Virus genome (UHGV): UHGV-0468246
Length of the DNA: 64,000 bases
Strand: one strand, 5' to 3'
Source of the DNA: a virus
Shown here: one piece after another, positions 1 to 64,000 of the stretch
How positions within the stretch are numbered: the stretch's first letter is position 1
Layout: each line of letters starts with the position of its first letter
Position numbers and translations under genes: made by a program
Notes under the pieces: generated by a model
Seen by the model: the letters and a program-made list of their open reading frames with translations, nothing else
The model's database searches: none
What the model was told of the DNA's origin: nothing

Positions 1-80
1 CCGTCGCCGAAAGGCGGAAAGCCGATCTCCTGCGCGATCTGGATGAAGCCCTTGGGGTAGTGGAACGATGCGAACACCAT
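1..80 (-). CDS. hypothetical protein, N-terminal fragment (gene continues past the left edge of the window)
   Basis: Minus-strand ATG at 78-80 opens a frame (MVFASFHYPKGFIQIAQEIGF...) that runs to the window edge; same strand as all neighbouring genes. Confidence 0.3.
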   Translation of the reverse strand, partial: MVFASFHYPKGFIQIAQEIGFPPFGD

Positions 81-93
81 TGTCCGTTCGCGG

Positions 94-414
94 CTAGGCC
101 GTTGCCTTCGCCGCTTCCCCCTTCCCGGCCTTCGGAAGCGTCACCAGAGCCAGCGCCTCGTCCTGCCGGATGCTCACCTTCACGTCGATGCCCAGAGCCT
201 CGGCGGCGGCGTTCAGGCGGTACCGGAAGGTGTGCCAGTTCTCGCGCTCCTTGTCGTCGGCCATGGGAATCTTCACGGCCTCCGCGCCCTGCTTCATCGC
301 GATCTGGTAGGCCTCTATGATCTTCAGCACGCGCTCGCTGCGCTTCTTGCCGCGACCGTCCCCCTTGTTGACGCACTCCTCCTTGTCGAAGACAAGCTCA
401 AAGTCAGCAGTCAT
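94..414 (-). CDS. small hypothetical phage protein
   Basis: Track ORF 94..426. Internal ATG at 414 is preceded by GGAGGA 5 nt upstream; product MTADFELVFDKEEC... Confidence 0.5.
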   Translation of the reverse strand: MTADFELVFDKEECVNKGDGRGKKRSERVLKIIEAYQIAMKQGAEAVKIPMADDKERENWHTFRYRLNAAAEALGIDVKVSIRQDEALALVTLPKAGKGEAAKATA

Positions 415-520
415 CTTTTCCTCCATCGTTTTTCATAGTCCGTCGTTCTCGCAAGGTGGATTGCCTTTGACAGCATACCACTTCCCCGTGCTTTTGTAAA
501 ATAAGAAATTAAGAGAACAG

Positions 521-1168
521 TTAAGACTTCCGTTCCGCCATCCGTTCCAGCTCGGCCATGCGCATGCGCCGGTCGTAGATGCGCTCGACGCGCCGCACCA
601 TAGCGTCCATCCTGTCCACCAAGTCCTTGGCCTTCTTCCAGTAGTGCGAGCAGAACTGCGCGCGCCAGCGCTCACGCTGCGCCATGAGCGTGGCCGTGGC
701 GGCCCTTGCGTCCACCGTGCCGGAAAGCGGCTCGTTGTACGCCTTGCTGTACACCTCGTTGTAGAACATGGTGGCGTAGGCGGCCTCGGCCTGCGCGTTG
801 ATCGACTGCTGGCTGTCGAACACGATGTACTGCGTCGCCGCAAGCACGAACTCCTCCATGTCCTTCAGCGTGAGCTGCGTCCAGTCCTCGACGTAGCTGC
901 CGTTCGCGTTGCGCGCGTACCCTCCGCCAGCCGCGACGGGGAGGCGCTGGCGCACCTTGGAGATGAACTGCGCCTCGATCTCGAACAGCTGGGCGTACTC
1001 GCTCGCCAGCCTCTCGTCAGCCGCCTTCAGCAGCATGTCCATCATGCGCCTGTCCTCCGGCTCGAACTTCAAGACGGAATCGAGCGGCATTGATGCCATC
1101 CCCGTCTCGTCGAGCCTCGGCTTCTCGTCCACTATCTCGTCGATGGGCGGCGCTTCCCTCTCCGTCAT
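521..1168 (-). CDS. hypothetical protein
   Basis: Track ORF 521..1312. The likely start MTEREAPP gives an ATGA stop/start overlap with the upstream gene; no recognisable motifs. Confidence 0.5.
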   Translation of the reverse strand: MTEREAPPIDEIVDEKPRLDETGMASMPLDSVLKFEPEDRRMMDMLLKAADERLASEYAQLFEIEAQFISKVRQRLPVAAGGGYARNANGSYVEDWTQLTLKDMEEFVLAATQYIVFDSQQSINAQAEAAYATMFYNEVYSKAYNEPLSGTVDARAATATLMAQRERWRAQFCSHYWKKAKDLVDRMDAMVRRVERIYDRRMRMAELERMAERKS

Positions 1169-1674
1169 AGCATTGCCTCCTTCAGCCCGTCGGTGTCGTA
1201 CATCTGTCCTTTGATTCGCGGGCACTTTATCACGCTCGGCTCGTCGTCGAACGCCGCGTAGGGTATCGACTTGCGACCGAGCGCCGCCATGGTCTCCTCG
1301 AAGCGAACCCACGTCCCTATGGGGACGAGGAACGCCGTGTTGAAGCTGCGCTTGTCGTCCTTGTCGTAGAAGTTGACGGCGACGAAGCCGTGAGCGTCCT
1401 CGTGGAAGCCGTCGAAGTCCACCAGAGCGGCCCTCTGATGCTCCTGTAGGCGGTCTAAGGGCAAAGACCGTGCTGACACCGCCTTTGCCTCAACCAAGGC
1501 CGCAGAAAGGCTCTCCGCCGCTCCGAACACCCAGAAGTCCGCCTCGCTCTCCGAACTCATCGGTCGGTTGCCCGACCAGAACATCTTGTCGCTTATGCGG
1601 TGCGCCCTGAAGCCGCTGCGCTTGAAGCTCGCCAGCAGCTCGCGCTCGAACACCTTACCGTTGTCCCTCGGCAT
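1165..1674 (-). CDS. putative PD-(D/E)XK-fold nuclease (Holliday-junction-resolvase-like)
   Basis: 169 aa. D...VEAK motif (ADFWVF...ALVEAKAV) resembles a PD-(D/E)XK active site; it sits in the recombination module next to RecA. Confidence 0.4.
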   Translation of the reverse strand: MPRDNGKVFERELLASFKRSGFRAHRISDKMFWSGNRPMSSESEADFWVFGAAESLSAALVEAKAVSARSLPLDRLQEHQRAALVDFDGFHEDAHGFVAVNFYDKDDKRSFNTAFLVPIGTWVRFEETMAALGRKSIPYAAFDDEPSVIKCPRIKGQMYDTDGLKEAML

Positions 1675-1987
1675 CGTCGGTCACCTCCACGTTCAGCCGG
1701 ATGTCCGGGTTCAGCCCTAGATGCCCCATCATCGCCGCCGCGCCGGAGAACTCCGCAAGCGCCAGCCGCATGTTGATGGACGCTTGCAGCAGCGCGTCGG
1801 CATCGGCGCGCTCGAACGCCTGCTGCGCCTCGCGCTGGAACATCTCGGCGTTCGCGGATGCCTCGCCCACGGCGTTGGCGTACGCCTCGTAGACCTCGAC
1901 GACGGGTATGCTCGCGCCCTCGTCCTCCTCCACGATGAACTCGCCGTCACCGTCTATGATTATCACATCGTCGTCGGCGGTTGCCAT
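1655..1987 (-). CDS. small acidic hypothetical protein
   Basis: Track ORF 1655..2077. Internal start MATADDDVIIIDG is preferred because it shortens the overlap with the next gene. Confidence 0.4.
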   Translation of the reverse strand: MATADDDVIIIDGDGEFIVEEDEGASIPVVEVYEAYANAVGEASANAEMFQREAQQAFERADADALLQASINMRLALAEFSGAAAMMGHLGLNPDIRLNVEVTDDAEGQR

Positions 1988-2784
1988 ATCGGTATCCCTC
2001 CTCCTCGTATCACGCCCTCGCGGCGGCAGAAGCCACGGCACGGGCAGCTCTTGAACTTCGACGTGTCGCACTCGCATTCGTAGGGAAGGAGGCTCGGGCT
2101 TCCCGCGTCAAGCGCGTCCTTGACCTGCTGCCAACGGCGCAGCGTAGGCCCCATGTCCATCTGCTCCACCACGAACTCCTTGAAGCTGTGGGGCCTGTCC
2201 TTGCTTATGTAGAGCAGGATGCCGTACGGCAGGCCGGTCAGCATGAGGTACATGCCGAGTTGGAGGCGGTGGGCAGCGTCGGGGGCGGACAGCGACTTGA
2301 ACAGGTCGGCGGTCTTGGTCTTGATCTCGATGGGCACCGGCTCCTCCACGTCGGGGAATTTCAGGATGCTGTCGATTGAACCGGCGACGCGCAGGGCCTC
2401 GTCCGTCACCTTGGCCTCGTTCTCCACGAGGTCGGGAAGCCCCTCTATGTCGGTCATGTTCTCGAACCAGTGCTGAATCATGCCGTGCAGCGCGTGCCCG
2501 ATCTTGAACGTCACCTGAAGCTCCGTGTCGATCTTCTCCACCATCTGGTCGGCGTACTTCGGGTTCTTCTCGAAGTACAGGCGGCGCATGCACATAAGGC
2601 ACTCGCTCGACGGGTGGAGGTTATCGTAGTCCTTCGGCTTGTACAGGTCGTCAACCGTGTAGCTGCCGGAGTTCGGCACGAGCGCCAAGTACCGCTCGAC
2701 GTACGGCACGAGGCGGGCGAACCCGTCGGATGCCTTCGGCGGCGCTGACAGCGCGAACAGCTTTGAGCCTTCCCTAATCCTCAT
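1963..2784 (-). CDS. Cas4/RecB-like PD-(D/E)XK exonuclease with C-terminal cysteine cluster
   Basis: 273 aa. IEIKTK (ExK-like), N-terminal CxxC (ECLMCM) and C-terminal CECDx8CPCx3C cluster, typical of the Fe-S Cas4/AddB nuclease family. Confidence 0.5.
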   Translation of the reverse strand: MRIREGSKLFALSAPPKASDGFARLVPYVERYLALVPNSGSYTVDDLYKPKDYDNLHPSSECLMCMRRLYFEKNPKYADQMVEKIDTELQVTFKIGHALHGMIQHWFENMTDIEGLPDLVENEAKVTDEALRVAGSIDSILKFPDVEEPVPIEIKTKTADLFKSLSAPDAAHRLQLGMYLMLTGLPYGILLYISKDRPHSFKEFVVEQMDMGPTLRRWQQVKDALDAGSPSLLPYECECDTSKFKSCPCRGFCRREGVIRGGGIPIWQPPTTM

Positions 2785-3256
2785 GCACGCCCACCAGCTT
2801 CAGCATTCGCCCCAGCTCCATCGCCAAGACCTCCTCGCTCCAAGCGCCGTCGGCCATCGAGGCGACGAGCGGCAGCGCGGTCTTCTCCGATATTCCCAGC
2901 GACATCCGCACGCCCTTCTCGCACACGGCGTAGCTGTCCCAGTTCGCCTCGTTCGCCTCCCACATCTCGCGGAAGTCGCGATGCCGCATGATTCCCACCT
3001 CGCGCCCGCTCGACAGCTTGACCGCGACCATGGGCACGCGCATCTCGTTCATGGCCCACTCCGAGACGCTGCGCCACATCTTCGACGAGAGCGTGTACCG
3101 CTGCGTCTCGGTGTACTTGCAGTCCACGAGGAGGCGGGAGGTCTTCACGTCGCCTTTGTACCCCGTGAGGCGGCCAGACGCTTTAACGAGGTCGCCGCCT
3201 ATGCGCCCGGCCATCTCCTCTTCCCAGAGCTGCCAGCCCGGTTTGCCGTAAGACAT
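2774..3256 (-). CDS. hypothetical protein (possible nuclease)
   Basis: Start MSYGKPGWQ sits directly after a G9 run (sense) that acts as a Shine-Dalgarno-like leader. Confidence 0.45.
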   Translation of the reverse strand: MSYGKPGWQLWEEEMAGRIGGDLVKASGRLTGYKGDVKTSRLLVDCKYTETQRYTLSSKMWRSVSEWAMNEMRVPMVAVKLSSGREVGIMRHRDFREMWEANEANWDSYAVCEKGVRMSLGISEKTALPLVASMADGAWSEEVLAMELGRMLKLVGVHED

Positions 3257-3259
3257 TTG

Positions 3260-3268
3260 CCCCCCCCC
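3260..3268 (-). repeat. G9 homopolymer (sense) in the 5' leader, 3 nt upstream of the ATG
   Basis: Plus-strand CCCCCCCCC; same G9-CA leader type as at 7668 and 52353. Confidence 0.8.
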
Positions 3269-4431
3269 TATTCCTTGAACTCGCCAGCGCCAGCGTCGGC
3301 GGTCTTCAGGTAGCTTTCCGATTCTCCGATGACGACGGCCATGGTGTCGTCGTGCACGGCCTTGGCGAACTCCGGGTTGTCGCGCAGAAGGCCAACCATC
3401 TTCGCCTTGCCCTGCGCCTTCACGAAGCCCTTCTCGCCCTCGGTGCCGTAGGACATCCACGAGCCGGACGTTTTCAGAACGCCGTAGGATACCGCCAAGT
3501 CCACGAGGCTGTCGGCGCTGTCAACGCCGAACGGATGGTCTGGCGTTTCGGTGTAGTAGAACATGTACCCGGCCTCGCGGTACGGCGTTGCCAGCTTGTT
3601 CTTCCGGTTGCGCGTGATGATGCGCGTGCCGATCTTGACGCGCTCGCCGTGGATGTCGGCCCACTTGATGTCGTCGGCCTTGCCGGATGCCCTGATCTCC
3701 GTGATGGTCTTGCACATGTGCTTCAGGCCCTCTCCGCCGGAGATGATGAGGCCTCCGTGGGGCGACTTCAGGTTGATGCGGGCTTGGCCTATGTAGATGA
3801 TGACGGGCAGCACAACGTCCGCACCGGCGCGCTTGGCGTTGCTTATGCGGGTAAGCTCCGCGTTCACGCGGTTCACCATGCGCGTGATGACCCCGGCGCT
3901 ACCGGCGACCTGCATGGCGTTAGCGTCGCCGCCGTCGCCCTTCTTGCCATCGACCTCAACGCCGCGCGCGACCGCGCCCAAGCTGTCAACCACGATCACG
4001 TCGAAGATGCCCTCGCGGATGATCGCGCAGAGGCTGTTGGCGGCGTTCTCAACGGTGTCGGGGGTCGAGACCCACACGCGGTTCTTGCGCGGGTTGTCGT
4101 AGTCGAACTCTATCCCGTCGAACTTCTCCAACCATTGCGGGGTTACGCTTCCCTCGATGTCCACGATACACGCAAGCGCCTTCGGGTCGAACGACAGGAG
4201 ACGGCCTATGGCGCAGTTGATGAGCGACGACTTGCCAGCCGAGTACTCGCCCATCACCATGTGCTGGTGCCCTCGCATCCACCCTCCGCCCAGCGCCGCA
4301 TCGAGCGTGTCCGCGCCGGTCGATATTACGCCGACCGAGTAGTCTATCTGCTGGGTCGGCACGAAGAACGAGCCGGGAGCCTCGTTCTTCAGAAGGTTGT
4401 CCAAACCTTTCTCCCTGTTCAGTCCCATCAC
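3268..4431 (-). CDS. RecA-family recombinase (RecA/RadA/UvsX-like)
   Basis: 387 aa. Walker A GEYSAGKSSL, RecA-like length and core, within the recombination module. Confidence 0.8.
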   Translation of the reverse strand: MMGLNREKGLDNLLKNEAPGSFFVPTQQIDYSVGVISTGADTLDAALGGGWMRGHQHMVMGEYSAGKSSLINCAIGRLLSFDPKALACIVDIEGSVTPQWLEKFDGIEFDYDNPRKNRVWVSTPDTVENAANSLCAIIREGIFDVIVVDSLGAVARGVEVDGKKGDGGDANAMQVAGSAGVITRMVNRVNAELTRISNAKRAGADVVLPVIIYIGQARINLKSPHGGLIISGGEGLKHMCKTITEIRASGKADDIKWADIHGERVKIGTRIITRNRKNKLATPYREAGYMFYYTETPDHPFGVDSADSLVDLAVSYGVLKTSGSWMSYGTEGEKGFVKAQGKAKMVGLLRDNPEFAKAVHDDTMAVVIGESESYLKTADAGAGEFKE

Positions 4432-7400
4432 ATTGCCTCTCTTTCTCTTTGCGGGACAACCGGCATGAAGTGCTCTAGCACGTAGTTGTCCTCGTCGTTT
4501 CTAAGCTGCTTCTTCACCTGCATCAGGAAGTAGCAGTCCTGATCGCCGCGTATGTGGCGCTCGATCATCTCCCACATGTCCGTGAAGCACGTCACGTCGA
4601 TCTGCGTGCCGTCCATGTCGCATTTGAGGAACGCCATCGGCCTGCCCTTCTTGGTGACGATTCGCTTCACGTCCTCCAACAGCACGAGCACGTTTGCGCA
4701 CGCCTCGTACGCAACGTCGTCAAGCTCGTCGGCGGAGCAGATCGAGGCCGCGTAAGGCTCGACGGCCCGCAGAACGTCCTCGTACGGGTCGAAGGTCAAG
4801 GGCATGCCTATGGCGCTCTTCTCCATCTCTATGATCTCGTCCTTGGTGAAGTCCGGCTGCTCCTGCGTGAACCGCACGGTCGAAGCGTCGCCGAACAGGT
4901 TGGCGCTCATGTCGTTGTTCTCGAACCTGTGCAGCAGGTCTTTCGCGTTGGGATGCCACTCGCGGAAGAACCTGTTCTTGACGAGGATGCGGACGACACC
5001 GTTGTTCGCGCCGCTGCGCGACTTGAAGTCCTCGAAGTCGGCGTAGGGCGCTCCCGCGAAGATGCTGCGCACGGCCTTCTCCCCTATGCCCTTCAGCGAG
5101 CCGATGCCGATGGCGATGGTGCGGTCGTCGAGGATGGCCCAGTCGTCCGATATGTTCGTCACCGACGGCATCGTGATCTGGAAGCCCTTCTTGCGGGCCT
5201 CGCGCATGTACTTCGGAAGCGCCTTCGGGTCAACCGTCTGGAAGCAGGCGCAGTAGAACTCGACGGGGTACATGAACTTCATCCACGCCGTCCAGAAGGT
5301 GATCTTCGCGTAGCTGTAGCTGTGGGCCTTGTTGAAGGAGTAGAGGCCCGATGCCTTGATCTGGTTGAAGATCACGGTCGCGTCCTCCGCCGATATGCCG
5401 CTGTGCCGCACGCACCCCTCAACGAACTTCGGCTCCTCCGCCTCCATCTCGCGCAGCTTCTTCTTGCCGATGATCGAGCGCATGTGGTCTGCCTCCAAAG
5501 GCGTGTAGCCCGCCACCTGCTGGCATATCGCCATGGACTGCTCTTGGTAGACGATGACCCCGTACGTGTCCTTCAGGATAGGCTCTAGCTGCGGCACGAC
5601 GTACGACACCTGCTCCCGCCCCAGCTTGCGGTTGATGAACACCTGCAACATCCCCGCGAGGATAACGCCGGGGCGGTAAAGCGCCACGATTGTTGACAAG
5701 TCCATGACGGAGCGCGGGGCGAGCTGCTGCGCGCAGGCCGTGATGTCCTTGCCGCCCATCTGGAAGATGCCCAGCGTGTCGCCCTCGTCGAACAGCCTCC
5801 ACACCCCTTCGGGGGCCTGTGCGTCTTCGAGGGCGCGGAAGTCGATGCGCACGCCGTGGCGCTGCTCGACCATCGTCCGCGCGTTCGCGAGGGTGGACAG
5901 GTTGCGAAGCCCCAGAAGGTCGGCCTTCAGGAAGCCCAGCGCCTCGATTGCCACCTTGTCGAACTGCGCCACGATGTCGCCCGTCTTCAGGGACAGGCGC
6001 GTGGGCATCGCGCTCGAAAGCGGTATGGGGGAGACGACGTAGCCAGCCGCGTGCTGCCCCCACTGGCGCGGCACGCCGATGAGGCGCGAGACGTACTTGA
6101 AGACGTTGGGGAAGCGCTGCATCATCGTGTCCAGCTCGCGGCGCTCCTTGTCGGACAGTATGTCGAGATGGTCGAGCCATTCCTTCGGGTTCTTCAGGGC
6201 CTTGTCGAACCGTTCCAAGGTCGCCTTGCAGCGCAGGGCCTCTTGGTGCGGGAGGCGGTAGTAGCGCGCCAAGTCCTCGAAGGCGTTCTTTATGCCGAAC
6301 GTCCCGACGGTGCCCACCGCGCACACGTGGTCTTTGCCGTACTTCTCGTTCAGGTAATCGACGACGCTGTGGCGACCGGCCACGTCGAAGTCGAGGTCGA
6401 TGTCGGGAAGGCTGTCCAGCCGCCCTTCGTTGAGGAAGCGCGAGAAGATCAGGCCGCGCCCCATCGGGTCAACTTCGGTAATGCCGGTTGCCCAGCAGAG
6501 TATGGAGGCGGCGCACGACCCGCGCCCCGGCCCGACCTCCACGCCGTGCTCCTTCGCCCAGCGCGTGTAGTCCGAGACGATCAGGAAGTAGTCCGCCAGA
6601 CCGTTGTCAACGATGATCGGGAACTCGTTCTCCGCCACGTCCTTCAGGTACGGCACGAGCCGCGCCTTGTCGCCGCCCCTGTACTTGATCTTGTGGGGGT
6701 CGTCGTCGGGCAGCACCTCGCACCCACCGGCCTTCTCGAACAGCCCCTTCGCCGTGAGGTACTTCAGGTACTCCCCGCTGTCGTCCCATCCCTCCGGCAG
6801 GGGGAACTTCGGAACCTTGTGGGAGCGGTCGAGGTCGTATTCCTCGATCATCGAGAGAAGGTGGTCTACGCCGTCGAAGCAGCGCTCCAAGTCCTCGTCG
6901 CCGATGTAGGCGAGGCGCTGGCGCACCTCGGCCTCGTCCATCATGTAGTAGTCCTGCTTCATGTGCATGTGCGTCTCGTCGTAGTGCTTGCCCATGTTGC
7001 AGCCGAGCATGACGTTCTGCAAGTCGCAGTCCTGCGGGGTGACGTAATGGCTGTCGATTGCGTAGATCGTGCGGATGCCGTGCCGCTTCGCGAAGTCGAG
7101 CAGCCACATGTTGACGCTGCGCTGCTCCGGCTCGCTGTTCGTGTGAATCTCGATGAAGAACTCGTCGAAGATGGCCCGGAACCGCTCGGTGAACTCCAAC
7201 GCCATCTTCTCGTCGTCGGCCTTCGCGGCCCTCGACAGGGCACCGGCGAGGCATGCGGAGCCGCATATAACGCCCTCGCGGCGCTCTCCCAAGTCCTCCC
7301 ACAGCGCGTTGGTGTACGCGTCCTTCCCTTCCTCGTGCAGCCAAGCCTTCGACGAGATGTCCCAGAGGTTGTGAAGCCCCTCCAAGTTGCGCGCCCAAAG

Positions 7401-7661
7401 GGTCAGGTGGAAGCCCTTCTTGTTCGTGTTGTGGTACACGCCGTCCTTCAGGTACAGCTCGCTTCCGAGTATGGGCACGATGCCGTTGCGCTTCGCCGCC
7501 TCGAACATGGCGTAATGGCCCACGCAATGGCCGTGGTCGGTTATCGCCTGATAACGGCTCCCGACCTCGACCGCGCGCCTGCACATGTCCTCCGGGTCGG
7601 CGAGGCCGTCTAGGAAGCTGTAGTAGCTGTGCGCGTGAAGGTTCGCGAACTGATGAGGCAT
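4428..7661 (-). CDS. dnaE: DNA polymerase III alpha subunit (DnaE-type, with PHP domain)
   Basis: 1077 aa. N-terminal PHP motif HAHSYYSFLDG...ITDHG, polymerase core and OB-fold region typical of PolIIIalpha. Confidence 0.9.
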   Translation of the reverse strand: MPHQFANLHAHSYYSFLDGLADPEDMCRRAVEVGSRYQAITDHGHCVGHYAMFEAAKRNGIVPILGSELYLKDGVYHNTNKKGFHLTLWARNLEGLHNLWDISSKAWLHEEGKDAYTNALWEDLGERREGVICGSACLAGALSRAAKADDEKMALEFTERFRAIFDEFFIEIHTNSEPEQRSVNMWLLDFAKRHGIRTIYAIDSHYVTPQDCDLQNVMLGCNMGKHYDETHMHMKQDYYMMDEAEVRQRLAYIGDEDLERCFDGVDHLLSMIEEYDLDRSHKVPKFPLPEGWDDSGEYLKYLTAKGLFEKAGGCEVLPDDDPHKIKYRGGDKARLVPYLKDVAENEFPIIVDNGLADYFLIVSDYTRWAKEHGVEVGPGRGSCAASILCWATGITEVDPMGRGLIFSRFLNEGRLDSLPDIDLDFDVAGRHSVVDYLNEKYGKDHVCAVGTVGTFGIKNAFEDLARYYRLPHQEALRCKATLERFDKALKNPKEWLDHLDILSDKERRELDTMMQRFPNVFKYVSRLIGVPRQWGQHAAGYVVSPIPLSSAMPTRLSLKTGDIVAQFDKVAIEALGFLKADLLGLRNLSTLANARTMVEQRHGVRIDFRALEDAQAPEGVWRLFDEGDTLGIFQMGGKDITACAQQLAPRSVMDLSTIVALYRPGVILAGMLQVFINRKLGREQVSYVVPQLEPILKDTYGVIVYQEQSMAICQQVAGYTPLEADHMRSIIGKKKLREMEAEEPKFVEGCVRHSGISAEDATVIFNQIKASGLYSFNKAHSYSYAKITFWTAWMKFMYPVEFYCACFQTVDPKALPKYMREARKKGFQITMPSVTNISDDWAILDDRTIAIGIGSLKGIGEKAVRSIFAGAPYADFEDFKSRSGANNGVVRILVKNRFFREWHPNAKDLLHRFENNDMSANLFGDASTVRFTQEQPDFTKDEIIEMEKSAIGMPLTFDPYEDVLRAVEPYAASICSADELDDVAYEACANVLVLLEDVKRIVTKKGRPMAFLKCDMDGTQIDVTCFTDMWEMIERHIRGDQDCYFLMQVKKQLRNDEDNYVLEHFMPVVPQREREAM

Positions 7662-7667
7662 TCCGTG

Positions 7668-7676
7668 CCCCCCCCC
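7668..7676 (-). repeat. G9 homopolymer (sense) 6 nt upstream of the dnaE ATG
   Basis: Sense sequence ...TCGATTATTTAATCGAgagacatggataGGGGGGGGGcacggaATG. Confidence 0.8.
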
Positions 7677-7688
7677 TATCCATGTCTC

Positions 7689-7704
7689 TCGATTAAATAA
7701 TCGG
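7689..7704. promoter_or_regulatory. near-palindromic site TCGATTAAATAATCGG (family TCGATTAWWTAATCGA)
   Basis: Intergenic between the SSB stop and the dnaE start. One of six copies in the window; AT-rich 14-16-mer in a 65% GC genome. Confidence 0.45.
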
Positions 7705-7739
7705 GAGGGACTTCGCAGCCCCTCCCTAGAACGCGTCTG

Positions 7740-9092
7740 CTAAAAAGGGATATCCTCGTCGTAGACGGAAGCGCCGACGCTACCGGCAGCGTCAGTCCAC
7801 GGCACCGTAGCAGCCGGTTGCTGCGGCGCGGCCTGCGCGGGCTGCGGCGCGGGCTGGACTGGCTGCGGCTGCATGGGCTGCGAGCCGACCGGCTGCGGCA
7901 TGTACGCGCTTTGCACGGGTGCCGCTGCGGGCTGCTGTGGAGCCGTCTGCGGGGCGTACTGCTGCTGGGAGGGCATCGGTGCGGGCTGGGACGCAACCGG
8001 AGCCGCAGGGGCGCTCTGAACGCCTTGCGGGGCCATCGGGGGCTGCATGGGCACGGAAGCCGGAGCCTGCGCGAACTGCTGCGGCGCGGCCTGCGCGGGC
8101 TGCGAGAACTGCTGCGTCGGAGCGGCGTACCCCGGCTGCACGGGCGCTCCGTAGGCGGCTGCGGGCTGGGCGGCTGCTGCGAGCGTGCTCTGGGCGGCAC
8201 CGGCGAGCGTCGAGGGCGCATAGCCCGGAACCGCACCGTCTTCCGGCGTGAAGCCGGGGACGTAGATTCCCTTGCTCGTGTAGTACTGCGGCGTGCCCTT
8301 GAAGGAAACGTGCTCCGCGAGGGTGCGCGTCATGTACGGACGGTAGCGCTCGATGTCCACCACTTCGGCGGGGCGCTGAATCTTGGTCACGACGTAGGTG
8401 CGCATGTCGCTGCGGTACACCTCGTAGTCGTAGTACGTGATCGGGTCGCAGAAGTCGTCGTCCTTGCTGGTGAGCTGCGCCCAGAAGTTGGAGTACGCCT
8501 GATCGACGATCACGACGTTCGGCACCATCGCGCCGTTGCGCTCCACCATCTCGTCCTCGATGCTCACGATCTGCTCGACCGGCATGCCGCGCCCGTCGGT
8601 TCCGCGCTCGCGGTTCACCTTGCGGATGACGGCGTAGGCGCACATGCGGTCTTGCGGGACGTTGGCCCCCATGTACTTCGTGCCGTCGCGCTTCGTCTTC
8701 TCGACCTGCGTCTGGCACAGGGGGCACGCGTAGGGCTGGTTGTTGTCGATGTCGTCGAGGCACAGGACGTAGCCCCCGTTCGGGATGTAATGGAAGCCGC
8801 CGCCGCGCACGCCCTCCTTCACCGTGATAACGTCGGTGTCCGCGAAGGGGCGCTGGCAGATGGGGCACACGGGGTTCTGCCCCGTCTGCTCCTTCGTGCG
8901 GTTCCACATGTCCTGCGGAATCTCGATGTTGCACGAGCATCCGACCGACGCGTGGTTGACCACCACGTTGTCCACCATCGGGGACAGGAAGCGCAGCACC
9001 GCGCTCGAACCTATGTCCAGCTTGAAATAGCCGTAGCCCGAAGAACCCTTGTTCTCCGCGTTCTGCGCAAGGCGCTCTACCAATGAACTCAT
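7740..9092 (-). CDS. ssDNA-binding protein, atypical (zinc-ribbon core, long Q/P/A-rich linker, SSB-type DEDIPF C-terminal tip)
   Basis: 450 aa. Two Cys4-like clusters (CSC...CPIC; CPLC...C), ~150 aa low-complexity PQA linker, ends DEDIPF as bacterial SSB ends DDDIPF. Confidence 0.6.
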   Translation of the reverse strand: MSSLVERLAQNAENKGSSGYGYFKLDIGSSAVLRFLSPMVDNVVVNHASVGCSCNIEIPQDMWNRTKEQTGQNPVCPICQRPFADTDVITVKEGVRGGGFHYIPNGGYVLCLDDIDNNQPYACPLCQTQVEKTKRDGTKYMGANVPQDRMCAYAVIRKVNRERGTDGRGMPVEQIVSIEDEMVERNGAMVPNVVIVDQAYSNFWAQLTSKDDDFCDPITYYDYEVYRSDMRTYVVTKIQRPAEVVDIERYRPYMTRTLAEHVSFKGTPQYYTSKGIYVPGFTPEDGAVPGYAPSTLAGAAQSTLAAAAQPAAAYGAPVQPGYAAPTQQFSQPAQAAPQQFAQAPASVPMQPPMAPQGVQSAPAAPVASQPAPMPSQQQYAPQTAPQQPAAAPVQSAYMPQPVGSQPMQPQPVQPAPQPAQAAPQQPAATVPWTDAAGSVGASVYDEDIPF

Positions 9093-9664
9093 ATCGTTCC
9101 TCTTTCTCGTTGTTGTTTCTCGAACAATGCCATCAGGACGTGCGCCATGTACTTTTGGGCTTTTCGACCACTTTCGATCATGAAGATTCTTTCGGTCTCT
9201 ATCGCATATTGACGTTCGACGCGCTTCCTGATGCCCACCTCTACCTGCATTCGTATCCTGCGCACCTGCGCAGCTTCAAGAACGTACTGTGCCCAAGCAT
9301 CGACCTCCGTCTCGTCCTCGTCGGACATCACCATGTCCGGCTCCTTGTAATATGCCGTCCTCGCGCCGCGAGGCGGCGCGACAGGCCCTATCTCGACCCG
9401 CTCCGGCACCAGCGCCACTTCCACGCTGAACGCCGTCGCAGGCGGTCTCGCATCGTACTCCGCCCTAGCCGACGGGTCGGTGAGCGTCCGGTAGGCCCTG
9501 TACACCTCCACGAACTCGTCTTCCGAGCCTCCGTGGTCGGGGTGGGCCTCCATGAGGCGCTTCTTCGCCGCCTCCTTCAGCTCGGCATCGTCGGCATCGG
9601 GCGGCACGCCTATGAGGCGGTAGTAGCCCTCCGAATCGTGGCGCGCCCTCGGCACGTGCACCAT
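9089..9664 (-). CDS. J-domain (DnaJ-like) protein
   Basis: J-domain YYRLIGVPPDADDAELKEAAKKRLMEAHPDHGG with HPD motif. The start MVHVPR is an internal ATG of track ORF 9089..9808. Confidence 0.7.
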   Translation of the reverse strand: MVHVPRARHDSEGYYRLIGVPPDADDAELKEAAKKRLMEAHPDHGGSEDEFVEVYRAYRTLTDPSARAEYDARPPATAFSVEVALVPERVEIGPVAPPRGARTAYYKEPDMVMSDEDETEVDAWAQYVLEAAQVRRIRMQVEVGIRKRVERQYAIETERIFMIESGRKAQKYMAHVLMALFEKQQRERGTI

Positions 9665-9719
9665 CTCGGTGCCCGACCAGAAGAACGCGTCGCCGCCCGT
9701 CGCCGAGAGAACCAGCCCC

Positions 9720-9884
9720 CTAGGGACGGTCTTCGCCCTCTGGGGCTGCTTCGGGCGCGGCGCTTTCGTCAAGATCGACGACCTGTTCGGAACCCTCACC
9801 CTCACCATCGGCTCCCGCCTTCCGCTCCTCCTCGGCGACCTTCACCGCCGACGGCTTCTCCGCACTGTACTTCCTGAACGCCAT
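9720..9884 (-). CDS. small acidic hypothetical protein
   Basis: MAFRKYSAEKPSAVKVAEEE... with RBS AAAGGAGACGGAA directly before the ATG. Confidence 0.4.
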   Translation of the reverse strand: MAFRKYSAEKPSAVKVAEEERKAGADGEGEGSEQVVDLDESAAPEAAPEGEDRP

Positions 9885-9930
9885 TTCCGTCTCCTTTCGT
9901 CGGGGCGGCAATCATACCATGGCTGTAAGC

Positions 9931-9960
9931 CAAAAGTTAAAACAAAAAGTTAAGAATACG
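9931..9960 (-). promoter_or_regulatory. AT-rich TCTTAACTTTT direct-repeat island (candidate promoter)
   Basis: Sense cgtattCTTAACTTTTTGTTTTAACTTTTggcttacagccatggTATGAT: TTAACT -35-like box and TATGAT -10-like box before the 9884 gene. It overlaps the primase stop. Confidence 0.35.
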
Positions 9961-10882
9961 CCCATGACGGCACGACTTCCCTTCCGTACACCGCCTCCCA
10001 GCATTCGCGCTTCGTCATCGCCGCCGGGTCGTCCCGCGTCGGAAGGACGGAGAAGACCTTGCAGAACGGCTCCAACATGCGCATGGCACGCAGCGTACCG
10101 GCGTGGCCCGCCTCGTCCGGGTCGTAGAAGACCAGCACGCTGTCGAACTTCTGGCGTATCAGGCGGGCCTGACCGTCGGACAGCTGGCACCCGAACGATG
10201 CCACCGGGTTGGGGAAACCGTACTGATCGAGCATGATTGCCGAAAGCGGTGCCTCCACCAAGATGCAGCTGTCGCCCTGCGAAGCGTTGTCGTATCCGAA
10301 CAGGATGATCTCGCGAGCCATGTCCTTGCTGTGGAGCCACTTCGGGAACACGTCGTTCGTGAGGGCGCGGGCCGTCCACGCGACCAGCTTGCCGCCGAAG
10401 AAGACGGGCACGACGGCCCTGTTCATCGAAGGGTCGTAGCCGAGCCTCCACTTCGCCACCGTCTGGTCGTTGAAGCCGCGCTCGCGCCAGTACGGGCAAT
10501 CGTGCCTAGTCCACTCCTCAACGTCGCGCTCCAACGGCGTGAGCGTCACGGACTTGTATGAGCTTCCCGCCATGAGCTGCTGAATCTCCGAGAACGACAG
10601 GTCGCCGTACAGGAGCCGGAGCGCCTGCGAGCGCGAGCATGAACGCTGCCTCATCACCAAGCCCGCAGCGTCCCCGCTGAAGCCGCAGCTGAAGCAGTGG
10701 TGGCGCAGCGTGTTCAGGTTGATCGACCACGACGGCTTCTTGTCGCCGTGCCGATGGTTCTCCGGGCACGGGCACGATGCCCACAGCTCGTCCCCGCTGA
10801 TATATGAGTTCTTCAGCTCCAAAAGGTCTATCAGCTTAGACGAATGAACCGGTCGCACATCGCACCTCCTCTTATGCCGCAT
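9950..10882 (-). CDS. dnaG: DNA primase (DnaG-like; CHC2 zinc finger plus TOPRIM)
   Basis: CPCPENHRHGDKKPSWSINLNTLRHHCFSCG zinc-binding motif; TOPRIM-like EAPLSAIML...YDPDEAG. Confidence 0.8.
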   Translation of the reverse strand: MRHKRRCDVRPVHSSKLIDLLELKNSYISGDELWASCPCPENHRHGDKKPSWSINLNTLRHHCFSCGFSGDAAGLVMRQRSCSRSQALRLLYGDLSFSEIQQLMAGSSYKSVTLTPLERDVEEWTRHDCPYWRERGFNDQTVAKWRLGYDPSMNRAVVPVFFGGKLVAWTARALTNDVFPKWLHSKDMAREIILFGYDNASQGDSCILVEAPLSAIMLDQYGFPNPVASFGCQLSDGQARLIRQKFDSVLVFYDPDEAGHAGTLRAMRMLEPFCKVFSVLPTRDDPAAMTKRECWEAVYGREVVPSWAYS

Positions 10883-10884
10883 CG

Positions 10885-10900
10885 TCGATTATTTTATCGG
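10885..10900. promoter_or_regulatory. near-palindromic site TCGATTATTTTATCGG, 2 nt upstream of the primase ATG
   Basis: No Shine-Dalgarno; sense TTTACT-17nt-TAAAAT-cgacgATG suggests a promoter that yields a leaderless primase transcript. Confidence 0.35.
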
Positions 10901-10950
10901 ATGTTAAAGAAAAAGTAAAGCAAGAATTAAGACAATAATGAAGATTATCG
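10901..10950 (-). promoter_or_regulatory. AT-rich island with TCTTAA(T/C)T repeats between helicase stop and primase
   Basis: Sense cattattGTCTTAATTCTTGCTTTACTTTTTCTTTAAC; same motif family as 9931, 15876, 18046 and 58095. Confidence 0.35.
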
Positions 10951-13296
10951 GATGGTGCGCGGGTTGCCGTTGTCGTCCCTCATGAGGTCGATGAGGGCTT
11001 GGTACTTCAGCTCCCATCGCAGCTTGTAGCCCATCCTCCCGTAACGTCGGGTCTTCAGCGTGACGAGCTTCATCACGCTTATGTTCTCCTCCTCCTCGGT
11101 GCACCCCAGCGCCCAGATAACGTCCGCAAGCTGCTCGACAACCGACGAGTGCGCGATGTCCTGCGCGGTGCCTATGCCGTCCTTCGCGTTCTTAACGCCC
11201 TCTCGCGTCATCTGGTGGAGCAGCAGCACCGGCATCTTCTGGTTGTCCGAAGGCGACGCTATGAGGTTCTTCAGCGTGTAGATGCAGTCAGCCGTCTGCT
11301 CGTAAAGCGACTGAATCTTCGGGTTCTTCTTCACGAACTGAAGCTGGTCGATCACGACGAAGTTGCATCCGCACATCTTGGCGTTCTGGATGAGGGCGCT
11401 CGGCGTGCGCTCCGGCATGGGAGGCTGGTCGATGACGAGCTTTCCGGGCAGGCCGCCTATCTCGTCGCGCGCCCTGTCGAGGGCCTGAACGTAGCGCGGC
11501 ATCTCGATGCCCTTCAGGAACTTATCGACGGGAACCACGATCTGATCGCGGTTGACGTGCAGAAGCTCCGTGCGCCGCCCGATGTCGTAGGGGTCTAGCT
11601 CCAAGCTGGCGAAGTAGACGTTCCACCCTTGCCGCGCCGCCTCCAAGGCGGTCTTGGCGGCGAACCACGTGTTGTGCGTCACGATGTAATCGTCCGTCAG
11701 GTAAAGATGCTCCGGGTCGTCAACCATGATGCATTGCATCTCCGTGTCGAAGCCCAAGTCCTCGACATCGACTATCGAGACGTAGCGGTGAAGGAACTTG
11801 CGATTCGCAACGGCATCGTGCGCGCGCTCGCGACATTCGTGCTTGCCGGATGACGTGATGCTTTCGGCGGTCATCACCGACACAACCCATTCGTCCGACT
11901 TACCGGCACGGCGTTTCATTCGCGCCCGCGCGCACATTCCCAGCGAGCGGCACAACGACACGACATCATCAGCAAGCCTCTTTGAAGCCGTCGAGTAGGT
12001 CTTGCCTCCGTTGCCCATCATGCACCCGTCCGTGTCCATAAGGCCGCGAAGCAGGTCAAAACGCTGCTCTGCCGATGCTCCAAGGTAGTCGGCTGGAATG
12101 AACTTCTCATAAGATTTCACGTTCAGCCCAAGATCGACGACCGCGCTTGAAAGCGGGTTCATGTTCCACTTCGGCAGGTACGATATTCCATAAGAGCAGT
12201 TATCGGCGTTGACCTTCTTGACAGCGTAGTCTTCGCCCAGTCTCTCGCAAAGACTGTTCACCACATCGTCCTCGACGCTCGAAAACGCAAGCGAGCCTCC
12301 GGGAACCTGTGATAGGCATCCGTCGCCGATGAGCACGCCGAGCACGTAGGGGTCGATTGGAAGCTCCTTGCGCGACATCTCAACGGCATCATTGACCGGC
12401 ACCCTCCAACGATACGCCTTGCCGCTCATCAGGCCACGCGCGATCATCTCGCCGAGCGTCATGGTGCGCTCCGAAACGCAAGGAATGCCGTTCGCCTTCG
12501 TCTTGTACGCCGTCGTCCACAAATGGTCGATGCAGCAATCGGCATGTCGCCCGTCGGCAAGATGCACCCGGTACGCACGCTTTTTGCCCTGCGGGTACAC
12601 TCCTATAACCCGTGCAAGCGTGCCTCGGCGCGTTCGCACCTTGTCGCCTACGCGAATCTCGCCCATCGGCTTGAACCCATGCTCCGTGAGAACCTTCGAG
12701 TAAAGCGGCTGGGCCTTGCCCTTGCCCGTCGGGGCGACGAGAACCGCAAGCTCGCCGGGCTTGATGCCGCCCGTCTCCACGTTCAGCTCCTCGAAGGGGT
12801 ACGGCGCGCCGACCTCGGCCAGCTTCGCGTTCGCCATCTTCTTGTACAGCTCCATGCTCTCGCCGTCGCCGTACACGATCTTCTGCTGCCTCGGCGTTAC
12901 GTTGTCAACGATCACGGACAGGGTGTCGCGCAGCATCTTCACCTTCTGCTCCGCGTCAAGCCCCATGTTCTCAACGCCCATGCGCAGCGCGTCGGTAAGC
13001 TGGAACTCGCAGTACTGGTCTTTGAGCTTCTTCGACAGGTACGACGGCGCGGCACCTGCCGCCCCCTGCGTCAGCGCGTCGTAGTCGGGGAACCGCTCGC
13101 GCAGCACGTCGAGCGTGGGCGCTCCCCTCATGGCCGCGAAGTTCAGGAAGTAGTCGCTGGCGAAGCTGTACATCTCCGCCATCTTCGGGTCGGCGAACTG
13201 CGACGCGTCGATGCCCGACTGGTAGTAGACCATGAGGGCGTTCGGGTCGGTCAAGGTCGCGGCGATCTCCGTCTCTACGTCGAGGGCCATTACCAT
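10945..13296 (-). CDS. dnaB: replicative DnaB-like helicase, interrupted at the P-loop by an intein
   Basis: DnaB N-domain, then Walker A APTGKGK|[intein]|TWFAAK...; extein junction restores GKGKT; downstream RecA-like motor domain. RBS GGGAGGA precedes ATG 13296. Confidence 0.85.
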   Translation of the reverse strand: MVMALDVETEIAATLTDPNALMVYYQSGIDASQFADPKMAEMYSFASDYFLNFAAMRGAPTLDVLRERFPDYDALTQGAAGAAPSYLSKKLKDQYCEFQLTDALRMGVENMGLDAEQKVKMLRDTLSVIVDNVTPRQQKIVYGDGESMELYKKMANAKLAEVGAPYPFEELNVETGGIKPGELAVLVAPTGKGKAQPLYSKVLTEHGFKPMGEIRVGDKVRTRRGTLARVIGVYPQGKKRAYRVHLADGRHADCCIDHLWTTAYKTKANGIPCVSERTMTLGEMIARGLMSGKAYRWRVPVNDAVEMSRKELPIDPYVLGVLIGDGCLSQVPGGSLAFSSVEDDVVNSLCERLGEDYAVKKVNADNCSYGISYLPKWNMNPLSSAVVDLGLNVKSYEKFIPADYLGASAEQRFDLLRGLMDTDGCMMGNGGKTYSTASKRLADDVVSLCRSLGMCARARMKRRAGKSDEWVVSVMTAESITSSGKHECRERAHDAVANRKFLHRYVSIVDVEDLGFDTEMQCIMVDDPEHLYLTDDYIVTHNTWFAAKTALEAARQGWNVYFASLELDPYDIGRRTELLHVNRDQIVVPVDKFLKGIEMPRYVQALDRARDEIGGLPGKLVIDQPPMPERTPSALIQNAKMCGCNFVVIDQLQFVKKNPKIQSLYEQTADCIYTLKNLIASPSDNQKMPVLLLHQMTREGVKNAKDGIGTAQDIAHSSVVEQLADVIWALGCTEEEENISVMKLVTLKTRRYGRMGYKLRWELKYQALIDLMRDDNGNPRTIR
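11671..12714 (-). mobile_element. intein (Ala1 ... THN / Thr+1; class-3-like) with LAGLIDADG homing endonuclease, inside dnaB
   Basis: Starts AQPLYSKVLTEHGFKPMGEI, ends DDYIVTHN|T. Block-B DHLW, block-F Cys (EMQCIMV). LAGLIDADG motifs LGVLIGDGC and LLRGLMDTDGC. Local GC is lower than the flanks. Confidence 0.75.
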
Positions 13297-14114
13297 ATCC
13301 TCCCGCCGCGTCGGCGCTCGCGCGCTTTCTCGCGCATGTCCTCGCCGTCCACGCGCACGAGGTCGAAGCTCTCCGTGAACAACGATAGGACGTACTTGTT
13401 GTAGGCGGTCTCCAACCCCGAAGGGCACGACAGGTTCGTCGTGACGATGGTGGGCCGCGACTGCTGCGTGCGCACGCGCAGAAGGTTCTCGATCTGCCCT
13501 ATGGCGTAGTCGGTGCCCTTCGCGCCGAAGCCTCCCTCTATCTCCTTGCCGAGGTCGTCTAGGACGAGGACGCGGGCAGCGTCTATCTTGCGCTTGTACC
13601 ACTTCGCGTACTTCGCGTTGTTCCACCCCCGCTTCGTGTTCTCGATGTAGTCCTTGGCCGTGGTCATGTAGCACTCGATGCCGCGCCGCACGGCCTCCTT
13701 CAGGGCGAAGGAGGCGAGCATCGTCTTCCCCGTGCCAGCCTTGCCGAACATGACGAACCCGCGCCCTTCGAGCATGTTCACGTCGAGCGCGTCGATGTAT
13801 CCCTTCACGAACGCCTGCGCGTTCCGGTCTCCGAAATAGTCGTTCCAGTTCAAGCGCTGGTAGGTGAGGCCGATGCCCGCGTTCAGGTAGTGCTTGTAAC
13901 GCTGTAGCTGGTCGGCGCAGTTGCACCGCATCAGCGCGCCGTCAACGACCACCGTGCCGTCCACCCCCTCGCCGCAGTTCTTCATGCAGGTGGGGCAGAA
14001 GTACAGGTGGCTCGCTCCGAGGTCGGGGTAAACCTCGTACAGCTCGTCAGCGTCGTCCTGCGACAGCGCCATGTCCACGAGGGCCGAATCTTCGAGCCTC
14101 CCCGTCACATCCAT
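13290..14114 (-). CDS. DnaC/IstB-like helicase loader ATPase
   Basis: Walker A FVMFGKAGTGKT, Walker B LVLDDLG, N-terminal Cys cluster CPTC...CNC. RBS AAGGAGA precedes ATG 14114. Confidence 0.7.
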   Translation of the reverse strand: MDVTGRLEDSALVDMALSQDDADELYEVYPDLGASHLYFCPTCMKNCGEGVDGTVVVDGALMRCNCADQLQRYKHYLNAGIGLTYQRLNWNDYFGDRNAQAFVKGYIDALDVNMLEGRGFVMFGKAGTGKTMLASFALKEAVRRGIECYMTTAKDYIENTKRGWNNAKYAKWYKRKIDAARVLVLDDLGKEIEGGFGAKGTDYAIGQIENLLRVRTQQSRPTIVTTNLSCPSGLETAYNKYVLSLFTESFDLVRVDGEDMREKARERRRGGRIW

Positions 14115-14467
14115 AGGTTCTCCTTGCCCTCGTCCGCCTTCAGCTCCGTCAGCGCAAGATCGGTGAGCCACCGGAATCGCTTCGAGAACATTTCCTTGCC
14201 AACGGGGTTCCCGCGGTTGCGCCCCTTCCACTTCGAGAAGACGAACCGAGTTATCCTCGCCGCGTCCTCCGCGCCGTAGTCGCGGACGAACTGCTGCACG
14301 CTGCGCATCACCGGCGCGGTGAACATGGTGCGCTGCTGCATGGGGTCTACGTTGAAGAACTCGATGTAGCCCTTGCGGAAGATGTCGAACACCTTCCTCG
14401 CGTCGTCGTCCGTCGCGTATATGTTATGCGGTGTACCCGCTATCGCCGCCAAGTCCACTGGCATCAC
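14105..14467 (-). CDS. hypothetical protein (replication module)
   Basis: 120-aa track ORF; stop overlaps the loader start (ATGGATGTGA). Confidence 0.45.
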   Translation of the reverse strand: MMPVDLAAIAGTPHNIYATDDDARKVFDIFRKGYIEFFNVDPMQQRTMFTAPVMRSVQQFVRDYGAEDAARITRFVFSKWKGRNRGNPVGKEMFSKRFRWLTDLALTELKADEGKENLWM

Positions 14468-14915
14468 ACACCTTGCCTATAACGTCTGCGGCCTCCTCCG
14501 GCCCCAGCTCCAACACAACCCCTCCGAAAGGCCCCCACAGGCTCTCTCCGACCTTGAAAACGAAGTCCAGAGGGAAGGCACCGTAAACCGCCTCATGCTC
14601 CTCTAGCAGCGTCCTGTACGGCTCGCCGCCGTCCGTGAGGTCTGCAACGTCGAACGGCGTGTCCCGGTGCACGACCAGCTGCAACGGGCGGTACAGATGG
14701 GCGAGGCCGCGCACGGCCTCGTTGACCATCATCGCGTCGCATAGGAGCTGGTTCACCGAGAAGGCCGCTGCGGCCACGTCGCCCATGGCGAACGGGGTCT
14801 TCCTGCGGTACACCTCGAACACGCTGTTCGCATGCCTCACGCAGGGGACGAACCGGCGGGCGAACGCCGCGCGCTCCAACGCGTCCCCTCCCGTCACGGC
14901 CACGTTGAGAATCAT
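14424..14915 (-). CDS. hypothetical protein
   Basis: 163-aa track ORF; no recognisable motif. Confidence 0.45.
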   Translation of the reverse strand: MILNVAVTGGDALERAAFARRFVPCVRHANSVFEVYRRKTPFAMGDVAAAAFSVNQLLCDAMMVNEAVRGLAHLYRPLQLVVHRDTPFDVADLTDGGEPYRTLLEEHEAVYGAFPLDFVFKVGESLWGPFGGVVLELGPEEAADVIGKVCDASGLGGDSGYTA

Positions 14916-15223
14916 CGCCGCGCCGCCGCCTGCTGCTGCGCGAGCATCGCCTTGTTGGCGATCTTCTGCGCGATGCTGTCTATCTCCTCCTCGCAGATGG
15001 CCTCGCAGTCATGGTTCATCTGGTGCATGACGGCGGCGAGGTATTCCGTTGGCGGGTAGCCGGGGCCGATCTTGGCCGTCAGGGCCGCGCCCTTCTTTAT
15101 CCAGTCGCCGTTGGGGGACTGGATGGAGAAGTTCACGCTTATCTCCGCCTCGACATGGTACACGCCGAGCTGCGCCGTGGTCTGCGGCTGGCCCTGCTGC
15201 GGCGCGGTCTGCTGCCCCTCCAT
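14912..15223 (-). CDS. hypothetical protein
   Basis: 103-aa track ORF with Q-rich N-terminus; stop/start overlap with the downstream gene. Confidence 0.45.
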   Translation of the reverse strand: MEGQQTAPQQGQPQTTAQLGVYHVEAEISVNFSIQSPNGDWIKKGAALTAKIGPGYPPTEYLAAVMHQMNHDCEAICEEEIDSIAQKIANKAMLAQQQAAARR

Positions 15224-15224
15224 G

Positions 15225-15812
15225 CTACTTCACCACCAGAGACGATGCGATCTTGCCTTGCGCGGCGGCCTTCTCGTCGGCCTTGGAGAACTGGCGCAGC
15301 ATGGTCTTGAAGGTGGCGGGGACGCTCACGGAGACCTCCGGGTCGTCGAACAGCTCCTTCGGCACCTTCAGGTTCTGGCCGAGCATCGCCTGCTCCAACT
15401 TCGCCTCGTCGATCTCGCGGGGCATCGAGACGGGGCGCGTGACCGACTTGAAAGCGTCCCAAGCCCTGCCGCTGCGGTCGTTGATGTCCTCTTCGTAGAG
15501 GCGGCACAGACCGGCGAGAAGCCCCTGCTCGGTGATGTCAACGGCCTCCTTGCGCGCGAACTCGCGGCACACCTTCTTCTGCTCCTCCATGCCGTACACG
15601 GACACGGGGGTTCCGTTGTCGGTGTACTCCTCCGTGAGGCGCGCCGCCTCTTCCTTCATGGCCTCGTATTCGAGTTCGGCGATCTCCGCCGCCTTCTTCT
15701 TCTCGGCGTACAGCTTCACGAAGGCGTTTGCCTTCGCCGGGTCTGACAGGTCTTTGGGCTGGTAGTCTTGGATTGCGAGGACTTCCTTGCCGACCTTGAT
15801 GATCTCTGCCAT
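15225..15812 (-). CDS. hypothetical protein (predicted coiled-coil)
   Basis: Internal ATG at 15812 preceded by AAAGGAGATGGAACG; product MAEIIKVGKEV... Confidence 0.5.
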   Translation of the reverse strand: MAEIIKVGKEVLAIQDYQPKDLSDPAKANAFVKLYAEKKKAAEIAELEYEAMKEEAARLTEEYTDNGTPVSVYGMEEQKKVCREFARKEAVDITEQGLLAGLCRLYEEDINDRSGRAWDAFKSVTRPVSMPREIDEAKLEQAMLGQNLKVPKELFDDPEVSVSVPATFKTMLRQFSKADEKAAAQGKIASSLVVK

Positions 15813-15875
15813 CGTTCCATCTCCTTTTGTTGGTTGCAATGACAAGTCATATGTTAAACGGTCTCGCGACCGTTG

Positions 15876-15910
15876 TAAAGATAAAAGTTAAGAATAAAAG
15901 TTAAGACTTA
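15876..15910 (-). promoter_or_regulatory. AT-rich TCTTAACTTTT direct-repeat island followed by a small hairpin
   Basis: Sense taaGTCTTAACTTTTATTCTTAACTTTTatctttac, then aacggtcgcgagaccgtt (7-bp stem), ~55 nt upstream of ATG 15812. Confidence 0.35.
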
Positions 15911-16249
15911 CTGCACGACATCCCATGTCTCGCCGCCGTCTGCGGACTGCGTGATGAAGGTGCTCGGCGGGAAGTTCGCGACGGCGTAGTCAACCATCGC
16001 CTTCAGCTTGGACGGGTCTCGGTCGAATATCTCGAAGCCGATCTGCGGGGCGCTCCCCGACTGCGCCATCACGGCCAGAAGCTCCAAGCCGGTGCAGGTG
16101 ATGCAGTCCCACGAGAAGGCCAGCCAGCCGATGCCGTGGTTAAGCTCTACGGCGCGGGGGTCGTCCGTCCACACGTAGTTCGTCCTCATGTTCTCCGGCG
16201 TGCGCGCCAGCCACACGTTGATGCGCGCCGCTACGAATCTGCGTCCCAT
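15908..16249 (-). CDS. hypothetical protein
   Basis: 113-aa track ORF. Confidence 0.45.
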   Translation of the reverse strand: MGRRFVAARINVWLARTPENMRTNYVWTDDPRAVELNHGIGWLAFSWDCITCTGLELLAVMAQSGSAPQIGFEIFDRDPSKLKAMVDYAVANFPPSTFITQSADGGETWDVVQ

Positions 16250-16258
16250 TCCCGCTCC

Positions 16259-18019
16259 TTAAAAGCCGAGTAAGTATTCCATGTCGTTCATCATATCATT
16301 CTCGCCAGCCGCTTCATACTCGCCTATGCCCATCTCCTGCGCCAGCGCCTTGCGGCCCGCCATGGTCTCCTCTATGCGCTCCTCGATTGTGTCGCGCGTC
16401 ACGAAGCGGTATATGGTCACGCAGTCGTGCTTGGAGCTGATGCGGTGGATGCGGTCGCTGCGCTGCTGGTAGCGCGAATGCAGCGGCGGCGTGTCGTAGT
16501 GGAGCAGGTAGCGCCCCTCCGGAAGGTCTATGCCCTCGCGCCCAGCGTCGGACATGAGCATGAGGTTGTAGGTGCTCCCCTCTCGGAAAGACCGCTCGAT
16601 CACGCCGCGCTGCGCGTCCGTCTGCCCTCCCATGTACATGAGCGGGCGGTAGCGCTCCAAGTGCTTCGACAGCGGTATGAGGCAGTTGTGCGTGTGCTGG
16701 GCGAACACCACCATCTTCTCGCCGCCTCCCATGATCTGGTCTACCAGCTCCTCGGTCGCCTTCAGCTTCTCGCTGTTCTTAGACCCCGCAAGCTCCGGCG
16801 CGTGGCGCTGCACTATCCGGCGAATCTCGCGCAGCTGCTCGTCCCAGAACGGGTTGTCGCCTTCGTAGCGCCACACGTCCTCCATCAGAAGAACCTCCGG
16901 CATCCTGCACACGCGCTGAAGCATGAGCATGAACAGCGAGCGCTGCTTCTCGTCCCGGTCTACGCTGCCGCCGTACGCGGCGATCTCGTCGTACAGGGCG
17001 CGCTCCGGCGGCGACAGCTCCAAGTCAAGCACGATCTCCTGACGCTTGGGGAACTCCGCCGCTATCTCCGGGTTGGTCTTCTCCGCCATGAACACGCGGG
17101 GAGCCGAAAGCAGCCCCATAACGTCGAGGTTCTGGAAGCCGAGGTAGCGGTTCCACATGTCGCGCTCGCCGTTGCCGTACGTGAAGTAGTGCTCGAAGTC
17201 CTTCACGGTGCCGTAGATCGAGGCATCGAGGATGCGCCATTCGTTGTAGTAGTCCTCCGGGCTTTTCTCCAACGGCGTGGCGGTCAGGCCGCACTTGAAC
17301 CTGATGTCGAGCGTCTTTTCCAGCTTCTTGAACTTCTGGTGGCGGGGCCGCGCTCGGCTCTTCAACCGCTGAACCTCGTCGTACACGAAGAAAAGGTGCT
17401 TCCCGCGCAGGGCGCGCTCTATGAAGTTCCAGTCCTTCGTGTTGGTTCGGTCGTAGTTGACGACCCATATGTCGGAATCGTCGGTGTTGTACCACGCTTG
17501 GCGCTTCGCGGGCTTCGCGTTGCGGTTGACCGTGCCGACCGTCAGGCTCGTCGCCTTCTCCAACCACGGCACCCACTGCTTGACGAGCGGGGCCGGGCAG
17601 AACACCACGATCTTATCGACGGTGCCACGGTCGAACTCGCGCACGGCGAGCATCGTCCCCATGGCCGTCTTCCCCGTCCCGCACGAGCATATGAGCATGG
17701 TGTTGGGAACTCCGTCGAGCGCGTGGCCGCATCTGTTCTGAAACCTCTTCAGCTCGAACGGGAGCGTGAGGGACGGAGATTCGATGGGCGATTCGTCGCG
17801 CACCTGCCGCAAGCGCTCCGCCGCCCGCTCCGTGAACATGACCTCCATCGTCCTCGCCATGGTCTGGCACAGCTCGACGATGCGGTCGGAGTTCTTCAGC
17901 AGATGGTCGCGGGCGAGTATCCCGCTGTGGACGAACGGCATCAGCGCCGCCTCGTCGCCGTTGATCTTGAACTGCCCTCGGAACTCCTCGGACAGGTCAA
18001 CGCAGACCGTCTCTTTCAA
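16259..18019 (-). CDS. SNF2/Rad54-family helicase
   Basis: Helicase motifs I (CSCGTGKTAMG), II (VYDEVQ), III (TATPLEKS), VI (QQRSDRIHRIS); TTG start after an AAGGGAGATGGAGG RBS. Confidence 0.8.
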   Translation of the reverse strand: MKETVCVDLSEEFRGQFKINGDEAALMPFVHSGILARDHLLKNSDRIVELCQTMARTMEVMFTERAAERLRQVRDESPIESPSLTLPFELKRFQNRCGHALDGVPNTMLICSCGTGKTAMGTMLAVREFDRGTVDKIVVFCPAPLVKQWVPWLEKATSLTVGTVNRNAKPAKRQAWYNTDDSDIWVVNYDRTNTKDWNFIERALRGKHLFFVYDEVQRLKSRARPRHQKFKKLEKTLDIRFKCGLTATPLEKSPEDYYNEWRILDASIYGTVKDFEHYFTYGNGERDMWNRYLGFQNLDVMGLLSAPRVFMAEKTNPEIAAEFPKRQEIVLDLELSPPERALYDEIAAYGGSVDRDEKQRSLFMLMLQRVCRMPEVLLMEDVWRYEGDNPFWDEQLREIRRIVQRHAPELAGSKNSEKLKATEELVDQIMGGGEKMVVFAQHTHNCLIPLSKHLERYRPLMYMGGQTDAQRGVIERSFREGSTYNLMLMSDAGREGIDLPEGRYLLHYDTPPLHSRYQQRSDRIHRISSKHDCVTIYRFVTRDTIEERIEETMAGRKALAQEMGIGEYEAAGENDMMNDMEYLLGF

Positions 18020-18045
18020 CGCGCCTCCATCTCCCTTGGTTTTCC

Positions 18046-18084
18046 TCTAGTGTAAGACAAGAAGTTAAGAAAATCAAGTAAAAG
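18046..18084 (-). promoter_or_regulatory. AT-rich TTCTTAACTT island between terminator and SNF2 gene (candidate promoter)
   Basis: Sense TTGATTttcttaacttcttgtctTACACT: -35-like and -10-like boxes with 17-nt spacing, immediately after the 18070-18115 terminator. Confidence 0.4.
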
Positions 18085-18115
18085 AAGAACCCCCTCGGAT
18101 TGCCGTAGGGGGTTC
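18070..18115 (-). terminator. rho-independent terminator ending the structural-gene operon
   Basis: GC-rich hairpin gaaccccctacggcaatccgagggggttc followed by a T-rich run on the sense strand. Confidence 0.6.
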
Positions 18116-18168
18116 TCGGCGCTCATTCAAGCAAGGAGATGGAATCACGCCTCGCTCATTATACCTCA

Positions 18169-20055
18169 TCAGAAGAAGGAATACATGTAGTTTATCGTGT
18201 GCGTCGTGCTTCCCCCGACCGCGCTCTTGTACGTCACGACTATCTCGCCGTGCGAAAGGTCGATGGATGCCGGGAATGTCAGCGCTATGTCCTTCCCGAC
18301 CGTGGCCGTTATGCCCGTCTGGGCCGTCTCGGAGCCGGGGTAGAAGCCGTTCACCTTGACCGACGATATGAAGGCCGTCGGCAGGACGGAGGGGTCGTAG
18401 CTCGCCTCCCCTTCGTATATGACGTACGCGCTGACGTGTATGGTGCGCGCCTGCACGCCGATCATGTTGAGCTGGTCGGTGACGCGCAGCCCGTCGGGGC
18501 CGACGTAGTACACGTCCGCGTAGCTGGCGATGGCGTTGAACCTCGCGGTCTTCGCCGCCACTCCGGGGAAGGTGATTCCGAGCGTGTTGTTCGAGGTCGT
18601 CGCCGTCCCCTTCCAATGCACGAGGTAGTCGTTCCCCGCCACCGTCTCGAAGTCGGTGAGCGTCTTGGAGAACGTCGGCTTGTAGGCGCTCATGTACTTG
18701 TCGTGGACGCTCTTCACGTCCCCCGTTGACAGGCTCAAATGCGGGTTCAGCAGCACGTAGGAAGACGTGCTCCATATCGCCGCGCCGAAGCTGGCGCTCG
18801 GAAGGTAGAACTCGGCTCCGTCCATACTGCCCTGCGCGTCAGAATAGTAGAAGTAGCCGGGGTCGAACGCCGTGATGGCGGCCAGAGAGCTTGTTATGGC
18901 GAGCGTCGCCGTGCTCTGGTTCACCTTGACCGTGAGCGTCGCCGTGCCAGCGGCCACGTAATCGACGGAGCAGGTCTTGCCGACGGTCATGCGGAACGCC
19001 GTCGTGTTGCTTATCGTCCACGTCGCCGCCGACGAGCCGTTGCGCGTGTCGTACCGGATGTCGCCGATGACGTAGGTCGCGTAGAACTCGTTCGTATAGC
19101 TCACGTAGTCCGTCGCGCCGAGACGGTTGATCTTCAGCTCCTTTATGTGGGGGTCGAGCGCAACGCCGGAGCTGTCGATGGCGGAGACCGTGTACGTCTT
19201 GGAAGGGTCGTAGTTCTCCAACTGGTAGGAGGTGAGGCGCGTCTTGCCCACCAGCTCGTCGTCCGCGTAGATGTAGTAGACGAACACGCCGTTGCCGCCC
19301 TTCGCCTCCGTCCACGTCGCATAGCCGACAATCGACACGGCGAAGTCGCTCTCGCCGTCTGCGGTGTTCCACGTGAGCGCGTCAGGCGTTCCGAGCTGGT
19401 AGTCGGGCTGCGGTATGAGGGCGAACGCCTGAAGCCATTCCTCCGGGTTGTTGCTCATGACGCGCGCCTTCAGCGTGTTCGTCGGGCGCGGGAGCGTCAT
19501 CCGGGAGTAGGCCTTGTTCGGAAGGTCGTACCACTGGTACCACTTGTTGCCGCCGTCCGGGCTGAACTCCCACAGGAGGTTCGAGTAGAGGAACATCGAG
19601 TTGTCGAACCACGCGGTTCCCGCGCCGGTCGTGTACAGATCGAACGAGAGGCCCACGCTCTCCGTGGTGTCGTCGTTCTTGCCCCAGCTGCGCCCCTTCT
19701 CCATCTCCTGCGGGTAGTAGCCGAACGTCTGGCGCGTATGGTACTCCGGGCCTTCGCCCTGCGGGCCGATCTCGTCGAGGACGGCGAACATGTTAGCGCC
19801 CGTCGTCGCGCGCGGGTCGGTGGGCGGCTCGAACGTGGGTGTCCACGCCGACTTGGTGCGGGCGAAGAAGCGGGCGGCCTCGTCCACCGTCTTGCGCTCG
19901 CCGATGCCGGTCTCCACCGACGGGTCGAACACGTTGTAGGAGTATTCGCCGAGCCGCCTCTGCCCGTAGCGCACCATGCGCACGAAGCCCTTGGCGGGCT
20001 TCCCGTCCTCGAAGCAGTTTCCTATCCTCATCGTAGGGTTCACAGCGTCCTCCAT
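18169..20055 (-). CDS. tail fibre / receptor-binding-like structural protein
   Basis: ~630 aa, beta-rich and Ser/Thr/Gly-rich; last gene of the late operon before the terminator. Start uncertain (20055 or 20028). Confidence 0.45.
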   Translation of the reverse strand: MEDAVNPTMRIGNCFEDGKPAKGFVRMVRYGQRRLGEYSYNVFDPSVETGIGERKTVDEAARFFARTKSAWTPTFEPPTDPRATTGANMFAVLDEIGPQGEGPEYHTRQTFGYYPQEMEKGRSWGKNDDTTESVGLSFDLYTTGAGTAWFDNSMFLYSNLLWEFSPDGGNKWYQWYDLPNKAYSRMTLPRPTNTLKARVMSNNPEEWLQAFALIPQPDYQLGTPDALTWNTADGESDFAVSIVGYATWTEAKGGNGVFVYYIYADDELVGKTRLTSYQLENYDPSKTYTVSAIDSSGVALDPHIKELKINRLGATDYVSYTNEFYATYVIGDIRYDTRNGSSAATWTISNTTAFRMTVGKTCSVDYVAAGTATLTVKVNQSTATLAITSSLAAITAFDPGYFYYSDAQGSMDGAEFYLPSASFGAAIWSTSSYVLLNPHLSLSTGDVKSVHDKYMSAYKPTFSKTLTDFETVAGNDYLVHWKGTATTSNNTLGITFPGVAAKTARFNAIASYADVYYVGPDGLRVTDQLNMIGVQARTIHVSAYVIYEGEASYDPSVLPTAFISSVKVNGFYPGSETAQTGITATVGKDIALTFPASIDLSHGEIVVTYKSAVGGSTTHTINYMYSFF

Positions 20056-21422
20056 TTGCCGCGAGCGAAGACGTAGACCGCCTCCGATTCTCTCCACTTG
20101 CCGTTGACGTACACGCTCGCGAGGCCCTGATGCCATCTCGCGCCGTTCGGAACGTCGTAGCGCCATATCAGGCCGCCGTAGTAATCGACGACCGCCTGAA
20201 CGTCCGCGCCGTTGCGCATATGAACCGCGCGCCCCTTCGCGTCGTAGGAGCGCAGCGTGAACGTCTGGGAGGTGCGCGGCCTCTGCCGCTTCAAAGCCAC
20301 CTCGACCGACTTGATTCCGGCCTGCTCGCTTCGGGCATCGGATGCCTTCCACGAGCGCACGAGGCCGTCAACGCTCCCCACAAGCTCGTAGCGCGCCACG
20401 GGGTAGGAGCCGTCTTCCCAGCCGGAGTAGTAGAACCTCACGGTCTCCCCGGCGCACAGAACCTCGTTCCGCGTTCCCCTGCGACCGATGCACCAGAGCT
20501 GCGTCGGGCCGTAGCTGGGTATCTCGAAGTAGGACACCGCGTCAGACCAAGCGACCTGCTTGCTCCACGCCTGACCGTCGTAGGTGCGGATGCCGAAGAA
20601 CAGCTTGTCGCCCGTCTTGATGTCGAAGAACGACGACGGCTGCACGCTGGCCGACGTGCTGCCGATGCCCTCGACCGCCCGCACGAACTTCGCGTGCTGC
20701 GCAACGGTGTCGGGGTTGCGAGCGCCCGACGGCACCGAATCGCCACGGTAGACGAACAGGTCGTACCCCTTCGCGCCGTTGCAGCGGTTCCACGACACCG
20801 CCACGGGCTGCGTGGCGGCTTGGATTATCTCGATCTTCGGAGGCTCGGCCTTGACCTGCGACGGGGTTGCGGGGCGCGGGTACGCGCCCTCGTGCCACGT
20901 GACGGTGTACATGCCGTCCTTGTTGTTCATGAACGCGCCGTCCTGCGGGCACGGCCTGCTGGCGTAGTAGCCTTGGCCGTAGCGCCCTTCCCAGTTCGTG
21001 ATCTCGTTGTCCTCGAAGCTGCCCGTCCACGGGCGCACGATCATGGGGCATATCGTCAGGTTCTCGTCGTCGGTTCCTATGGGAACGTCCGCGTCGAAGA
21101 CGGTGTAGGGGCCGTGCCACATGGTGCCGTCCCGGTCTCCGGCCCACGAGCCGTTAAGCCCCCAGTCGGCGTACTGCCCCCAGAACTTCCGCCCGCTCTT
21201 GATGGTCGCGCTCTGGTACACGCCGTTCACCGTGCACTGGTGACCGATGGCGTAGCTGAAGAACGAGTTGTAGTACCTCATGCGAACCCAGCACTTTATG
21301 CGCACATGGGTGGAGCGCGCGGTGCGGCCCCACGTCTCCACGGTGTAGCTGTACATGGTGTTGGGCTGTCCGTTGCTCTGCGTCCAGCCCTCTAGCGGCA
21401 TACCTCCTGCGAACCATCCCAT
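20040..21422 (-). CDS. tail fibre-associated structural protein
   Basis: 460 aa, Trp/Gly-rich and beta-rich; lies between the large fibre protein and the last fibre gene. Confidence 0.4.
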   Translation of the reverse strand: MGWFAGGMPLEGWTQSNGQPNTMYSYTVETWGRTARSTHVRIKCWVRMRYYNSFFSYAIGHQCTVNGVYQSATIKSGRKFWGQYADWGLNGSWAGDRDGTMWHGPYTVFDADVPIGTDDENLTICPMIVRPWTGSFEDNEITNWEGRYGQGYYASRPCPQDGAFMNNKDGMYTVTWHEGAYPRPATPSQVKAEPPKIEIIQAATQPVAVSWNRCNGAKGYDLFVYRGDSVPSGARNPDTVAQHAKFVRAVEGIGSTSASVQPSSFFDIKTGDKLFFGIRTYDGQAWSKQVAWSDAVSYFEIPSYGPTQLWCIGRRGTRNEVLCAGETVRFYYSGWEDGSYPVARYELVGSVDGLVRSWKASDARSEQAGIKSVEVALKRQRPRTSQTFTLRSYDAKGRAVHMRNGADVQAVVDYYGGLIWRYDVPNGARWHQGLASVYVNGKWRESEAVYVFARGKWRTL

Positions 21423-21431
21423 GGCGCTCTC

Positions 21432-22028
21432 CTAGTCGATGTACTTGACGTACAAGTCGCCGTCGCGCAGGTCTTTCGGCAGCGATGCCCTGTCCGGGTC
21501 TGCGGTGCCGTAGAAGATGCGGTAGAGGTCGGTGATCTGGCTCATGGTGTGGGTGTGAACCTTGGCGGCGGCGGGAAGCGTAACGTCTTCAGCGCCGTCG
21601 ATGAACGTGTCGGCAGCGCCGTCTATCTTGATCGTGAAGCCGGGGTCGAGCTTCCCCGACGCGCTGGCGCTGTCGGCGTTGGGGACGTACTCCGGCGTTG
21701 GATGGTAGTGCTGGGTCGTGACCCATCGCGTCATGCCTCCGGGCTTGCCGTCGTCCGCGCGCTTCTGAAGGTAGGCATCGACCATGAAGGTGCCGTCGGC
21801 GGGAACGGTCGCCACCACGATGGGGTCGCCGTTCTCGTCCTTGCCGACGGTTATGTTCGCGCTGCCCCCGTTCGAGACGAGCTTGGCCTTCTCGATCTTG
21901 TCGAAGATCGCGCCGCCCACCTGTTTGCGGAACAGCGCCACGTCCTGCGCGGTGTCGGCCTCCCCCTGCTGCGGGGCCGGGAAGTCCCAATCTCGGTCGG
22001 CTGCGTCGATTTCGAGGGTGTAGGCCAT
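21432..22028 (-). CDS. small tail fibre-associated protein
   Basis: Start MAYTLEIDA with RBS AAGGAGAGG; 198 aa. Confidence 0.4.
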   Translation of the reverse strand: MAYTLEIDAADRDWDFPAPQQGEADTAQDVALFRKQVGGAIFDKIEKAKLVSNGGSANITVGKDENGDPIVVATVPADGTFMVDAYLQKRADDGKPGGMTRWVTTQHYHPTPEYVPNADSASASGKLDPGFTIKIDGAADTFIDGAEDVTLPAAAKVHTHTMSQITDLYRIFYGTADPDRASLPKDLRDGDLYVKYID

Positions 22029-22039
22029 CTTACCTCTCC

Positions 22040-25000
22040 TTAGTACACGCCGTTGTCGTAGACGGCTTCGTTGTACACGTTGTTTATGCACTCGCGCTGC
22101 ACGCCGTCAATCCACACGTCCATGCTGCGCCTGTTCTTGTCGTTCGGGTCGATGCGCCCCGGCGCGGAATGCACCGGCTCGCTGCCCTGCTCGCCCCATT
22201 GTATCAGCACGTAGGACTTCACGCCCGCCTTGAACGGCGCGGGGCTTTTGTCCGCGAAGGTGTTCACGAAGCCGTCAGGCTCGACTATGCGCACCATGAG
22301 CTGCTGTTCGTAGGTGTAGACGCTGAAGCGCCTGCTCTCGTCCATGTAGTCGATGATGTAGCGCTCCTCGGCGGTGCCGCGCTGCCCCGACGGCACGCGG
22401 GCCAATGCCTCGTCCGGGATGTACTCGAACGTCAGGAAGCCCGCGCCAGCGTCGATGCGGAACGCCTCCTCGATCTGAAGCGACGCTTCCGCGTCGTCGA
22501 TGTGAGCGCCCTTCTTCGCCTCGTAGGATATGGTTCCCCTCGGGTCGTTCACGGCCATCTCGTAGCACGGCTGCTCCAAGGGCTTGAACACCTTGTGGTA
22601 GTCCCTCATCGGCGCGCGCGTCTCGTTCGGGTTCCCGAAGTACACGTAGTACGCCCCCACGAACTGGTTGAGGTCGTAGTCGTAGTAGCCCTCCGCTTTT
22701 GTGCCTGCGGGAATCTCGTCCTGCACCCTGAACCACAGCTCCATGTTGTCCGTGATGTCGCAGTCGATCTCTTGGCACTCCACGCCGTTGTAGTAGATCA
22801 CGCGGAAGTCCTTCAGGTCTTGGCGCACCATGGGCGTTGTCTGCGCCCGCAGGATGGAGAAGTCGATGTTCGGCACGAACACCGTGGTTCCGGTCGGCAC
22901 GAAGCCCGACAGCGGTATGCGCAGGCGGTAGTCGTACGCGTTGCTCCACCACATGCCGCCGGTCTGGGGCGTGAACACCGTGCCGATGGTCGTCCACTTG
23001 CCGCCCTCGACTTCGTAGCGCATGTTGAACACTTCCTCGTCGGAGAGGTCTTTGCAGCGCAGGTTCCACGTCCGCGCCTCGACGCTGAACACGTCAACCT
23101 GAACCGACGCTATGGCCTGCGAGCGGACGAGCTTGCTCTGCGACTGTATGCCGATCTCGTCGCCGTCGTCGGGTGCCGGGGTGTACGGTGTCGCCTTGCT
23201 CCCCGATTCCAGCTTCAGGGTGCCCTTCCTCACCTCGACCCATTTGGTAGCGTCGTACGAAGCGAGCGAGTAGAACAGCAAGGCTTGGTAGTTCGTCCTG
23301 ACGTTCGCGTTCGCCATGCTGAACGTCCATTCGTACCTGTTCCACTCGGTCTCCGACATGGCGGACGGGTTCTTCGACGCTATCGACACGTTCGGTGCCG
23401 TCTTCTGCAAGAAGTAGAACAAGCCGAACGAATCTATGTTCCCACGGTACTCGAAGGACAGCGTTACCGTCTCGCCGTCCTGCACGCAGCCGGGGAACGC
23501 GAGCGGCACCGACATGCTCACGTTCGAGTTTCCGCCGAACGTCAGGCGCAGGGCCTCCCCCACGTCGGTCAGCTTGCCAACACTTGCGTTGTACAGGCTT
23601 ATCCCGTCCTGCCCGTTCGCCGTCGCCGTTATGGGCATCTCCTTGGTGAACTTCAGCAGGTTCGCCCCCGGCCCGCTGGCGGGAGCGTCCATCTTCAGCA
23701 CGGTTCCGGAAACGCCGAACTCGGTGCTCTCGACCTCGGCGTTCAGGCCGCTCCACTCCTCGATCATGTCGGAAGGGTGGTCGAACACCTCGCGCGGCGG
23801 GTTCTGGTTCACGGCGAAGTCGAAGCTCTTGAACGCCACCGCGCTGTTCACGTTGACGAACTCCAAGCTGTTCATCTCCTCGGTGGAGGGAACCATGCGC
23901 TCGTCGCGCGTCAGCTCGAAGCCCACGTTCTTGTCGATCACCGAAGCGTCGTTGGCGAACGCTAGGAACTCGCTGTCAGGCTCGACCGCCGCGCGGAGGC
24001 CCGACAGGCCGAACGACACCTCGCGTATGGCCGCGACGAACGCAAGCTCGTCGGAGCGCTCGCGGCGCACGGTCTTGTAGGCGTGCCGCCCGTCTTCGTA
24101 GAAGCGCATCTTCACCGTCTTGCCCTCGACCGGCTCGCGCGGCGACTGCGGAAGCTGCCGCTCGTAGCGCATGTTCTCCGCGAGGACGGAGCTGATCGCC
24201 CCGTTGTCCGTGAAGCGCCAGCTCGCCGGTGTCACCAGCGAGGGGAGGTACAGGGGATTGTAGCTCTGCGATATGATGTCCTCGATGCCGCGCTGGCGCT
24301 CGGCCTCTTGGTAGATGTTCGACGTTCCGATGGCATCGTACACCCCGAGCCGGTCTTCGTAGATCGGGCTGTCCTGCGTGGTGAGGAGCTGGCGGTACAG
24401 CTCGGTCGCGTAGGTGCTGGCGGGCTGCTGCTCGAAGTAGTGCTTCACCTCGTAGGGGTATTCCAGCTCCTCGACCTCGATGCCGTCCGACACAACCGTG
24501 TAGGGGATGGCCGACAGGCCGGTGAACTCCAACTTGACGAACGTGCACTTGCGCAGCGGCAGCGAGTAGTCGGCGCTCTGCAAGGAGTACACGGCGGGGT
24601 ACGGCTTCCACGATGCCGTCTCCCAGTCGCCGTCCTCCGTCGAGTAGACGTTCATCTGGCACCCGCCGTACACCGCGTCGATTCTCATGGAGTTCACGCG
24701 CGAGGCGTTGCCGCTCGCGTCCCTCAAATCGAACACGAGCCATTCTAAGGCGCTCTGCGTGACGTTCGGCTTGCTGCACCAGAACGTGGACGGCATGCCG
24801 TCGTGCAGCCTCTCCGGGCCGCTCACGGCCATCTCCGTCTCCACCTTGTTGCCGAACGGGTCGGAGAACACGGCGGGCGCGAAGTCCTCTGCGTCCATCA
24901 CGTCGTAATGGAGCGACAGACCGGCCATGTCTATGGAGAACGGGAAGTCGTCGGCCTTCAGAGCGCCGTCCGGCAGCGTCTTGTAGTAGGGCGCTTCGAG

Positions 25001-26434
25001 GCGCGTGAAGACGAGGCGGAAGCCGTAGGCCGTCGCGAGGTTGAAGCGGAACGTAACCGTCGCCATGTCGCCCGTCACCGAAGCGCCGCCCCACGAGCGC
25101 GAGGTGTAGGACAGCGGCGTGCCAAGCTCGTTGGTGAGCTGAAGCCACGTTCCGGCCTCCTCGTCCACGAGGACGTACGGGACGATCTCCACGGGCTTCT
25201 TCGACACCTCGAACTCCAAGCGGTTCACCGGCACGCCCTTCTGAAGGCGAACCTCGAACCACTCGTGCGGCCTGTCCGCCGGATAGGCCTCGTCGCTCGA
25301 CCAGATGCGCGAGCTGCGCGCGTCCTCGCTGAACTGGCACTGCACGACGGGGATGTACTCGACGGGGTACGACCAGTCCACCATGCCGTCGGAGCCGTAG
25401 TACGAAGCGCTGTAAAGGCGGCTCGCAACGTCGGACACGGCGTTCGCCGCCTTCTGCAAGTCCGTCCGCTCCGACGTGCCGAGCGACCTGAACGCCGCCG
25501 CATGGCGCACGTCGTACGCCCCTATGTGCTCCGTCGATGCCGTCGCGTCCTCGATGGTGTAGGTGAAGTCGAACGTCTCCTCCTGATGGTTCACGAGGGC
25601 CTGCGTGGGGGCCTCGCGCCGCTCGTTGGGGGAGACCCACAGGTTCAGGTCGTCGTCAACGTCGTACTCCCAGTCGGGCCGCCCCGTGACGTAGCGCTTG
25701 ATCTGCCACAGGGAGCTTGACGCGAAGACATCTGCCACGGGCACGTCGGAATCGGGCCTCGTCTCCAAGATGAGGCTGTTGAAGAACTCGTCGCGCTGCA
25801 CGACGGTTATGACCGCATCCTGCGGCCTTATCCTCTTCGTTACCTTGTTGATGTTGTAGCGCTCCGCCTCGGTCACCTCGTCGGCATCGACGACCACAAC
25901 GTACTCGTTGTAGTCGGCCTGCGGGTACACGCCGGGCCGAAGGCTCGCCTGATCGCCGTCGTCCACGTTGACGCTCTCGTAGAACTTCCACGCTTCGAGA
26001 ACCTTGCACGGCTTTCCGCACGCCGCCTCCGATGCGAGGCGTATGCCGAAGGCGGTGCCGCCGTACTGGAAGGCCGTCACGTACTTGTGGATGCGCGCGC
26101 GGTACTTGGCATCCTTCGCGTCGGCCTCGTCCTCCTGCTCCTTCGTGACGAGGCGCGTGCGCGGGTCGAACGCGTACGATTCGCTTTCGAGCCGCCTGAA
26201 GCCGAGCACGCGACCGTAGAACTCGTCGAGGTCGTTGTAGTGCGTCTCGTCGAGGCTCGTCTGCAAGCGCTTCAGCATGAGGTGGTTGCGCGCGGCCTCG
26301 ACACCAGCGCCGCCGCAGAGAGCGTCGAGCAGGCGCACCATGTGCGACGAGCGCTTCTTGCTGTAGACCTCCTCCGGGAGGCCGGAAAGGTACTCCGCCC
26401 TGTTCGTCGGGCGCAGCTTGTTCACGCCGCCCAT
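22040..26434 (-). CDS. large baseplate-wedge / tail fibre protein with discoidin-like (F5/8 type C) carbohydrate-binding region
   Basis: 1464 aa directly downstream of baseplate J. The segment FWCSKPNVTQSALEWLVFDLRDASGNASRVNSMRIDAVYGG resembles a discoidin domain. Confidence 0.5.
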   Translation of the reverse strand: MGGVNKLRPTNRAEYLSGLPEEVYSKKRSSHMVRLLDALCGGAGVEAARNHLMLKRLQTSLDETHYNDLDEFYGRVLGFRRLESESYAFDPRTRLVTKEQEDEADAKDAKYRARIHKYVTAFQYGGTAFGIRLASEAACGKPCKVLEAWKFYESVNVDDGDQASLRPGVYPQADYNEYVVVVDADEVTEAERYNINKVTKRIRPQDAVITVVQRDEFFNSLILETRPDSDVPVADVFASSSLWQIKRYVTGRPDWEYDVDDDLNLWVSPNERREAPTQALVNHQEETFDFTYTIEDATASTEHIGAYDVRHAAAFRSLGTSERTDLQKAANAVSDVASRLYSASYYGSDGMVDWSYPVEYIPVVQCQFSEDARSSRIWSSDEAYPADRPHEWFEVRLQKGVPVNRLEFEVSKKPVEIVPYVLVDEEAGTWLQLTNELGTPLSYTSRSWGGASVTGDMATVTFRFNLATAYGFRLVFTRLEAPYYKTLPDGALKADDFPFSIDMAGLSLHYDVMDAEDFAPAVFSDPFGNKVETEMAVSGPERLHDGMPSTFWCSKPNVTQSALEWLVFDLRDASGNASRVNSMRIDAVYGGCQMNVYSTEDGDWETASWKPYPAVYSLQSADYSLPLRKCTFVKLEFTGLSAIPYTVVSDGIEVEELEYPYEVKHYFEQQPASTYATELYRQLLTTQDSPIYEDRLGVYDAIGTSNIYQEAERQRGIEDIISQSYNPLYLPSLVTPASWRFTDNGAISSVLAENMRYERQLPQSPREPVEGKTVKMRFYEDGRHAYKTVRRERSDELAFVAAIREVSFGLSGLRAAVEPDSEFLAFANDASVIDKNVGFELTRDERMVPSTEEMNSLEFVNVNSAVAFKSFDFAVNQNPPREVFDHPSDMIEEWSGLNAEVESTEFGVSGTVLKMDAPASGPGANLLKFTKEMPITATANGQDGISLYNASVGKLTDVGEALRLTFGGNSNVSMSVPLAFPGCVQDGETVTLSFEYRGNIDSFGLFYFLQKTAPNVSIASKNPSAMSETEWNRYEWTFSMANANVRTNYQALLFYSLASYDATKWVEVRKGTLKLESGSKATPYTPAPDDGDEIGIQSQSKLVRSQAIASVQVDVFSVEARTWNLRCKDLSDEEVFNMRYEVEGGKWTTIGTVFTPQTGGMWWSNAYDYRLRIPLSGFVPTGTTVFVPNIDFSILRAQTTPMVRQDLKDFRVIYYNGVECQEIDCDITDNMELWFRVQDEIPAGTKAEGYYDYDLNQFVGAYYVYFGNPNETRAPMRDYHKVFKPLEQPCYEMAVNDPRGTISYEAKKGAHIDDAEASLQIEEAFRIDAGAGFLTFEYIPDEALARVPSGQRGTAEERYIIDYMDESRRFSVYTYEQQLMVRIVEPDGFVNTFADKSPAPFKAGVKSYVLIQWGEQGSEPVHSAPGRIDPNDKNRRSMDVWIDGVQRECINNVYNEAVYDNGVY

Positions 26435-26435
26435 G

Positions 26436-28430
26436 CTACATCCACCCCTGCTGCGTGCGGCTGTAGAAATGGACGTACTGGACGTAGAAGCATTCGTTGC
26501 CCTTCTGCCTGAAGTCGGTCGTGTACTGCGCCTTCTGCGTCTTCCCGTCGCGCTCGTACTCCACGATGCCGTACGCGCCGAAGGTGCCGGAGCCGTCGGC
26601 CACCTTACCGGCAGCGTCGGCCTGCGTCGAAACCCTCACGTTATCGACACCGGCGACGTTGGCCGCCACCGTCTCGATGTCGGAGAACTGGATTGTCTGG
26701 CCGAACGGGAGCGAGTTGGCCCAGTCTATCACGGCCTTCTCCACCGCCGCCTTTATCGCGTCCCGCGTGTACACGCTGAACATGAGCGTGAGGTGAACGC
26801 CGTACCTGCGTCGGCGCACCTCGTGAACCAGCGTGTTGGCCGTGACCACGCTCTGCTTCCCCACGAGCTTCTGCACCTCGGAGGGCACCGTGTTGTAGAC
26901 GAACGGGATGTTCAGCGGTGTCTCGTTGGTCAAGCTGATGTTCGTGCCAGCCGGAACGAAACTGTTCTTATCGCCGCTGTAGGTGCCCATAAGCTCCACA
27001 GCGTCCATGGCGCGCGAGCTGCCGTCTCGGTTCGCGTAGCCGGAATCGTACAGCATGCGGAACTGCTTGCCTTCTTGCAGGATGATGTCCGCGCCGACGT
27101 TTATCATGCCGTTGTAAGAGCGCATGACGGGCTGGTAGGACAGGGGTATGTACAGGTTGTTCTCGGTCGGCATCGTCCCGTCGTCGTGCCGCCAGTTCCC
27201 ACGGTTCTGCGCCGTGACGAGCTTGTTGAAGTCGATGAACTGAAGGTCGGCGACCGTCTGCCCGCTCTCGCCGTCCACGAACACCTCGACCGTCTTGATG
27301 CCGCCACGGTTCAGGTTGGACAGGTAGTCGTACTCGATGGTGATGAAGTCGCCGATGCTCGCCGCCTTGTAGACGTAGGACACCAGAACGGTCTGGCCCA
27401 CGTAGTCGGCGGGGAACGAGGACGTTATCGTGATCTGGTTCCCGGACACCGTGAAGCCCGTCGTGATCGGCGTAACGCCGTCGTTCGACGTGATGCCGGA
27501 CACGCGCAGGACGTTGGGCTGCGAAAGCGAGTAGGAGTTGCCCCGCATGACGGGGCCGATAAGCTCGGTCGTCGCCACGTCGTGGAAGGTTATCACGGCG
27601 TTCTCCGCGTCAACGTCGTACTCGCCGCGAGAGTACAGCTTGTCGGTGTCCGCGTTGCGCACCCAGAAGCGGTTCTGCACGTCGAGCATTTCGGCAACCT
27701 CGTCGATTGAGTACGTCGCCGTGTAGTTGCTCTGGACTGCCACCGTCTCCGTCCACGTGCTCTCCTGCCCGATGACCGATGCGCGGCTGTCGGCGGCATG
27801 CGCGAGCGCGAGGCCCAAGTACTGGTCTACGGTGCCGAACTCGCCACGGAATATCGTGTTCACGATTCGGGTGCGGAACTCCGCGTCCGTCTCCAAGTCG
27901 CGCCCGCCGGTCATGGGGAGGTCGTTCGTCACGCCGAAGTAGCCGGTGTAGCTCACGGAGTACGTGACGGTGTTGGCCGCGACGTTCGCCGCGCTGCCAG
28001 CGACGGTGGCGACCACCGGTATCTCCGCCTTGGTGACACCCTTCGCCATCTCCTGATAGCTCGTCGTCTGGAAGTACACGGCGGCCTGCGTCGCGGTCGC
28101 GGGCTTGTAGAACTGCGCGCCGTAGGCTATCGCCTGCACGCTGTCGGCGTTGTCGCGCGTGATGGAGATTGTGCCGCTCGCCGCCTGCGCCTGCTGGCGC
28201 GCGAAGCCGAACATCGCGCCGAAAGCGTCAAGCTCGGAGCCGCTGTAGGAATCGACCGACCACAGGGTGGTCGTTGTGTTCTCGTCAACCACGAGGCTCG
28301 CGAGCTGCGATGCCACGGCGGTGATGATCTTGCGCGTCGGGGTGCCGAGCGTCGTGCTCAACGTGGGGTCTACCGTCGCGAGCTGGTTTATGATGCTGGC
28401 CTCGAATTGCGCCTGCGTTTGTGCTGCCAT
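26436..28430 (-). CDS. baseplate J-like protein (gp6/gpJ family)
   Basis: 664 aa. The N-terminal region MAAQTQAQFEASIINQL...DPTLSTTLGTPTRKIITAVASQLA is typical of Baseplate_J; it follows the gp25-like gene. Confidence 0.65.
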   Translation of the reverse strand: MAAQTQAQFEASIINQLATVDPTLSTTLGTPTRKIITAVASQLASLVVDENTTTTLWSVDSYSGSELDAFGAMFGFARQQAQAASGTISITRDNADSVQAIAYGAQFYKPATATQAAVYFQTTSYQEMAKGVTKAEIPVVATVAGSAANVAANTVTYSVSYTGYFGVTNDLPMTGGRDLETDAEFRTRIVNTIFRGEFGTVDQYLGLALAHAADSRASVIGQESTWTETVAVQSNYTATYSIDEVAEMLDVQNRFWVRNADTDKLYSRGEYDVDAENAVITFHDVATTELIGPVMRGNSYSLSQPNVLRVSGITSNDGVTPITTGFTVSGNQITITSSFPADYVGQTVLVSYVYKAASIGDFITIEYDYLSNLNRGGIKTVEVFVDGESGQTVADLQFIDFNKLVTAQNRGNWRHDDGTMPTENNLYIPLSYQPVMRSYNGMINVGADIILQEGKQFRMLYDSGYANRDGSSRAMDAVELMGTYSGDKNSFVPAGTNISLTNETPLNIPFVYNTVPSEVQKLVGKQSVVTANTLVHEVRRRRYGVHLTLMFSVYTRDAIKAAVEKAVIDWANSLPFGQTIQFSDIETVAANVAGVDNVRVSTQADAAGKVADGSGTFGAYGIVEYERDGKTQKAQYTTDFRQKGNECFYVQYVHFYSRTQQGWM

Positions 28431-28439
28431 GCCTTCTCC

Positions 28440-28877
28440 TTAGAGCGTCTGCGCGACGGAGACCTGCGTGGCCGCCGCCGTGCTCACGATGACGAGGACG
28501 TTCACGTTCGTGCCGGTCGCGCTGACCGTTATGCTGTTGAGGGTGGAAACTATGTCGTCGTCCGTCCAGACCTGTAGGAACTCGTTGTCCGAGAGGCGCT
28601 GCTTGTCCCTTGCGATCTGCTCGTTCTGGGCCGCTATGTAGTTCGTCACGACGCGGTTGACCTCCGAGCGGATGGCCGTCAGGTTGTCGTCGAACGCGGG
28701 TGCCCCTATGTAGTTCCAGAGGTCGGAGCCGAACTTGGGGTAGACGGCATCCGTGCCGATAGGTTCGAGCAGCCAAAGCGCCATCTCCTGCTGGATGCGC
28801 GCGGCCCCCTCGACCATCACGGGCTTGCCGTCCCCTCCTATGACTATATCGCCATCCGCGACCTTGATGCACTTCAT
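28440..28877 (-). CDS. baseplate wedge gp25/gpW-like protein
   Basis: 145 aa, conserved position immediately upstream of baseplate J. Confidence 0.5.
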   Translation of the reverse strand: MKCIKVADGDIVIGGDGKPVMVEGAARIQQEMALWLLEPIGTDAVYPKFGSDLWNYIGAPAFDDNLTAIRSEVNRVVTNYIAAQNEQIARDKQRLSDNEFLQVWTDDDIVSTLNSITVSATGTNVNVLVIVSTAAATQVSVAQTL

Positions 28878-28945
28878 GCGGTCGTCTCCTTACCCTAGTC
28901 GTCTTACGGACATTCTAGCAGCAAGGGCGGTCGGCGGCGACGGCC

Positions 28946-30829
28946 TTACGCGTCGCGGGAAACGGAGAACACGAACAGCTCGCTCGCAAGCTCGGTGAGC
29001 ATGCTTTCCGCGAGAACGTCTATCCCCATGTACACGTGCCTGTCGCGGACGAGGACGGGTGCGTTCACGACCACATTGACGATGTTTTCAGCGCTCTGCA
29101 CCTGATCGTAGCCCGTCGCCCTCCCCTTTCCCATGACGGTGAGCAGCCCGGTTGCCCCAAGCCCTATGTAGAACGAGCGGTCGTAGTCCGAAACCAAGCC
29201 GCCGTCGAGCGTGACCGAGTAGATGTACTCGCGGATGTTCGCTGCGCTCTCGCCGAACAGGCCGACGAACGGGTACGGTCGCATCTCCACGGTGTCGTCC
29301 ACGTAGTATCCGCACCGACCGACGAGGCAGACGTACTTCCCGCCGCTCTCGATTATTTTATCGACAACCGCAATCGCGTCGGCCTCCATGTTCGACACCA
29401 TGAACAGGCATGTGGCGGCGTTCCGGCTGTACTTGTCCTCATGCTTCAGATCGTCATCGAAGAGAACCCTCATGCGGTTGCTCGTCTTGTCGATCATGAG
29501 CGATGCCATGGAGTACCACGCCTCCATGTACGACACGTTGGCCTCGGTCTGCCAGTTCGCCGCCTGAAGCGAGCGCATGGACAGCGCCATGCCGTTGTAA
29601 TCGGAGGCGTTGCGCTCCGATATGCGGTACTTGTCCATCGCGGCCCACAGCTCGATCACCTTCTCGTCCGATAGAAGGCGGTAGTCGGAGTAGTCGCCCA
29701 CGACGACCTGCGAGGCGTTGTACTTCGCGAGCACGGAGAACATTCCGTCGGGCTGCGTTATGTCGGGCACGTCGAGCACGAATACCGGCTTGCACGCCTC
29801 CCCGATGCGGCAGCACACGGCGGTCAACGCCTCGAAGCTGCGAAGCTCGCTCTGCTCGTCGGTGCTCTTCTGGTACTTCATGGGCATGCCCGCATAGGCC
29901 CAGCCGTACGTGCCGAAGTCGGACGCTATGCCGCTCCTCGCATACCCGGCACCGTCGGAATCGACTAGGCAGTAGGCGTAGTCGGGAACTATTGCCGTGA
30001 GGGCCGTCTGCCCTATCTTGGACTTGATCGAGACGCACAGCGCGCGCTGCTCCTCCGCGAGGAACGAGCGCCACAGCAGGTAGTCGTCGTCCACCCCGTT
30101 GATGACGTAGCGGTCGCTGGGCATGACGCGGTTCCGCTCGTAGAAGTTCCTGTCAGCCGTCGCGTTGCGGTCGTATCGCAGACCGGCAAGCCCGATGCCG
30201 TCGAGGCAGTACCCGTACACGTCGGTTCCGTGCATCGTGCGCAGCTCGTCGATGAGGGCGGTGAGCGCGTCCTTCGCCCCGGACGGCGAAAACATGCGCG
30301 AGTACTCGCCCGTGCTCGACCTCTGCTGGTACGGATGGAAGTCGGGGTTCGTCGTGTCGCTCCACAACTCTGACGACACGGCGCACGTCACGGCCACGTT
30401 GCGGTGCCTGAAACGGTCGAGCAGCTGCTTCAGAACCGGGTTCTTGCCCAGCCCGTAATCGGCGGCGACCTCGCTGTCCCAGTAAACCATGCCGTCCTTT
30501 GCGACGGTCAGAAGCACCTCGTCGAAGCCTGCGGACGCTATGTCCTCGACCACGACCCGCTCCTTGCCCACGCAGTCCGCCGCGTTCAGGCGGATGGCGT
30601 ACCGCATCACGTTCGTCTCGCCGTTGGTGACGCGGTTCCACAGCTTCCACTTGTTCGAGGCGATGCGCTGGATGAGCCACACTTCGTTGACCTTCGGCGG
30701 CTGGTCGAAGCCCGACAGGTCGAACGATATGGTGAGCTTGCCGGTCTGCGTCATGCATGTTATTCCGTCGCTGCCAACGTTGGTTATCATCGCGGGCAGC
30801 ATCTCGTTCTTGTTCATGTTCCTCTGCAT
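28946..30829 (-). CDS. baseplate spike-like protein (gpV-like N-terminal OB fold) with large C-terminal putative glycosidase/depolymerase domain
   Basis: 627 aa; N-terminal MITNVGSDGITCMTQTGKLTISFD...; its position after the hub matches P2 gpV / T4 gp5. Contains the palindromic motif at 29349. Confidence 0.4.
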   Translation of the reverse strand: MQRNMNKNEMLPAMITNVGSDGITCMTQTGKLTISFDLSGFDQPPKVNEVWLIQRIASNKWKLWNRVTNGETNVMRYAIRLNAADCVGKERVVVEDIASAGFDEVLLTVAKDGMVYWDSEVAADYGLGKNPVLKQLLDRFRHRNVAVTCAVSSELWSDTTNPDFHPYQQRSSTGEYSRMFSPSGAKDALTALIDELRTMHGTDVYGYCLDGIGLAGLRYDRNATADRNFYERNRVMPSDRYVINGVDDDYLLWRSFLAEEQRALCVSIKSKIGQTALTAIVPDYAYCLVDSDGAGYARSGIASDFGTYGWAYAGMPMKYQKSTDEQSELRSFEALTAVCCRIGEACKPVFVLDVPDITQPDGMFSVLAKYNASQVVVGDYSDYRLLSDEKVIELWAAMDKYRISERNASDYNGMALSMRSLQAANWQTEANVSYMEAWYSMASLMIDKTSNRMRVLFDDDLKHEDKYSRNAATCLFMVSNMEADAIAVVDKIIESGGKYVCLVGRCGYYVDDTVEMRPYPFVGLFGESAANIREYIYSVTLDGGLVSDYDRSFYIGLGATGLLTVMGKGRATGYDQVQSAENIVNVVVNAPVLVRDRHVYMGIDVLAESMLTELASELFVFSVSRDA

Positions 30830-30830
30830 G

Positions 30831-32249
30831 TCACTTCTCCCACGAGACCATGCCGGGGAACCGAGTGTCGCCCTTCTCGCACTGCGGGCACACGAGCGTC
30901 ACGCTCGTGCTGTACTGGCCCGCGTTCGGGCCTCCGCTGTGCTGCACGTTGGTGACGTACCCGGAAAGCCCCAAGCTCTTCACCTTCACGCGCATGCCGG
31001 GCCAGATGTTCGGCATCCACGTTATCTGCAAGCTCATCTGGTACTGGTTGGCCCAGTTTCGCATGAACTCGTACAGCGCGTAAAGGAACGGGAGGATGTA
31101 CTGCGGGTTCGCGTCCGTCCCTCCGCTCGTCCCGCTGTCGTTCGGCTTCTCGATGACGTGCTGAAGCTGCTTCTTGGCGGGCCTCGCCCCGTAGCGGCGG
31201 TACAGCTCGCGCGGCGTGAACCGCCACTCCTCGCCCTCCGGTATGTTGATGAGCTTCTTCAGCAGCTCGCTCGGCTCGTTCGATATGGCGTTCTCCCCGA
31301 CATCGTTCAAAACGCCCGACGACAAGGCGGCTGTGTTGCTCTCGATGGACACCACGCCCTGCGTGAGCGCCCATTGCATGTCGGAGGTCTGGCCGCTGCT
31401 TGTGAGGTACTGCCCGCCGGTGTTCACGCCTGCGCAGAACTGATGGCTCACGAACGTGTCGTCGGACTGGGTTATCTTCAGGTCGATCAGCTCGATGTCG
31501 TCGAGCAGAAGGCACGGCGTGTTGCCAGAAACGCCCCAGTAGTCGGGATACCACGCCATGAAGGTACCGTCCGGCCCGGCCATCACCGTGCGCATGGACG
31601 AGTTGAATATGTCCTTGACCGTGTTCCACACCGGCTCGTCGTTCGCCAGCGCGCGCTCGCCGACGAGCAGCTGGGATGCCGCCGCGTTCATCGTGTCGCC
31701 GAAGCTCGATGCGAAGAACCACGCCGTCGAGGCGAGGGAGCCTGACGAGGAGTTCGCCCCTCCGCCCTGCGCCTCGGCCTCCTCGGTGCTGTCAGCATCG
31801 CCGCCGTACTCGCTCGCCGTTATTCCGTCCTTGCTCTGAACGTACCTCGGCGTAACAAACAAGAAGCCGCCGCTGTCGTACACGTTCACCGACAAGTTGT
31901 ACTTCAGGGCATAGGACGATATTGCGTTGACGGCGTTCAACTTGGTTCGCTCGCCAACGTCGATAAGGGAGAACTCCCATGCAAGCCCGTAGCCGAAATA
32001 ATGTATGTACTGCAAGAACTTGACGTTGCCGTCCTCGGCCCACCTCTCGGCGCTCTCCTTTGACACGTAGCCTGAATAGCCGAAGTCTATGGTAAGCCCG
32101 TTGTAGTTCTTTTCGAGGTCTGCCGCAAACAGGCGACACGCCGCCTCGAACGCGCCTTGGAGGCCGTTCGTGCCCTCTCCGCGCGTTTCGGCCTCGTTAA
32201 CCCCCGCGTACTTGTCGTCGTCGGTTGGCACGAAGTACTTCCCTAGCAT
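30831..32249 (-). CDS. baseplate hub-like protein (gp27/gpD-like position)
   Basis: 472 aa; start MLGKYFVPT with RBS GGAGGA 5 nt upstream; lies between the lysin island and the spike. Confidence 0.35.
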   Translation of the reverse strand: MLGKYFVPTDDDKYAGVNEAETRGEGTNGLQGAFEAACRLFAADLEKNYNGLTIDFGYSGYVSKESAERWAEDGNVKFLQYIHYFGYGLAWEFSLIDVGERTKLNAVNAISSYALKYNLSVNVYDSGGFLFVTPRYVQSKDGITASEYGGDADSTEEAEAQGGGANSSSGSLASTAWFFASSFGDTMNAAASQLLVGERALANDEPVWNTVKDIFNSSMRTVMAGPDGTFMAWYPDYWGVSGNTPCLLLDDIELIDLKITQSDDTFVSHQFCAGVNTGGQYLTSSGQTSDMQWALTQGVVSIESNTAALSSGVLNDVGENAISNEPSELLKKLINIPEGEEWRFTPRELYRRYGARPAKKQLQHVIEKPNDSGTSGGTDANPQYILPFLYALYEFMRNWANQYQMSLQITWMPNIWPGMRVKVKSLGLSGYVTNVQHSGGPNAGQYSTSVTLVCPQCEKGDTRFPGMVSWEK

Positions 32250-32250
32250 C

Positions 32251-33396
32251 CTATCCTCCGAACTGGTCGTACGCCGACCGGGCATATGCGATGCGCTTCT
32301 CCATCATGGGGACGGAACCGCGCGTGTACACCCGCTCGAACGCCTCCGTTGCCCATGGCAGATCGGTGATCGCCTTGAACTGGTCGAACGTCATCTTCTC
32401 CGCTATCCACGCCTGCGCGCCGTTCGGATACGTGTAAACTCCGTTGCCGGTGAAAGCGTCGAACTGGGCGGGTGCCTCGCTGACGAAGAACAAGAGCTGC
32501 GCCTGTATGTCCGTCCATTCGGTGCCGCGCTCCGACGCGAAGGCGCACAGGTCGCTGAACCGGCCAGAACCCGCCTCCCACTGAAGCAGCCCGCGTCCGG
32601 GGCCTCCGCCTCCTTGGCACGCCGCCGGGTCTACGCCGCTCTCCTGCTGCATGTTCCCGATCACGCCAGCCGCCGCCTGCTTGCTGAAGCCTTGGCTCAT
32701 GCAGAAGTTCCACACCACCTCCGCGTTGCTGTTGCCGCTGAAGTCGGCAGCTCCGCCCGACGACGAGCCTTCGCTTGCCCCTCCTATGGCGGGGCCTGAC
32801 GTTTGCAGCATCTTGTAGATTTGATTCACCATGTCCGCACCTTGGGTGTCCGAGAGCTTCGCTTGGTACATGGATGTCGCCCACTCGATCACGTCGCTCG
32901 GTATCTGGCCCACGCTGATCTTCGACGCGGGCCAGTCCGCGACCGCTTGGAGCACCTTGACCCCGCTCTTCCAATAGCCGCCGTCCTGCTCCGTATCGTC
33001 CTGCCCACGATAGACGAGCCAGAAGCTCTCCTCCAAGCCCGCGTCCCAGTAGAGCTTCTGCAAGCGGTACAGGACATCGCGCCCCCTTATCTCAACCTCG
33101 TCGGTGTTGAGGTTGTAGTAAGGGGCCTTCGTGACGTAGCCCGCGAGGACTTGGTAGCGGTCTGCCTTGGAGAGGTATATGGCGATCTTGTCCATGGGCA
33201 TGAGAAGCCCGGTGTACTTTTCCCCCTCGTTCTTCAGGTGCAGGATGAAGTCGCTCGAATCGTCCGTCTTCAGGTTGACGGTGAACCGCGTGATGTCGTC
33301 CGAGAGGTCGTACGCAGTCGTCCTCCCGTCGCGCGTCAGCGACACGTTGGCCTCGACCATGGGGGTGTATGTAAGGATAGCCGTCATGGCTGACAT
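32251..33396 (-). CDS. tail-associated lysin paralog C: shared N-terminal domain plus lysozyme-like C-terminal domain
   Basis: N-terminus MTAILTYTPMVEANV... is paralogous to the 39055 and 40143 genes; C-terminus GVIGNMQQESGVDP...GRGLLQW fits the phage tail-tip lysozyme family. Confidence 0.6.
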   Translation of the reverse strand: MSAMTAILTYTPMVEANVSLTRDGRTTAYDLSDDITRFTVNLKTDDSSDFILHLKNEGEKYTGLLMPMDKIAIYLSKADRYQVLAGYVTKAPYYNLNTDEVEIRGRDVLYRLQKLYWDAGLEESFWLVYRGQDDTEQDGGYWKSGVKVLQAVADWPASKISVGQIPSDVIEWATSMYQAKLSDTQGADMVNQIYKMLQTSGPAIGGASEGSSSGGAADFSGNSNAEVVWNFCMSQGFSKQAAAGVIGNMQQESGVDPAACQGGGGPGRGLLQWEAGSGRFSDLCAFASERGTEWTDIQAQLLFFVSEAPAQFDAFTGNGVYTYPNGAQAWIAEKMTFDQFKAITDLPWATEAFERVYTRGSVPMMEKRIAYARSAYDQFGG

Positions 33397-33437
33397 TCTA
33401 CCATTCGCGGCGCTCCCCCTCCATGCAGCTCGGCACC

Positions 33438-33453
33438 TCGATTATTTAATCGA
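33438..33453. promoter_or_regulatory. near-palindromic site TCGATTATTTAATCGA overlapping the C39 gene stop codon
   Basis: Lies ~40 nt upstream of the lysin C ATG. Confidence 0.45.
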
Positions 33454-34149
33454 GCGGAGACTGTAGAAGTAGAGCCACTGCGTGGCGTTAAGCTCCTCAT
33501 CGGAATAAGGGCGCTGCGAGTTGTCGCCGCTCTTGGGGTCGCGGATGCGAACGTCGCCGTCGAAGCTCTGCCACAGCAGCACGACGTGGCCGCCGTAGCA
33601 GTTGCCCTGGCCGCCGAGCTGACCGGTCATACCGGCGAACACCACCGCGCCGTCCGCGCACTCCGCCAGCGCCTCGTCGAGCGTCCAGTAGATTTCGGAG
33701 CCGTCGAGGCCGTAGGCCTCCTCCGCGTACGCGCAGAACTTGCCGGGGTCGTTGACCCCATCGGTCAGGCACGTGTCGCCAACGACCGCCGCGAGGTCGC
33801 GCGGGTAGGTGATCTGGTTCGTAAGGTACTCTATCGCCATGGCGGCGCACACGAGGCCGCACCCGGCCTGCGAGATCGACGAGCCTGCGTACTCGATTCC
33901 TCCCCACTGCGGGTCGTCCTGAAGGTACAGCGGCATGTTGTAGCCCGTCGGTATGGCCCTCTGGGCCTCTGTGGCGGGCGCTGGGAGGTCGTTAGCGTCG
34001 AAGTCGAGATAGGGTTCATCTTCGAGCCAAACGGGGGTTCTGGGAGGCTCTGCGTCCGTCTGTGGCACATCGGAGAAAACCGAATAGCCGATGATCGCCG
34101 CGAACAGCGCGGCGACCGCCAGACATTTTATGTAGCCGTTTCGTCTCAT
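33442..34149 (-). CDS. secreted/membrane-anchored C39-like (papain-fold) peptidase
   Basis: N-terminal hydrophobic segment CLAVAALFAAIIGY; DPQWGGIEYAGS...QAGCGLVCAAMAIEY is typical of Peptidase_C39_2. Confidence 0.55.
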   Translation of the reverse strand: MRRNGYIKCLAVAALFAAIIGYSVFSDVPQTDAEPPRTPVWLEDEPYLDFDANDLPAPATEAQRAIPTGYNMPLYLQDDPQWGGIEYAGSSISQAGCGLVCAAMAIEYLTNQITYPRDLAAVVGDTCLTDGVNDPGKFCAYAEEAYGLDGSEIYWTLDEALAECADGAVVFAGMTGQLGGQGNCYGGHVVLLWQSFDGDVRIRDPKSGDNSQRPYSDEELNATQWLYFYSLRSIK

Positions 34150-34182
34150 GGCCGATGATTATACCCCAGCGGGAGCCAAGCG

Positions 34183-34602
34183 TCACCCGGTTCGCTCCCA
34201 CAGCGGCACCGCCACCGACAACGGCATGTTGTTGTGAGGCCGGTTCTGCGCCATGGGCACGTCGTCCCTGTGGTTCTCCTCGTCGTTGATGAAGCCCCAC
34301 CCGGAGGTACCGGTGCCTTGGAAGAACTCGACCCCCGACATGCTCGAACCAGAGGCTAGGTTGCACAGGAGCGCGTGCGCATGCCACGGAAGCTCCGCAG
34401 CGGTGAGCGCGTGCGCGTTCTCCCCGTACCTTCCGCCCGTCCGGTACGTGCCGCCAGCCGCCACGAGGTACACGCCCTCGTCGTGGCGCTCCCACGTGGT
34501 GCCGGGCCACTCCGCGTTCGGGTCGCCCTTGCAGAACACGAACTCGCCGACGGCGTGCGGGCAGTAAACGGAGCGCTTCGGCCCGAAGAGGATGCTAGTC
34601 AC
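34183..34602 (-). CDS. tail-collar-domain (MdpB-like) mini-protein, array member a
   Basis: GTG start after AAGGAGG. Motifs WPGTTW, GENAHALTAAELPWHAH, C-terminal HNNMPLSVAVPLWERTG. Confidence 0.6.
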   Translation of the reverse strand: MTSILFGPKRSVYCPHAVGEFVFCKGDPNAEWPGTTWERHDEGVYLVAAGGTYRTGGRYGENAHALTAAELPWHAHALLCNLASGSSMSGVEFFQGTGTSGWGFINDEENHRDDVPMAQNRPHNNMPLSVAVPLWERTG

Positions 34603-35074
34603 GATGCGCCTCCTTCAGAGCGAGAAGCCCCCCCCCCGACGTGCACTTCCACACGTAGGCTGCGATGTACGGCGGAACGTTGTTGTGAGGCTTGTCGCCG
34701 CCCGTGTAGTAAATCAGGTTCTGCACCCAGTTCGACCACGCCCCCTCCGTGTAGGCCACGGTGCCGTCGTCCACCCTGTAGTCCCCGGAAGCGCTCATGT
34801 TGAACTTCTTCCCGTTCGGATTGTCGGGGGAGTGCGTGTGCCGGGGCATCTCATCGACCGTGAGGACGTGCGCGGCCTCGCCGCCCGTGCTGCCGACTGC
34901 GTACGCTCCGGAGGCCGCGCCCGCGCACACGAACGTCCCGGCGGCCAAAAGCTCCCACTTCGTCCCCGGCCATCTTGCTGACGGGTCGGTGTCCGACAGC
35001 GTGAAGTACAGGTCTCCCGCGTCGTACGGGCACAAGACCGATTTACCGCCGCCGCTCTGAACCTTGACCGTCAT
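34595..35074 (-). CDS. tail-collar-domain mini-protein, array member b
   Basis: WPGTKW, GGEAAHVLTVDEMPRHTH, HNNVPPYIAAYVWK, then a G10 tract encoding the C-terminal GGG tail. Confidence 0.55.
   Translation of the reverse strand: MTVKVQSGGGKSVLCPYDAGDLYFTLSDTDPSARWPGTKWELLAAGTFVCAGAASGAYAVGSTGGEAAHVLTVDEMPRHTHSPDNPNGKKFNMSASGDYRVDDGTVAYTEGAWSNWVQNLIYYTGGDKPHNNVPPYIAAYVWKCTSGGGLLALKEAHRD
34628..34637 (-). repeat. poly-G tract 1 (G10 on sense strand) at the 3' end of array member b
   Basis: Plus-strand C10; sits 25 nt upstream of the GTG start of member a. Confidence 0.8.
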
Positions 35075-35095
35075 AGCGGCATCGCCCCGCACAGA

Positions 35096-35497
35096 TCACG
35101 CGGTGCGCCTCCACAGCGGGACGCATACGGAGTACGGCATGTTGTTGTGGGGCTGGCCTCCGCCCGTGTGGACGGAACTGCTGTCAATCCAGTTGTTGCC
35201 AGAAACAGCGGCGTACCTCCCCGTGTTGCCGCCCTTCGACAGCTCGACGTTCCAGTTGTTGCCGCCGTCGCCGGTGTGGCTGTGGCTCGGAATCTCCTCG
35301 ATGGTGAGGATGTGCGAGTTCTCCCCACGGTTCGTGAGCGTCTTGAAGTTGTCGCCGGAAGAGACGAGGTAGGTTGCCTCCTCGTATCTGGCCCATGTGG
35401 TGCCGGGCCACTCGCCGTTGGGGTCGAACTCGCAGTGCAGCCACGTTCCAACAGGATGCGGGCAGTAGTAGCCCTTCCCCTTGACGTTAAGCCGCAT
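35096..35497 (-). CDS. tail-collar-domain mini-protein, array member c
   Basis: WPGTTW, GENSHILTIEEIPSHSH, C-terminal HNNMPYSVCVPLWRRTA. Confidence 0.6.
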   Translation of the reverse strand: MRLNVKGKGYYCPHPVGTWLHCEFDPNGEWPGTTWARYEEATYLVSSGDNFKTLTNRGENSHILTIEEIPSHSHTGDGGNNWNVELSKGGNTGRYAAVSGNNWIDSSSVHTGGGQPHNNMPYSVCVPLWRRTA

Positions 35498-35930
35498 GGC
35501 GCATCACGGAGGCGGCTATGCCCCCCCCCCTGATCGTGCGCAGGTTTATCTTCACGGGCCAATTAGACCCGTTGCAGGTTCCGCCGACATCGGAGAACGT
35601 CACCTTCGTCCCGGATATGGCGGCCCTCGCGCGCCAAAGGCACGAGTTGCCCCCAATCGCGGTTCCGAAATGGAGGTCTACCGTCTTGCCGTTCGGTGAG
35701 TACACGCGGAAGGTCGGGAGCCAAACGCCGTCGTTGTACATGCAGTCAAATTCAAGCCACTGGTAGCTCGCGGCGCTCGCGCTCAACGCGTACACGTTGC
35801 CGTTGCTCAAAAGATGGCTGCCGCTCCACAAGGTCGCTACGCCCTGCTTCGAGTACGGGATGGTCGGTATCTGCGCGATGTTGAGCACGGGCGTTTGAAC
35901 GCCGGACGAGTTACGGTACTTCAGGTACAT
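35487..35930 (-). CDS. small beta-rich protein of a different family embedded in the collar array, array member d
   Basis: Start MYLKYRNSSGV with RBS GAGAGGAGG; no collar motifs; C-terminus runs through the G10 tract (…RTIRGGGIAASVMRHAA). Confidence 0.5.
   Translation of the reverse strand: MYLKYRNSSGVQTPVLNIAQIPTIPYSKQGVATLWSGSHLLSNGNVYALSASAASYQWLEFDCMYNDGVWLPTFRVYSPNGKTVDLHFGTAIGGNSCLWRARAAISGTKVTFSDVGGTCNGSNWPVKINLRTIRGGGIAASVMRHAA
35521..35530 (-). repeat. poly-G tract 2 (G10 on sense strand) at the 3' end of member d, 27 nt upstream of member c's ATG
   Basis: Plus-strand C10. G9 would give an immediate stop; G11 reads through ~150 codons. Confidence 0.8.
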
Positions 35931-35950
35931 CTCATGCCTCCTCTCGGAGG

Positions 35951-36379
35951 CTACGCGGTGCGCCTCCACATATCGACGGAAAGGTACGGGGGCCTGTTCT
36001 CATGCGGCTTGTTCCTTCCGGGGAGCCGAACGTACTTATCTTCCCACTTGACCTTACCGTATTCGCTCGTAATGCCCCAAGCGTCTGCTCCGCCGCTATT
36101 GTCGCGCTGCTTCGATTGCAGATAGATTTGCGGCAAAGCGTCTGCCGACAACGTGACGGAGGCTGCGCCGCCGGTATTGCCGACGGCGTAATCGCCGGTC
36201 GTCGCGCCTCCGCTCGACACGAGGAAGGTGCCCGCAGCGATGCGCGTCCAAGTCGTCCCCGGCCAGAGAGCGGACGGCGTGACGTTGGATGCGCTGATGT
36301 AAACCCCTCCCACCGGGAACGGGCAGAACTGCTGAACGGATGCTCCGTTGCGCCATTTGAGGACGGACAGGTTAGCCAT
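35951..36379 (-). CDS. tail-collar-domain mini-protein, array member e1
   Basis: WPGTTW, GGAASVTLSADALP, C-terminal HENRPPYLSVDMWRRTA. Confidence 0.55.
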   Translation of the reverse strand: MANLSVLKWRNGASVQQFCPFPVGGVYISASNVTPSALWPGTTWTRIAAGTFLVSSGGATTGDYAVGNTGGAASVTLSADALPQIYLQSKQRDNSGGADAWGITSEYGKVKWEDKYVRLPGRNKPHENRPPYLSVDMWRRTA

Positions 36380-36821
36380 GCAGACCACCGCCCGAAGATG
36401 CTACGCGGTGCGCTCCCACATGTACACGACGAGGTACGGGGGCATGTTGTTGTGCGACTGCCCCCCCCGCCAAATGCATGACATCGCTGTCAACCGGGTC
36501 GCCCGCCATCATGCCGCGCGATATGCACATTTGTTCTTGCGTTCCGCTGCCGGTGCGCCAATATCCCTGCGTGTCGTGGTTGTGGGGCGGCATCTCTGCC
36601 TTCGTCAAGGTATGCCTCTCCTCGCCGCCGGTCGAGCCTGCCGACTTGGAGCCTGCGGCGTACAGGAACACGTCCTGCAACCTTCTCCACGTCCCGCCCA
36701 TGAACGTTGACGGGTCGGTCGCCTTGGTCGAATGGTAGATGCTGCCCACCGGGAAGAACAGGTTCAGGAGCGAGACGGTCGAGCCGCCCGCCCTCGCCTT
36801 GAAGCCGAGCGCGGTGGTCAC
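36372..36821 (-). CDS. tail-collar-domain mini-protein, array member e2, frameshifted at a G8 tract
   Basis: GTG start. GGEERHTLTKAEMPPHNH is present. As sequenced the C-terminus is out of frame; G7 or G10 restores …HLAGG(G)QSHNNMPPYLVVYMWERTA-stop. Confidence 0.5.
   Translation of the reverse strand: MTTALGFKARAGGSTVSLLNLFFPVGSIYHSTKATDPSTFMGGTWRRLQDVFLYAAGSKSAGSTGGEERHTLTKAEMPPHNHDTQGYWRTGSGTQEQMCISRGMMAGDPVDSDVMHLAGGAVAQQHAPVPRRVHVGAHRVASSGGGLHG
36461..36468 (-). repeat. poly-G tract 3 (G8 on sense strand) inside member e2
   Basis: Plus-strand C8; the frame of the conserved C-terminal strand depends on tract length. Confidence 0.8.
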
Positions 36822-36842
36822 AAGATCACCGCCTCTCGCTCG

Positions 36843-37253
36843 TTACGAAACCCTCTTCCACATATCGACCGCGAGGTACGGAGGCCGGTTCTCGTGCGCG
36901 CCTCCTTCTCCCGTGTCGCCGGAGAAGGTGTTAGACCAGAACGTGTTGCTGCCGTTGATGAAGTACAGACATGGAGAGCTTCCGCCGCCCGCGTCGTACC
37001 CGTTGTATATGGAGTGCTGGTGGCTCGGAATCTGCGCCGTGGTGAGGGCGACGGAAGCCGCCCCTCCCGTCTTGCCTGCGGCATAGTCACCCGACGCGAC
37101 ACCGCCGCTCGACGCGAGGAACGTGCCGGAAGCGATGCGCTCCCAAACCGTCCCCGGCCAGAAGCCAGCCGGGTCGATGTTGGAGACGTTGAAGTAGACG
37201 CTGCCGACGGGCAGGGGGCAGTAATAGCCCGTGCCGACGACTTTAAGCCGCAT
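36843..37253 (-). CDS. tail-collar-domain mini-protein, array member e3
   Basis: WPGTVW, GGAASVALTTAQIPSHQH, C-terminal HENRPPYLAVDMWKRVS. Confidence 0.6.
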   Translation of the reverse strand: MRLKVVGTGYYCPLPVGSVYFNVSNIDPAGFWPGTVWERIASGTFLASSGGVASGDYAAGKTGGAASVALTTAQIPSHQHSIYNGYDAGGGSSPCLYFINGSNTFWSNTFSGDTGEGGAHENRPPYLAVDMWKRVS

Positions 37254-37265
37254 GGGGCACCTCCC

Positions 37266-37681
37266 CTACGCCGTGCGCCTCCAAACGAACACGGTTGCGT
37301 ACGATGGGTAGAACGGTGCCCCCCCCCGGTCGTGCCAGTGGTCGTGCCGGTCTTGGCATCTCCGTCTCCCCATGCGGGCGCGCTCGCCACTCCGCTCACG
37401 TTCCAGCAGAACTTGCCGGTGCTCACGTAGAGATGGCTGTGCGCTGGCATCTGCGACACGCTTATGGTGTCGCTGCCGCCGGTCGCCCCCGCCTTGGAGG
37501 ACGCGGAGCCGCCGCGAAGGTACCTGTCGGTCGCGTACAGCGCCCACGTCCCGCCGAGGAACGAGGATGGGTTCTTGTTCTCGTAGGTGAGGTACGCGCT
37601 CCCCACGGGAAAGAACATGTCAAGAAGGGTCACGGTCGCGCCGTTCGCCTTCAGCTTCACGCCATGGGCGGTAACGGTCAT
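37266..37681 (-). CDS. tail-collar-domain mini-protein, array member e4, frameshifted at a G9 tract
   Basis: N-terminal part is in track ORF 36818..37681 (…GGSDTISVSQMPAHSH…TGTTGGG); C-terminal part APFYPSYATVFVWRRTA is in track ORF 37266..37547. G10 would join them. Confidence 0.5.
37319..37327 (-). repeat. poly-G tract 4 (G9 on sense strand) inside member e4
   Basis: Plus-strand C9; a +1 G restores the conserved C-terminus. Confidence 0.8.
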
Positions 37682-37699
37682 GCCATCACCGCCTTTCGG

Positions 37700-38104
37700 T
37701 CATGAGATTCTGCGCCAGAAGTACACCGCAACGTACGGCGGCATGTTGTTGTGGGCGGCATTGCCGCCGACGCTGACGAGCCTTCCCAGATTGCCGCTCG
37801 GGGCGTATCCGTACTCTCCCTGCGCGAACGCCCTGTTCCCGAGGTCTCCGACGATGAGCATGTCGGCTGATGGGTTGTGGTTGTGAGATGGCATCTCCGA
37901 GACGGAGAGCTTATGGGCCGCCTCGCCACCGGTCGCCCCTCCGGCGTACGACGAACCTGCGCCGAGCAGGAACCGGTCTTTCCCGTAAAGGCTCCACGAG
38001 GTTCCGGGCCAATAGGACGACGGGTTGACGTTCTCCGTCGAGATGTAGATGCCGTTCGGCTGGACGGGGCAGTAGCAGCCGTGTCCGGGGACGTTAAGCC
38101 GCAT
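37700..38104 (-). CDS. tail-collar-domain mini-protein, array member e5
   Basis: WPGTSW, GGEAAHKLSVSEMPSHNH, C-terminal HNNMPPYVAVYFWRRIS. Confidence 0.6.
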   Translation of the reverse strand: MRLNVPGHGCYCPVQPNGIYISTENVNPSSYWPGTSWSLYGKDRFLLGAGSSYAGGATGGEAAHKLSVSEMPSHNHNPSADMLIVGDLGNRAFAQGEYGYAPSGNLGRLVSVGGNAAHNNMPPYVAVYFWRRIS

Positions 38105-38128
38105 AGGGCACCGCCTCCCCGCACGGGG

Positions 38129-38556
38129 CTACATTGCGGTTGCCCCCCCCCGGTTCGCTTCCACATGTACACGGCGAGCCAAGGCGGCATGTTGTTGTGC
38201 GCGGCATTGCCGCCGACGCTCGCCGACGCGACGATTGCCGTGTTGCCGGTGTACGCGAAGCCGTTGCCGGGAGAGCCGTCCGTTCCAGTCCATTGCGGCC
38301 ACTCGACGTTGTGCGCATGGCTCGGCATCTCGTTCACGGTGAGCTTATGGGCCGCCTCGCCGCCGGTGTTCCCGACCTTGTAGGTGCCCGAGGCCGCACC
38401 GGCCACGAGGAACGTACCGGCTGCGACCAGCTCCCACGTCGTGTCGCCCCAGCGCGTCGCCGGGTTGACCGCCGACATGGTTACGTACACGTCTCCGACC
38501 GCGTACGGGCACAGGTTCTTCTTAGCGCCGTTCTGGCTGTATGAGAGGGCGGTCAT
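38129..38556 (-). CDS. tail-collar-domain mini-protein, array member f; the 3' end is set by a G9 tract (as sequenced the frame reads through to ~37678)
   Basis: Start MTALSYSQNG after GGGGGTGG. GGEAAHKLTVNEMPSHAH, HNNMPPWLAVYMWKRT, then a G tract. G10 gives …GGGATAM-stop at ~38129. Confidence 0.5.
38143..38151 (-). repeat. poly-G tract 5 (G9 on sense strand) at the 3' end of member f
   Basis: Plus-strand C9, directly upstream of the RBS of member e5. Confidence 0.8.
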
Positions 38557-38572
38557 GCGACCACCCCCCGCG

Positions 38573-39000
38573 CTACGCCGTCCTCTTCCAGACGTTGACG
38601 GAGATGTGGAGCGGGTAGTAGTCCGCCCCCCCCCTGTTGCGTTCGTCCATGCGTCGAACGTGTATAGCGAATCTTCGACAACGCCGGAAAGGGCGAAGTT
38701 CTCGCTGCCTTCCACGTTCTCCCTCAACGTGGTCGTGACAGACCTTGTTCCCGAATGGATGTGCGACGGCATCTGGCCGACGCTTATCTTCTTCGAGCCG
38801 CCTACGGCACCAGCCGCAGCGTACCCAGCCGTCCCGGCGCACGCGAGCACGCCGCCCGTCAGCTTCACCCACGTGCCGCCGAAGACGGTGTTCGGGTCTT
38901 CCGAGCCGACGGTGAGGTAAAGGCTGTTCACCGGGCGCACGAGGTCGAGCATCGTCTTGTCGATGCCGCCCTCCAGATGGAACCCGCTCAATCTTGCCAT
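38573..39000 (-). CDS. tail-collar-domain mini-protein, array member g, frameshifted at a G9 tract (reads in frame into member f as sequenced)
   Basis: RBS AGGAGG before ATG 39000. GGSKKISVGQMPSHIH…NATGGG, then the frame is lost; G10 restores ADYYPLHISVNVWKRTA-stop at 38573. As sequenced, track ORF 37678..39000 fuses g and f. Confidence 0.5.
38626..38634 (-). repeat. poly-G tract 6 (G9 on sense strand) inside member g
   Basis: Plus-strand C9. Confidence 0.8.
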
Positions 39001-39054
39001 TGCCGCCTCCTGTGTGTCTGACGCTGAAATGATAGCACAGGGCCGGGCGCTCGG

Positions 39055-40146
39055 CTACGCCGCCTTCTCGTAGCGGAAGAAGTGCGTCCAGCCGCCGGAG
39101 ATTTTCACCACGGAGATTTCATCGCCCGTCTGGTCTCCGCCCTGCCCGTATATGCCGCCGTCCTCCGCGCTGTGAGCGCCCGCCGTCTCTCCGTTGCCGA
39201 TGTACCATTCCGTGTGCGCTGCGCGCCACATGATGTCGCCGCGCTTCAGCGAGCCGACGTTGCCGTCGTACGGGTACATCTTCCATCCGATGGGCGGAAG
39301 AACCTCCTGCATGCGCGTCGTGTTGAACGTCCAGCTTCCAAGCTCCTCGCGCGTCCATCCACCGGCGAGGAGCGAGTAGAAGACCAATGACGAGCAGTCG
39401 TAATCGGGGTTCCCGTCGCGGTTCCCCTGACTGTACCCGTGGCTGTCGTCGTTGCATATCTGTATGGCCCACTGCACGGCCTTCTCGACCGCCTCGTACG
39501 AAGCGGTTCCCCCTCCGGCTGACGACGAGCCGCCGGAGCCTATGGCGGGGCCTGACGTTTGCAGCATCTTGTAAATCTGGTTCACCATGTCCGCGCCTTG
39601 GGTGTCGGCCAGCTTGACGCGGTACATCGACGTTGCGAACTCGATCACGTCGTCGGGCAGCTGCCCTATGGCGATCTTCGACGCGTCCCAGTTGGCGACG
39701 TTGGTGAGCACGTTCGCCCCCACGCGCCAGTACTCCTCGTGCGTCTTCCACGTCGAGCTGTTCGTGAACAGGAGCTGCTGCGATTCGTACAGCCCCGCGT
39801 CCCAGTAGAGCGCTTGGAGGCGGTAGAGCGCGCACTTCCCGGACATCTCGAAGTCGGCGTTGTAGAGCCGCCAGAAGTCGCACTTGGTGATGTACCCGGC
39901 GAAGACCGGGTACTCGTCGCCCTTGGACAGGCGTATGACGATTCTGTCCATGGGCGTGAACGCCCCGTTGTACTTGCCGCCCTTGTTCTGAAGTGACAGG
40001 GAGAACGTGGAGCAGCTATCGACGTTCAGGTTTATCTTGAAGCCGGTGATGTCGTCGGTGAGGTCGTACGCGCGCACGGAGCCGTCCTGCTGGCGCACCG
40101 CCACCTCGGCCTTGACCATCGGCGTGTAGGTGAGTATGGCCGTCAT
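39055..40146 (-). CDS. tail-associated lysin paralog B: shared N-terminal domain plus NlpC/P60- or CHAP-like Cys/His peptidase domain
   Basis: Start MTAILTYTPMVKAEV (internal ATG of track ORF 39055..40422); C-terminal YDCSSLVFYS…HTEWYIGNG papain-like Cys/His motifs. Confidence 0.6.
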   Translation of the reverse strand: MTAILTYTPMVKAEVAVRQQDGSVRAYDLTDDITGFKINLNVDSCSTFSLSLQNKGGKYNGAFTPMDRIVIRLSKGDEYPVFAGYITKCDFWRLYNADFEMSGKCALYRLQALYWDAGLYESQQLLFTNSSTWKTHEEYWRVGANVLTNVANWDASKIAIGQLPDDVIEFATSMYRVKLADTQGADMVNQIYKMLQTSGPAIGSGGSSSAGGGTASYEAVEKAVQWAIQICNDDSHGYSQGNRDGNPDYDCSSLVFYSLLAGGWTREELGSWTFNTTRMQEVLPPIGWKMYPYDGNVGSLKRGDIMWRAAHTEWYIGNGETAGAHSAEDGGIYGQGGDQTGDEISVVKISGGWTHFFRYEKAA

Positions 40147-41243
40147 GGCAGAAGCCCCGGCCTGCACGGATAGGCCTCGTCGAGTATAACGCCGCCGTTC
40201 CAGCCCCACCCGGTGCCCTGCGGCACGTAGGTGTTGCCGGAGTTCACCCATTCCGTCAGCGACCACTCGTGCACGTACCCTATGTTGTCGAGAACCACGC
40301 CGTTGCCGACGTAGATTCCCACATGGCCGTACACGCATCCGGGGTTGCCGGAGTTGTCCCAGCCGTAGCCGAACACGGCTGCTCCGACCTTGACCTTGCT
40401 CCAATCCGTCGATGCGCCCCACGCCCGCGCCGCCTCGCGCGCCGAAGACTTGCGGGGTATCTTGATTCCGGCAGCGTCGAACACGTCGTCAACCCACTTC
40501 TGGCAGAAGCCGCCCTGCGTGGTTATGCCGTACCTCTCGGAGTTCTTCGCGACCTCGACGATCTTCTTCTGCGCCTCGGTCACGTCGCCGTCGAACACGT
40601 CCCCGCCGAGGCCCCCGATGTCCCCCGTCGCCTCCGTGAAGGTAGGCCCCGACACCTGCAACATCGAGTAGATTTGATTCACCATGTCGGCTCCCTGCGT
40701 GTCGGCCAGCCTCGCATCGTACATCGACAGCGCCCACTCGATGACCTCGGTCGGTATCTGGCCCACGCTGATGCGCTCGGCGGGCCAACCGGCGACGCTC
40801 ATCAGGACGTTGGCTGCGGCGCGCCAGTAGCCGCCGTCCTGATCGGAGCTTTCGGCGCTCTGGAAAGTGACAAGCTCGCGAGACGCGAGAAGGCCGCTGT
40901 CCCAGTAAAGGGCCTGCAAGCGCCATAGAACGTCCTTGCCCGTTATGGTGACGGGCTGCGAGTTCAGCATGAACATGGGAACCTTCGTGACGTAGCCCGC
41001 GAGGACTTGGTAGCGGTTCGCCTTGGAGAGGTATATGGCTATCGCGTCCATGGGCTTGAACGCCCCGTCGTACTTGCCGCCGACGTTCTGAAGCGTGAGC
41101 GAGAACGTGGAGCAGCCGTCGGTGTTCAGCGTCACGGAGAAGTCGGTGATGTCGTCGGTGAGGTCGTAGTACTTGTAGCCGTTCGCCGTCTGCGCCCTCA
41201 CCTGCGCGCTCACCATCGGCGTGTAGGCGAGTATGGCCGTCAT
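40143..41243 (-). CDS. tail-associated lysin paralog A: shared N-terminal domain plus CHAP peptidase domain
   Basis: MTAILAYTPMVSAQV…; C-terminal GGFCQKWVDDVF…GHVGIYVGNG CHAP-like Cys/His motifs. Confidence 0.65.
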   Translation of the reverse strand: MTAILAYTPMVSAQVRAQTANGYKYYDLTDDITDFSVTLNTDGCSTFSLTLQNVGGKYDGAFKPMDAIAIYLSKANRYQVLAGYVTKVPMFMLNSQPVTITGKDVLWRLQALYWDSGLLASRELVTFQSAESSDQDGGYWRAAANVLMSVAGWPAERISVGQIPTEVIEWALSMYDARLADTQGADMVNQIYSMLQVSGPTFTEATGDIGGLGGDVFDGDVTEAQKKIVEVAKNSERYGITTQGGFCQKWVDDVFDAAGIKIPRKSSAREAARAWGASTDWSKVKVGAAVFGYGWDNSGNPGCVYGHVGIYVGNGVVLDNIGYVHEWSLTEWVNSGNTYVPQGTGWGWNGGVILDEAYPCRPGLLP

Positions 41244-41752
41244 GCCCCGGTCGCCTCCCCACGGAACGCAGCGTCGCCCTGCGCCTTGATATCGTCCTGC
41301 TCAACCTTGTCGGCGGGGATGTCGCCAACGCCTCCGGTGTTCTCGCTCTCGTTGCCCTCCTCGCCCGTCTCGTCCTTGACGATGACGCACTGGTAGGAGT
41401 TTTGGTAGACGGAATCGCCGAACTTCACGTCAACCGGGAAGCTGGTGAACGCGATGGAGTAGGACTTCTTTATGACGGGTATGGAGAGCACCATGTGGCT
41501 CGGCTTGGTCATCGAGGTGAGGTACATGTGGTACTCGGCTATCCAGCGCGAGAACTCCAAGTACTCCTCCCGGCTCCTGAACGCGAGGCCGAGCGTTATG
41601 TCGCTCTTGCGCCAGTTGCGGGGGTACGCCGTCTGCCCCTGCCGCGCGTACGACGTTGCCGTGAGGCCGAGCGACATGCCGAAGGCGAAGTCCTCGACTA
41701 TGACATCCTTGCTCCTGCCGTTGTACGTCAGCGTCCCGTTGAACGTTCCCAT
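41240..41752 (-). CDS. tail/baseplate assembly protein (hypothetical)
   Basis: 170-aa track ORF between TMP-proximal genes and lysin A. Confidence 0.4.
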   Translation of the reverse strand: MGTFNGTLTYNGRSKDVIVEDFAFGMSLGLTATSYARQGQTAYPRNWRKSDITLGLAFRSREEYLEFSRWIAEYHMYLTSMTKPSHMVLSIPVIKKSYSIAFTSFPVDVKFGDSVYQNSYQCVIVKDETGEEGNESENTGGVGDIPADKVEQDDIKAQGDAAFRGEATGA

Positions 41753-41753
41753 G

Positions 41754-42467
41754 TCAGCTCACCCTGTTGTAGGAGCCGTCTTCGTTCCACACGTAGCGAA
41801 CCATCTCCGACGTGCCGCCCGACACTTCGAGGCGCACCACGCCGTCGTCGGTCGTGACCTCCCCGTCGTCGTTCTGCCTGATCTTCTCGTACTGCTCGTA
41901 GAGGCTCGCGCCGTAAGCGTCGTAGCTCCCGCTGTTCTCCACGACCTGCTTCAGCGCCTTCAGCATGTCTTCCCAGTTGTTCGTGTCGGGCGTGTTGTAC
42001 ACGCTGCGCGTCCACCCAACGCCGTCGGGGATGGCGTTGAGCGCGTCGGTCGCCACGATCTCCTTGATGGTGTCGAAGCCGGTATCGACGAAGAACGTGA
42101 GCTGGTAGCTTATGGCCGCGACCTTCGGGCTGTAGCTGAACTTCGACACGTCCTTCAGGAACACCTTCCCGTTCCATCCGAGCACCGGGAAGTAGAACGT
42201 GACCGGGTTGCCGGTGTCCACATGGTACTGCATGATGTCGGCCATCTTCTGCTGGAACTCCTCCATGCGCTGGTAGCGGTTCTCGTTCGTGAGGCCGCGC
42301 GCCGAGAGGTAGCCGGTGATGGTGAGGTCGCCGATGTTGCGCGCGATGATCTGGACGACGGTGCCGCCCTTCGTCTGAATCTTGTTCGTCTTCAGCTCGT
42401 AGCCCCATTTCGCCGTGCTGGGGTCGATGCCGAACGCGTAGTTGCCGAGCCTCGCCGTAGCCATCAC
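41754..42467 (-). CDS. tail protein immediately downstream of the tape measure (XkdP/gpX-like position)
   Basis: 237-aa track ORF; start overlaps the TMP stop. Confidence 0.4.
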   Translation of the reverse strand: MMATARLGNYAFGIDPSTAKWGYELKTNKIQTKGGTVVQIIARNIGDLTITGYLSARGLTNENRYQRMEEFQQKMADIMQYHVDTGNPVTFYFPVLGWNGKVFLKDVSKFSYSPKVAAISYQLTFFVDTGFDTIKEIVATDALNAIPDGVGWTRSVYNTPDTNNWEDMLKALKQVVENSGSYDAYGASLYEQYEKIRQNDDGEVTTDDGVVRLEVSGGTSEMVRYVWNEDGSYNRVS

Positions 42468-44674
42468 ATGCCCCCGTTGTCCGATTGCATCTGCTCGCGC
42501 CCGTTCTCGACCATGATGGCGAGCACCTTTTCAGCGTCGTCCTGCCACCTCACGGTCAGCGCCACGGGCGTTTCTCCCGTGTCGGAATCGGAGTAGCCGT
42601 ACCACGCGCCCTTGTCCTGCCAGTCGAACTTGCCCGACAGGAACGACGCAGCGCCCGTCTGGTTGCCGAGCCAGTCCTTGCCGTACTCGCCGTAAGACCA
42701 CGCGGTGTCGCTGAACATGCGGGCCATGCCCTCGTCGGTCATCCCCGCCATGTCCTCTGCGGTCACTTCGCCGGAAAGCTCCATGGCCTGCATGAAGATG
42801 GCCTTCTCGTCGTCCGACAGGCTCGCGTAGTCCTTCGACAGGATGTCCTTCAGAACCGCGTCGCCCTTCTTGTCGCCCATGCTAAGGCCGCTCACGTAGT
42901 TGGACATCCCGCTGACCTCGATGATGCCCGCCTCGGAGTACGTGTTGATGCTCGATGCCTCGGTGCTTCCGCCAAGCTCCTTCGCGCGTTCGAGCATGGA
43001 GTTCACGCCGTCGCCGCCCACCGATTCCTGCTGGGCGCGGTTCGCGCCGCCCACGAGAACGTCGGACAGCATGTCGAACACCCCGTCGGGGTCTTCTATG
43101 AGGCTCATTGGAAGCTGCTTCATGCCGAACAGGGACGCGAGCTGCTGCTGCACGCTTATCTGCTTCGCCATGCCGTCGATGCCGAGGCCGCTTGCGTTCT
43201 TCAGCTCGCCCACCACGCTGTTGAACTTGTCCCGGTCGCCGCTCATGACCGCGCCGATGAGCGCTTCCACGTCGCCGCCCTTCGTCTGCGCGGCGTACCC
43301 GACCGTCTGCTGTATGGCCGCTGCGTACGCCTGACCGGTGTCCATGCCCTGCGCGATGTTCTGCGACACGTTGTTCTGGAACATGGGGTTGCTCCCGTAC
43401 GCGCTTATGAAGCCGTTGGCGGCGCTGTAGGTGTTGCCGCTCGCGTCGCCGAAGAAGCGGGTGAGGTCAACGCCGACCTCCTGCGCCTCGACCGACGAGC
43501 CGGTAAGCCCCTCCATGGTCTTCGCGAAGCCCTCCTGCTGCTCCTGTATGGACGACAGGGACGCGCCCGTGCTCTCCGCCACCTGCGCGAGCGTGTCGAA
43601 CTTCTCGTTCAGGTAATCGACGCTCTTGCCGCCCTTCACGACGGCCTTCACGTACTCGTCGGTCGCCTTCGATGCGGACAGGCCGCGCTCCTGCGTCGCG
43701 TTCACGACCCAATCGTAGCCCTGTCCGTACGTCTCGCTGCCGTAGGTCGCGCCGCCCGACATGAGGCCCTGCTGAATCGTCTGCACGTCCTTGTCCGAGA
43801 GGTTGGTCGTGAACTCCGTGAGCTTCGACTGGATGCCCTGCTCCACGCCGACGTTGAGGTTGCCGGTGCCGCCGGTCGCCTCCAACGAGGCGTTCTTCAG
43901 ACCTTGGAACTGGTCGATGCCGCTCTCCACGAGGTTGAGGCCCGCAACGGCGGTGCCGAGCACCGCGCCCACGGGGCCGAGGAACTTCAGCACGCCGCCC
44001 GCCTTGGAAAGGACGTTGGCGATGGTGCCCATGCCGCGCGTGCCGCCAGCCCCCAGAGCGCCTATGACGGACGTAGCGCCCTGCGCGACCTCCGCTGCGG
44101 TTCCCGCACCCTGCATGACGCGATCTGCCGTGCTAGGCCCCTCGTAGCTCTCCACAAGCCTATCGAAGGAGCTTTGCTGCGCAGACGCGCTGCCCTGACG
44201 CACGACGTTCGAGTACAGCTTGTCCATGAACTCGTCGTCGCGCGCCCGCATGTCCTCCGCCATCTGTCGGCGGTCGTCGTCGAGGGCGCGTATGAACTCA
44301 TCGACCTTCTTGGTTCGCTCCGCCTGCTCCTTGTCGATCTTCTCCTGAAGACTGGCGAACGTCTCCCTCGTCTCGCGAGCGGCATCCGTCTGCTCCTCAA
44401 CCGCCTTGGTGAGTTCGGGGGTTTCGAGAACCATGGCCGCGCCGGTGCCGTTGCCGTCGATGCCGACGCTGCCGCCTAGGTCGCGTATCTCCTCAATGTA
44501 GTCTTGGAACACCCCTATCTGCTTGGTCATCTTATCGACCTCGGAGACGAGGGAGGTTGCCGCCTCCTCGACAACGCTCTTCGACGCGTCGGCGCGCTGC
44601 ACCAGCTCGCCCATGCGCTGCGCAACGTCCGTGGAGGACGTTACGGGCCTGCGTACCACGTTGTCTTCGGCCAT
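42464..44674 (-). CDS. tail tape measure protein
   Basis: 736 aa, alpha-helical with Gly/Ala/Ser-rich repeats, located after the G/GT chaperone pair. Confidence 0.75.
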   Translation of the reverse strand: MAEDNVVRRPVTSSTDVAQRMGELVQRADASKSVVEEAATSLVSEVDKMTKQIGVFQDYIEEIRDLGGSVGIDGNGTGAAMVLETPELTKAVEEQTDAARETRETFASLQEKIDKEQAERTKKVDEFIRALDDDRRQMAEDMRARDDEFMDKLYSNVVRQGSASAQQSSFDRLVESYEGPSTADRVMQGAGTAAEVAQGATSVIGALGAGGTRGMGTIANVLSKAGGVLKFLGPVGAVLGTAVAGLNLVESGIDQFQGLKNASLEATGGTGNLNVGVEQGIQSKLTEFTTNLSDKDVQTIQQGLMSGGATYGSETYGQGYDWVVNATQERGLSASKATDEYVKAVVKGGKSVDYLNEKFDTLAQVAESTGASLSSIQEQQEGFAKTMEGLTGSSVEAQEVGVDLTRFFGDASGNTYSAANGFISAYGSNPMFQNNVSQNIAQGMDTGQAYAAAIQQTVGYAAQTKGGDVEALIGAVMSGDRDKFNSVVGELKNASGLGIDGMAKQISVQQQLASLFGMKQLPMSLIEDPDGVFDMLSDVLVGGANRAQQESVGGDGVNSMLERAKELGGSTEASSINTYSEAGIIEVSGMSNYVSGLSMGDKKGDAVLKDILSKDYASLSDDEKAIFMQAMELSGEVTAEDMAGMTDEGMARMFSDTAWSYGEYGKDWLGNQTGAASFLSGKFDWQDKGAWYGYSDSDTGETPVALTVRWQDDAEKVLAIMVENGREQMQSDNGGM

Positions 44675-44675
44675 G

Positions 44676-45017
44676 CTACACTCCCTGCTGCTCCATCATC
44701 CGCATAAGGCCCTCCATGGTGTCGGACGTGATGCACACGTCGTCCGCCTCCTGCGACTTGCGCCATTGGCGCATCTCAATCGACTTCTGGTAGCTGTCCG
44801 GGTGCTCGTAGGAAAGCCAGAAGTCCTTGTCCTCCCTATTATCGAGGAGTTCGCGCGCCCGTTCAAGACGCTTGGCGATGTCGAGCGCCGTGATCTGCAC
44901 GACGTTCAGGTCTCCTTCGAGCATCCGCCGATGATAGGCCTGCTGGCACTGCGAGAAGGCGAGCGCGACACCTCGCGGCAGCTCGTCCTCGCTGCCAGTC
45001 AGGCCGATTATTTTTTT
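44676..45017 (-). CDS. tail assembly chaperone GT extension (-1 frame), made by programmed frameshifting from the upstream chaperone
   Basis: Track ORF 44676..45041 is in the -1 frame relative to 45008..45412 and overlaps its last 11 codons; the shared slippery A-AAA-AAA is at 45011-45017. Confidence 0.6.
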   Translation of the reverse strand, partial: KKIIGLTGSEDELPRGVALAFSQCQQAYHRRMLEGDLNVVQITALDIAKRLERARELLDNREDKDFWLSYEHPDSYQKSIEMRQWRKSQEADDVCITSDTMEGLMRMMEQQGV

Positions 45018-45412
45018 AGCGCGCCCGCCACCTCGGCGCACGACCTGCTCATGACCTTGTACTCGTCGTAAAGGAACTCGACGACCGTGGCGTACCAGTT
45101 CTTCATCTGCTCCGCCTTGGTCGCGATGGGGTCTACCTCCGGCTGTATGCCGCCGAGCATCGACTGGCCGTCAACGCTCTGCACCGCCGCCGCGACGGTG
45201 TAAAGCTTCAGAGCGCTTATCTCGTTGCGGCAACCCACGTACTCGCGCGTGAGCTGCCCCACGCGCAGCTCCTCGCCCTGCGTGAGCGTCTTCAGCGCGA
45301 TCTTGTGCCCCGCGTACTCAACGGTCTTCGTCATGGCCCCGACGTAAAGCAGCCCTAGGAAGGGCTGCTTGTATTCTTCGGGGAAGACCTCGCCGATAGC
45401 TTTCTCGGCCAT
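45008..45412 (-). CDS. tail assembly chaperone (gpG-like)
   Basis: Start MAEKAIGEV with RBS GGGAGGACGAACA; 134 aa ending …AGALKK-TAA on the slippery run. Confidence 0.65.
   Translation of the reverse strand: MAEKAIGEVFPEEYKQPFLGLLYVGAMTKTVEYAGHKIALKTLTQGEELRVGQLTREYVGCRNEISALKLYTVAAAVQSVDGQSMLGGIQPEVDPIATKAEQMKNWYATVVEFLYDEYKVMSRSCAEVAGALKK
45011..45017 (-). promoter_or_regulatory. -1 programmed ribosomal frameshift slippery heptamer A-AAA-AAA
   Basis: Sense gcg cta aaa aaa TAA: zero frame ALKK-stop; -1 frame RAKKIIGLTGSED… continues for 110 codons. Canonical G/GT arrangement upstream of the TMP. Confidence 0.7.
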
Positions 45413-45432
45413 TGTTCGTCCTCCCTGTCGCG

Positions 45433-46008
45433 TTAGTATGTGATGCCGCCTGCGGTGTCGCGCTCGGCGACGGTGAGCGTCTGCACGAGGCGGCGGGTGT
45501 ACTTGATCTCGATGTCCACGGTCATCTCCATGGTGCGGCTCTCGAACGTCTCCGGCTGGATGCAGTTCGTGATGACCGCGCCTTCGTAGGTGATGACCCT
45601 CCAAAGGTTGTCGCTCGCTCCGCTACCGGCCCGCTCGAACTTCTTCACGAGGATGCGGTTGCCCGCCTTGCGCTGCGCCTCGAACACCTCGTAGATGTTC
45701 ACGAGGCGGTTGGCCTCCGTGGGGCCGCCGAGCACGTTGGTGTTCTCCAACGCCGTCGCGATGCCCTCCTTTCCCCAGAGCTGCCATACGCGGCAGCGGA
45801 TGGTGCCGGAGCCTTGCACGACGGGCGGAACGATCTCGACGGGGCAGAACGAGCCTACCGGGATGATGTCAACGGCGCTCGTGACGGCGGTGCCGGGGGT
45901 GTCGGTCGCCTGCGCCATGAAGCGCATGGGCTTGGTGGAACCCCCTTCGTCGCCGATGGCGATGAACGTGTTGCCGCCGCCTGCGACGCGTACTTGGGAA
46001 TCAGGCAT
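45433..46008 (-). CDS. tail tube protein
   Basis: 191 aa immediately downstream of the sheath gene, as in a conserved myovirus tail gene arrangement. Confidence 0.55.
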   Translation of the reverse strand: MPDSQVRVAGGGNTFIAIGDEGGSTKPMRFMAQATDTPGTAVTSAVDIIPVGSFCPVEIVPPVVQGSGTIRCRVWQLWGKEGIATALENTNVLGGPTEANRLVNIYEVFEAQRKAGNRILVKKFERAGSGASDNLWRVITYEGAVITNCIQPETFESRTMEMTVDIEIKYTRRLVQTLTVAERDTAGGITY

Positions 46009-46021
46009 TTCTCACTCCTTC

Positions 46022-47953
46022 CTAGACTGCGGTGGTGCCGTTGATGGAGAACTTGATGTAGATGCGGTTGATGCCGTAGGTCGGCGTGTACCCCAAGCTG
46101 ATGTTCACCTGCGTGGGGTCGGTCGCATCCTGCTCCACCGACGGGTCGGTGTACTCGGTCAGGTACCCGTCGGTCTGCATGCGCGACAGGAGCGCGGCGG
46201 TGCTGGACTTGATGTCGAGGAGCACCTGCGCGGTGGCGACAGAGCCGATGAAGCCCGACGCGAACGCGCGGCGCAGCGACTTCACGATGTAGAGCTTGCA
46301 CATCTGGATGTTCAGCTCGCGCTTGACGACGGACGCGGTGGACGTGGTGATTCCTTGGATGACCGTCATGGCCGCGTTGATGTAGTCGATGAACAGAAGG
46401 CCGTTGTTCACTTGGTTCGTCTTGACCGTGGTGGTGAACGTCTCGTTCGGGCCGTACAGCCCGAGCACCTTCTTGTGCGTGAGCGGGTTGTACTGCGCCA
46501 TGGATGACGCGAGACCGGCGACCGCCGCCGCGCCGTAGAAACCGGCGATTGCCTCGACCACGTTGGTCTGGCGGTTGCGGAACTGGAACGTCGCGGGCGA
46601 GACCAGAACGCAGTCCTCGCTCGCGATGGACTTCGCGTAGGCGATCATCTGGTCGGAGGTCACGGCCTCCTCGGTGCCGTCAGCGCCCATGAACGCTATG
46701 CGCTCGTCCGCGTTCTCCTTCATGGTGCGGATGTGCGCCTGCGCGGCGTTCCACACCTCCGGTGAGCCGGACACGGGGACAACGATGTCGATTCCCGAGA
46801 CCTTGGTAAGCTGCTCGAACGCGTCCTCGAACGACTGGACGGTGTAGGTCGCGGCGCTGCCGCCCTGCGTGGCCGGGTTGCACGCAGCCGCGTAGAAGCC
46901 CGACAGGCCGCACAGGGACGCGATGTAGATCGCGAGGGACAGCGGGGACTGCACGTTGCCCGCAGCGTCCCACGGCACGCCGTACACGTCGATGCACTCG
47001 TTGTAGGACGCGAAGTACTGCGGTGCGGTGTAAGCGTCCCCCTTGTAGTTGTACGAAACGACAACGCGGTCGCCGCTGCGGATGCCGCAATAGGCGTACG
47101 CGGCGTACATGTAGTTGCCCTTCGATTCGTCGAACGTCGGGATGCGGCTCGACGGCGTGCGCGATATGCGCCCCGTCTGGTAGTCCACAACGAAGTCGAT
47201 GCCCTCGACGTATCCGCCCTCGACCTGACCGCTGCCGTTGCCGTCCGGGGTGTCGCCGTAGGCGTTGCCGTCGGTCGCGCTGGACACGATGACCACGGTG
47301 CTCTCGCCCGATTCGTCCTTCGACACGTAGGGGTGGGAGAGCGTGTAGGCCGCCTCGCCGTTGAGCTGGACAGGCTCCGCCGTCGCCCAGTCGAACGATA
47401 TGGACAGATTGGTGTTGTTCGCCAGCGCCCCGCCGATCTTGGACGAGAACGTGCCCGTCTGGTAGTTGATGATGTAGTCGGTTCCCTCCACGTAGGTCTT
47501 AGACTGGTCGTCCTTGACCACGACCGTACCGGCGATGACGAAGCCCGCGATGGGGTTGTTCTCGCCGTCGAAGAGGATGGAGAAGCTGGGCTGCGCGGAG
47601 AAATAGGTGTACTGCTTCTCCGTCACGGTATTCTTCGTGGTTGTGCTGCGCAGCAGCTTTCGCGCGATTGTCGCCTTCTGGTCTGCGCCCTGCACGACGG
47701 TGTAGTCCTGCTCGTTCACGAACTGAACGCCGCTGGACGCACTTGTGACGGTGTAGCTGTCGGCTATAACGCCCGCGTTGTTCAGCGGCACAGCGGTCAC
47801 GCCTTCGAGCGTGATCTGCTGCGTGGCCGTGCGGAAGCCGATTGCGGGGCCGACGAAAGCGACCACGGCGTTCCCACCCACTGTGGTATTCAGACGGGGG
47901 CCTTCTACTTCCTCCGTGTAGATACCCGGCAGCGAGTTGTTCAAATCAGCCAT
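46022..47953 (-). CDS. contractile tail sheath protein
   Basis: Start MADLNNSLPGIYTEEV (sheath-like N-terminus) with RBS GAAGGAGAG; 643 aa. Confidence 0.8.
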   Translation of the reverse strand: MADLNNSLPGIYTEEVEGPRLNTTVGGNAVVAFVGPAIGFRTATQQITLEGVTAVPLNNAGVIADSYTVTSASSGVQFVNEQDYTVVQGADQKATIARKLLRSTTTKNTVTEKQYTYFSAQPSFSILFDGENNPIAGFVIAGTVVVKDDQSKTYVEGTDYIINYQTGTFSSKIGGALANNTNLSISFDWATAEPVQLNGEAAYTLSHPYVSKDESGESTVVIVSSATDGNAYGDTPDGNGSGQVEGGYVEGIDFVVDYQTGRISRTPSSRIPTFDESKGNYMYAAYAYCGIRSGDRVVVSYNYKGDAYTAPQYFASYNECIDVYGVPWDAAGNVQSPLSLAIYIASLCGLSGFYAAACNPATQGGSAATYTVQSFEDAFEQLTKVSGIDIVVPVSGSPEVWNAAQAHIRTMKENADERIAFMGADGTEEAVTSDQMIAYAKSIASEDCVLVSPATFQFRNRQTNVVEAIAGFYGAAAVAGLASSMAQYNPLTHKKVLGLYGPNETFTTTVKTNQVNNGLLFIDYINAAMTVIQGITTSTASVVKRELNIQMCKLYIVKSLRRAFASGFIGSVATAQVLLDIKSSTAALLSRMQTDGYLTEYTDPSVEQDATDPTQVNISLGYTPTYGINRIYIKFSINGTTAV

Positions 47954-48027
47954 GGGTACTCTCCTTCGATTGCTCGACATTGACAATGACCCCATTTTAG
48001 ACGAGAAAGATGCCCTCCGCCATGCCC

Positions 48028-48717
48028 TTAGATCGCAGGCTCGACGAACATGCCCTCCTCCGCCTGCTTCTCGCCCGTGATTATCACGTCAAGCTCGTCG
48101 GCGTCTATCATGAGATGCAGCTTGATCTTCTCGATGAACGTGGGGTTCACGCGGTCGATGTAGTAGAACTCGCCGCGCACCTTGAACGAGAACTGCTTGA
48201 ACACCGTCACCAAATCGTCGTCCCACGGAGTGCCCTTGCTGTCGTTGTTCGTGGTGTTCGATAGCGTCGCCATGTTAGGCTCTATGTTCACGTACGGGTT
48301 GTCCCGCAGGCACTGGCGGTACTTCGGGTCGATTCCGATTCCGCTCACGATGCAGTCGGCGAGGATGGCACCCTCGACGGGGGAGTTCGCGTACACGTCG
48401 ATGGTGACCCTGCCGCTGAAAACGTAGGCCGCGACATCGACCCTGCCGCCGGTGCTCTTGTCGGTCACCATGACCCACTCGTTCGGGGCGGCTGGCTGGA
48501 AGTCCTCGTTCACGTAGCCCACGCGGACGTAGGGCCACGCCTCGGCCACGATGGGGTAGTCCGATTCGACCTTCAGGTCTTTGTAGCCGTGGACGGCCAC
48601 CATCTCGGGGGATTGCAGGAACTTCCTGATGCTGTCGGTCGCAGCCGTAAGGCAGCTGTAGAAGTACCCCACGTGCTTCGGCTCGTGCCATACCATGTGC
48701 CCGTCGTTACTCATCAA
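48028..48717 (-). CDS. neck/tail-completion region protein (hypothetical)
   Basis: 229-aa track ORF upstream of the sheath gene. Confidence 0.4.
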   Translation of the reverse strand: MMSNDGHMVWHEPKHVGYFYSCLTAATDSIRKFLQSPEMVAVHGYKDLKVESDYPIVAEAWPYVRVGYVNEDFQPAAPNEWVMVTDKSTGGRVDVAAYVFSGRVTIDVYANSPVEGAILADCIVSGIGIDPKYRQCLRDNPYVNIEPNMATLSNTTNNDSKGTPWDDDLVTVFKQFSFKVRGEFYYIDRVNPTFIEKIKLHLMIDADELDVIITGEKQAEEGMFVEPAI

Positions 48718-50326
48718 TCCACTCCATCATCCCGCCGACGAAGGCGTAGTCTATGTCCTCGCTGTGCATCGCTATCGCGTCGTCTATCGCGTCGGCGATG
48801 AACTGCACGGGGCCGTGGCCCGGATGCACCCAGCTCCTCGATTGGCGCGTCTCCGGCATAAGCTCGCCGTCCTGACCGCGCACCCAGTACGTCTTCTCGC
48901 CCTTGCGCCACTGGTTGATGTTCGTCACCTTGCGGAACACGAGCTGGCCGCCGATCACCATGGGGACGGTGTTGTGCGTGACTATGTAATCGTTCGTGAC
49001 GTACAACCCGTCCGCGCTATCGACGAGGATGCAACGGCACTCCTCGCGTCCGGAAAAGGAAACGCTCTTGAATCTCCTGCACCAACACTTTGCGCTCTGA
49101 TGCGCAACGTTGTCAAGATAGCGCTTCAGCTTCTTTTCGTAAGGGGCGAGGAACGGCACAACGCCGTTGTCGAACCTCATCTCGACGATGTACGCCACAC
49201 CGTTTCGATATTTGCCGCTGCGCCTGTCCTCGTGAATATACGCATGGCCTCCGAGCGAAAGCGCTAGGCTCCGCACCTGCACCGCGAGGTCGCGGCACAC
49301 CGTGGTGTACTGGCATATCGCACCGCGAGCGGCGCACGAGCCGTCCGTGTCCATGAGGCCCTGCAATAGAAGGACGCGATCTTCGACGCACGAAAGCATG
49401 TACTCTTCTGGGATGGTCTTGCCGTATGCGTCATGCCCCCATAGTCCGAGCGACCTGAACGCATCTATGAGCGGCGATGTCGAATTGCCGCCGCGCCCCC
49501 AACGCGACGGCGCGGCATTGTAGCCGGGAGCGCCGCACGCCAACGCTATTCTAGCTCCATCTTCAGCGACCGCATGGGGGGTGACGCACTCCGGCACGAA
49601 CCTCATGAACGTGTCGATGCCAGCCCCGTCATAACAGCAGAAGTACGGATACGGCCCCCGGAGGCATCCATCGCCTATCATCGCTCCGACAAAATATGGA
49701 TGCAATGGAAGATCGCGCTTGTCGAACATGATCTTCGGGGCAAGACGGATGCGCCAGCTATCGCCGTGCGTCCTCCCTATCCTTCCCATGAAGTCTTCTA
49801 ACGGCATCACCCGATCATCGACCCATGCCCCGTTGCGCCTGACAGACCATAAGTGCTCTTTCGTGCATCTTGTATGGCCGCCGTCCGTGAACTCGACATC
49901 GTAAACGTCGCACATGCCCTGATCGTAAACATCGATCACCTTCACAGGCGCTCCGTCCGAGCCGATGACCAAGCATCCCGGCTCTATCTCCCCCATCGGC
50001 TTGAAGCCGTCGGGCGTGAGCACCGGCTCCGAGAGCGGCTGCGCCTTCCCGTACAGGCTCTTCATCGGGAACGTCTGGAAGCCGTTCTCTTGGTAGATGA
50101 GGTAGTGGTGCTCCGGCACGATGCCGACACCCGCGTAGCCAGCCGCGTAGTCGGGCGACGGGTAGAACGCCATCCTGCCGCCCTTGAACGTGGCGAATAT
50201 GCCGCTTCCGTACTCCGCCGCGAGGTCGCATGCGGTCTCCGAAACCATGTCGAGCACGCGGTTCGCCAGACTTGTCCCGGTTAGGGGCATGTCGGCGTAA
50301 ACGTCCTCGATCACTCGCTCGTCCAC
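48707..50326 (-). CDS. virion neck/tail-terminator region protein interrupted by an intein
   Basis: N-extein 94 aa (…FPMKSLYGK) and C-extein 87 aa (TVPMVIGGQLVF…) flank a 358-aa intein. Confidence 0.6.
   Translation of the reverse strand: MDERVIEDVYADMPLTGTSLANRVLDMVSETACDLAAEYGSGIFATFKGGRMAFYPSPDYAAGYAGVGIVPEHHYLIYQENGFQTFPMKSLYGKAQPLSEPVLTPDGFKPMGEIEPGCLVIGSDGAPVKVIDVYDQGMCDVYDVEFTDGGHTRCTKEHLWSVRRNGAWVDDRVMPLEDFMGRIGRTHGDSWRIRLAPKIMFDKRDLPLHPYFVGAMIGDGCLRGPYPYFCCYDGAGIDTFMRFVPECVTPHAVAEDGARIALACGAPGYNAAPSRWGRGGNSTSPLIDAFRSLGLWGHDAYGKTIPEEYMLSCVEDRVLLLQGLMDTDGSCAARGAICQYTTVCRDLAVQVRSLALSLGGHAYIHEDRRSGKYRNGVAYIVEMRFDNGVVPFLAPYEKKLKRYLDNVAHQSAKCWCRRFKSVSFSGREECRCILVDSADGLYVTNDYIVTHNTVPMVIGGQLVFRKVTNINQWRKGEKTYWVRGQDGELMPETRQSRSWVHPGHGPVQFIADAIDDAIAMHSEDIDYAFVGGMMEWIDE
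48971..50044 (-). mobile_element. intein (Ala1 ... THN / Thr+1; class-3-like) with LAGLIDADG homing endonuclease, paralog of the dnaB intein
   Basis: Starts AQPLSEPVLTPDGFKPMGEI, ends NDYIVTHN|T. EHLW and block-F Cys (EECRCILV). LAGLIDADG motifs FVGAMIGDGC and LLQGLMDTDGS. The boundary blocks align closely with the dnaB intein. Confidence 0.7.
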
Positions 50327-50336
50327 GGGGAGCCTC

Positions 50337-51050
50337 CTACGGCCAAGACGGCTCGGACTGCCACTTGCCGCCGCTCTGGTTGTCGGAGTTCATGAGCTGC
50401 GGCGGGTCGCACACGTGGTCGCGCGACACCGTGAGCGAGTGCGGAGCGCCGCCCCACAGCTCGTCGGAATAGCGGAAGTCGGTAGGGAGCAGCAGCTTCG
50501 CCGTCCCGCTCTGCGACACGAGCATGCGCTGCAAGTTGGTCGTCATCTCGGTGTTGTTCGACGACACAACGCCCTGAATCGTCTGGTACTTCACGGGGCC
50601 GTCCAGCTGGAAGATGCGACCGCGAAGCGTCACGAGCGTGCCGGTCATCTCCAACACCTCGCACAGCAGGTCGCCGTCGTGGTAGATCGGCTCGACCGCC
50701 ATCTTCACCGTAACGTCGAACTTCTCGCGCGTGCCGTGGTTGTCGTACTCGGTGTTGTCGCTGCCGTTCTCGTTCACCACCATGCGGCGCATCTCCAAAG
50801 GGCGGTAGCCTCCGTCGAACGTCGTGCCGTAGCAGTTCGGGCAGTCGTTCGGTCGCTTCGACTGGTGGTTCACCTCGTCCCAGCAGACCGGGCAGCGCTT
50901 CACGAGGCCGTCCGCTAGGTCTTGCAGCGTCCACATGCGGCGCACGAGCCACGTTGAGCCGCACAGCCTCATGCCGTCCTCGACGGCCTTCCTCGTGTAG
51001 AGGACTTCGCGGGAGACGTGCCCCGCATCCCAGTAGGCGACCCGTCCCAT
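50337..51050 (-). CDS. head-tail joining region protein with zinc ribbon (hypothetical)
   Basis: 237 aa; CPVCWDEV…CPNCYG zinc-ribbon motif. Confidence 0.4.
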   Translation of the reverse strand: MGRVAYWDAGHVSREVLYTRKAVEDGMRLCGSTWLVRRMWTLQDLADGLVKRCPVCWDEVNHQSKRPNDCPNCYGTTFDGGYRPLEMRRMVVNENGSDNTEYDNHGTREKFDVTVKMAVEPIYHDGDLLCEVLEMTGTLVTLRGRIFQLDGPVKYQTIQGVVSSNNTEMTTNLQRMLVSQSGTAKLLLPTDFRYSDELWGGAPHSLTVSRDHVCDPPQLMNSDNQSGGKWQSEPSWP

Positions 51051-51051
51051 C

Positions 51052-51624
51052 CTAGCGCCCCCACCAAGGCAGGGCCTTCTCGTAGGAGCGGAAGAAGGGC
51101 CATCCCAGAGAGGCGTAGGGGGTGGATGCCCAGTCGATGAGCGCGATGGTGTTGTGCGCCGCGCTCATGTCCTGAAGGACGGTGGACAGCTTCTTGCCCG
51201 CCTCCTTCAGCTGGTTCTGGTAGTCGGTCAGCACGGACTGCCAGCGGTTGAGGTAGTCGCGGCGCACCACGTCCGGCGCGCCGACGCGGGACGTGTCCGG
51301 TATCTCGACGTAGCCGATTATGTACTGGCGTATTATCTCGATCTTCAAGGCGACCTCGAACGCCGCCGACAGGAATGGAACCGCCCACGGGAACGACTGC
51401 ATGTCCCAGTTCGCGCTGGGGTGCATGCAGTACGTCATGAGGGTGCCGAGCGCCGCCGGGACGAGCGCAGCGTCAGCGTCGATGCTGTACGGCGTTACCT
51501 CTTCCAGAAACGGCCCCCAGTCGTTGTTGTCGAACTGCATGGTGAAGTAGGCGGCGACGTTGCGCACCGCCGACTGCGCGCCCTCCGGCAGGTCTGCGAA
51601 CTTTATGCTTCCCTCTATCTCCAT
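51052..51624 (-). CDS. head-tail connector/adaptor-like protein (hypothetical)
   Basis: 190-aa track ORF downstream of the capsid genes. Confidence 0.4.
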   Translation of the reverse strand: MEIEGSIKFADLPEGAQSAVRNVAAYFTMQFDNNDWGPFLEEVTPYSIDADAALVPAALGTLMTYCMHPSANWDMQSFPWAVPFLSAAFEVALKIEIIRQYIIGYVEIPDTSRVGAPDVVRRDYLNRWQSVLTDYQNQLKEAGKKLSTVLQDMSAAHNTIALIDWASTPYASLGWPFFRSYEKALPWWGR

Positions 51625-51654
51625 GGTGCAGGCTCCTTCCCGCCGCGCCCAGAA

Positions 51655-52236
51655 CTACTCGTTGTCGAACACGGGACGCGCGTCTGCGGGCGCGAGGGGC
51701 GACGTGGCGGCCTCTGCGGGCTTGGAAGCGTCCGAACCCTCTCCTTCTGCGTTCCCCGCCTCTGCGGGCTTCACAGGTGCCTCTGCGGGCTTCTTGGCGG
51801 CCTTCTCGTCGGCCTTCTTCGCCGCCGCGCCGGTCTTCGTCCACTTCCCGTCGATCAGCTCGTAGTCGTCGGGGTTCTCGTCCTTGTGGCGACCGCAGAA
51901 GCGCGGAGCGTCCTCGTACCTCTCGCCCTCCGCGAGCTGCACGACGGCGTTGCACGGGTTGCCGTTCTTGAACACTCCGGGGCAGTGCACGGTGGTAAGA
52001 ACCTCGGTGTCGCCCGCGTCGATGAGGTCGGCGACGGTCTCCTGCTCCTTCGCGGCCTTCGGCTTCTCGCCGTCCACGATCTCGACGTAGCCGAGCGACA
52101 CGAGCGTTCTGATCGCAGTGTCGTCCTCCTTCGCGTCGATCAGCGCCACGGTCTCGCCGGGTGCGATCTGGCGCTGGCGCTTGCCGTCGTTGTAGGCGAA
52201 GTTCTGGAATGTCTTGGACACGTTCTTCAAAAACAT
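51655..52236 (-). CDS. hypothetical protein with A/K/P/E-rich low-complexity C-terminal tail
   Basis: Start MFLKNVSKT with RBS GTAAGGAGAAAGCC; first gene after the capsid terminator. Confidence 0.45.
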   Translation of the reverse strand: MFLKNVSKTFQNFAYNDGKRQRQIAPGETVALIDAKEDDTAIRTLVSLGYVEIVDGEKPKAAKEQETVADLIDAGDTEVLTTVHCPGVFKNGNPCNAVVQLAEGERYEDAPRFCGRHKDENPDDYELIDGKWTKTGAAAKKADEKAAKKPAEAPVKPAEAGNAEGEGSDASKPAEAATSPLAPADARPVFDNE

Positions 52237-52318
52237 GGCTTTCTCCTTACTTGCGGGTTGACTTTCCCTTGGTTGCAAAGTCTACCTCAAAACGGGAAGA
52301 CGTGCGACATGCGCGGTG

Positions 52319-52334
52319 TCGATTAAATAATCGA
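52319..52334. promoter_or_regulatory. near-palindromic site TCGATTAAATAATCGA in the post-capsid intergenic region
   Basis: Lies next to a G9-CACGG element (52353-52361) and ~85 nt upstream of ATG 52236. Confidence 0.45.
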
Positions 52335-52352
52335 GGCCCTTGACAGGCCGTG

Positions 52353-52361
52353 CCCCCCCCC
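52353..52361 (-). repeat. G9 homopolymer (sense) in an intergenic leader, followed by CACGG as upstream of dnaE
   Basis: Sense ttatGGGGGGGGGcacggcctg, compared with ataGGGGGGGGGcacggaATG upstream of dnaE. Confidence 0.8.
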
Positions 52362-52416
52362 ATAACGGTTCCTTCGGGCGGCCAGATCAACATAGTCAGG
52401 CTCCCGACACCGGCGT

Positions 52417-52447
52417 AAAAAAAAAGAACCCCTCTCGCGAGGGGTTC
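52417..52447 (-). terminator. strong rho-independent terminator after the major capsid gene
   Basis: Sense hairpin gaacccctcgcgagaggggttc followed by T9. Confidence 0.8.
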
Positions 52448-52461
52448 TTCTCTTGCTGCGG

Positions 52462-53415
52462 TTAAGCTCCATTCAAGTCCATGCGGACGACACCGTAGGA
52501 GTTGGCGATGATCTCGTTGATGAGTTCGCTGTACACCCAGCCGATGGTGAAGTTCTCGGCCTTGGGGTTGTCCACGCCGTCGAGCTGCTTCAGAATCGGC
52601 ATCCAGCCAAGATACTCCGGCTCCGGAACGAGGTAAATCTTGTTCATCGGGCAGATGATCGAGGTCATGATGGAGAAGCGGCCCATCTTGGTGATCGGCT
52701 TGCCGTCCATCACGTCGTCGAGGAACTTAACGCCCGTGGTGTCGAGCTTCCACTTGTACAGGTCGTTCGCCGTCGCCGGGTTCATGATGACGCGGTTGGA
52801 CTGCAAGCGGTTCTGGATGGCGATCTTCTCGGCATCGTAGAACGCGCCGGGGTTGATCTCGCCGGTGACCGTGGTCACATGCGAGGTGAGGCCCGCCCAG
52901 TCCGGGTTTTCGGAGGTGATCTTGGACACGGCAGCGTCGAGCGAGGAGAACAGGTAGCCGTCCTCCTGCTCCATGATGCGCTGCTCGGCCTCGCCCTTGG
53001 CGTAGTCCACCATGTTGATGGCGAGCTTGTAGATGTCCTCCTCGGCGATCTGGGGGAACGCCGCGATGCGGATGACCTCGTAGCGTACGCGGTTGCCCTC
53101 GTACTGCGCGATCTTCACTTCGTTGTCGTGCGGTTGCAGCTTGTAGGCCGCGCCGAACTCGGTGGTGATGTCGTAGAACAGGCCAGCGCCCTGCGGCAGC
53201 GGGTCTTCCATCAGAACGGAGCGCACGATGCCCTCGTAGCGGAGACGCATGATGATCGGGCCTACCACGCCCTGCGCGACCTTGGTGGACGCGAGACGCA
53301 TGTCGTGGCGGTTGTCCGTCAGAATCTTGTTGAGCGCCGCCTGACGCTTCGCGGGGGACGACGGGTTCGCACCCATCTCCGCGACGATCTCGGCGGAAGT
53401 CTTAGGCATTGCCAT
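52462..53415 (-). CDS. major capsid protein (HK97-fold candidate)
   Basis: 317 aa, last gene before a strong terminator, preceded by scaffold-like genes. Confidence 0.6.
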   Translation of the reverse strand: MAMPKTSAEIVAEMGANPSSPAKRQAALNKILTDNRHDMRLASTKVAQGVVGPIIMRLRYEGIVRSVLMEDPLPQGAGLFYDITTEFGAAYKLQPHDNEVKIAQYEGNRVRYEVIRIAAFPQIAEEDIYKLAINMVDYAKGEAEQRIMEQEDGYLFSSLDAAVSKITSENPDWAGLTSHVTTVTGEINPGAFYDAEKIAIQNRLQSNRVIMNPATANDLYKWKLDTTGVKFLDDVMDGKPITKMGRFSIMTSIICPMNKIYLVPEPEYLGWMPILKQLDGVDNPKAENFTIGWVYSELINEIIANSYGVVRMDLNGA

Positions 53416-53439
53416 TTCTCTGCACCTTCCCTTCTTGTC

Positions 53440-53949
53440 TTAGCGGGCGAACGTGACGATGAGGGTGGAACCCTCCATGCCGAGCAGTTCGCAGATGGTG
53501 TTCTCGGTCTTGGTCTGCGGCGCGGTTTCGAGCGTGAGCAGGCCCTTGGCGTTGGACTTCAGGTAGACGTTCTTGCCAGCCTTCAGGTTGGCGATCTGCG
53601 CCGTCCAACCAGCGCCCGTGTCGTACGCCGGGGGATAGATGGCGAACTGGCTGTCTTCGCCGCCGACCCACACGCCCATCAGGTTGAGGCCGTTTTCGCG
53701 CACCTCGTCGATGTTCATGCCGGGAGCGCAGAAGCTGTCTGCGAGGCCGTAAGGGGCCTTCGTGCCGTCGCACAGGGTCACAACGCCGTTGCCGAGATAG
53801 GACATGACGCAGCCGGGGAGGATGTCTCCGGATGCGGCGGTGAACGTCGGGTCGAGCGTCATGGACTGGTTGGTGGCTTGGGTCTTCGCGTACAGCGGCT
53901 TGATGGTGCGGTGCTGCAAGGGGTTGTTGGCAGGAACCATGAGTGCCAT
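53440..53949 (-). CDS. capsid-associated small protein (decoration/auxiliary), paralog of 59488..60399
   Basis: Start MALMVPANNPLQHRTIKPLYAKTQATNQS with RBS AAAGGAG; its N-terminal motif is shared with MAIVSNFATQEHRTLKPLFTKTQATFQ of the 59488 gene. Confidence 0.4.
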   Translation of the reverse strand: MALMVPANNPLQHRTIKPLYAKTQATNQSMTLDPTFTAASGDILPGCVMSYLGNGVVTLCDGTKAPYGLADSFCAPGMNIDEVRENGLNLMGVWVGGEDSQFAIYPPAYDTGAGWTAQIANLKAGKNVYLKSNAKGLLTLETAPQTKTENTICELLGMEGSTLIVTFAR

Positions 53950-53972
53950 AGTAACCACTCCTTTCTTTCGTC

Positions 53973-54920
53973 TTAGTAGAGCGCACCGAGTTCGGTGCGG
54001 GTTGCGGATACGGCCTTGCTCGCGGTCTTCGCCGCGACGTGTCGGGCCGGTGCGACACCGGCGACGCGCTGGGCGCTGCCCACGGCGCGCAGCTTCTCGG
54101 TCGCCAGCTTCATGGCCTCGACGGAGTAGCGGTTGGCGTACTCCTCGCACACGGCGGCATCGCGCACCGTCGGGGCGAGGACACCTGCGGCCTTCTCGAC
54201 CTTCACGAGGTCGAGCGCGGCGCAGAACGTCGCCTTGGCGGCCTCCACGGACGCGGGCGGCTTAACGCCCTCGCCGTTGTCCTTGGTGGTGCCGTCGGGG
54301 GCGATGGACTTCTCTTCGAGGTCGTCGGAAACGGCGACCTCGGTTGCCGTGTCCTTCTGCGGAAGATCGGGGGCCTCTGCGGTGTCCTTCACGAGGTCGT
54401 CGGAGATTTCGCCGTCGGCGGTCTCCGCCTTCTTGCCGCGAGAGGCCACGCGCGCCCTGCGCGCCAGCTTCTTCTTCGACGCGCTGCGCTTGACAGCCGC
54501 TTCCACGGCATCCTCCACAGCGTCCTCGATGATCTCGGCCAGCTCCTCCTCCGGCAGCGCTGCGGCTTCCGGTATCGCATCGACGATGGCCTGCACGGCC
54601 TCGTCGGAAACGGCATCGGCAACGTCGTCTGCCACGTCCTCTTCCTCGTCATCCACGATGCGCTCGATCTCCTCGGCGTGCTCGTCCTGCGCGATCTTGT
54701 AGGCGCGGCGCTTCAGCTTGCGGGCGAATCGCTTTGCCTCCTTGTCGTCGTCGGTCACGTCCTTGGTCTCGGTCTCCGTGACTTCCTTGGTCTCGTCGTA
54801 ATCCTCTTGGGAAGTCTTGGCCGTGGGGCGAGCGGACTTGGGCATGGCGGATGCGTTCTTGCGCTTGGCAGCGATGGAGGCCAGCATAGACCTGCGCTGC
54901 TCTGCATTGAGCTTACCCAT
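53973..54920 (-). CDS. scaffolding-like protein (acidic, alpha-helical)
   Basis: Start MGKLNAEQRR; highly charged D/E/K-rich sequence typical of scaffold proteins; lies upstream of the capsid gene. Confidence 0.5.
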   Translation of the reverse strand: MGKLNAEQRRSMLASIAAKRKNASAMPKSARPTAKTSQEDYDETKEVTETETKDVTDDDKEAKRFARKLKRRAYKIAQDEHAEEIERIVDDEEEDVADDVADAVSDEAVQAIVDAIPEAAALPEEELAEIIEDAVEDAVEAAVKRSASKKKLARRARVASRGKKAETADGEISDDLVKDTAEAPDLPQKDTATEVAVSDDLEEKSIAPDGTTKDNGEGVKPPASVEAAKATFCAALDLVKVEKAAGVLAPTVRDAAVCEEYANRYSVEAMKLATEKLRAVGSAQRVAGVAPARHVAAKTASKAVSATRTELGALY

Positions 54921-55009
54921 GTAACGCTCCTTTCGTGAAACTAGTGTCTCCTGAACGTGCACGCATGGTGCACGGCTCCATTTTGACACATACAGAAAAT
55001 CGCGCAACA

Positions 55010-55040
55010 TAGAAAGCGCCCCTCCGAAGAGGGGCGCTGC
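55010..55040 (-). terminator. candidate rho-independent terminator
   Basis: Sense hairpin agcgcccctcttcggaggggcgct followed by a T-rich stretch, between the 55101 gene and the scaffold gene. Confidence 0.4.
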
Positions 55041-55100
55041 CGGTCTACCACTGGCCGTTCGGCTTATCAGGCTCGTTTCAACCCACGTCCTCACGGGCGA

Positions 55101-55349
55101 CTAATCGTAGAAGTACAGTATGCTGCTGTCGTCGGTCACCATCGACGGGCTTACGCCGCCCCTATCGACGAACGGGTCGAGCACGGGCGTTGTGAACACC
55201 GCGTCGCCCTTCACGAAGTAATGCTCGCCGTCGGCGTAGAACGTGTCGTCCCACCTCGTCGATTCGAGCGCGCGGACGAACGCGTTGTCCGCCGGGGTGC
55301 TCCTGTCCCAAGCATCACGCAGAAAATTGTAAAGTTCAAGGCTCGTCAT
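55101..55349 (-). CDS. small hypothetical protein
   Basis: 82-aa track ORF. Confidence 0.4.
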   Translation of the reverse strand: MTSLELYNFLRDAWDRSTPADNAFVRALESTRWDDTFYADGEHYFVKGDAVFTTPVLDPFVDRGGVSPSMVTDDSSILYFYD

Positions 55350-55361
55350 CGCAAGACCTCC

Positions 55362-57764
55362 CTATGCACCCAATGCCGCATTGGAGCCGGTGCGCCTGCC
55401 GACCTCCTCGGTTACGGCGCTCTTCGCGCCCTCCAACGTGTCCTCGTCGCCCTCGGCCATCTTCTCGCCGGACGCGCCGCCGCTCGTCATGTCGATCAGC
55501 TCCCAGTGGTACTTTCCGGGCGTGGAGTAGTCGTAATCGACCTCCATCTCGTACGGGTGCTCGAACTTGGCCCACACGCCGTCCTCCTCTTCCCAGCCGT
55601 CGTCGGCGGTCTTCGCGGAGGCCGTGCGGCCCAGAGCGTCGTCGATGGCGGCCTGCGCGCTCGGGAAGTAGCCTTGGCGCGGATAGCCCTTCACGCCCAC
55701 GTCTTCGGTGACCCAGTACCAGTTGTAGGTTCCGTCCGCCTCGACTTCGGCGTTCACGATCTTGCCGTCGCCCGTGAAGCGCCACGGACTGCCGAGAGCG
55801 CCGCCGCCCATGGTCTCGAACTTCGTCCAGCCGTCGGGCGCGGGCGTTGAGCGCCCGGTGTCGTGCCCGTCGCTCGCCGCCGTCTTGGCGGGGAGGCGCT
55901 GGGCGTTCTGCGCCAGCCACTCGTCCGCGAGCTTCGCGCAGTACTCCATGGCAGGCTCGATCATGCAGAAGCCGTCCTCCGGGTTGTCGTACTTCGCCAG
56001 CAGCTGGTCGTACGGCATGCTCTCGACCTCGGCGTAGGGCAGGCCGTCGATTGAGACGGTCTTGACGCGGGCGATCTCCAAGCTCGGCTCGTACGCGCCG
56101 TCCAGCGTTCCGTCGTAATAGGCGTAGCAGCCCTTCGCGTCGTAGTAGAGGTTTCCGGGAAGGTTCGTCCAGCCAGCCCACGACACGTTGACGGTGGAGC
56201 CATCGCTTCCGACGTACTTGTACCAGTAGTCTTCGCCCGCATGCTCCCATCCTCCCATCTGCGCGGCCTTTTCAGCCGTGGTGACGCGCACGGTCTTGGG
56301 AGGCGCTGCGGAAACGACCTCGTTGTACGTCATCTTCTCGAACCGCTCCGCCTGACGCAGGGCGTAGTCCATGTTCGGCATCATGCCGAACTCGTGCACC
56401 TGCCCCTTGTCGGAGATGACGGTGAGCTGCGGCTTGGAACCGATCTGCTGTTGGACGACACCGATGGTAGCCCTCTTGTCCTTCGTCTGGCCTTCGTAGA
56501 AGGCGTAGAACGGCAGCTCCTCGTCATGGTAGCTCACCTCCGGGGCGAGGCCGCCGCTGGCCGTCTTGCGGGAGCCGACGGAAGACCTGACGGAAACGTC
56601 GATGTCCTTCCCGTCGTTGTACTCCCTATCGAAGGAGACCGTGTATTCGTCCCAAATGGAAAAGTCGTCGAAAGGCGTTTCCTTGCCGGAGACCATCTGG
56701 GATATTTTGCGCGTCATCTCGCCGTCAAGCTCAACGTCGCTCCGCATGTGCACGTTGATGCCGTCAAACACCTGCCCGTAATTGAACTCGGACGACACCT
56801 TCCTCGATGCCGTGCGGCGCGCGGAGCGCTTGCGCCCTGCGGAGCGAACGGCCCTGTTCTCGGCGCTCTTCTTCTCCATGTCGTCGTCCTTTCCCTCGGT
56901 CTCCCGCTCGACCTCTCCGATGCCTTCGTTGAACTCGTCCTCCTCGGACGGGTCGAGGTCGATGAGCAGCTTGTGAAGCTCTCCGGCGTGCTCCTTCTCC
57001 TCGTCGCGTATGTCCTCCAAGCCCTTGCGCACGGGGTCGCCCTCGGGCAGGAGGTCGATGTAGGCGCTGTACATCAGGATAGCGTCGTTCTCCGCCTTCA
57101 TGTTGTCGCGGATGGCGCGCTTCTTCAGCTCCTCCTCCGAAAGCTCCTTGGGGTCAACCGGCATCTGCTGCGCGGTCTTCCCCTCCTTCCATTCGCCCTC
57201 GATGCCGTCGGCTTCGAGCTTCGCCACGACGGCATCGTACAGCTCGCCGCCGAGCGCGTCTTGGACGATCTGCCAGTAGCGGTTGTCGTGCTCCTCCATG
57301 GCGGTGCCGTGGTCGTATCCGGCCAAGTCCCCCGCCACGAGCCAGTCAACGACGGCCTGAACCGTGCGGTCGTCCGGCATGGACGCGCTCTTGGGCATCC
57401 TGCCGCTCCCTGAGACCTCCTGAAGCTCCTCGCCGTACTCTGGGAGGGTTATGGTCGTATCGCCCGTCAGATCGGCTCCTGCGGCCTCGGAGGCGGCGTT
57501 GCGCCCCATGCACAGGGGCAGCTTGCCGCTGCCCTCGATCAGCTTGCAGAACTCGCGGGCCTCGTCCTCGTCAGCGCACACCTTGAAGCGCGCGGCCTCG
57601 TTCGGCCTGTCCTTCTCGAAGACACCCGCCCAAACCGTGTCGCCGGTCTTGTCGATGGAGTAGTTGAACGCCTCGCCGCACGATGTCAGCACGCGGGGCA
57701 TCTCCTCCTTCCACCGCAGGGCGGTCTTCGTGCCCTGCTCGATTATTTTATCGGGTGTGCCCAT
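55362..57764 (-). CDS. large virion-module protein (portal candidate?) with a rubrerythrin/ferritin-like E-x-x-H helix pair
   Basis: 800 aa; the segment ENDAILMYSAYIDLL…LEDIRDEEKEHAGELHKLL resembles a diiron-site motif. The palindromic motif lies within codons 3-8 (PDKIIE). Confidence 0.4.
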   Translation of the reverse strand: MGTPDKIIEQGTKTALRWKEEMPRVLTSCGEAFNYSIDKTGDTVWAGVFEKDRPNEAARFKVCADEDEAREFCKLIEGSGKLPLCMGRNAASEAAGADLTGDTTITLPEYGEELQEVSGSGRMPKSASMPDDRTVQAVVDWLVAGDLAGYDHGTAMEEHDNRYWQIVQDALGGELYDAVVAKLEADGIEGEWKEGKTAQQMPVDPKELSEEELKKRAIRDNMKAENDAILMYSAYIDLLPEGDPVRKGLEDIRDEEKEHAGELHKLLIDLDPSEEDEFNEGIGEVERETEGKDDDMEKKSAENRAVRSAGRKRSARRTASRKVSSEFNYGQVFDGINVHMRSDVELDGEMTRKISQMVSGKETPFDDFSIWDEYTVSFDREYNDGKDIDVSVRSSVGSRKTASGGLAPEVSYHDEELPFYAFYEGQTKDKRATIGVVQQQIGSKPQLTVISDKGQVHEFGMMPNMDYALRQAERFEKMTYNEVVSAAPPKTVRVTTAEKAAQMGGWEHAGEDYWYKYVGSDGSTVNVSWAGWTNLPGNLYYDAKGCYAYYDGTLDGAYEPSLEIARVKTVSIDGLPYAEVESMPYDQLLAKYDNPEDGFCMIEPAMEYCAKLADEWLAQNAQRLPAKTAASDGHDTGRSTPAPDGWTKFETMGGGALGSPWRFTGDGKIVNAEVEADGTYNWYWVTEDVGVKGYPRQGYFPSAQAAIDDALGRTASAKTADDGWEEEDGVWAKFEHPYEMEVDYDYSTPGKYHWELIDMTSGGASGEKMAEGDEDTLEGAKSAVTEEVGRRTGSNAALGA

Positions 57765-57821
57765 CGCACTTTTCCTTCCAACGTCCGAGGGAGGGCGCTC
57801 GCCCTCCCTTTGATTTCCGAT

Positions 57822-59479
57822 CTAGCGCACATGCTCCCATTCGGGGTCGTAGGCGAACGGGATGTCGTACCACACGTCGCCGTCGATCTCGTCTACGAAC
57901 GTGGTGACTTGGTTCTTGTACTCATAGCCGTCGATCAGCGTCTCCGTCTCCGGGGTCTTGCGCAGGTACAGGTCGGAGTTCCAGTGGTCGATATCGCTGT
58001 CCGGGATGTTCACGGTCTGCTCGTACAGGCTCTGGGCCTTCTTCACGCTCGCGGTCATGGCTGCGGCCTTCCTCTTGGGGTTCTTCCTGCCGCCCATCTT
58101 ACCACAAGTCTTAACTTTTGTCTTAACTTTTCCCTCAACTTTTTCTTTTACACTTTCGGCGGCCTTGATGTTCCTCTCGGCCAGCGCCACCAGCATGCGG
58201 TCGTGGATGTCGCACGCGAGCTTCGAGCGCGATGCCACGCGGAAGGCGAAGCCGTTTTCGATGGTGTACCCGTCGTTGATAACGATGTCGCGGCCGAAGC
58301 CCTCGTAGTCGAAGTACATCTCCTTCTCGTCGTCGCTGATGCCGTCGAAGCCAAGCTCATCGACGATGCGGTACCCCAAGTCGCGCTCGTCGTACACGTC
58401 GCTCCAATAGTCAACGTCGTCGATGTGCTCGGCGACGTATTCAAGGCTTTCGTAGTCGAGCAGCGCGTCGAGCAGATCGTCGTCGAGGTCTGCGTCCTCT
58501 ATGGCCTCCACCCACTCGTTCACGCTGTATATGTCGTCGTACTCGCCGACGCTGCTGCCAAGCCCGTCGGTGTCGGCGATCATTACCTCTTCGTAGAACT
58601 CGCCGTCGGGGCCGGTCTGCGCGCGCTCTATCGCCTCGTCTATCTCGCTGTCGCTCGCGGGGAGGGACAGCCAGTCGCCGTTGGTCGGGTTGGACACAGC
58701 GCCTATGAAGATCGCAACGTCGCCGCCGAACGCGACCTTGCGCGCCGCCCAAGCCTTGTAGCGCGCCTCCTTGGTCTTCAGGCGCGGCTTGCGGTTGCCA
58801 ACGTGCTTGGCGGACTTCACGGCCTCCGCCTTGTACTCCGCGTAGGCCTTCTTCTCCGTCAGCTTCGCGCAAGCGATCAGGCCGACGGTGCAGCCCATGC
58901 CAGCGAGGTGGTGGCGCACGTCGTCGTCGATCTTGCGGGCCATATGGCGCTCGGCCATGCGGGATGCCACCCATTCCGCCTTGGCGATCTCCCCTGCGGG
59001 CACGCCGTCGGGGTCTCCGTCCATGAGGTCGTCAGCCGCGTCGGTAAGCTCGTCGATGTCCTGCGCGACCCTGAACGCGGCGCTCTCCTTCTCGTGCGCC
59101 TTCAGGTGCTCTTCCAAAGCGTCGTCGGCATCGTTCTTGGCATCCTCGATGCTGTCGGAATGCCCGCTGTCCACGGTGCGGTCGTCGGTGTCCAGCACGT
59201 CCCAGCGGTAGCGCTTCTCGCCGCCGTCGTCCCACTTGACGGTCGCCTGATAGCCGCCGTCGTGCTTGCGCCACGTGGTGTCCTTCTCGTCCGGGTTCCC
59301 CTCGTTGTCTGCCTTCCATTCAGCGGCCATCTTGCGGCCTCCTTCCATGCGCTTCAGGCGCTTCAGCTCGTCTCGCTGGTGGTCTGTCTCGTCGTAGTCG
59401 TAAGGCAGCGCGAAGTCCGTCACGCAGTCGCCGTCGCCCTCGCGAGCCTTGCGGCTCATACCCTTAACAAGCTCCATCT
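57822..59479 (-). CDS. highly acidic protein (scaffold/internal protein or DNA-mimic candidate) containing an in-frame AT-rich insertion
   Basis: Start MELVKGMSRK with RBS AAGGAGAGAAAG; ~550 aa, strongly D/E-rich. The AT-rich island (58095-58150) is translated as K/V-rich ESVKEKVEGKVKTKVKT with atypical codon usage. Confidence 0.45.
58095..58150 (+). promoter_or_regulatory. AT-rich TCTTAACTTTT direct repeats (x2-3) in inverted orientation relative to the other copies, lying inside an ORF
   Basis: Plus strand caagTCTTAACTTTTGTCTTAACTTTTCCCTCAACTTTTTCTTTTACACT; may be an antisense promoter or a protein-binding site. Confidence 0.3.
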
Positions 59480-59487
59480 TTCTCTCC

Positions 59488-60399
59488 TTACTCGCCGAAG
59501 ACGCAGGCGGTAAAATCGAACGTGTATTCCGTGCCGTCCGTCTTGCTCTCGGCATCCTCGGCGCTCGCGTACAGCGTCGCCGTGAACTTCTTCACATCCT
59601 TCTGAATGGCGGCGACGAGAATGATGGCTCCCGGCCCGTCGCCCGTCTGGCCGAACACAAGCGTCTTCTCGCCGCTGCCGAGCGTCTGGCGGACGAACGC
59701 GGAGCCGTCAGCCGCCTTCATCTCGAACGCGGCGTAGTAGCCCGTTCTGTCCTCCTCTGCGGCGGAGAACTCCGTCCAGTCGGGAACGTGGTTGACGGTT
59801 CCACCGAAGACGACGTTCGTGCCTTCGACTCTCGCGGTGAGGCCGCTCGTCAGCTCGCCTAGGTTCTTACCGGCGAAGTTCGTTCCGGCGAAGTCCGTCT
59901 TCCCTATCGTCAGCGCCGCTGGCTGCGGCGGCTCCGCGACGAGGGCTTCCGGCGCTTCTGAAACGGTTATCTTCGCCTGACCGACCGACATCAGCATGCA
60001 CACCGGGTTCCCGTCGCCGACCGTCAAGCGACCGTTGGCATCCGATTCGAGCAGCACGCGGCCTCCCGACTTCAACGTCGCCTCCGCCGCCTCCCAGTCA
60101 GCATCCTTGTCGATGACGGAGCGCGACACGTCCGCCATCGCCCCGCCTCCGAAGACGAGAACGCCAGCGCTGGGAACCTCCCAGACATTGTGCGTCCTGT
60201 ACGTCGAGAACAGCCCCAAGGGGCGCTCCGCCCCGGTTGACGGCCTCACCCCGTCAGGCCCCATGCAGGCGACCATGCCCGGCATGATGTCGTGCCTCGA
60301 AGGGTCAACGGGCCAATCTTGGAACGTCGCCTGCGTCTTCGTGAACAATGGTTTCAGGGTTCGATGCTCCTGCGTTGCGAAATTTGACACTATAGCCAT
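59488..60399 (-). CDS. capsid-associated protein, larger paralog of 53440..53949
   Basis: 303 aa; N-terminus shared with the smaller paralog; predicted beta-rich. Confidence 0.4.
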   Translation of the reverse strand: MAIVSNFATQEHRTLKPLFTKTQATFQDWPVDPSRHDIMPGMVACMGPDGVRPSTGAERPLGLFSTYRTHNVWEVPSAGVLVFGGGAMADVSRSVIDKDADWEAAEATLKSGGRVLLESDANGRLTVGDGNPVCMLMSVGQAKITVSEAPEALVAEPPQPAALTIGKTDFAGTNFAGKNLGELTSGLTARVEGTNVVFGGTVNHVPDWTEFSAAEEDRTGYYAAFEMKAADGSAFVRQTLGSGEKTLVFGQTGDGPGAIILVAAIQKDVKKFTATLYASAEDAESKTDGTEYTFDFTACVFGE

Positions 60400-63300
60400 C
60401 TGCTTTCCTTTCCGATAACTCCGCCGCGCATCAATTCGTCAAGCGATGCGGAGTAAGAGGCGATCTTACCTCCGCTCGCAAGATCGTAGTCTATGCCCTC
60501 TGCGTACCCGGCATCGGCGAGCGCCGCGAGCACGGTGCCCTGATCGTCCGGAACGTCGAACAGGCGGGCCGCGACGCGGGCATCGTCGGTGTCCTCCGCG
60601 TACTCCTCCTCGGCATCTTCGGTCACCTCCGCGTCAGGCTCCTCCGCGTCGTCCAAGTCCTTGCGCAGCTCCTTGTTCTCCTGCGCCTCCTCCGTGTCGA
60701 TGTCGCCGAAGCCCTCGGCGTACTCGACGTACTCGCACACGTCGCAGTAGATGCCGTCGAAGTCTGGGCTTCCGCATATCGGGCACACGCGGTCGGAGTT
60801 CTGCATGTCCACCTCTTCGGGGATGCGCAGCTTGTTCACCATGTTGTCGGCCAGCTTGTAGTGACCGGCGATCTCTTGGAGGGCATCGGCGTAGAACTCC
60901 TCGTCGGCATCGGCGGCCTCCTCGACGGCGCTCCACACCTCTGCGGCAAGCTCGTCGTAGCTGTCGAAGGACAGGCCGAGGCTGTCGTACTCCTCGATGA
61001 AGTCGCTGGCGAAGCCGCTTGCGTCGTCTGCGGAGCCTTCCTTGCCCTCGCCGAACGGCTCGATGCCGAACCTCCTGCACGCGGCGTTCACCTTGTCGAT
61101 GACGGCCTGCCTGTCATCGGACGGTATCTCGACCTTGTTCCCGCGATAGCCCTTGCCGAGCGCGGCCTTCGCCGCAGCGGCGTGGTCTTTGTCCGAGATG
61201 TCCAGCTTCCAATCGCTCGGATTGTCGGTCGGAGTGTACGCATAGTCCGACTTGCTCTTCTCCGCCGCCGTCACCCGAAGCAGCGTCCGCGCCTCGTCGT
61301 ATACCTCATCGTTCATGTCGGTGTGCCTCCATTGCATCGTCCCGAACATATGGTCGGCAAGCGTCCCGTCTGCTCCGCTGCCCACGTAGCTCTCCACCAC
61401 GTCGTTCAATTTCTTGTCGAAGATGTAGTCGTAGTTCTCCGTGTTCTCGAAGTCAGACCACCTCGCATAGCCGTACAGCTCGCCGCCGTACATCTGCCTG
61501 TTGATGCCGTCGAGGTACCAGTTGCACCCGCCAACGCCGTAGCCCCAATGGTCGGAGCCGCGAATAACGCCGTCAGGGAAGTACCAGTACTCGGAGCCTG
61601 ATTCGCTCGTGTAGTCGGGAGCGCCCTGCGGCCTGTCCTCCACCTCCGCGAAGTTCGCCTCGGTCTCTATGTAGAAGTTGTCGGGGCCGAACTCCCTTTC
61701 CTTCGCGGCGACCTTGGCGGTCTTCGCCTCGGCCTCCAACGCCTGCACGGTGGCCGTCGGGTCTGCCGGGTCGTACACCCAGCTCTCCTCGAAGAACGCT
61801 ATGCCGTTGCATATCTCGAACGCGAGAACGCCGTCGAACTCGCGCCCCTTCTGCTTGATGTGGTTGCAGAACTGGGCGGGCTGCTCTGCCACGTTCCCGC
61901 ACACCGAGCACGTCGTGGTCTCGCAGTTATGAACGGCATACCCCTCGGCAATATAACTATGATCTTCCTCAACTTCAAAGTTATACACCATCCCCGTGTA
62001 CGGAAGAACCCTTATGCGGTCTATGCGCCTCCAAGTGCCTTGTTCGTCAACATAGCACATCGCCATTTTCTTCTGTTCTTCGGAGCGATCTCCATAAGAG
62101 ACGTAACGTGTGTGTTTGGCAATATCGGATATTCTCTCGGAAGACCTAGCGATTGGTTTGGACATCTTGATGCCAAGTTGAGTGCATATTGAAAATATCT
62201 GATATGCAAGGTCTTTTGAAACGGTGGAATATGCGACCCTGTGATCATCAATGTAATGTCCGTCTCCATTAAGATACGCTTCGACAAGATCGCCAAGACA
62301 CTCATCATCCCAGCGCATTGCTTCGTCGCTTATTCTTTTCCCATGGGAATACTTCCCACCATGCTCTAACATCATATTTGCAAGTTCCGGTGAATTGCAC
62401 CTTATCGTAGCAGCTCCACGCTTGATATATGGCCCAACCGCCTTATATCCGAGTTCAGAGCAAAGCGCCATGACTTCATCGTGATAATCAGTCTCGCTAT
62501 CGCAAAACGTCCACTCGACAAACGCTGGTGCGCCAACACCAATGTTCAGCTTTTTGTCATATCCGAAGTTTCCCTCTGCGAGATAGTATCCAAGGAGCCT
62601 TGCGAACACGCGATTCCCGCCACGCGATGTGCGAACGGGCTTCGGGTCGAGAACGTAATCTCCAACCTCCAAGTCACTCGCAATGACCCATCCTTCAAAA
62701 TCGGGCTGGTATCCATGGCCGTCAACGCCGTTCTTCGCGGCCTCGCGCACATGCGCCGCAAGGCTTCTATGGCTCTTGAACGAGCGCCCGCAAATGCAAG
62801 AATGCTCTGCATTGTCGCCATCATGAGCTATCCTGCTTTCACGTATGGTTCGCATCGCGTCGTTCTTCATTCGACGCACCCAGACGGGATGCTCGTCGGT
62901 AAGAACCATCGGACGTTTGCTTCCATAAGATCGCACCTCATACACGATTCCGGAATGCAAGCTCGCCATCGTGTCGGCAACCCTTCGCACGTTCCCAAGA
63001 TGCGTTATAACCTCATCGCCGACCGCAACGTCTTCGATGTTTTTGACGGTGCCGTTTGACATAGTTATATGCGTTCCGGGAACAAAGCAGTTGAGGCCCA
63101 TGGAAACGGTGTCGATGTCGCCGCTGCGGATGAGCGCGCACAGCCTCGGGAACGTAACCTCGTCCATCTCCATCAGAATCTCTATCCAACGGTCTTCCGG
63201 GTCTTCGTCGTGGTACACCGCGTCGATGATGTAGCCGCGCGCCCTGTCGAGGTTCGTGTTCGAGTGGTTCACGTACACCGGCTTGCCGACGAACGTGCGG

Positions 63301-63503
63301 TACGCGGTCTTCAGCTCCTCGTGCGGCAGCATGTCGAAGTTCAGGTTCGGAACGTCTGCGGTGCATGCGCGGACGGAGACGTACAGGAACCCGTCGCCGC
63401 GATCATCGTACTCGAACGAGCCGAGGGCCTTGCGCGCGGCGACGCGCCCGGTCGTCCCGAAGCTCGTTCCGATTATGGAGCAGTTGGAGAACTTAACGAA
63501 CAT
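60390..63503 (-). CDS. intein-containing head-module protein; N-extein resembles a prohead serine protease, and the long acidic C-extein carries two zinc ribbons (possible protease-scaffold fusion)
   Basis: N-extein VYVNHSNTNLDRARGYIIDA resembles the S78 protease His motif; the intein is inserted after VSMGLN; C-extein CSVCGN…FCNH and CPICGSPDFDGIYCDVC. Confidence 0.5.
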   Translation of the reverse strand: MFVKFSNCSIIGTSFGTTGRVAARKALGSFEYDDRGDGFLYVSVRACTADVPNLNFDMLPHEELKTAYRTFVGKPVYVNHSNTNLDRARGYIIDAVYHDEDPEDRWIEILMEMDEVTFPRLCALIRSGDIDTVSMGLNCFVPGTHITMSNGTVKNIEDVAVGDEVITHLGNVRRVADTMASLHSGIVYEVRSYGSKRPMVLTDEHPVWVRRMKNDAMRTIRESRIAHDGDNAEHSCICGRSFKSHRSLAAHVREAAKNGVDGHGYQPDFEGWVIASDLEVGDYVLDPKPVRTSRGGNRVFARLLGYYLAEGNFGYDKKLNIGVGAPAFVEWTFCDSETDYHDEVMALCSELGYKAVGPYIKRGAATIRCNSPELANMMLEHGGKYSHGKRISDEAMRWDDECLGDLVEAYLNGDGHYIDDHRVAYSTVSKDLAYQIFSICTQLGIKMSKPIARSSERISDIAKHTRYVSYGDRSEEQKKMAMCYVDEQGTWRRIDRIRVLPYTGMVYNFEVEEDHSYIAEGYAVHNCETTTCSVCGNVAEQPAQFCNHIKQKGREFDGVLAFEICNGIAFFEESWVYDPADPTATVQALEAEAKTAKVAAKEREFGPDNFYIETEANFAEVEDRPQGAPDYTSESGSEYWYFPDGVIRGSDHWGYGVGGCNWYLDGINRQMYGGELYGYARWSDFENTENYDYIFDKKLNDVVESYVGSGADGTLADHMFGTMQWRHTDMNDEVYDEARTLLRVTAAEKSKSDYAYTPTDNPSDWKLDISDKDHAAAAKAALGKGYRGNKVEIPSDDRQAVIDKVNAACRRFGIEPFGEGKEGSADDASGFASDFIEEYDSLGLSFDSYDELAAEVWSAVEEAADADEEFYADALQEIAGHYKLADNMVNKLRIPEEVDMQNSDRVCPICGSPDFDGIYCDVCEYVEYAEGFGDIDTEEAQENKELRKDLDDAEEPDAEVTEDAEEEYAEDTDDARVAARLFDVPDDQGTVLAALADAGYAEGIDYDLASGGKIASYSASLDELMRGGVIGKESRWL
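61926..63089 (-). mobile_element. intein (Cys1 ... HN / Cys+1) with LAGLIDADG homing endonuclease and an internal C2H2-like zinc-finger insert
   Basis: Starts CFVPGTHITMSNG, ends GYAVHN|C. LAGLIDADG motifs LLGYYLAEGNF and LVEAYLNGDG. Insert HSCICGRSFKSHRSLAAH. 61.95-62.9 kb has clearly lower GC than the flanks. Confidence 0.75.
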
Positions 63504-64000
63504 GCTTGCCCTTCTTCCTCGCCTTATACGCCATGTAGCAGTTCACGATCAAAGCGGCCTCCATGAGCGCCACCAGAGCCATTTTGACGACGAGAAGCGC
63601 GTTCGGGCCCGGCAGGCCTATGAACGCGCTGTCGGCCAGCGTCACGACCGCGAGAACGCCCATTATGAGCGCTATGAGCATCTTGTCGTTCGCATAGTAG
63701 CGGATTGCCATGACGGCGAAGCCCGCGAAGACGACGAACGCCGACGGCATGACGACCGAGTGCGGCGCTCGCGTGAAGAAGCCGCCGATGACCGACGACA
63801 TGAAGACGAACACGACGAGCAGCAGCATGTCTATCGAACGCCAGCTCTTGTCGGTCGCCCCCGCGAACATGAAGACACCCGCCATGCCGTAGGCTGCGAG
63901 CGAGAAGAAGCGGGCGAACATGTCGTGCTCGCCCACCGATGCGATGATCGAGGCGGAGAGCGCCATCGAGGCGAGCGCTGCGGCCATGTAGGGCATGCTC
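63493..64000 (-). CDS. integral membrane protein (4-5 TM helices), 5' end possibly beyond the window
   Basis: 167+ aa, strongly hydrophobic; product ends …YKARKKGKHVR. Confidence 0.45.
   Translation of the reverse strand, partial: SMPYMAAALASMALSASIIASVGEHDMFARFFSLAAYGMAGVFMFAGATDKSWRSIDMLLLVVFVFMSSVIGGFFTRAPHSVVMPSAFVVFAGFAVMAIRYYANDKMLIALIMGVLAVVTLADSAFIGLPGPNALLVVKMALVALMEAALIVNCYMAYKARKKGKHVR

Follow-up and report, generated by a model that had tools for sequence, protein, structure and literature searches.

The central baseplate hub gene of this Eggerthella myophage is, as read from its sequence, split in two. Its front half occurs in three diverged versions, and each version bears a different cell-wall-cutting enzyme domain. 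This arrangement points to a rebuilt core part of the tail rather than an imported island. The window, a 64,000-nt stretch of the virus genome UHGV-0468246, is 97-99% identical to Eggerthella phage LE2-3. The hub genes in it are:

40143..41243, minus strand: p1, hub N-terminal half (aa 1-~200), linker and NlpC/P60-like cysteine peptidase (aa ~223-347)
39055..40146, minus strand: p2, hub N-terminal half and Amidase_5/ELLD-type cysteine amidase/peptidase
32251..33396, minus strand: p3, hub N-terminal half and Phage_lysozyme2 domain (aa 224-379)
30831..32249, minus strand: hubC, N-terminal domain of ~150 aa, then the C-terminal half of a gp27/gp44-type hub (aa ~200-484, numbered from a start at 32285)

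hubC most likely starts at 32249, where a GGAGGA ribosome-binding site is present, rather than at 32285. The true start of p3 is most likely 33387 (MTAIL...) instead of 33396, and the LE2-3 annotation also has a shorter form of p3.

The split was evident from profile matches. Of the 952 positions of profile phrog_2810, p1-p3 match 49-286 (p2, 49-267, E 5e-22; p3, 49-279, E 1.4e-19), and hubC matches 648-920 (E 1e-41). Together the two parts contain the hub fold of the gp27, Mu gp44 and XkdQ type, with two tube-like beta-barrel domains and two more. Unlike in a standard gp27-type hub, the N-terminal and C-terminal parts are separate genes and the N-terminal part occurs three times. The searches assigned no fold or family to the first ~150 residues of hubC, and hhalign found no similarity between this region and the N-terminal domain of p1-p3 (probability 0.1%). 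The position of the genes is the one expected of a gp27-type hub, with the tape measure on one side and the gp25/W-J wedge genes on the other. The gene order runs sheath, tube, chaperones, a 736-aa tape-measure candidate, genes of 237 and 170 aa, p1, p2, the inserted genes, p3, hubC, a 627-aa gene, a gp25-like gene (phrog_2669) and a J-like gene (phrog_6). p1 is coupled by ATGA overlaps to the 170-aa gene before it and to p2 after it, and the stop codon of p3 is followed by the G-ATG of hubC.

A preliminary description of this region had listed p1, p2, p3 and a fourth gene, for a C39-like peptidase; all four are intact ORFs on the minus strand at 40143..41243, 39055..40146, 32251..33396 and 33442..34149. 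It had also proposed that the first three share an N-terminal domain and carry three unlike peptidoglycan hydrolase domains, and both points held. The common domain spans ~200 aa, with 56-62% pairwise BLASTP identity over 197-220 residues (E 1.6e-73 to 2.5e-82). The BLASTP similarity ends at about residue 205-220, and none was found beyond. In each of the three proteins, hub domain and hydrolase domain lie in one chain, joined by a flexible Gly/Ser linker. By sequence, the hydrolase domains are assigned as NlpC/P60-like in p1, Amidase_5/ELLD in p2 and Phage_lysozyme2 in p3. The p1 score against NlpC/P60 (PF00877) is under the curated Pfam cut-off. The p2 domain matches both Amidase_5 (PF05382; E 6e-9, 36.4 bits, gathering cut-off 21) and ELLD (PF25309; E 1e-8, 35.8 bits, cut-off 27). 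The p3 domain covers the full Phage_lysozyme2 profile (PF18013; positions 2-140 of 140, E 1.6e-29, 103.3 bits, cut-off 28.2). Their catalytic motifs (Cys246/His307 in p1, Cys251/His311 in p2 and Glu252 in p3) are kept in orthologues from genomes of 40-46% GC, and the enzyme domains, catalytic residues included, are 70-80% conserved across genomes of 40, 46 and 63% GC. Muralytic activity of p1-p3 is predicted from these conserved motifs.

The same three genes occur in LE2-3, in an IMG/VR contig and in at least six human-gut metagenome contigs. In a survey of the family with 672 representatives, protein lengths were bimodal: among the best 150 of the 672, about 70 had 338-420 aa and about 60 had 640-1155 aa. 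In a neighbor-joining tree, 66 of the 70 short forms fell into a single pure clade, so that the short form is near-monophyletic, and it is metagenomic. The C-termini of these 70 members were NlpC/P60 (16), ELLD (10), Phage_lysozyme2 (9), Amidase_5 (8) and CHAP (5), with M23 (2), SLT, C92 and C39_2 (1 each) being rarer. This variation bears out the earlier suggestion of module shuffling, in which the N-terminal domain stays constant and the catalytic module changes.

Copy number was counted only in loci that span the entire hub region. Three N-terminal copies were present in the LE2-3-like contigs and in the related loci L002, L007, L012 and L019, and two in L030 and L031; in every spanning locus, hubC lies directly downstream. 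The order p1, p2, p3, hubC is conserved in lineages of 40-67% GC. The four genes are contiguous in L002, L012 and L019, and in L007 the only gene between p2 and p3 is the C39-like gene. p2 has 56-69% identity to its orthologues in L002 and L007, which keep the catalytic motifs; the p3 orthologue in L002 bears another C-terminal domain. Overall, the N-terminal domains group by lineage, and the C-terminal domains fall into types A-F, which usually differ between the paralogs of one lineage. Alignment columns that are identical within a genome and differ between genomes lie mostly in residues 1-20 and 175-200 (7 of 8), and the 18 paralog-specific columns are all confined to residues 41-160. Synonymous sites in the conserved terminal stretches differ, which excludes recent gene conversion.

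Two elements separate p2 from p3 in the window. The first is a single gene:

33442..34149, minus strand: signal-anchored C39_2-like papain-fold protein (transmembrane segment aa 7-25, Cys97, His188)

The earlier identification of this gene as a signal-anchored papain-like (C39_2-type) protein agrees with its hydrophobic N-terminal anchor at residues 7-25, Cys97 and its only histidine, His188, while its own match to C39_2 (PF13529) is sub-threshold (E 0.005, 17.8 bits, cut-off 24). The L007 orthologue (42% identity) scores above the cut-off with 33.4 bits, and several homologues bear a precomputed PF13529 label. Homologues with 47-57% identity lie between a holin and a GH25 endolysin in all four contexts examined, and one homologue is fused to Phage_holin_1. 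These contexts (L032, L034/35, L037 and L038) are metagenomic siphophage and prophage contigs, whose cassettes of holin, C39_2-like anchored protein and GH25-LysM endolysin contain a homologue of ~233 aa with an N-terminal hydrophobic segment. Here, by contrast, the gene sits inside the tail module, between p2 with the array described below and p3, and not beside holin or endolysin; in LE2-3 the GH25 gene (LE23_35) is ~59 kb away, and this separate enzyme is likely the lysis endolysin. From sequence features and context, the protein is probably an exported peptidase of the lysis-cassette type, and a role as a tail component is less likely. The gene is absent in L002, L012, L019, L030 and L031.

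The second element is an array of small genes, called by a three-frame reading:

34183..39000, minus strand: whole array, ten small Gp10_C genes (T4 gp10/gp12 head-like, HxH motif) and one unrelated gene
38576-39000, minus strand: g1, Gp10_C-like, frame-broken in the window
38129-38556, minus strand: g2, Gp10_C-like, stop missing in the window
37700-38104, minus strand: g3, Gp10_C-like
37266-37681, minus strand: g4, Gp10_C-like, frame-broken in the window
36843-37253, minus strand: g5, Gp10_C-like
36401-36821, minus strand: g6, Gp10_C-like, frame-broken in the window
35951-36388, minus strand: g7, Gp10_C-like
35487-35969, minus strand: g8, unrelated to Gp10_C
35096-35497, minus strand: g9, Gp10_C-like, just under the Pfam cut-off
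34595-35092, minus strand: g10, Gp10_C-like
34183-34602, minus strand: g11, Gp10_C-like, just under the Pfam cut-off

Eight of the ten copies match Gp10_C (PF21939) at 39.6-60.7 bits (E 1e-9 to 4e-16), g1, g2 and g4 being scored after frame repair; g9 (25.2 bits) and g11 (26.7 bits) lie below the gathering score of 27. The array paralogs are 23-51% identical to one another. Array content is not the same in the window, LE2-3 and the IMG/VR contig, and the gut contigs have from about 6 to 13 or more copies. The array was not found in L002, L007, L012, L019, L030 or L031, and relatives of 40-55% GC have the same layout without it. The ~4.8-kb array is specific to the LE2-3 lineage.

Six G8-G10 tracts were found within the array; the other 59 kb of the window contain no G6-G8 tract and three of G9. 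The six tracts are:

38626..38634, minus strand: G9 in g1, at a T-G-G-G motif; G10 would restore ...ADYYPLHISVNVWKRTA*
38143..38151, minus strand: G9 at the g2 3' end; G10 leads to a stop at 38129
37319..37327, minus strand: G9 in g4; G10 would restore ...APFYPSYATVFVWRRTA*
36461..36468, minus strand: G8 in g6; G7 or G10 would restore ...QSHNNMPPYLVVYMWERTA*
35521..35530, minus strand: G10 near the g8 3' end, 24 nt ahead of the g9 start
34628..34637, minus strand: G10 near the g10 3' end, 26 nt ahead of the g11 start

At G9, g2 reads through ~150 off-frame codons, which gives an artefactual 440-aa ORF (37678-39000). Across independent assemblies (up to nine), one and the same tract varies between 6 and 10 nt. 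The lengths were 9, 9, 6, 6, 10 and 9 in g1 (six assemblies); 9, 9 and 8 in g2; 9 and 9 in g4; 8, 8, 9 and 9 in g6; 10, 9, 8, 8, 9 and 9 in g8; and 10, 8, 9, 9, 8, 9, 9, 9 and 9 in g10 (nine assemblies). Most internal tracts were in the OFF frame in the assemblies examined. With long homopolymers and length polymorphism among related genomes, the array has the sequence hallmarks of a putative contingency locus, the lengths being compared between genome assemblies. Contingency loci have been described in phages (PMC12633550), and Campylobacter phages are reported to have hypermutable polyG tracts in their genes for receptor-binding proteins (Sorensen et al. 2021, Cell Rep 35:109214, as cited in PMC10877375). 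As in those systems, the homopolymers here lie within or at the ends of tail-fibre-type genes, set the frame and vary in length; unlike there, six tracts are crowded into one array, in which ten separate Gp10_C head-like genes follow one another in tandem.

How would such a hub be assembled? With moderate confidence, we favor a tail-tip hub made of two gene products, hubC and an N-terminal half supplied by three enzyme-bearing paralogs. We infer from the sequences that p1-p3 are present in the particle and bind hubC. A hubC trimer would offer three equivalent docking sites for N-terminal halves; around the ring of gp27-type hubs, domain I alternates with domain III. Because the paralogs have retained a common, lineage-specific N-terminal strand and C-terminal helix, they would compete for or share these sites. 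With p1 as an NlpC/P60-like endopeptidase, p2 as an amidase or peptidase and p3 as a lysozyme-like glycosidase, the average virion would carry an enzyme mixture that attacks the thick Gram-positive wall where the tube enters it, cutting glycan as well as peptide. The copy number of two in two lineages means that a strict design with one of each per trimer is not general. The genes between p2 and p3 would be later insertions at a permissive junction: one a signal-anchored C39-like peptidase whose family usually sits in holin-endolysin cassettes, the other, in the LE2-3 lineage only, the array of Gp10_C head-like cassettes with hypervariable polyG tracts.

A more far-reaching version, which we offer tentatively, is a combinatorial heteromer in which the hubC trimer takes any mix of N-terminal halves and is accompanied, at the same junction and in the LE2-3 lineage, by a polyG-switched array. 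If true, one tail tip could hold up to three unlike wall-cutting activities, a phage counterpart of mixed VgrG spikes enabled by the split of a gp27-type hub gene. Adsorption specificity and wall penetration would then diversify in parallel, the array genes being receptor-binding-head-like. The host itself phase-varies its capsule (PMC13131767).

Alternatively, the paralogs could be mutually exclusive, with one homotrimer per particle, so that a lysate would be a mixture of particles, each type suited to a given wall chemotype or growth state, for bet-hedging or host range. The shared termini that would dock to a common partner, the unfixed copy number and the difference in enzyme types inside each lineage are all compatible with this. 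Nevertheless, we regard it as unlikely: no sequence feature would enforce exclusivity, equivalent sites on a C3 partner would fill at random, and the common transcriptional direction and start/stop overlaps favor joint expression. It is likewise improbable, in our judgment, that only p3 is the structural N-terminal half and that p1 and p2 are either extra tail-associated lysins, whose hub-like domain would place them elsewhere (for example stacked on the tube initiator, or in ripcord-like positions), or ejected proteins. It is true that p3 and hubC always adjoin and jointly give the domain order of the single-chain ancestor. Moreover, the paralog-specific columns are conserved between orthologues, indicating some function of its own for each copy. 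However, terminal segments and predicted fold are common to all copies. In L002, L012 and L019 the three genes stand side by side and are alike in layout, and the N-terminal domains of one lineage are mutual closest relatives.

The preliminary description had instead seen an accessory island of 9 kb, with an insertion site between the hub and the genes near the tape measure. As a horizontally acquired unit of tail lysins, secreted peptidase and collar genes within a canonical tail module, this is now very improbable, and for the lysin genes it is largely refuted. What the lysin genes share is the N-terminal half of the hub itself, and the supposed first gene of the hub block encodes its C-terminal half. 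In addition, p1 is start/stop-coupled to an upstream core tail gene, and there is no compositional break (GC 0.627-0.640 over 32-42 kb, 0.60-0.65 elsewhere). Comparison of the 32-41 kb block with relatives gave a divided answer: the conserved p1/p2/p3/hubC order contradicts an island, while the missing array, variable even between near-identical genomes, and the patchy C39-like gene fit one. Only the array and, less strictly, the C39-like gene behave as insertions. The same description had allowed that the shared domain might be a standard baseplate part found once in related phages, with assembly duplications as the extra copies. The first half is right for distant relatives, namely Rhodococcus phage E3 (gp119) and cluster-C-like mycobacteriophages; the second is not, the copies being old, diverged and conserved paralogs. 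That the copies are artefact or decay (assembly duplications or pseudogenes) is hardly credible, even though metagenome contig L036 joins the p3 N-terminal domain to the p2 lysin in a cycle-like order, since the paralogs are intact, just 56-62% identical, present in an isolate genome and many independent assemblies, and have orthologues conserved with their catalytic residues. The L036 join resembles a mis-join that a de Bruijn graph would produce across the shared stretch, and repeats here can therefore mislead assemblers.

A hub that carries hydrolases is already known, and the split hub with three N-terminal paralogs is a variant of it. Among its nearest known counterparts are the single-chain hubs of actinobacteriophage myoviruses (phrog_2810), which include E3 gp119, those of Myrna/Bxz1-type and Phrappuccino-type mycobacteriophages and those of Gordonia phages ('minor tail/virion structural protein'). 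They have homologous N- and C-terminal parts, lysin domains between the halves and a gene position that likewise follows the tape measure and precedes gp25/W and J. In E3, gp119 (806 aa) consists of the N-terminal domain (1-220), SLT_3 (229-314), NlpC/P60 (398-485) and the C-terminal domain (503-749), and the synteny of tape measure, two small genes, hub, W and J matches this phage. Those hubs are one polypeptide of ~800-950 aa in single copy, whereas here the chain is cut after the first lysin and the N-terminal half is present three times with one enzyme per copy.

Hub trimers with peptidoglycan-degrading domains are known from phage 812 (PMC13433997) and diffocin (PMC10996793), where their proposed role is to cross the Gram-positive wall (PMC10996793, PMC13433997). 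Both halves of the present hub structurally match diffocin CD1368 (PDB 8v3w) and Staphylococcus phage 812 gp110 (PDB 9euf), and no sequence similarity to PDB chains was detectable. All are gp27-like hubs bearing peptidoglycan hydrolase domains. In CD1368 and gp110, domains I-IV are contiguous and the enzymes lie at the C-terminus of one homotrimeric chain; by contrast, this phage has a split chain with the enzymes placed after the N-terminal part, and the paralogs bear different enzymes. In T4 gp27-gp5 and in T6SS VgrG with a C-terminal effector, a trimeric hub or spike likewise delivers a wall-degrading domain. However, the T4 lysozyme is on the spike protein gp5 and not on the hub, and VgrG is a fusion of gp27 and gp5, whereas this phage has a split gp27. 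V. cholerae can co-assemble several VgrG paralogs that differ in their effector domains. By analogy, this mixed VgrG would be the nearest counterpart of the mixed hub that we propose here.

The window has a GC content of 60-65%, and its tail genes lie on the minus strand. It shares 97-99% DNA identity with Eggerthella phage LE2-3 (MW679026.1; 111,961 bp; host E. lenta DSM 2243), except in part of a small-gene array at 36.9-38.6 kb. The literature searched contained no description of LE2-3, and PhiKL11, an E. lenta phage from a preprint, was rejected as the relevant phage because it is an unrelated 44-kb siphovirus. We focused on three paralogous genes, p1, p2 and p3, each of which ends in a lysin domain:

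40143-41243, minus strand: p1, 366 aa, intact ORF
39055-40146, minus strand: p2, 363 aa, intact ORF
32251-33396, minus strand: p3, 381 aa, intact ORF, likely start at 33387

Over the first ~200 residues (hereafter the N-domain) the three proteins are 56-62% identical (E 1.6e-73 to 2.5e-82), and past a Gly/Ser-rich linker no alignment is obtained. The C-terminal part of p3 belongs to a full-length match to Phage_lysozyme2 (E 1.6e-29), and p2 matched Amidase_5 and ELLD, both over the cut-off. The catalytic Cys/His of p1 and p2 and the Glu of p3 are kept in orthologues of much lower-GC relatives. With intact ORFs, aligned N-domains, unlike C-domains and conserved catalytic residues, the genes and domains were correctly depicted in the preliminary description. 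A sequence search of PDB chains with p1 and with hubC (30831-32249), the gene directly downstream of p3, returned marginal NlpC/P60 matches at most, or none; this near-empty result made a fold comparison necessary. The junctions between a 170-aa gene and p1 and between p1 and p2 are ATGA overlaps, and that between p3 and hubC is tight, which fits joint expression.

The identity of the shared domain emerged from profile searches. The 952-position profile phrog_2810 ('virion structural protein') was matched by p1, p2 and p3 at positions ~49-286 and by hubC at positions 648-920 (E 1e-41). A tblastn search with the N-domain found 224 actinobacteriophage records, and among the matches listed each record has the domain once, as the first part of a large 'minor tail / baseplate' protein. 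One such protein, gp119 of Rhodococcus phage E3 (806 aa), carries the N-domain, SLT_3, NlpC/P60 and the C-domain on one chain; its gene follows the tape measure, from which two small genes separate it, and precedes W and J. On the basis of the PHROGs matches and this single chain, we read p1-p3 as the N-halves of a split gp27/gp44-type baseplate hub and called the downstream gene hubC. The LE2-3 depositors labelled the genes concerned only as 'baseplate protein', 'tail protein', 'tail fiber protein' or 'hypothetical protein'; for the hub and lysin genes ('baseplate protein', 'tail protein'), the present analysis puts this public annotation right.

The most likely start of hubC is the ATG at 32249, one base past the p3 TAG and 5 nt past a GGAGGA, as also annotated in LE2-3. 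A programmed +1 fusion of p3 with hubC, with the GGAGGA ahead of the TAG as its signal, was rejected, since the GGA-TAG-G context offers no re-pairing codon; the ordinary overlapping stop/start in relatives also disfavours a frameshift. The N-terminal ~150 residues of hubC (MLGKYFVPTDDDKYAG...YFGYGLAWEF...) are conserved in the window and in the related loci L002, L007, L012, L030 and L031, and occupy the place of the second lysin of single-chain relatives. Pfam up to E 10, a PDB profile search and hhalign against the N-domain gave no family or fold for them, and with all three empty we dropped the guess of a degenerate VanY/LAS-type peptidase, which would have been a fourth lysin. The AlphaFold model of these residues is of low confidence and was probably shaped by misaligned N-domain rows.

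In the baseplate region, the large, conserved 627-aa protein at 28946-30829 had no Pfam or PHROG match and might be a spike or depolymerase. Another large conserved protein of the region (22040-26434, 1464 aa) has a counterpart in L002 with only a precomputed DUF7297 label. The 539-aa ORF at 48707-50326 has the look of an intein-type insertion, with homing-endonuclease/Hint-like motifs seen by eye in the translation; the protein bearing them is a 'PhoH family protein' in the LE2-3 annotation.

When the N-domain profile was searched exhaustively with HMMER, 672 cluster representatives were recovered. In the best 150 of the 672, the lengths were bimodal (~70 with 338-420 aa and ~60 with 640-1155 aa). 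In a neighbour-joining tree of the N-domain, one pure clade holds 66 of the 70 short forms, and the hub split thus looks like essentially one old event. The C-domains of the short forms comprise NlpC/P60 (16), ELLD (10), Phage_lysozyme2 (9), Amidase_5 (8), CHAP (5) and M23 (2), and also SLT, C92 and C39_2. We collected related loci from Logan, IMG/VR and metagenome collections with a sub-alignment of eight short forms as the query; with the three N-domains of the window, a near-identical IMG/VR contig was the sole match. The loci that bear on gene order are the following:

L002, 46% GC: p1, p2, p3 and hubC contiguous
L007, 40% GC: order p1, p2, C39-like gene, p3, hubC
L012, 55% GC: three N-half genes, then hubC
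L019, 49% GC: three N-half genes, then hubC
L030 and L031, 65-67% GC: two N-half genes, then hubC

In L012 and L019, a second enzyme domain or a fused C39-like domain occurs on some of the N-half genes. The two copies of L030 and L031 led us to reject a strict rule by which each of the three hub positions would have its own paralog. Since orthologues of the window and L007 (66-70% identity) are closer than paralogs inside one genome (54-64%), the triplication is, judged by these identities, older than the split between the two. Throughout the whole clade, the N-domains group by lineage and the C-domains by type, which confirms the module shuffling proposed from the sequence alone. Moreover, paralogs of one lineage nearly always have unlike C-domain types; together with the lineage-grouped N-domains, this argues for selection for keeping an unlike enzyme set. 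The clade consists of ~100-140-kb phage contigs, many of them gut-derived, in which the hub is split and its enzyme half is present in 2-3 paralogs with consistently unlike enzymes.

On some N-halves the lysozyme is replaced by a recurrent C-terminal domain, 'type C' (14 members; GDMVDVTYDNG / GDYIDWVLTNG and WGH-like motifs), as in L002 8335-9399 (aa ~215-354) and the second N-half genes of L030 and L031. It is possibly a lytic transglycosylase of the DPBB/3D type, an assignment that no search supports. P0001, a p3 N-domain fused to a p2-type lysin, was not counted as proof of domain swapping. Its contig L036 (ENA ERZ28637456 scaffold_4306) has the order C39-like 3' end, hybrid, array, C39-like 5' end, as expected of a cyclic mis-assembly through a common stretch; such mis-assembly, via 32 nt identical in p2 and p3, is more likely than a true product of unequal crossover.

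Column comparison of nine N-domains from three genomes gave evidence for one docking partner common to the paralogs. Seven of the eight columns identical per genome yet differing between genomes fall in residues 1-20 or 175-200, and all 18 paralog-specific columns conserved between orthologues fall in residues 41-160. The conserved terminal peptides (e.g. MTAILxYTPMV vs MTKKLVYTPGVSAYV) use different synonymous codons in the three copies, the exception being the 32-nt identical run at the p2/p3 domain boundary. These synonymous differences led us to reject recent gene conversion as the cause of the identical termini, and the pattern points to a shared constraint. In the phage 812 structure, hub domains I and III alternate in a ring with pseudo-six-fold symmetry (PMC13433997). 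If the N-half were the first barrel and hubC the second, the N-halves would touch hubC on both sides and not each other, and three equivalent sites would be filled from the paralog pool.

Between p2 and p3 the window carries additional genes:

33442-34149, minus strand: C39-like gene; protein with a positively charged N-terminus, hydrophobic residues 7-25, Cys97 and one His
34183-39000, minus strand: array g1-g11, ten stand-alone Gp10_C genes (~133-165 aa) and one unrelated gene
38626-38634, 38143-38151, 37319-37327, 36461-36468, 35521-35530 and 34628-34637, coding strand: polyG tracts, at frame breaks or gene ends

The C39_2 match of the C39-like protein is sub-threshold, and that of an orthologue in a relative is over threshold. 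L007 has the gene, but L002, L012, L019, L030 and L031 do not. A large protein collection contained 63 homologues. Four further contexts were inspected, and in every one a holin and a GH25-LysM endolysin flank the homologue, their stops/starts overlapping, where a siphophage or prophage tail module ends; one homologue carries a fused Phage_holin_1 domain. The only copy in LE2-3 is that of the tail module; its GH25 gene is elsewhere, near a small two-TM-like protein. Given this context, the fusion and the single tail-module copy, we read the gene as encoding a putative exported, membrane-anchored peptidase of the lysis apparatus that landed at the p2-p3 junction, and not a part of the virion. 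A promoter/terminator scan gave no evidence of a promoter upstream (one sigma-70-like site, 34186-34158, versus 2.1 expected by chance). L038, a prophage-like contig with the holin/C39-like/GH25 cassette, has a weak reverse-transcriptase (RVT_1) gene beside tail-fibre genes (3406-4587), which might be a diversity-generating retroelement.

The Gp10_C array genes resemble the T4 gp10/gp12 head, with an HxH motif, and are 23-51% identical to one another. In L032, a Gp10_C domain ends a 492-aa fibre-like protein adjoining the Tal of a siphophage, which fits a receptor-binding-head role. Two long ORFs of the mechanical ORF list (36818-37681 and 37678-39000) were discarded as read-through artefacts, the frame being broken at homopolymer G tracts. 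The breaks fall exactly at the tracts (G9 in g1, G9 ending g2, G9 in g4, G8 in g6), and one additional G (G7/G10 for g6) restores the full-length Pfam profile match; g8 and g10 each have a G10 tract close to the 3' end. Six runs of G8-G10 thus fall within the 4.8 kb of the array, against 41 G5, zero G6-G8 and three G9 in the other 59 kb. Where a paralog has no tract, the Gly motif is the same but its codons are interrupted. The same tracts are 6-10 nt long across up to nine independent LE2-3-like assemblies, lengths in which homopolymer sequencing error, transcriptional slippage and -1 frameshifting are inseparable in the present data. In the assemblies seen, the majority of the internal tracts leave the gene in the OFF frame. 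Gene content varies as well: LE2-3 is without g4 and g5, the IMG/VR contig is without g3-g6, and gut contigs have ~6 to at least 13 copies. The array is a candidate phase-variable (contingency) cassette of receptor-binding-head-like genes. Its tracts resemble phage contingency loci (PMC12633550) and the hypermutable polyG tracts reported in Campylobacter phage receptor-binding genes (Sorensen 2021, cited in PMC10877375). The array is a candidate for the second phage example of receptor-binding genes under phase variation. The host E. lenta is known for phage escape by switching capsule loci (PMC13131767).

Array gene number and identity differ among otherwise 97-99% identical genomes (36900-38564 vs L001 16681-17502; also L005, L013, L014, L017, L018 and L023). 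Three more G9 tracts lie off the array (C9 on the plus strand: 3260-3268, 7668-7676, 52353-52361), with an A9 at 52417-52425. By coordinate transfer to LE2-3, these G9 tracts are apparently at gene ends or intergenic, near RecA-like and DNA pol III alpha genes and just past the major capsid gene; the tract by the capsid gene has one G more in LE2-3 (G10) than in the window (G9).

In place of the 9-kb accessory island of the preliminary description, we read the region as a rebuilt core gene (p1, p2, p3, hubC) with two insertions at one junction, a C39-like lysis-type gene and a polyG-bearing Gp10_C array (LE2-3-lineage-specific). Splitting the hub and multiplying one half may be a genetically simple way of equipping a tail tip of three-fold symmetry with an enzyme cocktail. 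The N-domain would be a natural docking module of ~200 aa that tolerates at least nine hydrolase families, of direct use in engineering phages, tailocins and lysins against Coriobacteriia and other Gram-positive gut bacteria.

That hub proteins can carry peptidoglycan hydrolase domains is already established. In diffocin CD1368, a lytic transglycosylase and an endopeptidase come after a gp27-like domain (PMC10996793), and gp110 of phage 812 consists of domains I-IV, a clamp and a CHAP 'cleaver' that was active in zymograms (PMC13433997). Both hubs are homotrimers of one chain, only recently seen in structures of Gram-positive-targeting contractile machines. In the papers searched, a check that was not exhaustive, we found no description of a split hub of this kind. 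By analogy, the present system would work like CD1368 and gp110; however, its enzymes come after the N-terminal hub part, where the hub gene is split, and the half that bears them exists in several copies, each with an enzyme of its own.

What the first reader, a model, noticed from the sequence alone, without database searches (positions are those of the whole stretch)
34183..39000. Tandem array of ten tail-collar (MdpB-like) mini-genes whose 3' ends are gated by poly-G tracts
Between two tail-lysin paralogs lie 11 small genes (133-165 aa), back to back. Ten share the collar/MdpB signature W-P-G-T-(T/S/K/V)-W ... G-G-(E/A/S)-x-x-H-x-L-(T/S)-x-x-(E/Q)-(M/I/L)-P-x-H-x-H ... (H/E)-N-(N/R)-(M/P)-P-x-(Y/W)-x-x-x-x-x-W-(K/R/E)-R-(T/V/I)-(A/S/G)-stop; one (member d) is unrelated. 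Six homopolymeric C runs on the plus strand (G in the sense strand) lie within the last ~25 codons or the gene-gene junctions of this array. Their lengths are 10, 10, 8, 9, 9, 9 (at 34628, 35521, 36461, 37319, 38143, 38626). With the sequence as given, tracts 1-2 are in frame. Tracts 3, 4 and 6 put the conserved C-terminal strand out of frame. Tract 5 makes gene f read through for ~150 codons. At G9, tract 6 fuses gene g in frame to gene f (track ORF 37678..39000, 440 aa, two collar domains). Setting each tract to G10 restores a canonical C-terminus in every case: …GGGQSHNNMPPYLVVYMWERTA, …GGGAPFYPSYATVFVWRRTA, …GGGADYYPLHISVNVWKRTA, …WKRTGGGATAM. Tracts of 8-10 G are the classic substrate for slipped-strand mispairing or RNA-polymerase slippage. 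This looks like a phase-variable (or transcriptional-slippage-driven) repertoire of receptor-binding tail-tip proteins, including ON/OFF states and fused variants. I am not aware of this arrangement being described for phage collar-domain arrays. The alternative is systematic homopolymer under-calling.
Basis: partly seen in the sequence, partly recalled or inferred. Interest (0 to 1): 0.9.

Follow-up and report, generated by a model that had tools for sequence, protein, structure and literature searches.

The report
Poly-G switches in phage tail-tip genes
A common human-gut phage of Eggerthella lenta carries a row of small tail-tip (host-recognition-type) genes, several of which have a slippery run of 8-10 G's just before their last structural strand, and these runs change length between otherwise near-identical phages, so the phage can probably switch individual tail-tip proteins on and off, as already known for Campylobacter phages.

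Summary
Eleven small minus-strand genes (34183-39000) lie between tail-lysin paralogues. Ten are stand-alone T4 gp10 C-terminal-type domains (Pfam PF21939, not Pfam Collar). The eleventh (d) has a receptor-binding-protein-like beta-sandwich. Six G8-10 tracts are present against 0.04-0.16 expected. The window is a ~98% relative of Eggerthella phage LE2-3. Across about 27 independent assemblies every tract varies (range 6-11), and the window differs from a 99.7%-identical contig at all six. So uniform under-calling is not the explanation. Intergenic poly-G tracts vary too, so instability alone does not show function. The evidence for function is different. The strand beyond the tracts evolves under purifying selection only in the canonical frame (16 synonymous: 1 non-synonymous). 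Paralogue c encodes the same Gly motif without a run. Some genomes carry in-frame alleles with interrupted tracts. The same loop carries poly-G in three further phage lineages, one with 36.5% GC. The best reading is hypermutable contingency tracts gating tail-tip proteins, a new variant of the Campylobacter-phage poly-G mechanism. The k-j fusion is incidental. Consensus states are mostly out of frame, so RNA-level or ribosomal slippage is not excluded. Read-level and protein evidence is missing.

The parts
38573..39000 (-). gene k: gp10_C-type mini-gene. The canonical 142-aa product needs t6 = G10. As given (G9) it is fused in frame to j (ORF 37678-39000).
38626..38634 (-). tract t6 (G9), in-domain, 16 codons before the canonical stop
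   Evidence: lengths over genomes {6:2, 8:3, 9:9, 10:1}, plus interrupted in-frame alleles
38129..38556 (-). gene j: gp10_C-type mini-gene. The domain is complete before t5. G10 gives the tail GGGATAM*, and G9 (as given) gives a ~155-aa out-of-frame extension across gene i.
38143..38151 (-). tract t5 (G9), directly after the domain end WKRT
   Evidence: lengths {7:1, 8:1, 9:9}; G7TG4 in L007
37700..38104 (-). gene i: intact gp10_C-type mini-gene without a tract (MRLNV type)
37266..37681 (-). gene h: gp10_C-type. The canonical 138-aa product needs t4 = G10. As given (G9) it reads through gene g out of frame (287-aa ORF).
37319..37327 (-). tract t4 (G9), in-domain
   Evidence: lengths {8:1, 9:4}; GGGTGGGG in L007
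36843..37253 (-). gene g: intact gp10_C-type mini-gene without a tract (MRLKV type)
36401..36821 (-). gene f: gp10_C-type. The canonical 140-aa product needs t3 = G10 or G7. As given (G8) it ends in a 32-aa alternative tail.
36461..36468 (-). tract t3 (G8), in-domain, at the conserved Gly-Gly-Gly before HNNMPPY
   Evidence: lengths {8:4, 9:4}; sister-lineage homologue {7:2, 8:3, 9:1}
35951..36388 (-). gene e: intact gp10_C-type mini-gene without a tract
35487..35930 (-). gene d: not gp10_C. It is a beta-sandwich resembling receptor-binding-protein head domains. The likely start is ATG MYLKYR at 35930, which has a strong SD. t2 encodes its extreme C-terminal tail.
35521..35530 (-). tract t2 (G10), after the fold of d and 23 nt before the start of gene c, which has no SD of its own. 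G9 gives RGGA*. G10 gives an 11-aa tail whose stop overlaps the c start. G8 reads across all of c.
   Evidence: lengths {8:7, 9:9, 10:3}
35096..35497 (-). gene c: intact gp10_C-type mini-gene (MRLNV type). It encodes the same TGGGQ motif with non-slippery codons GGC GGA GGC.
34595..35092 (-). gene b: gp10_C-type. The domain is complete before t1, and all three frames give short tails (7-14 aa).
34628..34637 (-). tract t1 (G10), after the domain end WKCT and 25 nt before the start of gene a
   Evidence: lengths {8:4, 9:15, 10:1, 11:1}
34183..34602 (-). gene a: intact gp10_C-type mini-gene, last of the array
39055..40140 (-). upstream flank: tail-associated lysin paralogue with an Amidase_5/ELLD C-terminal domain
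32251..33396 (-). downstream flank: tail-associated lysin paralogue with a Phage_lysozyme2 C-terminal domain. A weak C39-like protein lies between it and the array at 33442-34149.

Best explanation
The region is a plastic tandem array of stand-alone distal tail/baseplate domains in the baseplate module of an LE2-3-like Eggerthella lenta myophage. Ten genes are T4 gp10_C-type and one is a receptor-binding-protein-like beta-sandwich. Six of the genes carry a G8-10 homopolymer made by using GGG codons at a conserved Gly motif or at the very end of the domain. These tracts gain and lose bases, most likely by slipped-strand mispairing during phage DNA replication (inferred). In genes f, h and k the tract lies about 16-20 codons before the stop, so only one length class (7/10/13) lets the invariant last beta-strand (P-x-Y-x-x-V-x-x-W-x-R-T-A) be translated. 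The other lengths replace it with junk or read into the next gene, which is an OFF state (inferred from the invariance of that strand). In b, d and j the tract follows the fold and changes only the tail, or creates a long out-of-frame extension across the next gene. The result would be a phage population that is a mixture of genotypes displaying different subsets of tip proteins. This is a contingency-locus, bet-hedging design like the poly-G tracts of Campylobacter phages, and it plausibly answers the phase-variable capsule of E. lenta (inferred). Shown here: the tracts, their non-randomness, their polymorphism in nature, the frame consequences, selection on the canonical frame, and the homology and fold of the proteins. 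Inferred: the slippage mechanism, heterogeneity within a population, incorporation into virions, and receptor binding.
Against: Intergenic Shine-Dalgarno-type poly-G tracts of the same phage are also polymorphic (7668: {8:7, 9:4}; 3260: {8:3, 9:9}), so instability is generic and not specific to the array. The modal length is 8-9 in all classes. As a result the in-domain tracts are in the canonical frame in only about 10 of 49 consensus observations, which is no more than chance (one third) and perhaps less. The isolate LE2-3, which grows on DSM 2243, has f and k out of frame. No reads were available, so heterogeneity within a population is not shown. There is no evidence that these proteins are in the virion or bind receptors. 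L007 also has indels at two short (5-6 nt) runs in genes e and d, which could reflect sequencing noise in that assembly. The model of gene d is of modest confidence (pLDDT 61.5 overall, about 75 in the core).
Confidence: 0.6

Rival explanations
1. Recoding instead of mutation. The genome normally sits at an out-of-frame length (mostly G9), and the canonical protein is made from a fraction of transcripts or ribosomes, either by RNA-polymerase slippage on the G run or by -1 ribosomal slippage on G GGG GGG. Each tract-bearing gene would then yield two products at a fixed ratio.
For: Consensus states are mostly out of frame, yet the canonical frame is under purifying selection. At the modal G9 a -1 shift (equivalent to one extra G) gives exactly the canonical frame for t4, t6 and tX. 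G GGG GGG fits the X XXY YYZ slippery pattern (established knowledge of -1 frameshifting).
Against: Tract length is not conserved, as it is at programmed slippage sites. It differs between 99.7%-identical genomes, and G8 states would need the opposite shift. Several genomes make the canonical protein directly from interrupted, non-slippery tracts. No RNA structure stands out from shuffled controls in the 80 nt downstream of any tract (z from -1.7 to +1.6). Efficient transcriptional slippage is documented mainly for A/T runs (my own knowledge, not checked here).
Confidence: 0.15
2. Neutral mutational hot spots in redundant genes. The array is a birth-and-death family. G runs arise and drift, frameshifts are tolerated because other paralogues suffice, and there is no selected switching function.
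For: Intergenic tracts vary equally. The canonical frame is seen no more often than chance. Array content varies from 1.85 to 6.26 kb, with frequent loss of genes. L007 carries extra frameshifts in genes e and d.
Against: The out-of-frame terminal strands show 16 synonymous: 1 non-synonymous change, which is incompatible with long-term pseudogenes. The tract position is conserved between lineages whose genes are only about 76% identical. It recurs in a 36.5% GC phage, where a G9 is compositionally very improbable. Tract-free paralogue c shows that the amino-acid motif does not require a run.
Confidence: 0.15
3. Sequencing or assembly artefact. All tracts are really one length (for example G10) and are miscalled.
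For: Homopolymers are error-prone. One assembly (L007) also has indels at 5-6-nt runs. Sequencing platforms are not known for these records.
Against: Lengths deviate in both directions (6 to 11) in about 27 assemblies from different projects and assemblers, and in an isolate genome. In-frame -3/+3 alleles (G6, G7TG4) and three distinct interrupted alleles cannot be miscalls of G10. The same assemblies call some tracts uniformly, for example one intergenic tract at 9 in six of six sister-lineage contigs.
Confidence: 0.05

Closest known systems
Hypermutable poly-G tracts in receptor-binding-protein genes of Campylobacter Fletchervirus phages (Sorensen et al. 2021, Cell Rep 35:109214; cited in PMC12823448 and PMC10877375; the paper itself is not held in the library)
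   Same: Homopolymeric G tracts inside phage host-recognition genes; frameshift ON/OFF; several candidate receptor-binding proteins per phage (up to four, per PMC10877375); the host itself phase-varies its capsule.
   Different: The host here is a high-GC Gram-positive gut actinobacterium. There are six to seven tracts in one tandem array of single-domain gp10_C-type mini-genes. The tract sits at the 3' end, gating only the last beta-strand or the tail. The array also varies in gene number. Nothing has been shown experimentally here.
Phage contingency loci in T2/T4/T6 and other phages (Gomez, Barrick and Waters 2025, bioRxiv, PMC12633550)
   Same: Single-base repeats of 6 or more in phage genes mutate reversibly at high rate by polymerase slippage and give bet-hedging. 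They are reported as widespread and present in all gene classes.
   Different: Those are mostly A runs scattered through the genome, and the demonstrated cases concern anti-defence genes (agt, rIIA). Here the tracts are G8-10, concentrated 40- to 150-fold over expectation in one paralogous tail-tip array, and sit at a homologous structural position.
Bacterial contingency loci (Neisseria, Haemophilus and Campylobacter surface genes with homopolymer or short repeats)
   Same: A repeat in a coding sequence, three-frame logic, combinatorial diversity from several independent loci, and stabilisation by interrupting substitutions.
   Different: Those are cellular genomes. Their tracts are usually near the 5' end so that OFF is an early truncation. 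Here the OFF state keeps about 85% of the protein.
T4 gp10 C-terminal domain and the related gp12/gp11 tail-fibre head domains (PDB 2FKK, 5IV5); SU10 chain 7Z47_I, probably the short tail fibre
   Same: Sequence and fold homology through to the last strand (PYxxVYxWxR). An HxH motif is nearly invariant in the family (H74 and H76 of gene i). In T4 and SU10 fibres such His pairs bind metal on the trimer axis (PMC9509320).
   Different: In those phages the domain is the C-terminal part of a long fibre or wedge protein. Here it stands alone (133-165 aa) in 3 to 13 or more tandem copies.
Other phage host-range diversifiers: diversity-generating retroelements (BPP-1 Mtd) and invertible tail-fibre segments (Mu Gin, P1 Cin)
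   Same: They create mixed phage populations with alternative receptor-binding ends.
   Different: They use a reverse transcriptase or a recombinase. No such enzyme is needed here, and none was looked for systematically.

Membership tests
Pfam PF21939 Gp10_C (T4 baseplate gp10 C-terminal domain) | Significant match to the family HMM over most of its length | tested here: met
   Ten of ten collar-like genes match with E from 3.5e-5 to 6e-23. Eight are above the 27-bit gathering score. Genes a (26.7) and c (25.2) fall just below it. Gene d has no hit.
Pfam PF21939 Gp10_C (T4 baseplate gp10 C-terminal domain) | Fold like the solved gp10 C-terminal domain, including the terminal strand | tested here: met
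   The family profile matches 2FKK at E 2e-10, aligned to the last residues (PYITVYRWIRI). The model of gene i (pLDDT 73.5) finds 5IV5, 2FL8 and 2FKK as best PDB matches, with TM about 0.5. The variable middle of the model is low-confidence.
   PF07484 was not reported at E <= 0.01 for any of the ten genes. No NCBIfam model matched at E <= 1. One homologue is named 'microcystin-dependent protein' by JGI (P0083), so the label exists in databases, but membership was not shown. COG profiles could not be searched.
Contingency locus (phase-variable gene by simple-sequence repeat) | A homopolymer or short repeat within a coding sequence or promoter, whose length sets the reading frame | tested here: met
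   For t3, t4 and t6 one length class in three gives the conserved C-terminus.
Contingency locus (phase-variable gene by simple-sequence repeat) | Mutation rate at the repeat far above background, in both directions | tested here: met
   This was tested only by comparative data. All six tracts differ between two genomes that are 99.7% identical, and all 8 indels in 12.4 kb are in G/C runs. Both gains and losses occur across about 27 assemblies. No rate was measured.
Contingency locus (phase-variable gene by simple-sequence repeat) | Heterogeneity within a clonal population, and reversibility | not testable with these tools
   No reads or passage data are available.
Contingency locus (phase-variable gene by simple-sequence repeat) | The repeat is maintained by selection and the ON product is functional | tested here: met
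   The evidence is indirect: 16 synonymous: 1 non-synonymous change beyond the tracts in the canonical frame only; tract-free paralogue c encodes the same motif with other codons; the tract recurs at the same loop in four lineages, including one with 36.5% GC.
Contingency locus (phase-variable gene by simple-sequence repeat) | The switch changes a phenotype (adsorption or host range) | not testable with these tools
   This needs experiments with LE2-3 and E. lenta DSM 2243.
Programmed -1 ribosomal frameshift or transcriptional slippage site | Conserved slippery-tract length plus, for ribosomal frameshifting, a downstream stimulatory RNA structure | tested here: not met
   Tract length is not conserved. 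The 80 nt downstream of each tract fold no better than shuffles (z from -1.7 to +1.6). Low-level unstimulated slippage is not excluded.
Phage receptor-binding protein (functional class) | Virion location at the distal tail, and binding to a host surface receptor | not testable with these tools
   There is only homology and fold resemblance to distal fibre or receptor-binding domains, plus location in the baseplate module between tail lysins and near Baseplate_J.

The most novel reading that the evidence does not exclude
The poly-G at the Gly loop before the last beta-strand of gp10_C-type tip proteins may be a recurrent design reached in unrelated gut phages (63%, 61%, 59% and 36.5% GC). In this array each tract may act as a three-state switch on a gene pair. 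One frame makes the full upstream protein. A second frame ends the upstream ORF on top of the next gene's start (ATGCGGCTTAA), which would couple their translation. A third frame sends ribosomes across the whole downstream gene out of frame. With five such pairs plus gene gain and loss, one phage genotype would seed hundreds of virion types differing in tip-protein complement. A second layer may exist, with homopolymers in promoter-like spacers of another small tail-gene family elsewhere in the genome.
Probability: 0.2. Interest if true: 0.8.

Novelty: new variant of a known kind. Interest (0 to 1): 0.6.

Why it matters
The phage is very common in public human-gut metagenomes. The exact protein of gene a is indexed in 1172 blocks of the assembly collection, many on contigs of 50-200 kb. 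Its host, Eggerthella lenta, matters medically because of drug metabolism and inflammation (my own knowledge) and is a target for phage-based microbiome editing (PMC13131767). If the tracts are switches, a single phage stock is a mixture of host-recognition types. That bears on host-range assays, on phage-cocktail design, and on how phage and host coexist when the host flips its capsule loci. There are also practical consequences. Annotation pipelines will keep reporting fused, truncated or missing tail genes here, as in the LE2-3 record. Assemblies will break or differ in this region, and homopolymer 'polishing' would erase real biology. An isolated phage (LE2-3) and host (DSM 2243) exist, so the hypothesis can be tested directly.

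Tried and rejected
(1) Poly-G tracts in the array as Shine-Dalgarno sites. Intergenic tracts at 3260 and 7668 do have the form stop, G9, 3-6 nt, ATG. The array tracts lie 23-72 nt from the next start, and most downstream genes have their own GGAGG-type site, so this was rejected for the array. (2) I first read four LE2-3 tracts at 17.3-18.9 kb as SD plus ATG on the plus strand. ORF analysis showed that the genes are on the minus strand and that the 'ATGTCAAG' is the reverse of CTTGACAT, a -35-like box, so I corrected this. (3) I proposed that gene d belongs with LE23_36-39. BLASTP gives E = 0.6, with only the LKYR start shared, so I withdrew the link. (4) The k-j fusion as a designed two-domain protein is rejected. 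In most genomes the same frame runs into junk, and the four substitutions in that segment are all non-synonymous in the linker frame. (5) A downstream frameshift-stimulating RNA structure was not found. (6) Length variability as proof of function was weakened by the control showing that intergenic tracts vary too, so I replaced it with the synonymous/non-synonymous test. (7) Literature: no paper on LE2-3 was found, and Sorensen 2021 is not held in the library. The E. lenta phage KL11 of PMC13131767 is an unrelated 44-kb siphovirus. (8) The genome-contig scan gave only an irrelevant archaeal hit. An exact-protein look-up of gene e found nothing. (9) Contig ends of short metagenome contigs do not coincide with tracts, so they give no evidence on within-sample heterogeneity.

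Full report
WHAT THE WINDOW IS. The window has 62.7% G+C and nearly all its genes are on the minus strand. Bases 30000-42000 match Eggerthella phage LE2-3 (MW679026.1) at about 98%. LE2-3 is a 111,961-bp phage isolated on E. lenta DSM 2243 from activated sludge in Cork. The window is not LE2-3 itself, because LE2-3 lacks 36838-37676. A gut-metagenome contig (L007, ULTL01052827.1) is 99.7% identical and has the same eleven genes. The array lies in the baseplate module. Upstream are two paralogous tail-associated lysins (NlpC/P60 at 40143-41243 and Amidase_5 at 39055-40140). Downstream are a weak C39-like protein (33442-34149), a third lysin paralogue (Phage_lysozyme2, 32251-33396), structural proteins and Baseplate_J.

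CHECK OF THE OBSERVATION. I rebuilt each gene with the tract set to 8-11. For t3 (gene f), t4 (h) and t6 (k), only G10 (equally G7 or G13) yields the conserved ends QSHNNMPPYLVVYMWERTA*, APFYPSYATVFVWRRTA* and ADYYPLHISVNVWKRTA*. t5 follows the end of gene j (WKRT): G10 gives GGGATAM*, G8 an 18-aa tail, and G9 (as given) about 155 out-of-frame codons across gene i. t6 at G9 joins k to j in frame, producing the 440-aa ORF 37678-39000. t1 follows the end of gene b, and all frames stop within 14 codons. t2 lies at the extreme end of gene d. The alignment of the ten repaired proteins shows 29-38% identity to the first sequence, invariant W and P positions, HxH, and the terminal strand. The clustering is far beyond chance: six runs of 8 or more fall in 4.8 kb against 0.04-0.16 expected. 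GGG is only 19% of Gly codons, and only one of 18 Gly-Gly-Gly triplets counted outside the array is all-GGG; that one probably comes from an intergenic tract inside a stop-to-stop ORF. Paralogue c encodes the same T-G-G-G-Q motif as GGC GGA GGC.

ARE THE TRACTS UNSTABLE, OR MISCALLED? I collected the array from LE2-3, an IMG/VR contig, ten metagenome contigs, six contigs of a sister lineage (array genes 75-87% identical) and ten further 50-118-kb contigs. Every tract seen in three or more genomes varies:
- t1 {8:4, 9:15, 10:1, 11:1}
- t2 {8:7, 9:9, 10:3}
- t3 {8:4, 9:4}, with the sister-lineage homologue at {7:2, 8:3, 9:1}
- t4 {8:1, 9:4}
- t5 {7:1, 8:1, 9:9}
- t6 {6:2, 8:3, 9:9, 10:1}
- an extra k-like paralogue {9:3, 10:2}
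Gene calls made by others flip between fused 300-aa and split 150+142-aa genes exactly as the tract length predicts. The cleanest case is the window against L007: 21 substitutions and 8 indels in 12.4 kb, with every indel in a G or C run inside the array and all six tracts different. This includes in-frame changes (G9 to G6) and T-interrupted forms (G3TG4, G7TG4). Uniform under-calling of G10 cannot produce this pattern.

A CONTROL THAT LIMITS THE CLAIM. Poly-G is used elsewhere in this phage. Tracts at 3260 and 7668 have the form stop codon, G9, 3-6 nt, ATG, which looks like a Shine-Dalgarno site. In ten further genomes these intergenic tracts also vary (7668 {8:7, 9:4}; 3260 {8:3, 9:9}). Instability is therefore a property of any G8-10 run in this phage and does not show that the array tracts are designed switches. 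The modal length is 8-9 in every class, so in-domain tracts are in the canonical frame in only about 10 of 49 consensus observations.

EVIDENCE THAT THE CANONICAL FRAME IS USED AND THE TRACTS ARE SELECTED. (i) The short segment beyond the tract evolves under purifying selection only in the canonical frame. The f strand differs between the window and lineage L043 at 5 codons, all synonymous. The h strand differs at 8 codons, 7 synonymous. Two k haplotypes differ at 4 codons, all synonymous. In the other two frames the same changes are almost all non-synonymous. Most of these genomes carry out-of-frame lengths, so the canonical frame must be expressed often enough for selection to see it. (ii) At the k locus, five genomes have in-frame alleles whose tract is interrupted in three different ways (G6AG4, G6TG4, G3AG7), which stabilises the ON state. 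(iii) A pattern search of IMG/VR for G8 or longer just before H-N-N-M-P-P found three other phage contigs. L043/L046 (120 kb, 59% GC) has three tracts, with G10 where G11 is canonical. L045 (61% GC) has G16, in frame. L044 (247 kb, 36.5% GC) has a confirmed PF21939 gene with G9 where G8 is canonical, plus four more G9-10 tracts in a repeated element beside a second small-gene family. A G9 at the same loop in a 36.5% GC genome cannot be a composition effect.

MECHANISM. The best-supported reading is replication slippage at the tracts, producing genotypes in which f, h and k (and extra paralogues in other genomes) either have or lack their invariant last strand. Genes b, d and j would vary in their tails or acquire long junk extensions. 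The in-frame k-j fusion is incidental. In LE2-3 and most other genomes the same frame reads into junk, and the linker frame is not conserved. I found no downstream RNA structure that would stimulate ribosomal frameshifting, and tract length is not conserved as it is at programmed slippage sites. However, consensus states are mostly out of frame, and a -1 shift on G9 would give the canonical frame, so low-level RNA or ribosome slippage remains a live rival. The array also changes by gene gain and loss, from 1.85 to 6.26 kb and from 3 to at least 13 genes.

AN ARCHITECTURAL POINT NOT IN THE FINDING. The array is built of pairs, each a tract-bearing gene followed by a tract-less one (j>i, h>g, f>e, d>c, b>a). 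After t2, t4 and t5, one frame stops 15-27 nt before the next start. One stops on top of it (ATGCGGCTTAA, 8 nt past the A of ATG). One reads across the entire next gene. Gene c has no Shine-Dalgarno site of its own. The tract may therefore also set translation of the downstream gene. This is untested.

COMPARISON WITH WHAT IS KNOWN. Poly-G phase variation of phage receptor-binding proteins is published for Campylobacter Fletchervirus phages (Sorensen 2021, cited in PMC12823448 and PMC10877375). A 2025 preprint reports homopolymer contingency loci as widespread in T-even and other phages (PMC12633550). So the principle is known. Several things differ here: the host group, the protein family, the concentration of six or seven tracts in one paralogous array, the 3'-terminal last-strand gate at a homologous loop that recurs in unrelated phages, and the coupling with array copy-number change. 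I found no paper describing LE2-3 or this arrangement. E. lenta itself evades phage by reversible inversions of capsule loci (PMC13131767), which gives an ecological reason for a variable tip repertoire, though this is inferred.

VERDICT. I rate it a new variant of a known kind, with interest 0.6. The missing pieces are read-level heterogeneity, proteomics and host-range genetics, all of which are feasible with the existing isolate.

Noticed in passing
window 3260-3268 and 7668-7676 (minus-strand sense): Intergenic G9 tracts with the form stop codon, G9, 3-6 nt, ATG. They lie upstream of a 160-aa gene and of DNA polymerase III alpha, so poly-G appears to serve as the Shine-Dalgarno element. 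They are also length-polymorphic between genomes (8 or 9).
   Followed up: yes
window 52338-52376 (plus strand); LE2-3 L014 17335, 17837, 18391, 18894: A motif TTGACA-N7-C8/9-(T/A)GTTAC(G/C) precedes each of four small minus-strand genes (LE23_36-39, related to each other through their N-termini) next to a 1256-aa collagen-like tail fibre in LE2-3. It looks like a promoter with a homopolymer in its spacer, which is the classic geometry of transcriptional phase variation. One copy lies in the window, is antisense to the capsid-module genes, and is C9 here against G10 in LE2-3. Its function is unknown.
   Followed up: partly
all tracts in window and LE2-3: In this phage lineage about 20 of 21 G8-11 tracts are followed by C, and about 17 by CA, whatever their context (coding, SD-type or promoter-like). 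That is far more than base composition predicts. This is not so in L044 or L045. It is unexplained.
   Followed up: partly
window 32251-33396, 39055-40140, 40143-41243: Three paralogous proteins share an N-terminal ~200-aa domain (MTAILTYTPMV...) but carry three different cell-wall hydrolase domains (Phage_lysozyme2, Amidase_5/ELLD, NlpC/P60). They bracket the array.
   Followed up: partly
loci L002-L032 against window 34183-39000: The array itself is highly plastic. It ranges from 1.85 kb (three to four genes) to 6.26 kb (13 or more genes) among genomes that are otherwise 97-100% identical in the flanks. Whole genes or gene pairs are gained and lost.
   Followed up: yes
L044 5533-7839 (IMGVR_UViG_3300045988_134186, 247 kb, 36.5% GC): A low-GC jumbo phage has five G9-10 tracts about 520-620 nt apart. 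One is inside a gp10_C gene at the homologous loop. Four are in a repeated element ATAT-G9/10-TAGA(T/A)TTT..CCTCCCGTT, at or after the ends of a second family of small genes (MANLNING.../MAILKETIING...).
   Followed up: partly
L045 2148-2163 (IMGVR_UViG_3300045988_011441): A G16 tract sits at the same loop of a gp10_C-type gene, in frame as assembled.
   Followed up: partly
L007 positions matching window 35993 and 35655: The 99.7%-identical contig has two more single-base indels at short runs (C5 to C6 in gene e, G5 to G6 in gene d), and a patch of 8 substitutions within 22 nt in gene d (35733-35754). These could be either sequencing noise or gene conversion and decay in that population.
   Followed up: no
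window 35497 (start of gene c) and 35930 (start of gene d): Gene c lacks any Shine-Dalgarno-like sequence and starts 23 nt after t2. Gene d most likely starts at ATG 35930 (MYLKYR, strong GAGGAGG site), not at the GTG at 35969 that opens the longest ORF. Members of the d family also differ by an 8-aa N-terminal indel (IPTLTLAK) and have two N-terminus types.
   Followed up: partly
LE2-3 record MW679026.1, 70381-71301: The GenBank annotation merges k and part of j into one 306-aa 'tail protein', and the locus tags jump from LE23_93 to LE23_96. This is consistent with annotators struggling with the frameshifts. No note in the record mentions the tracts.
   Followed up: no
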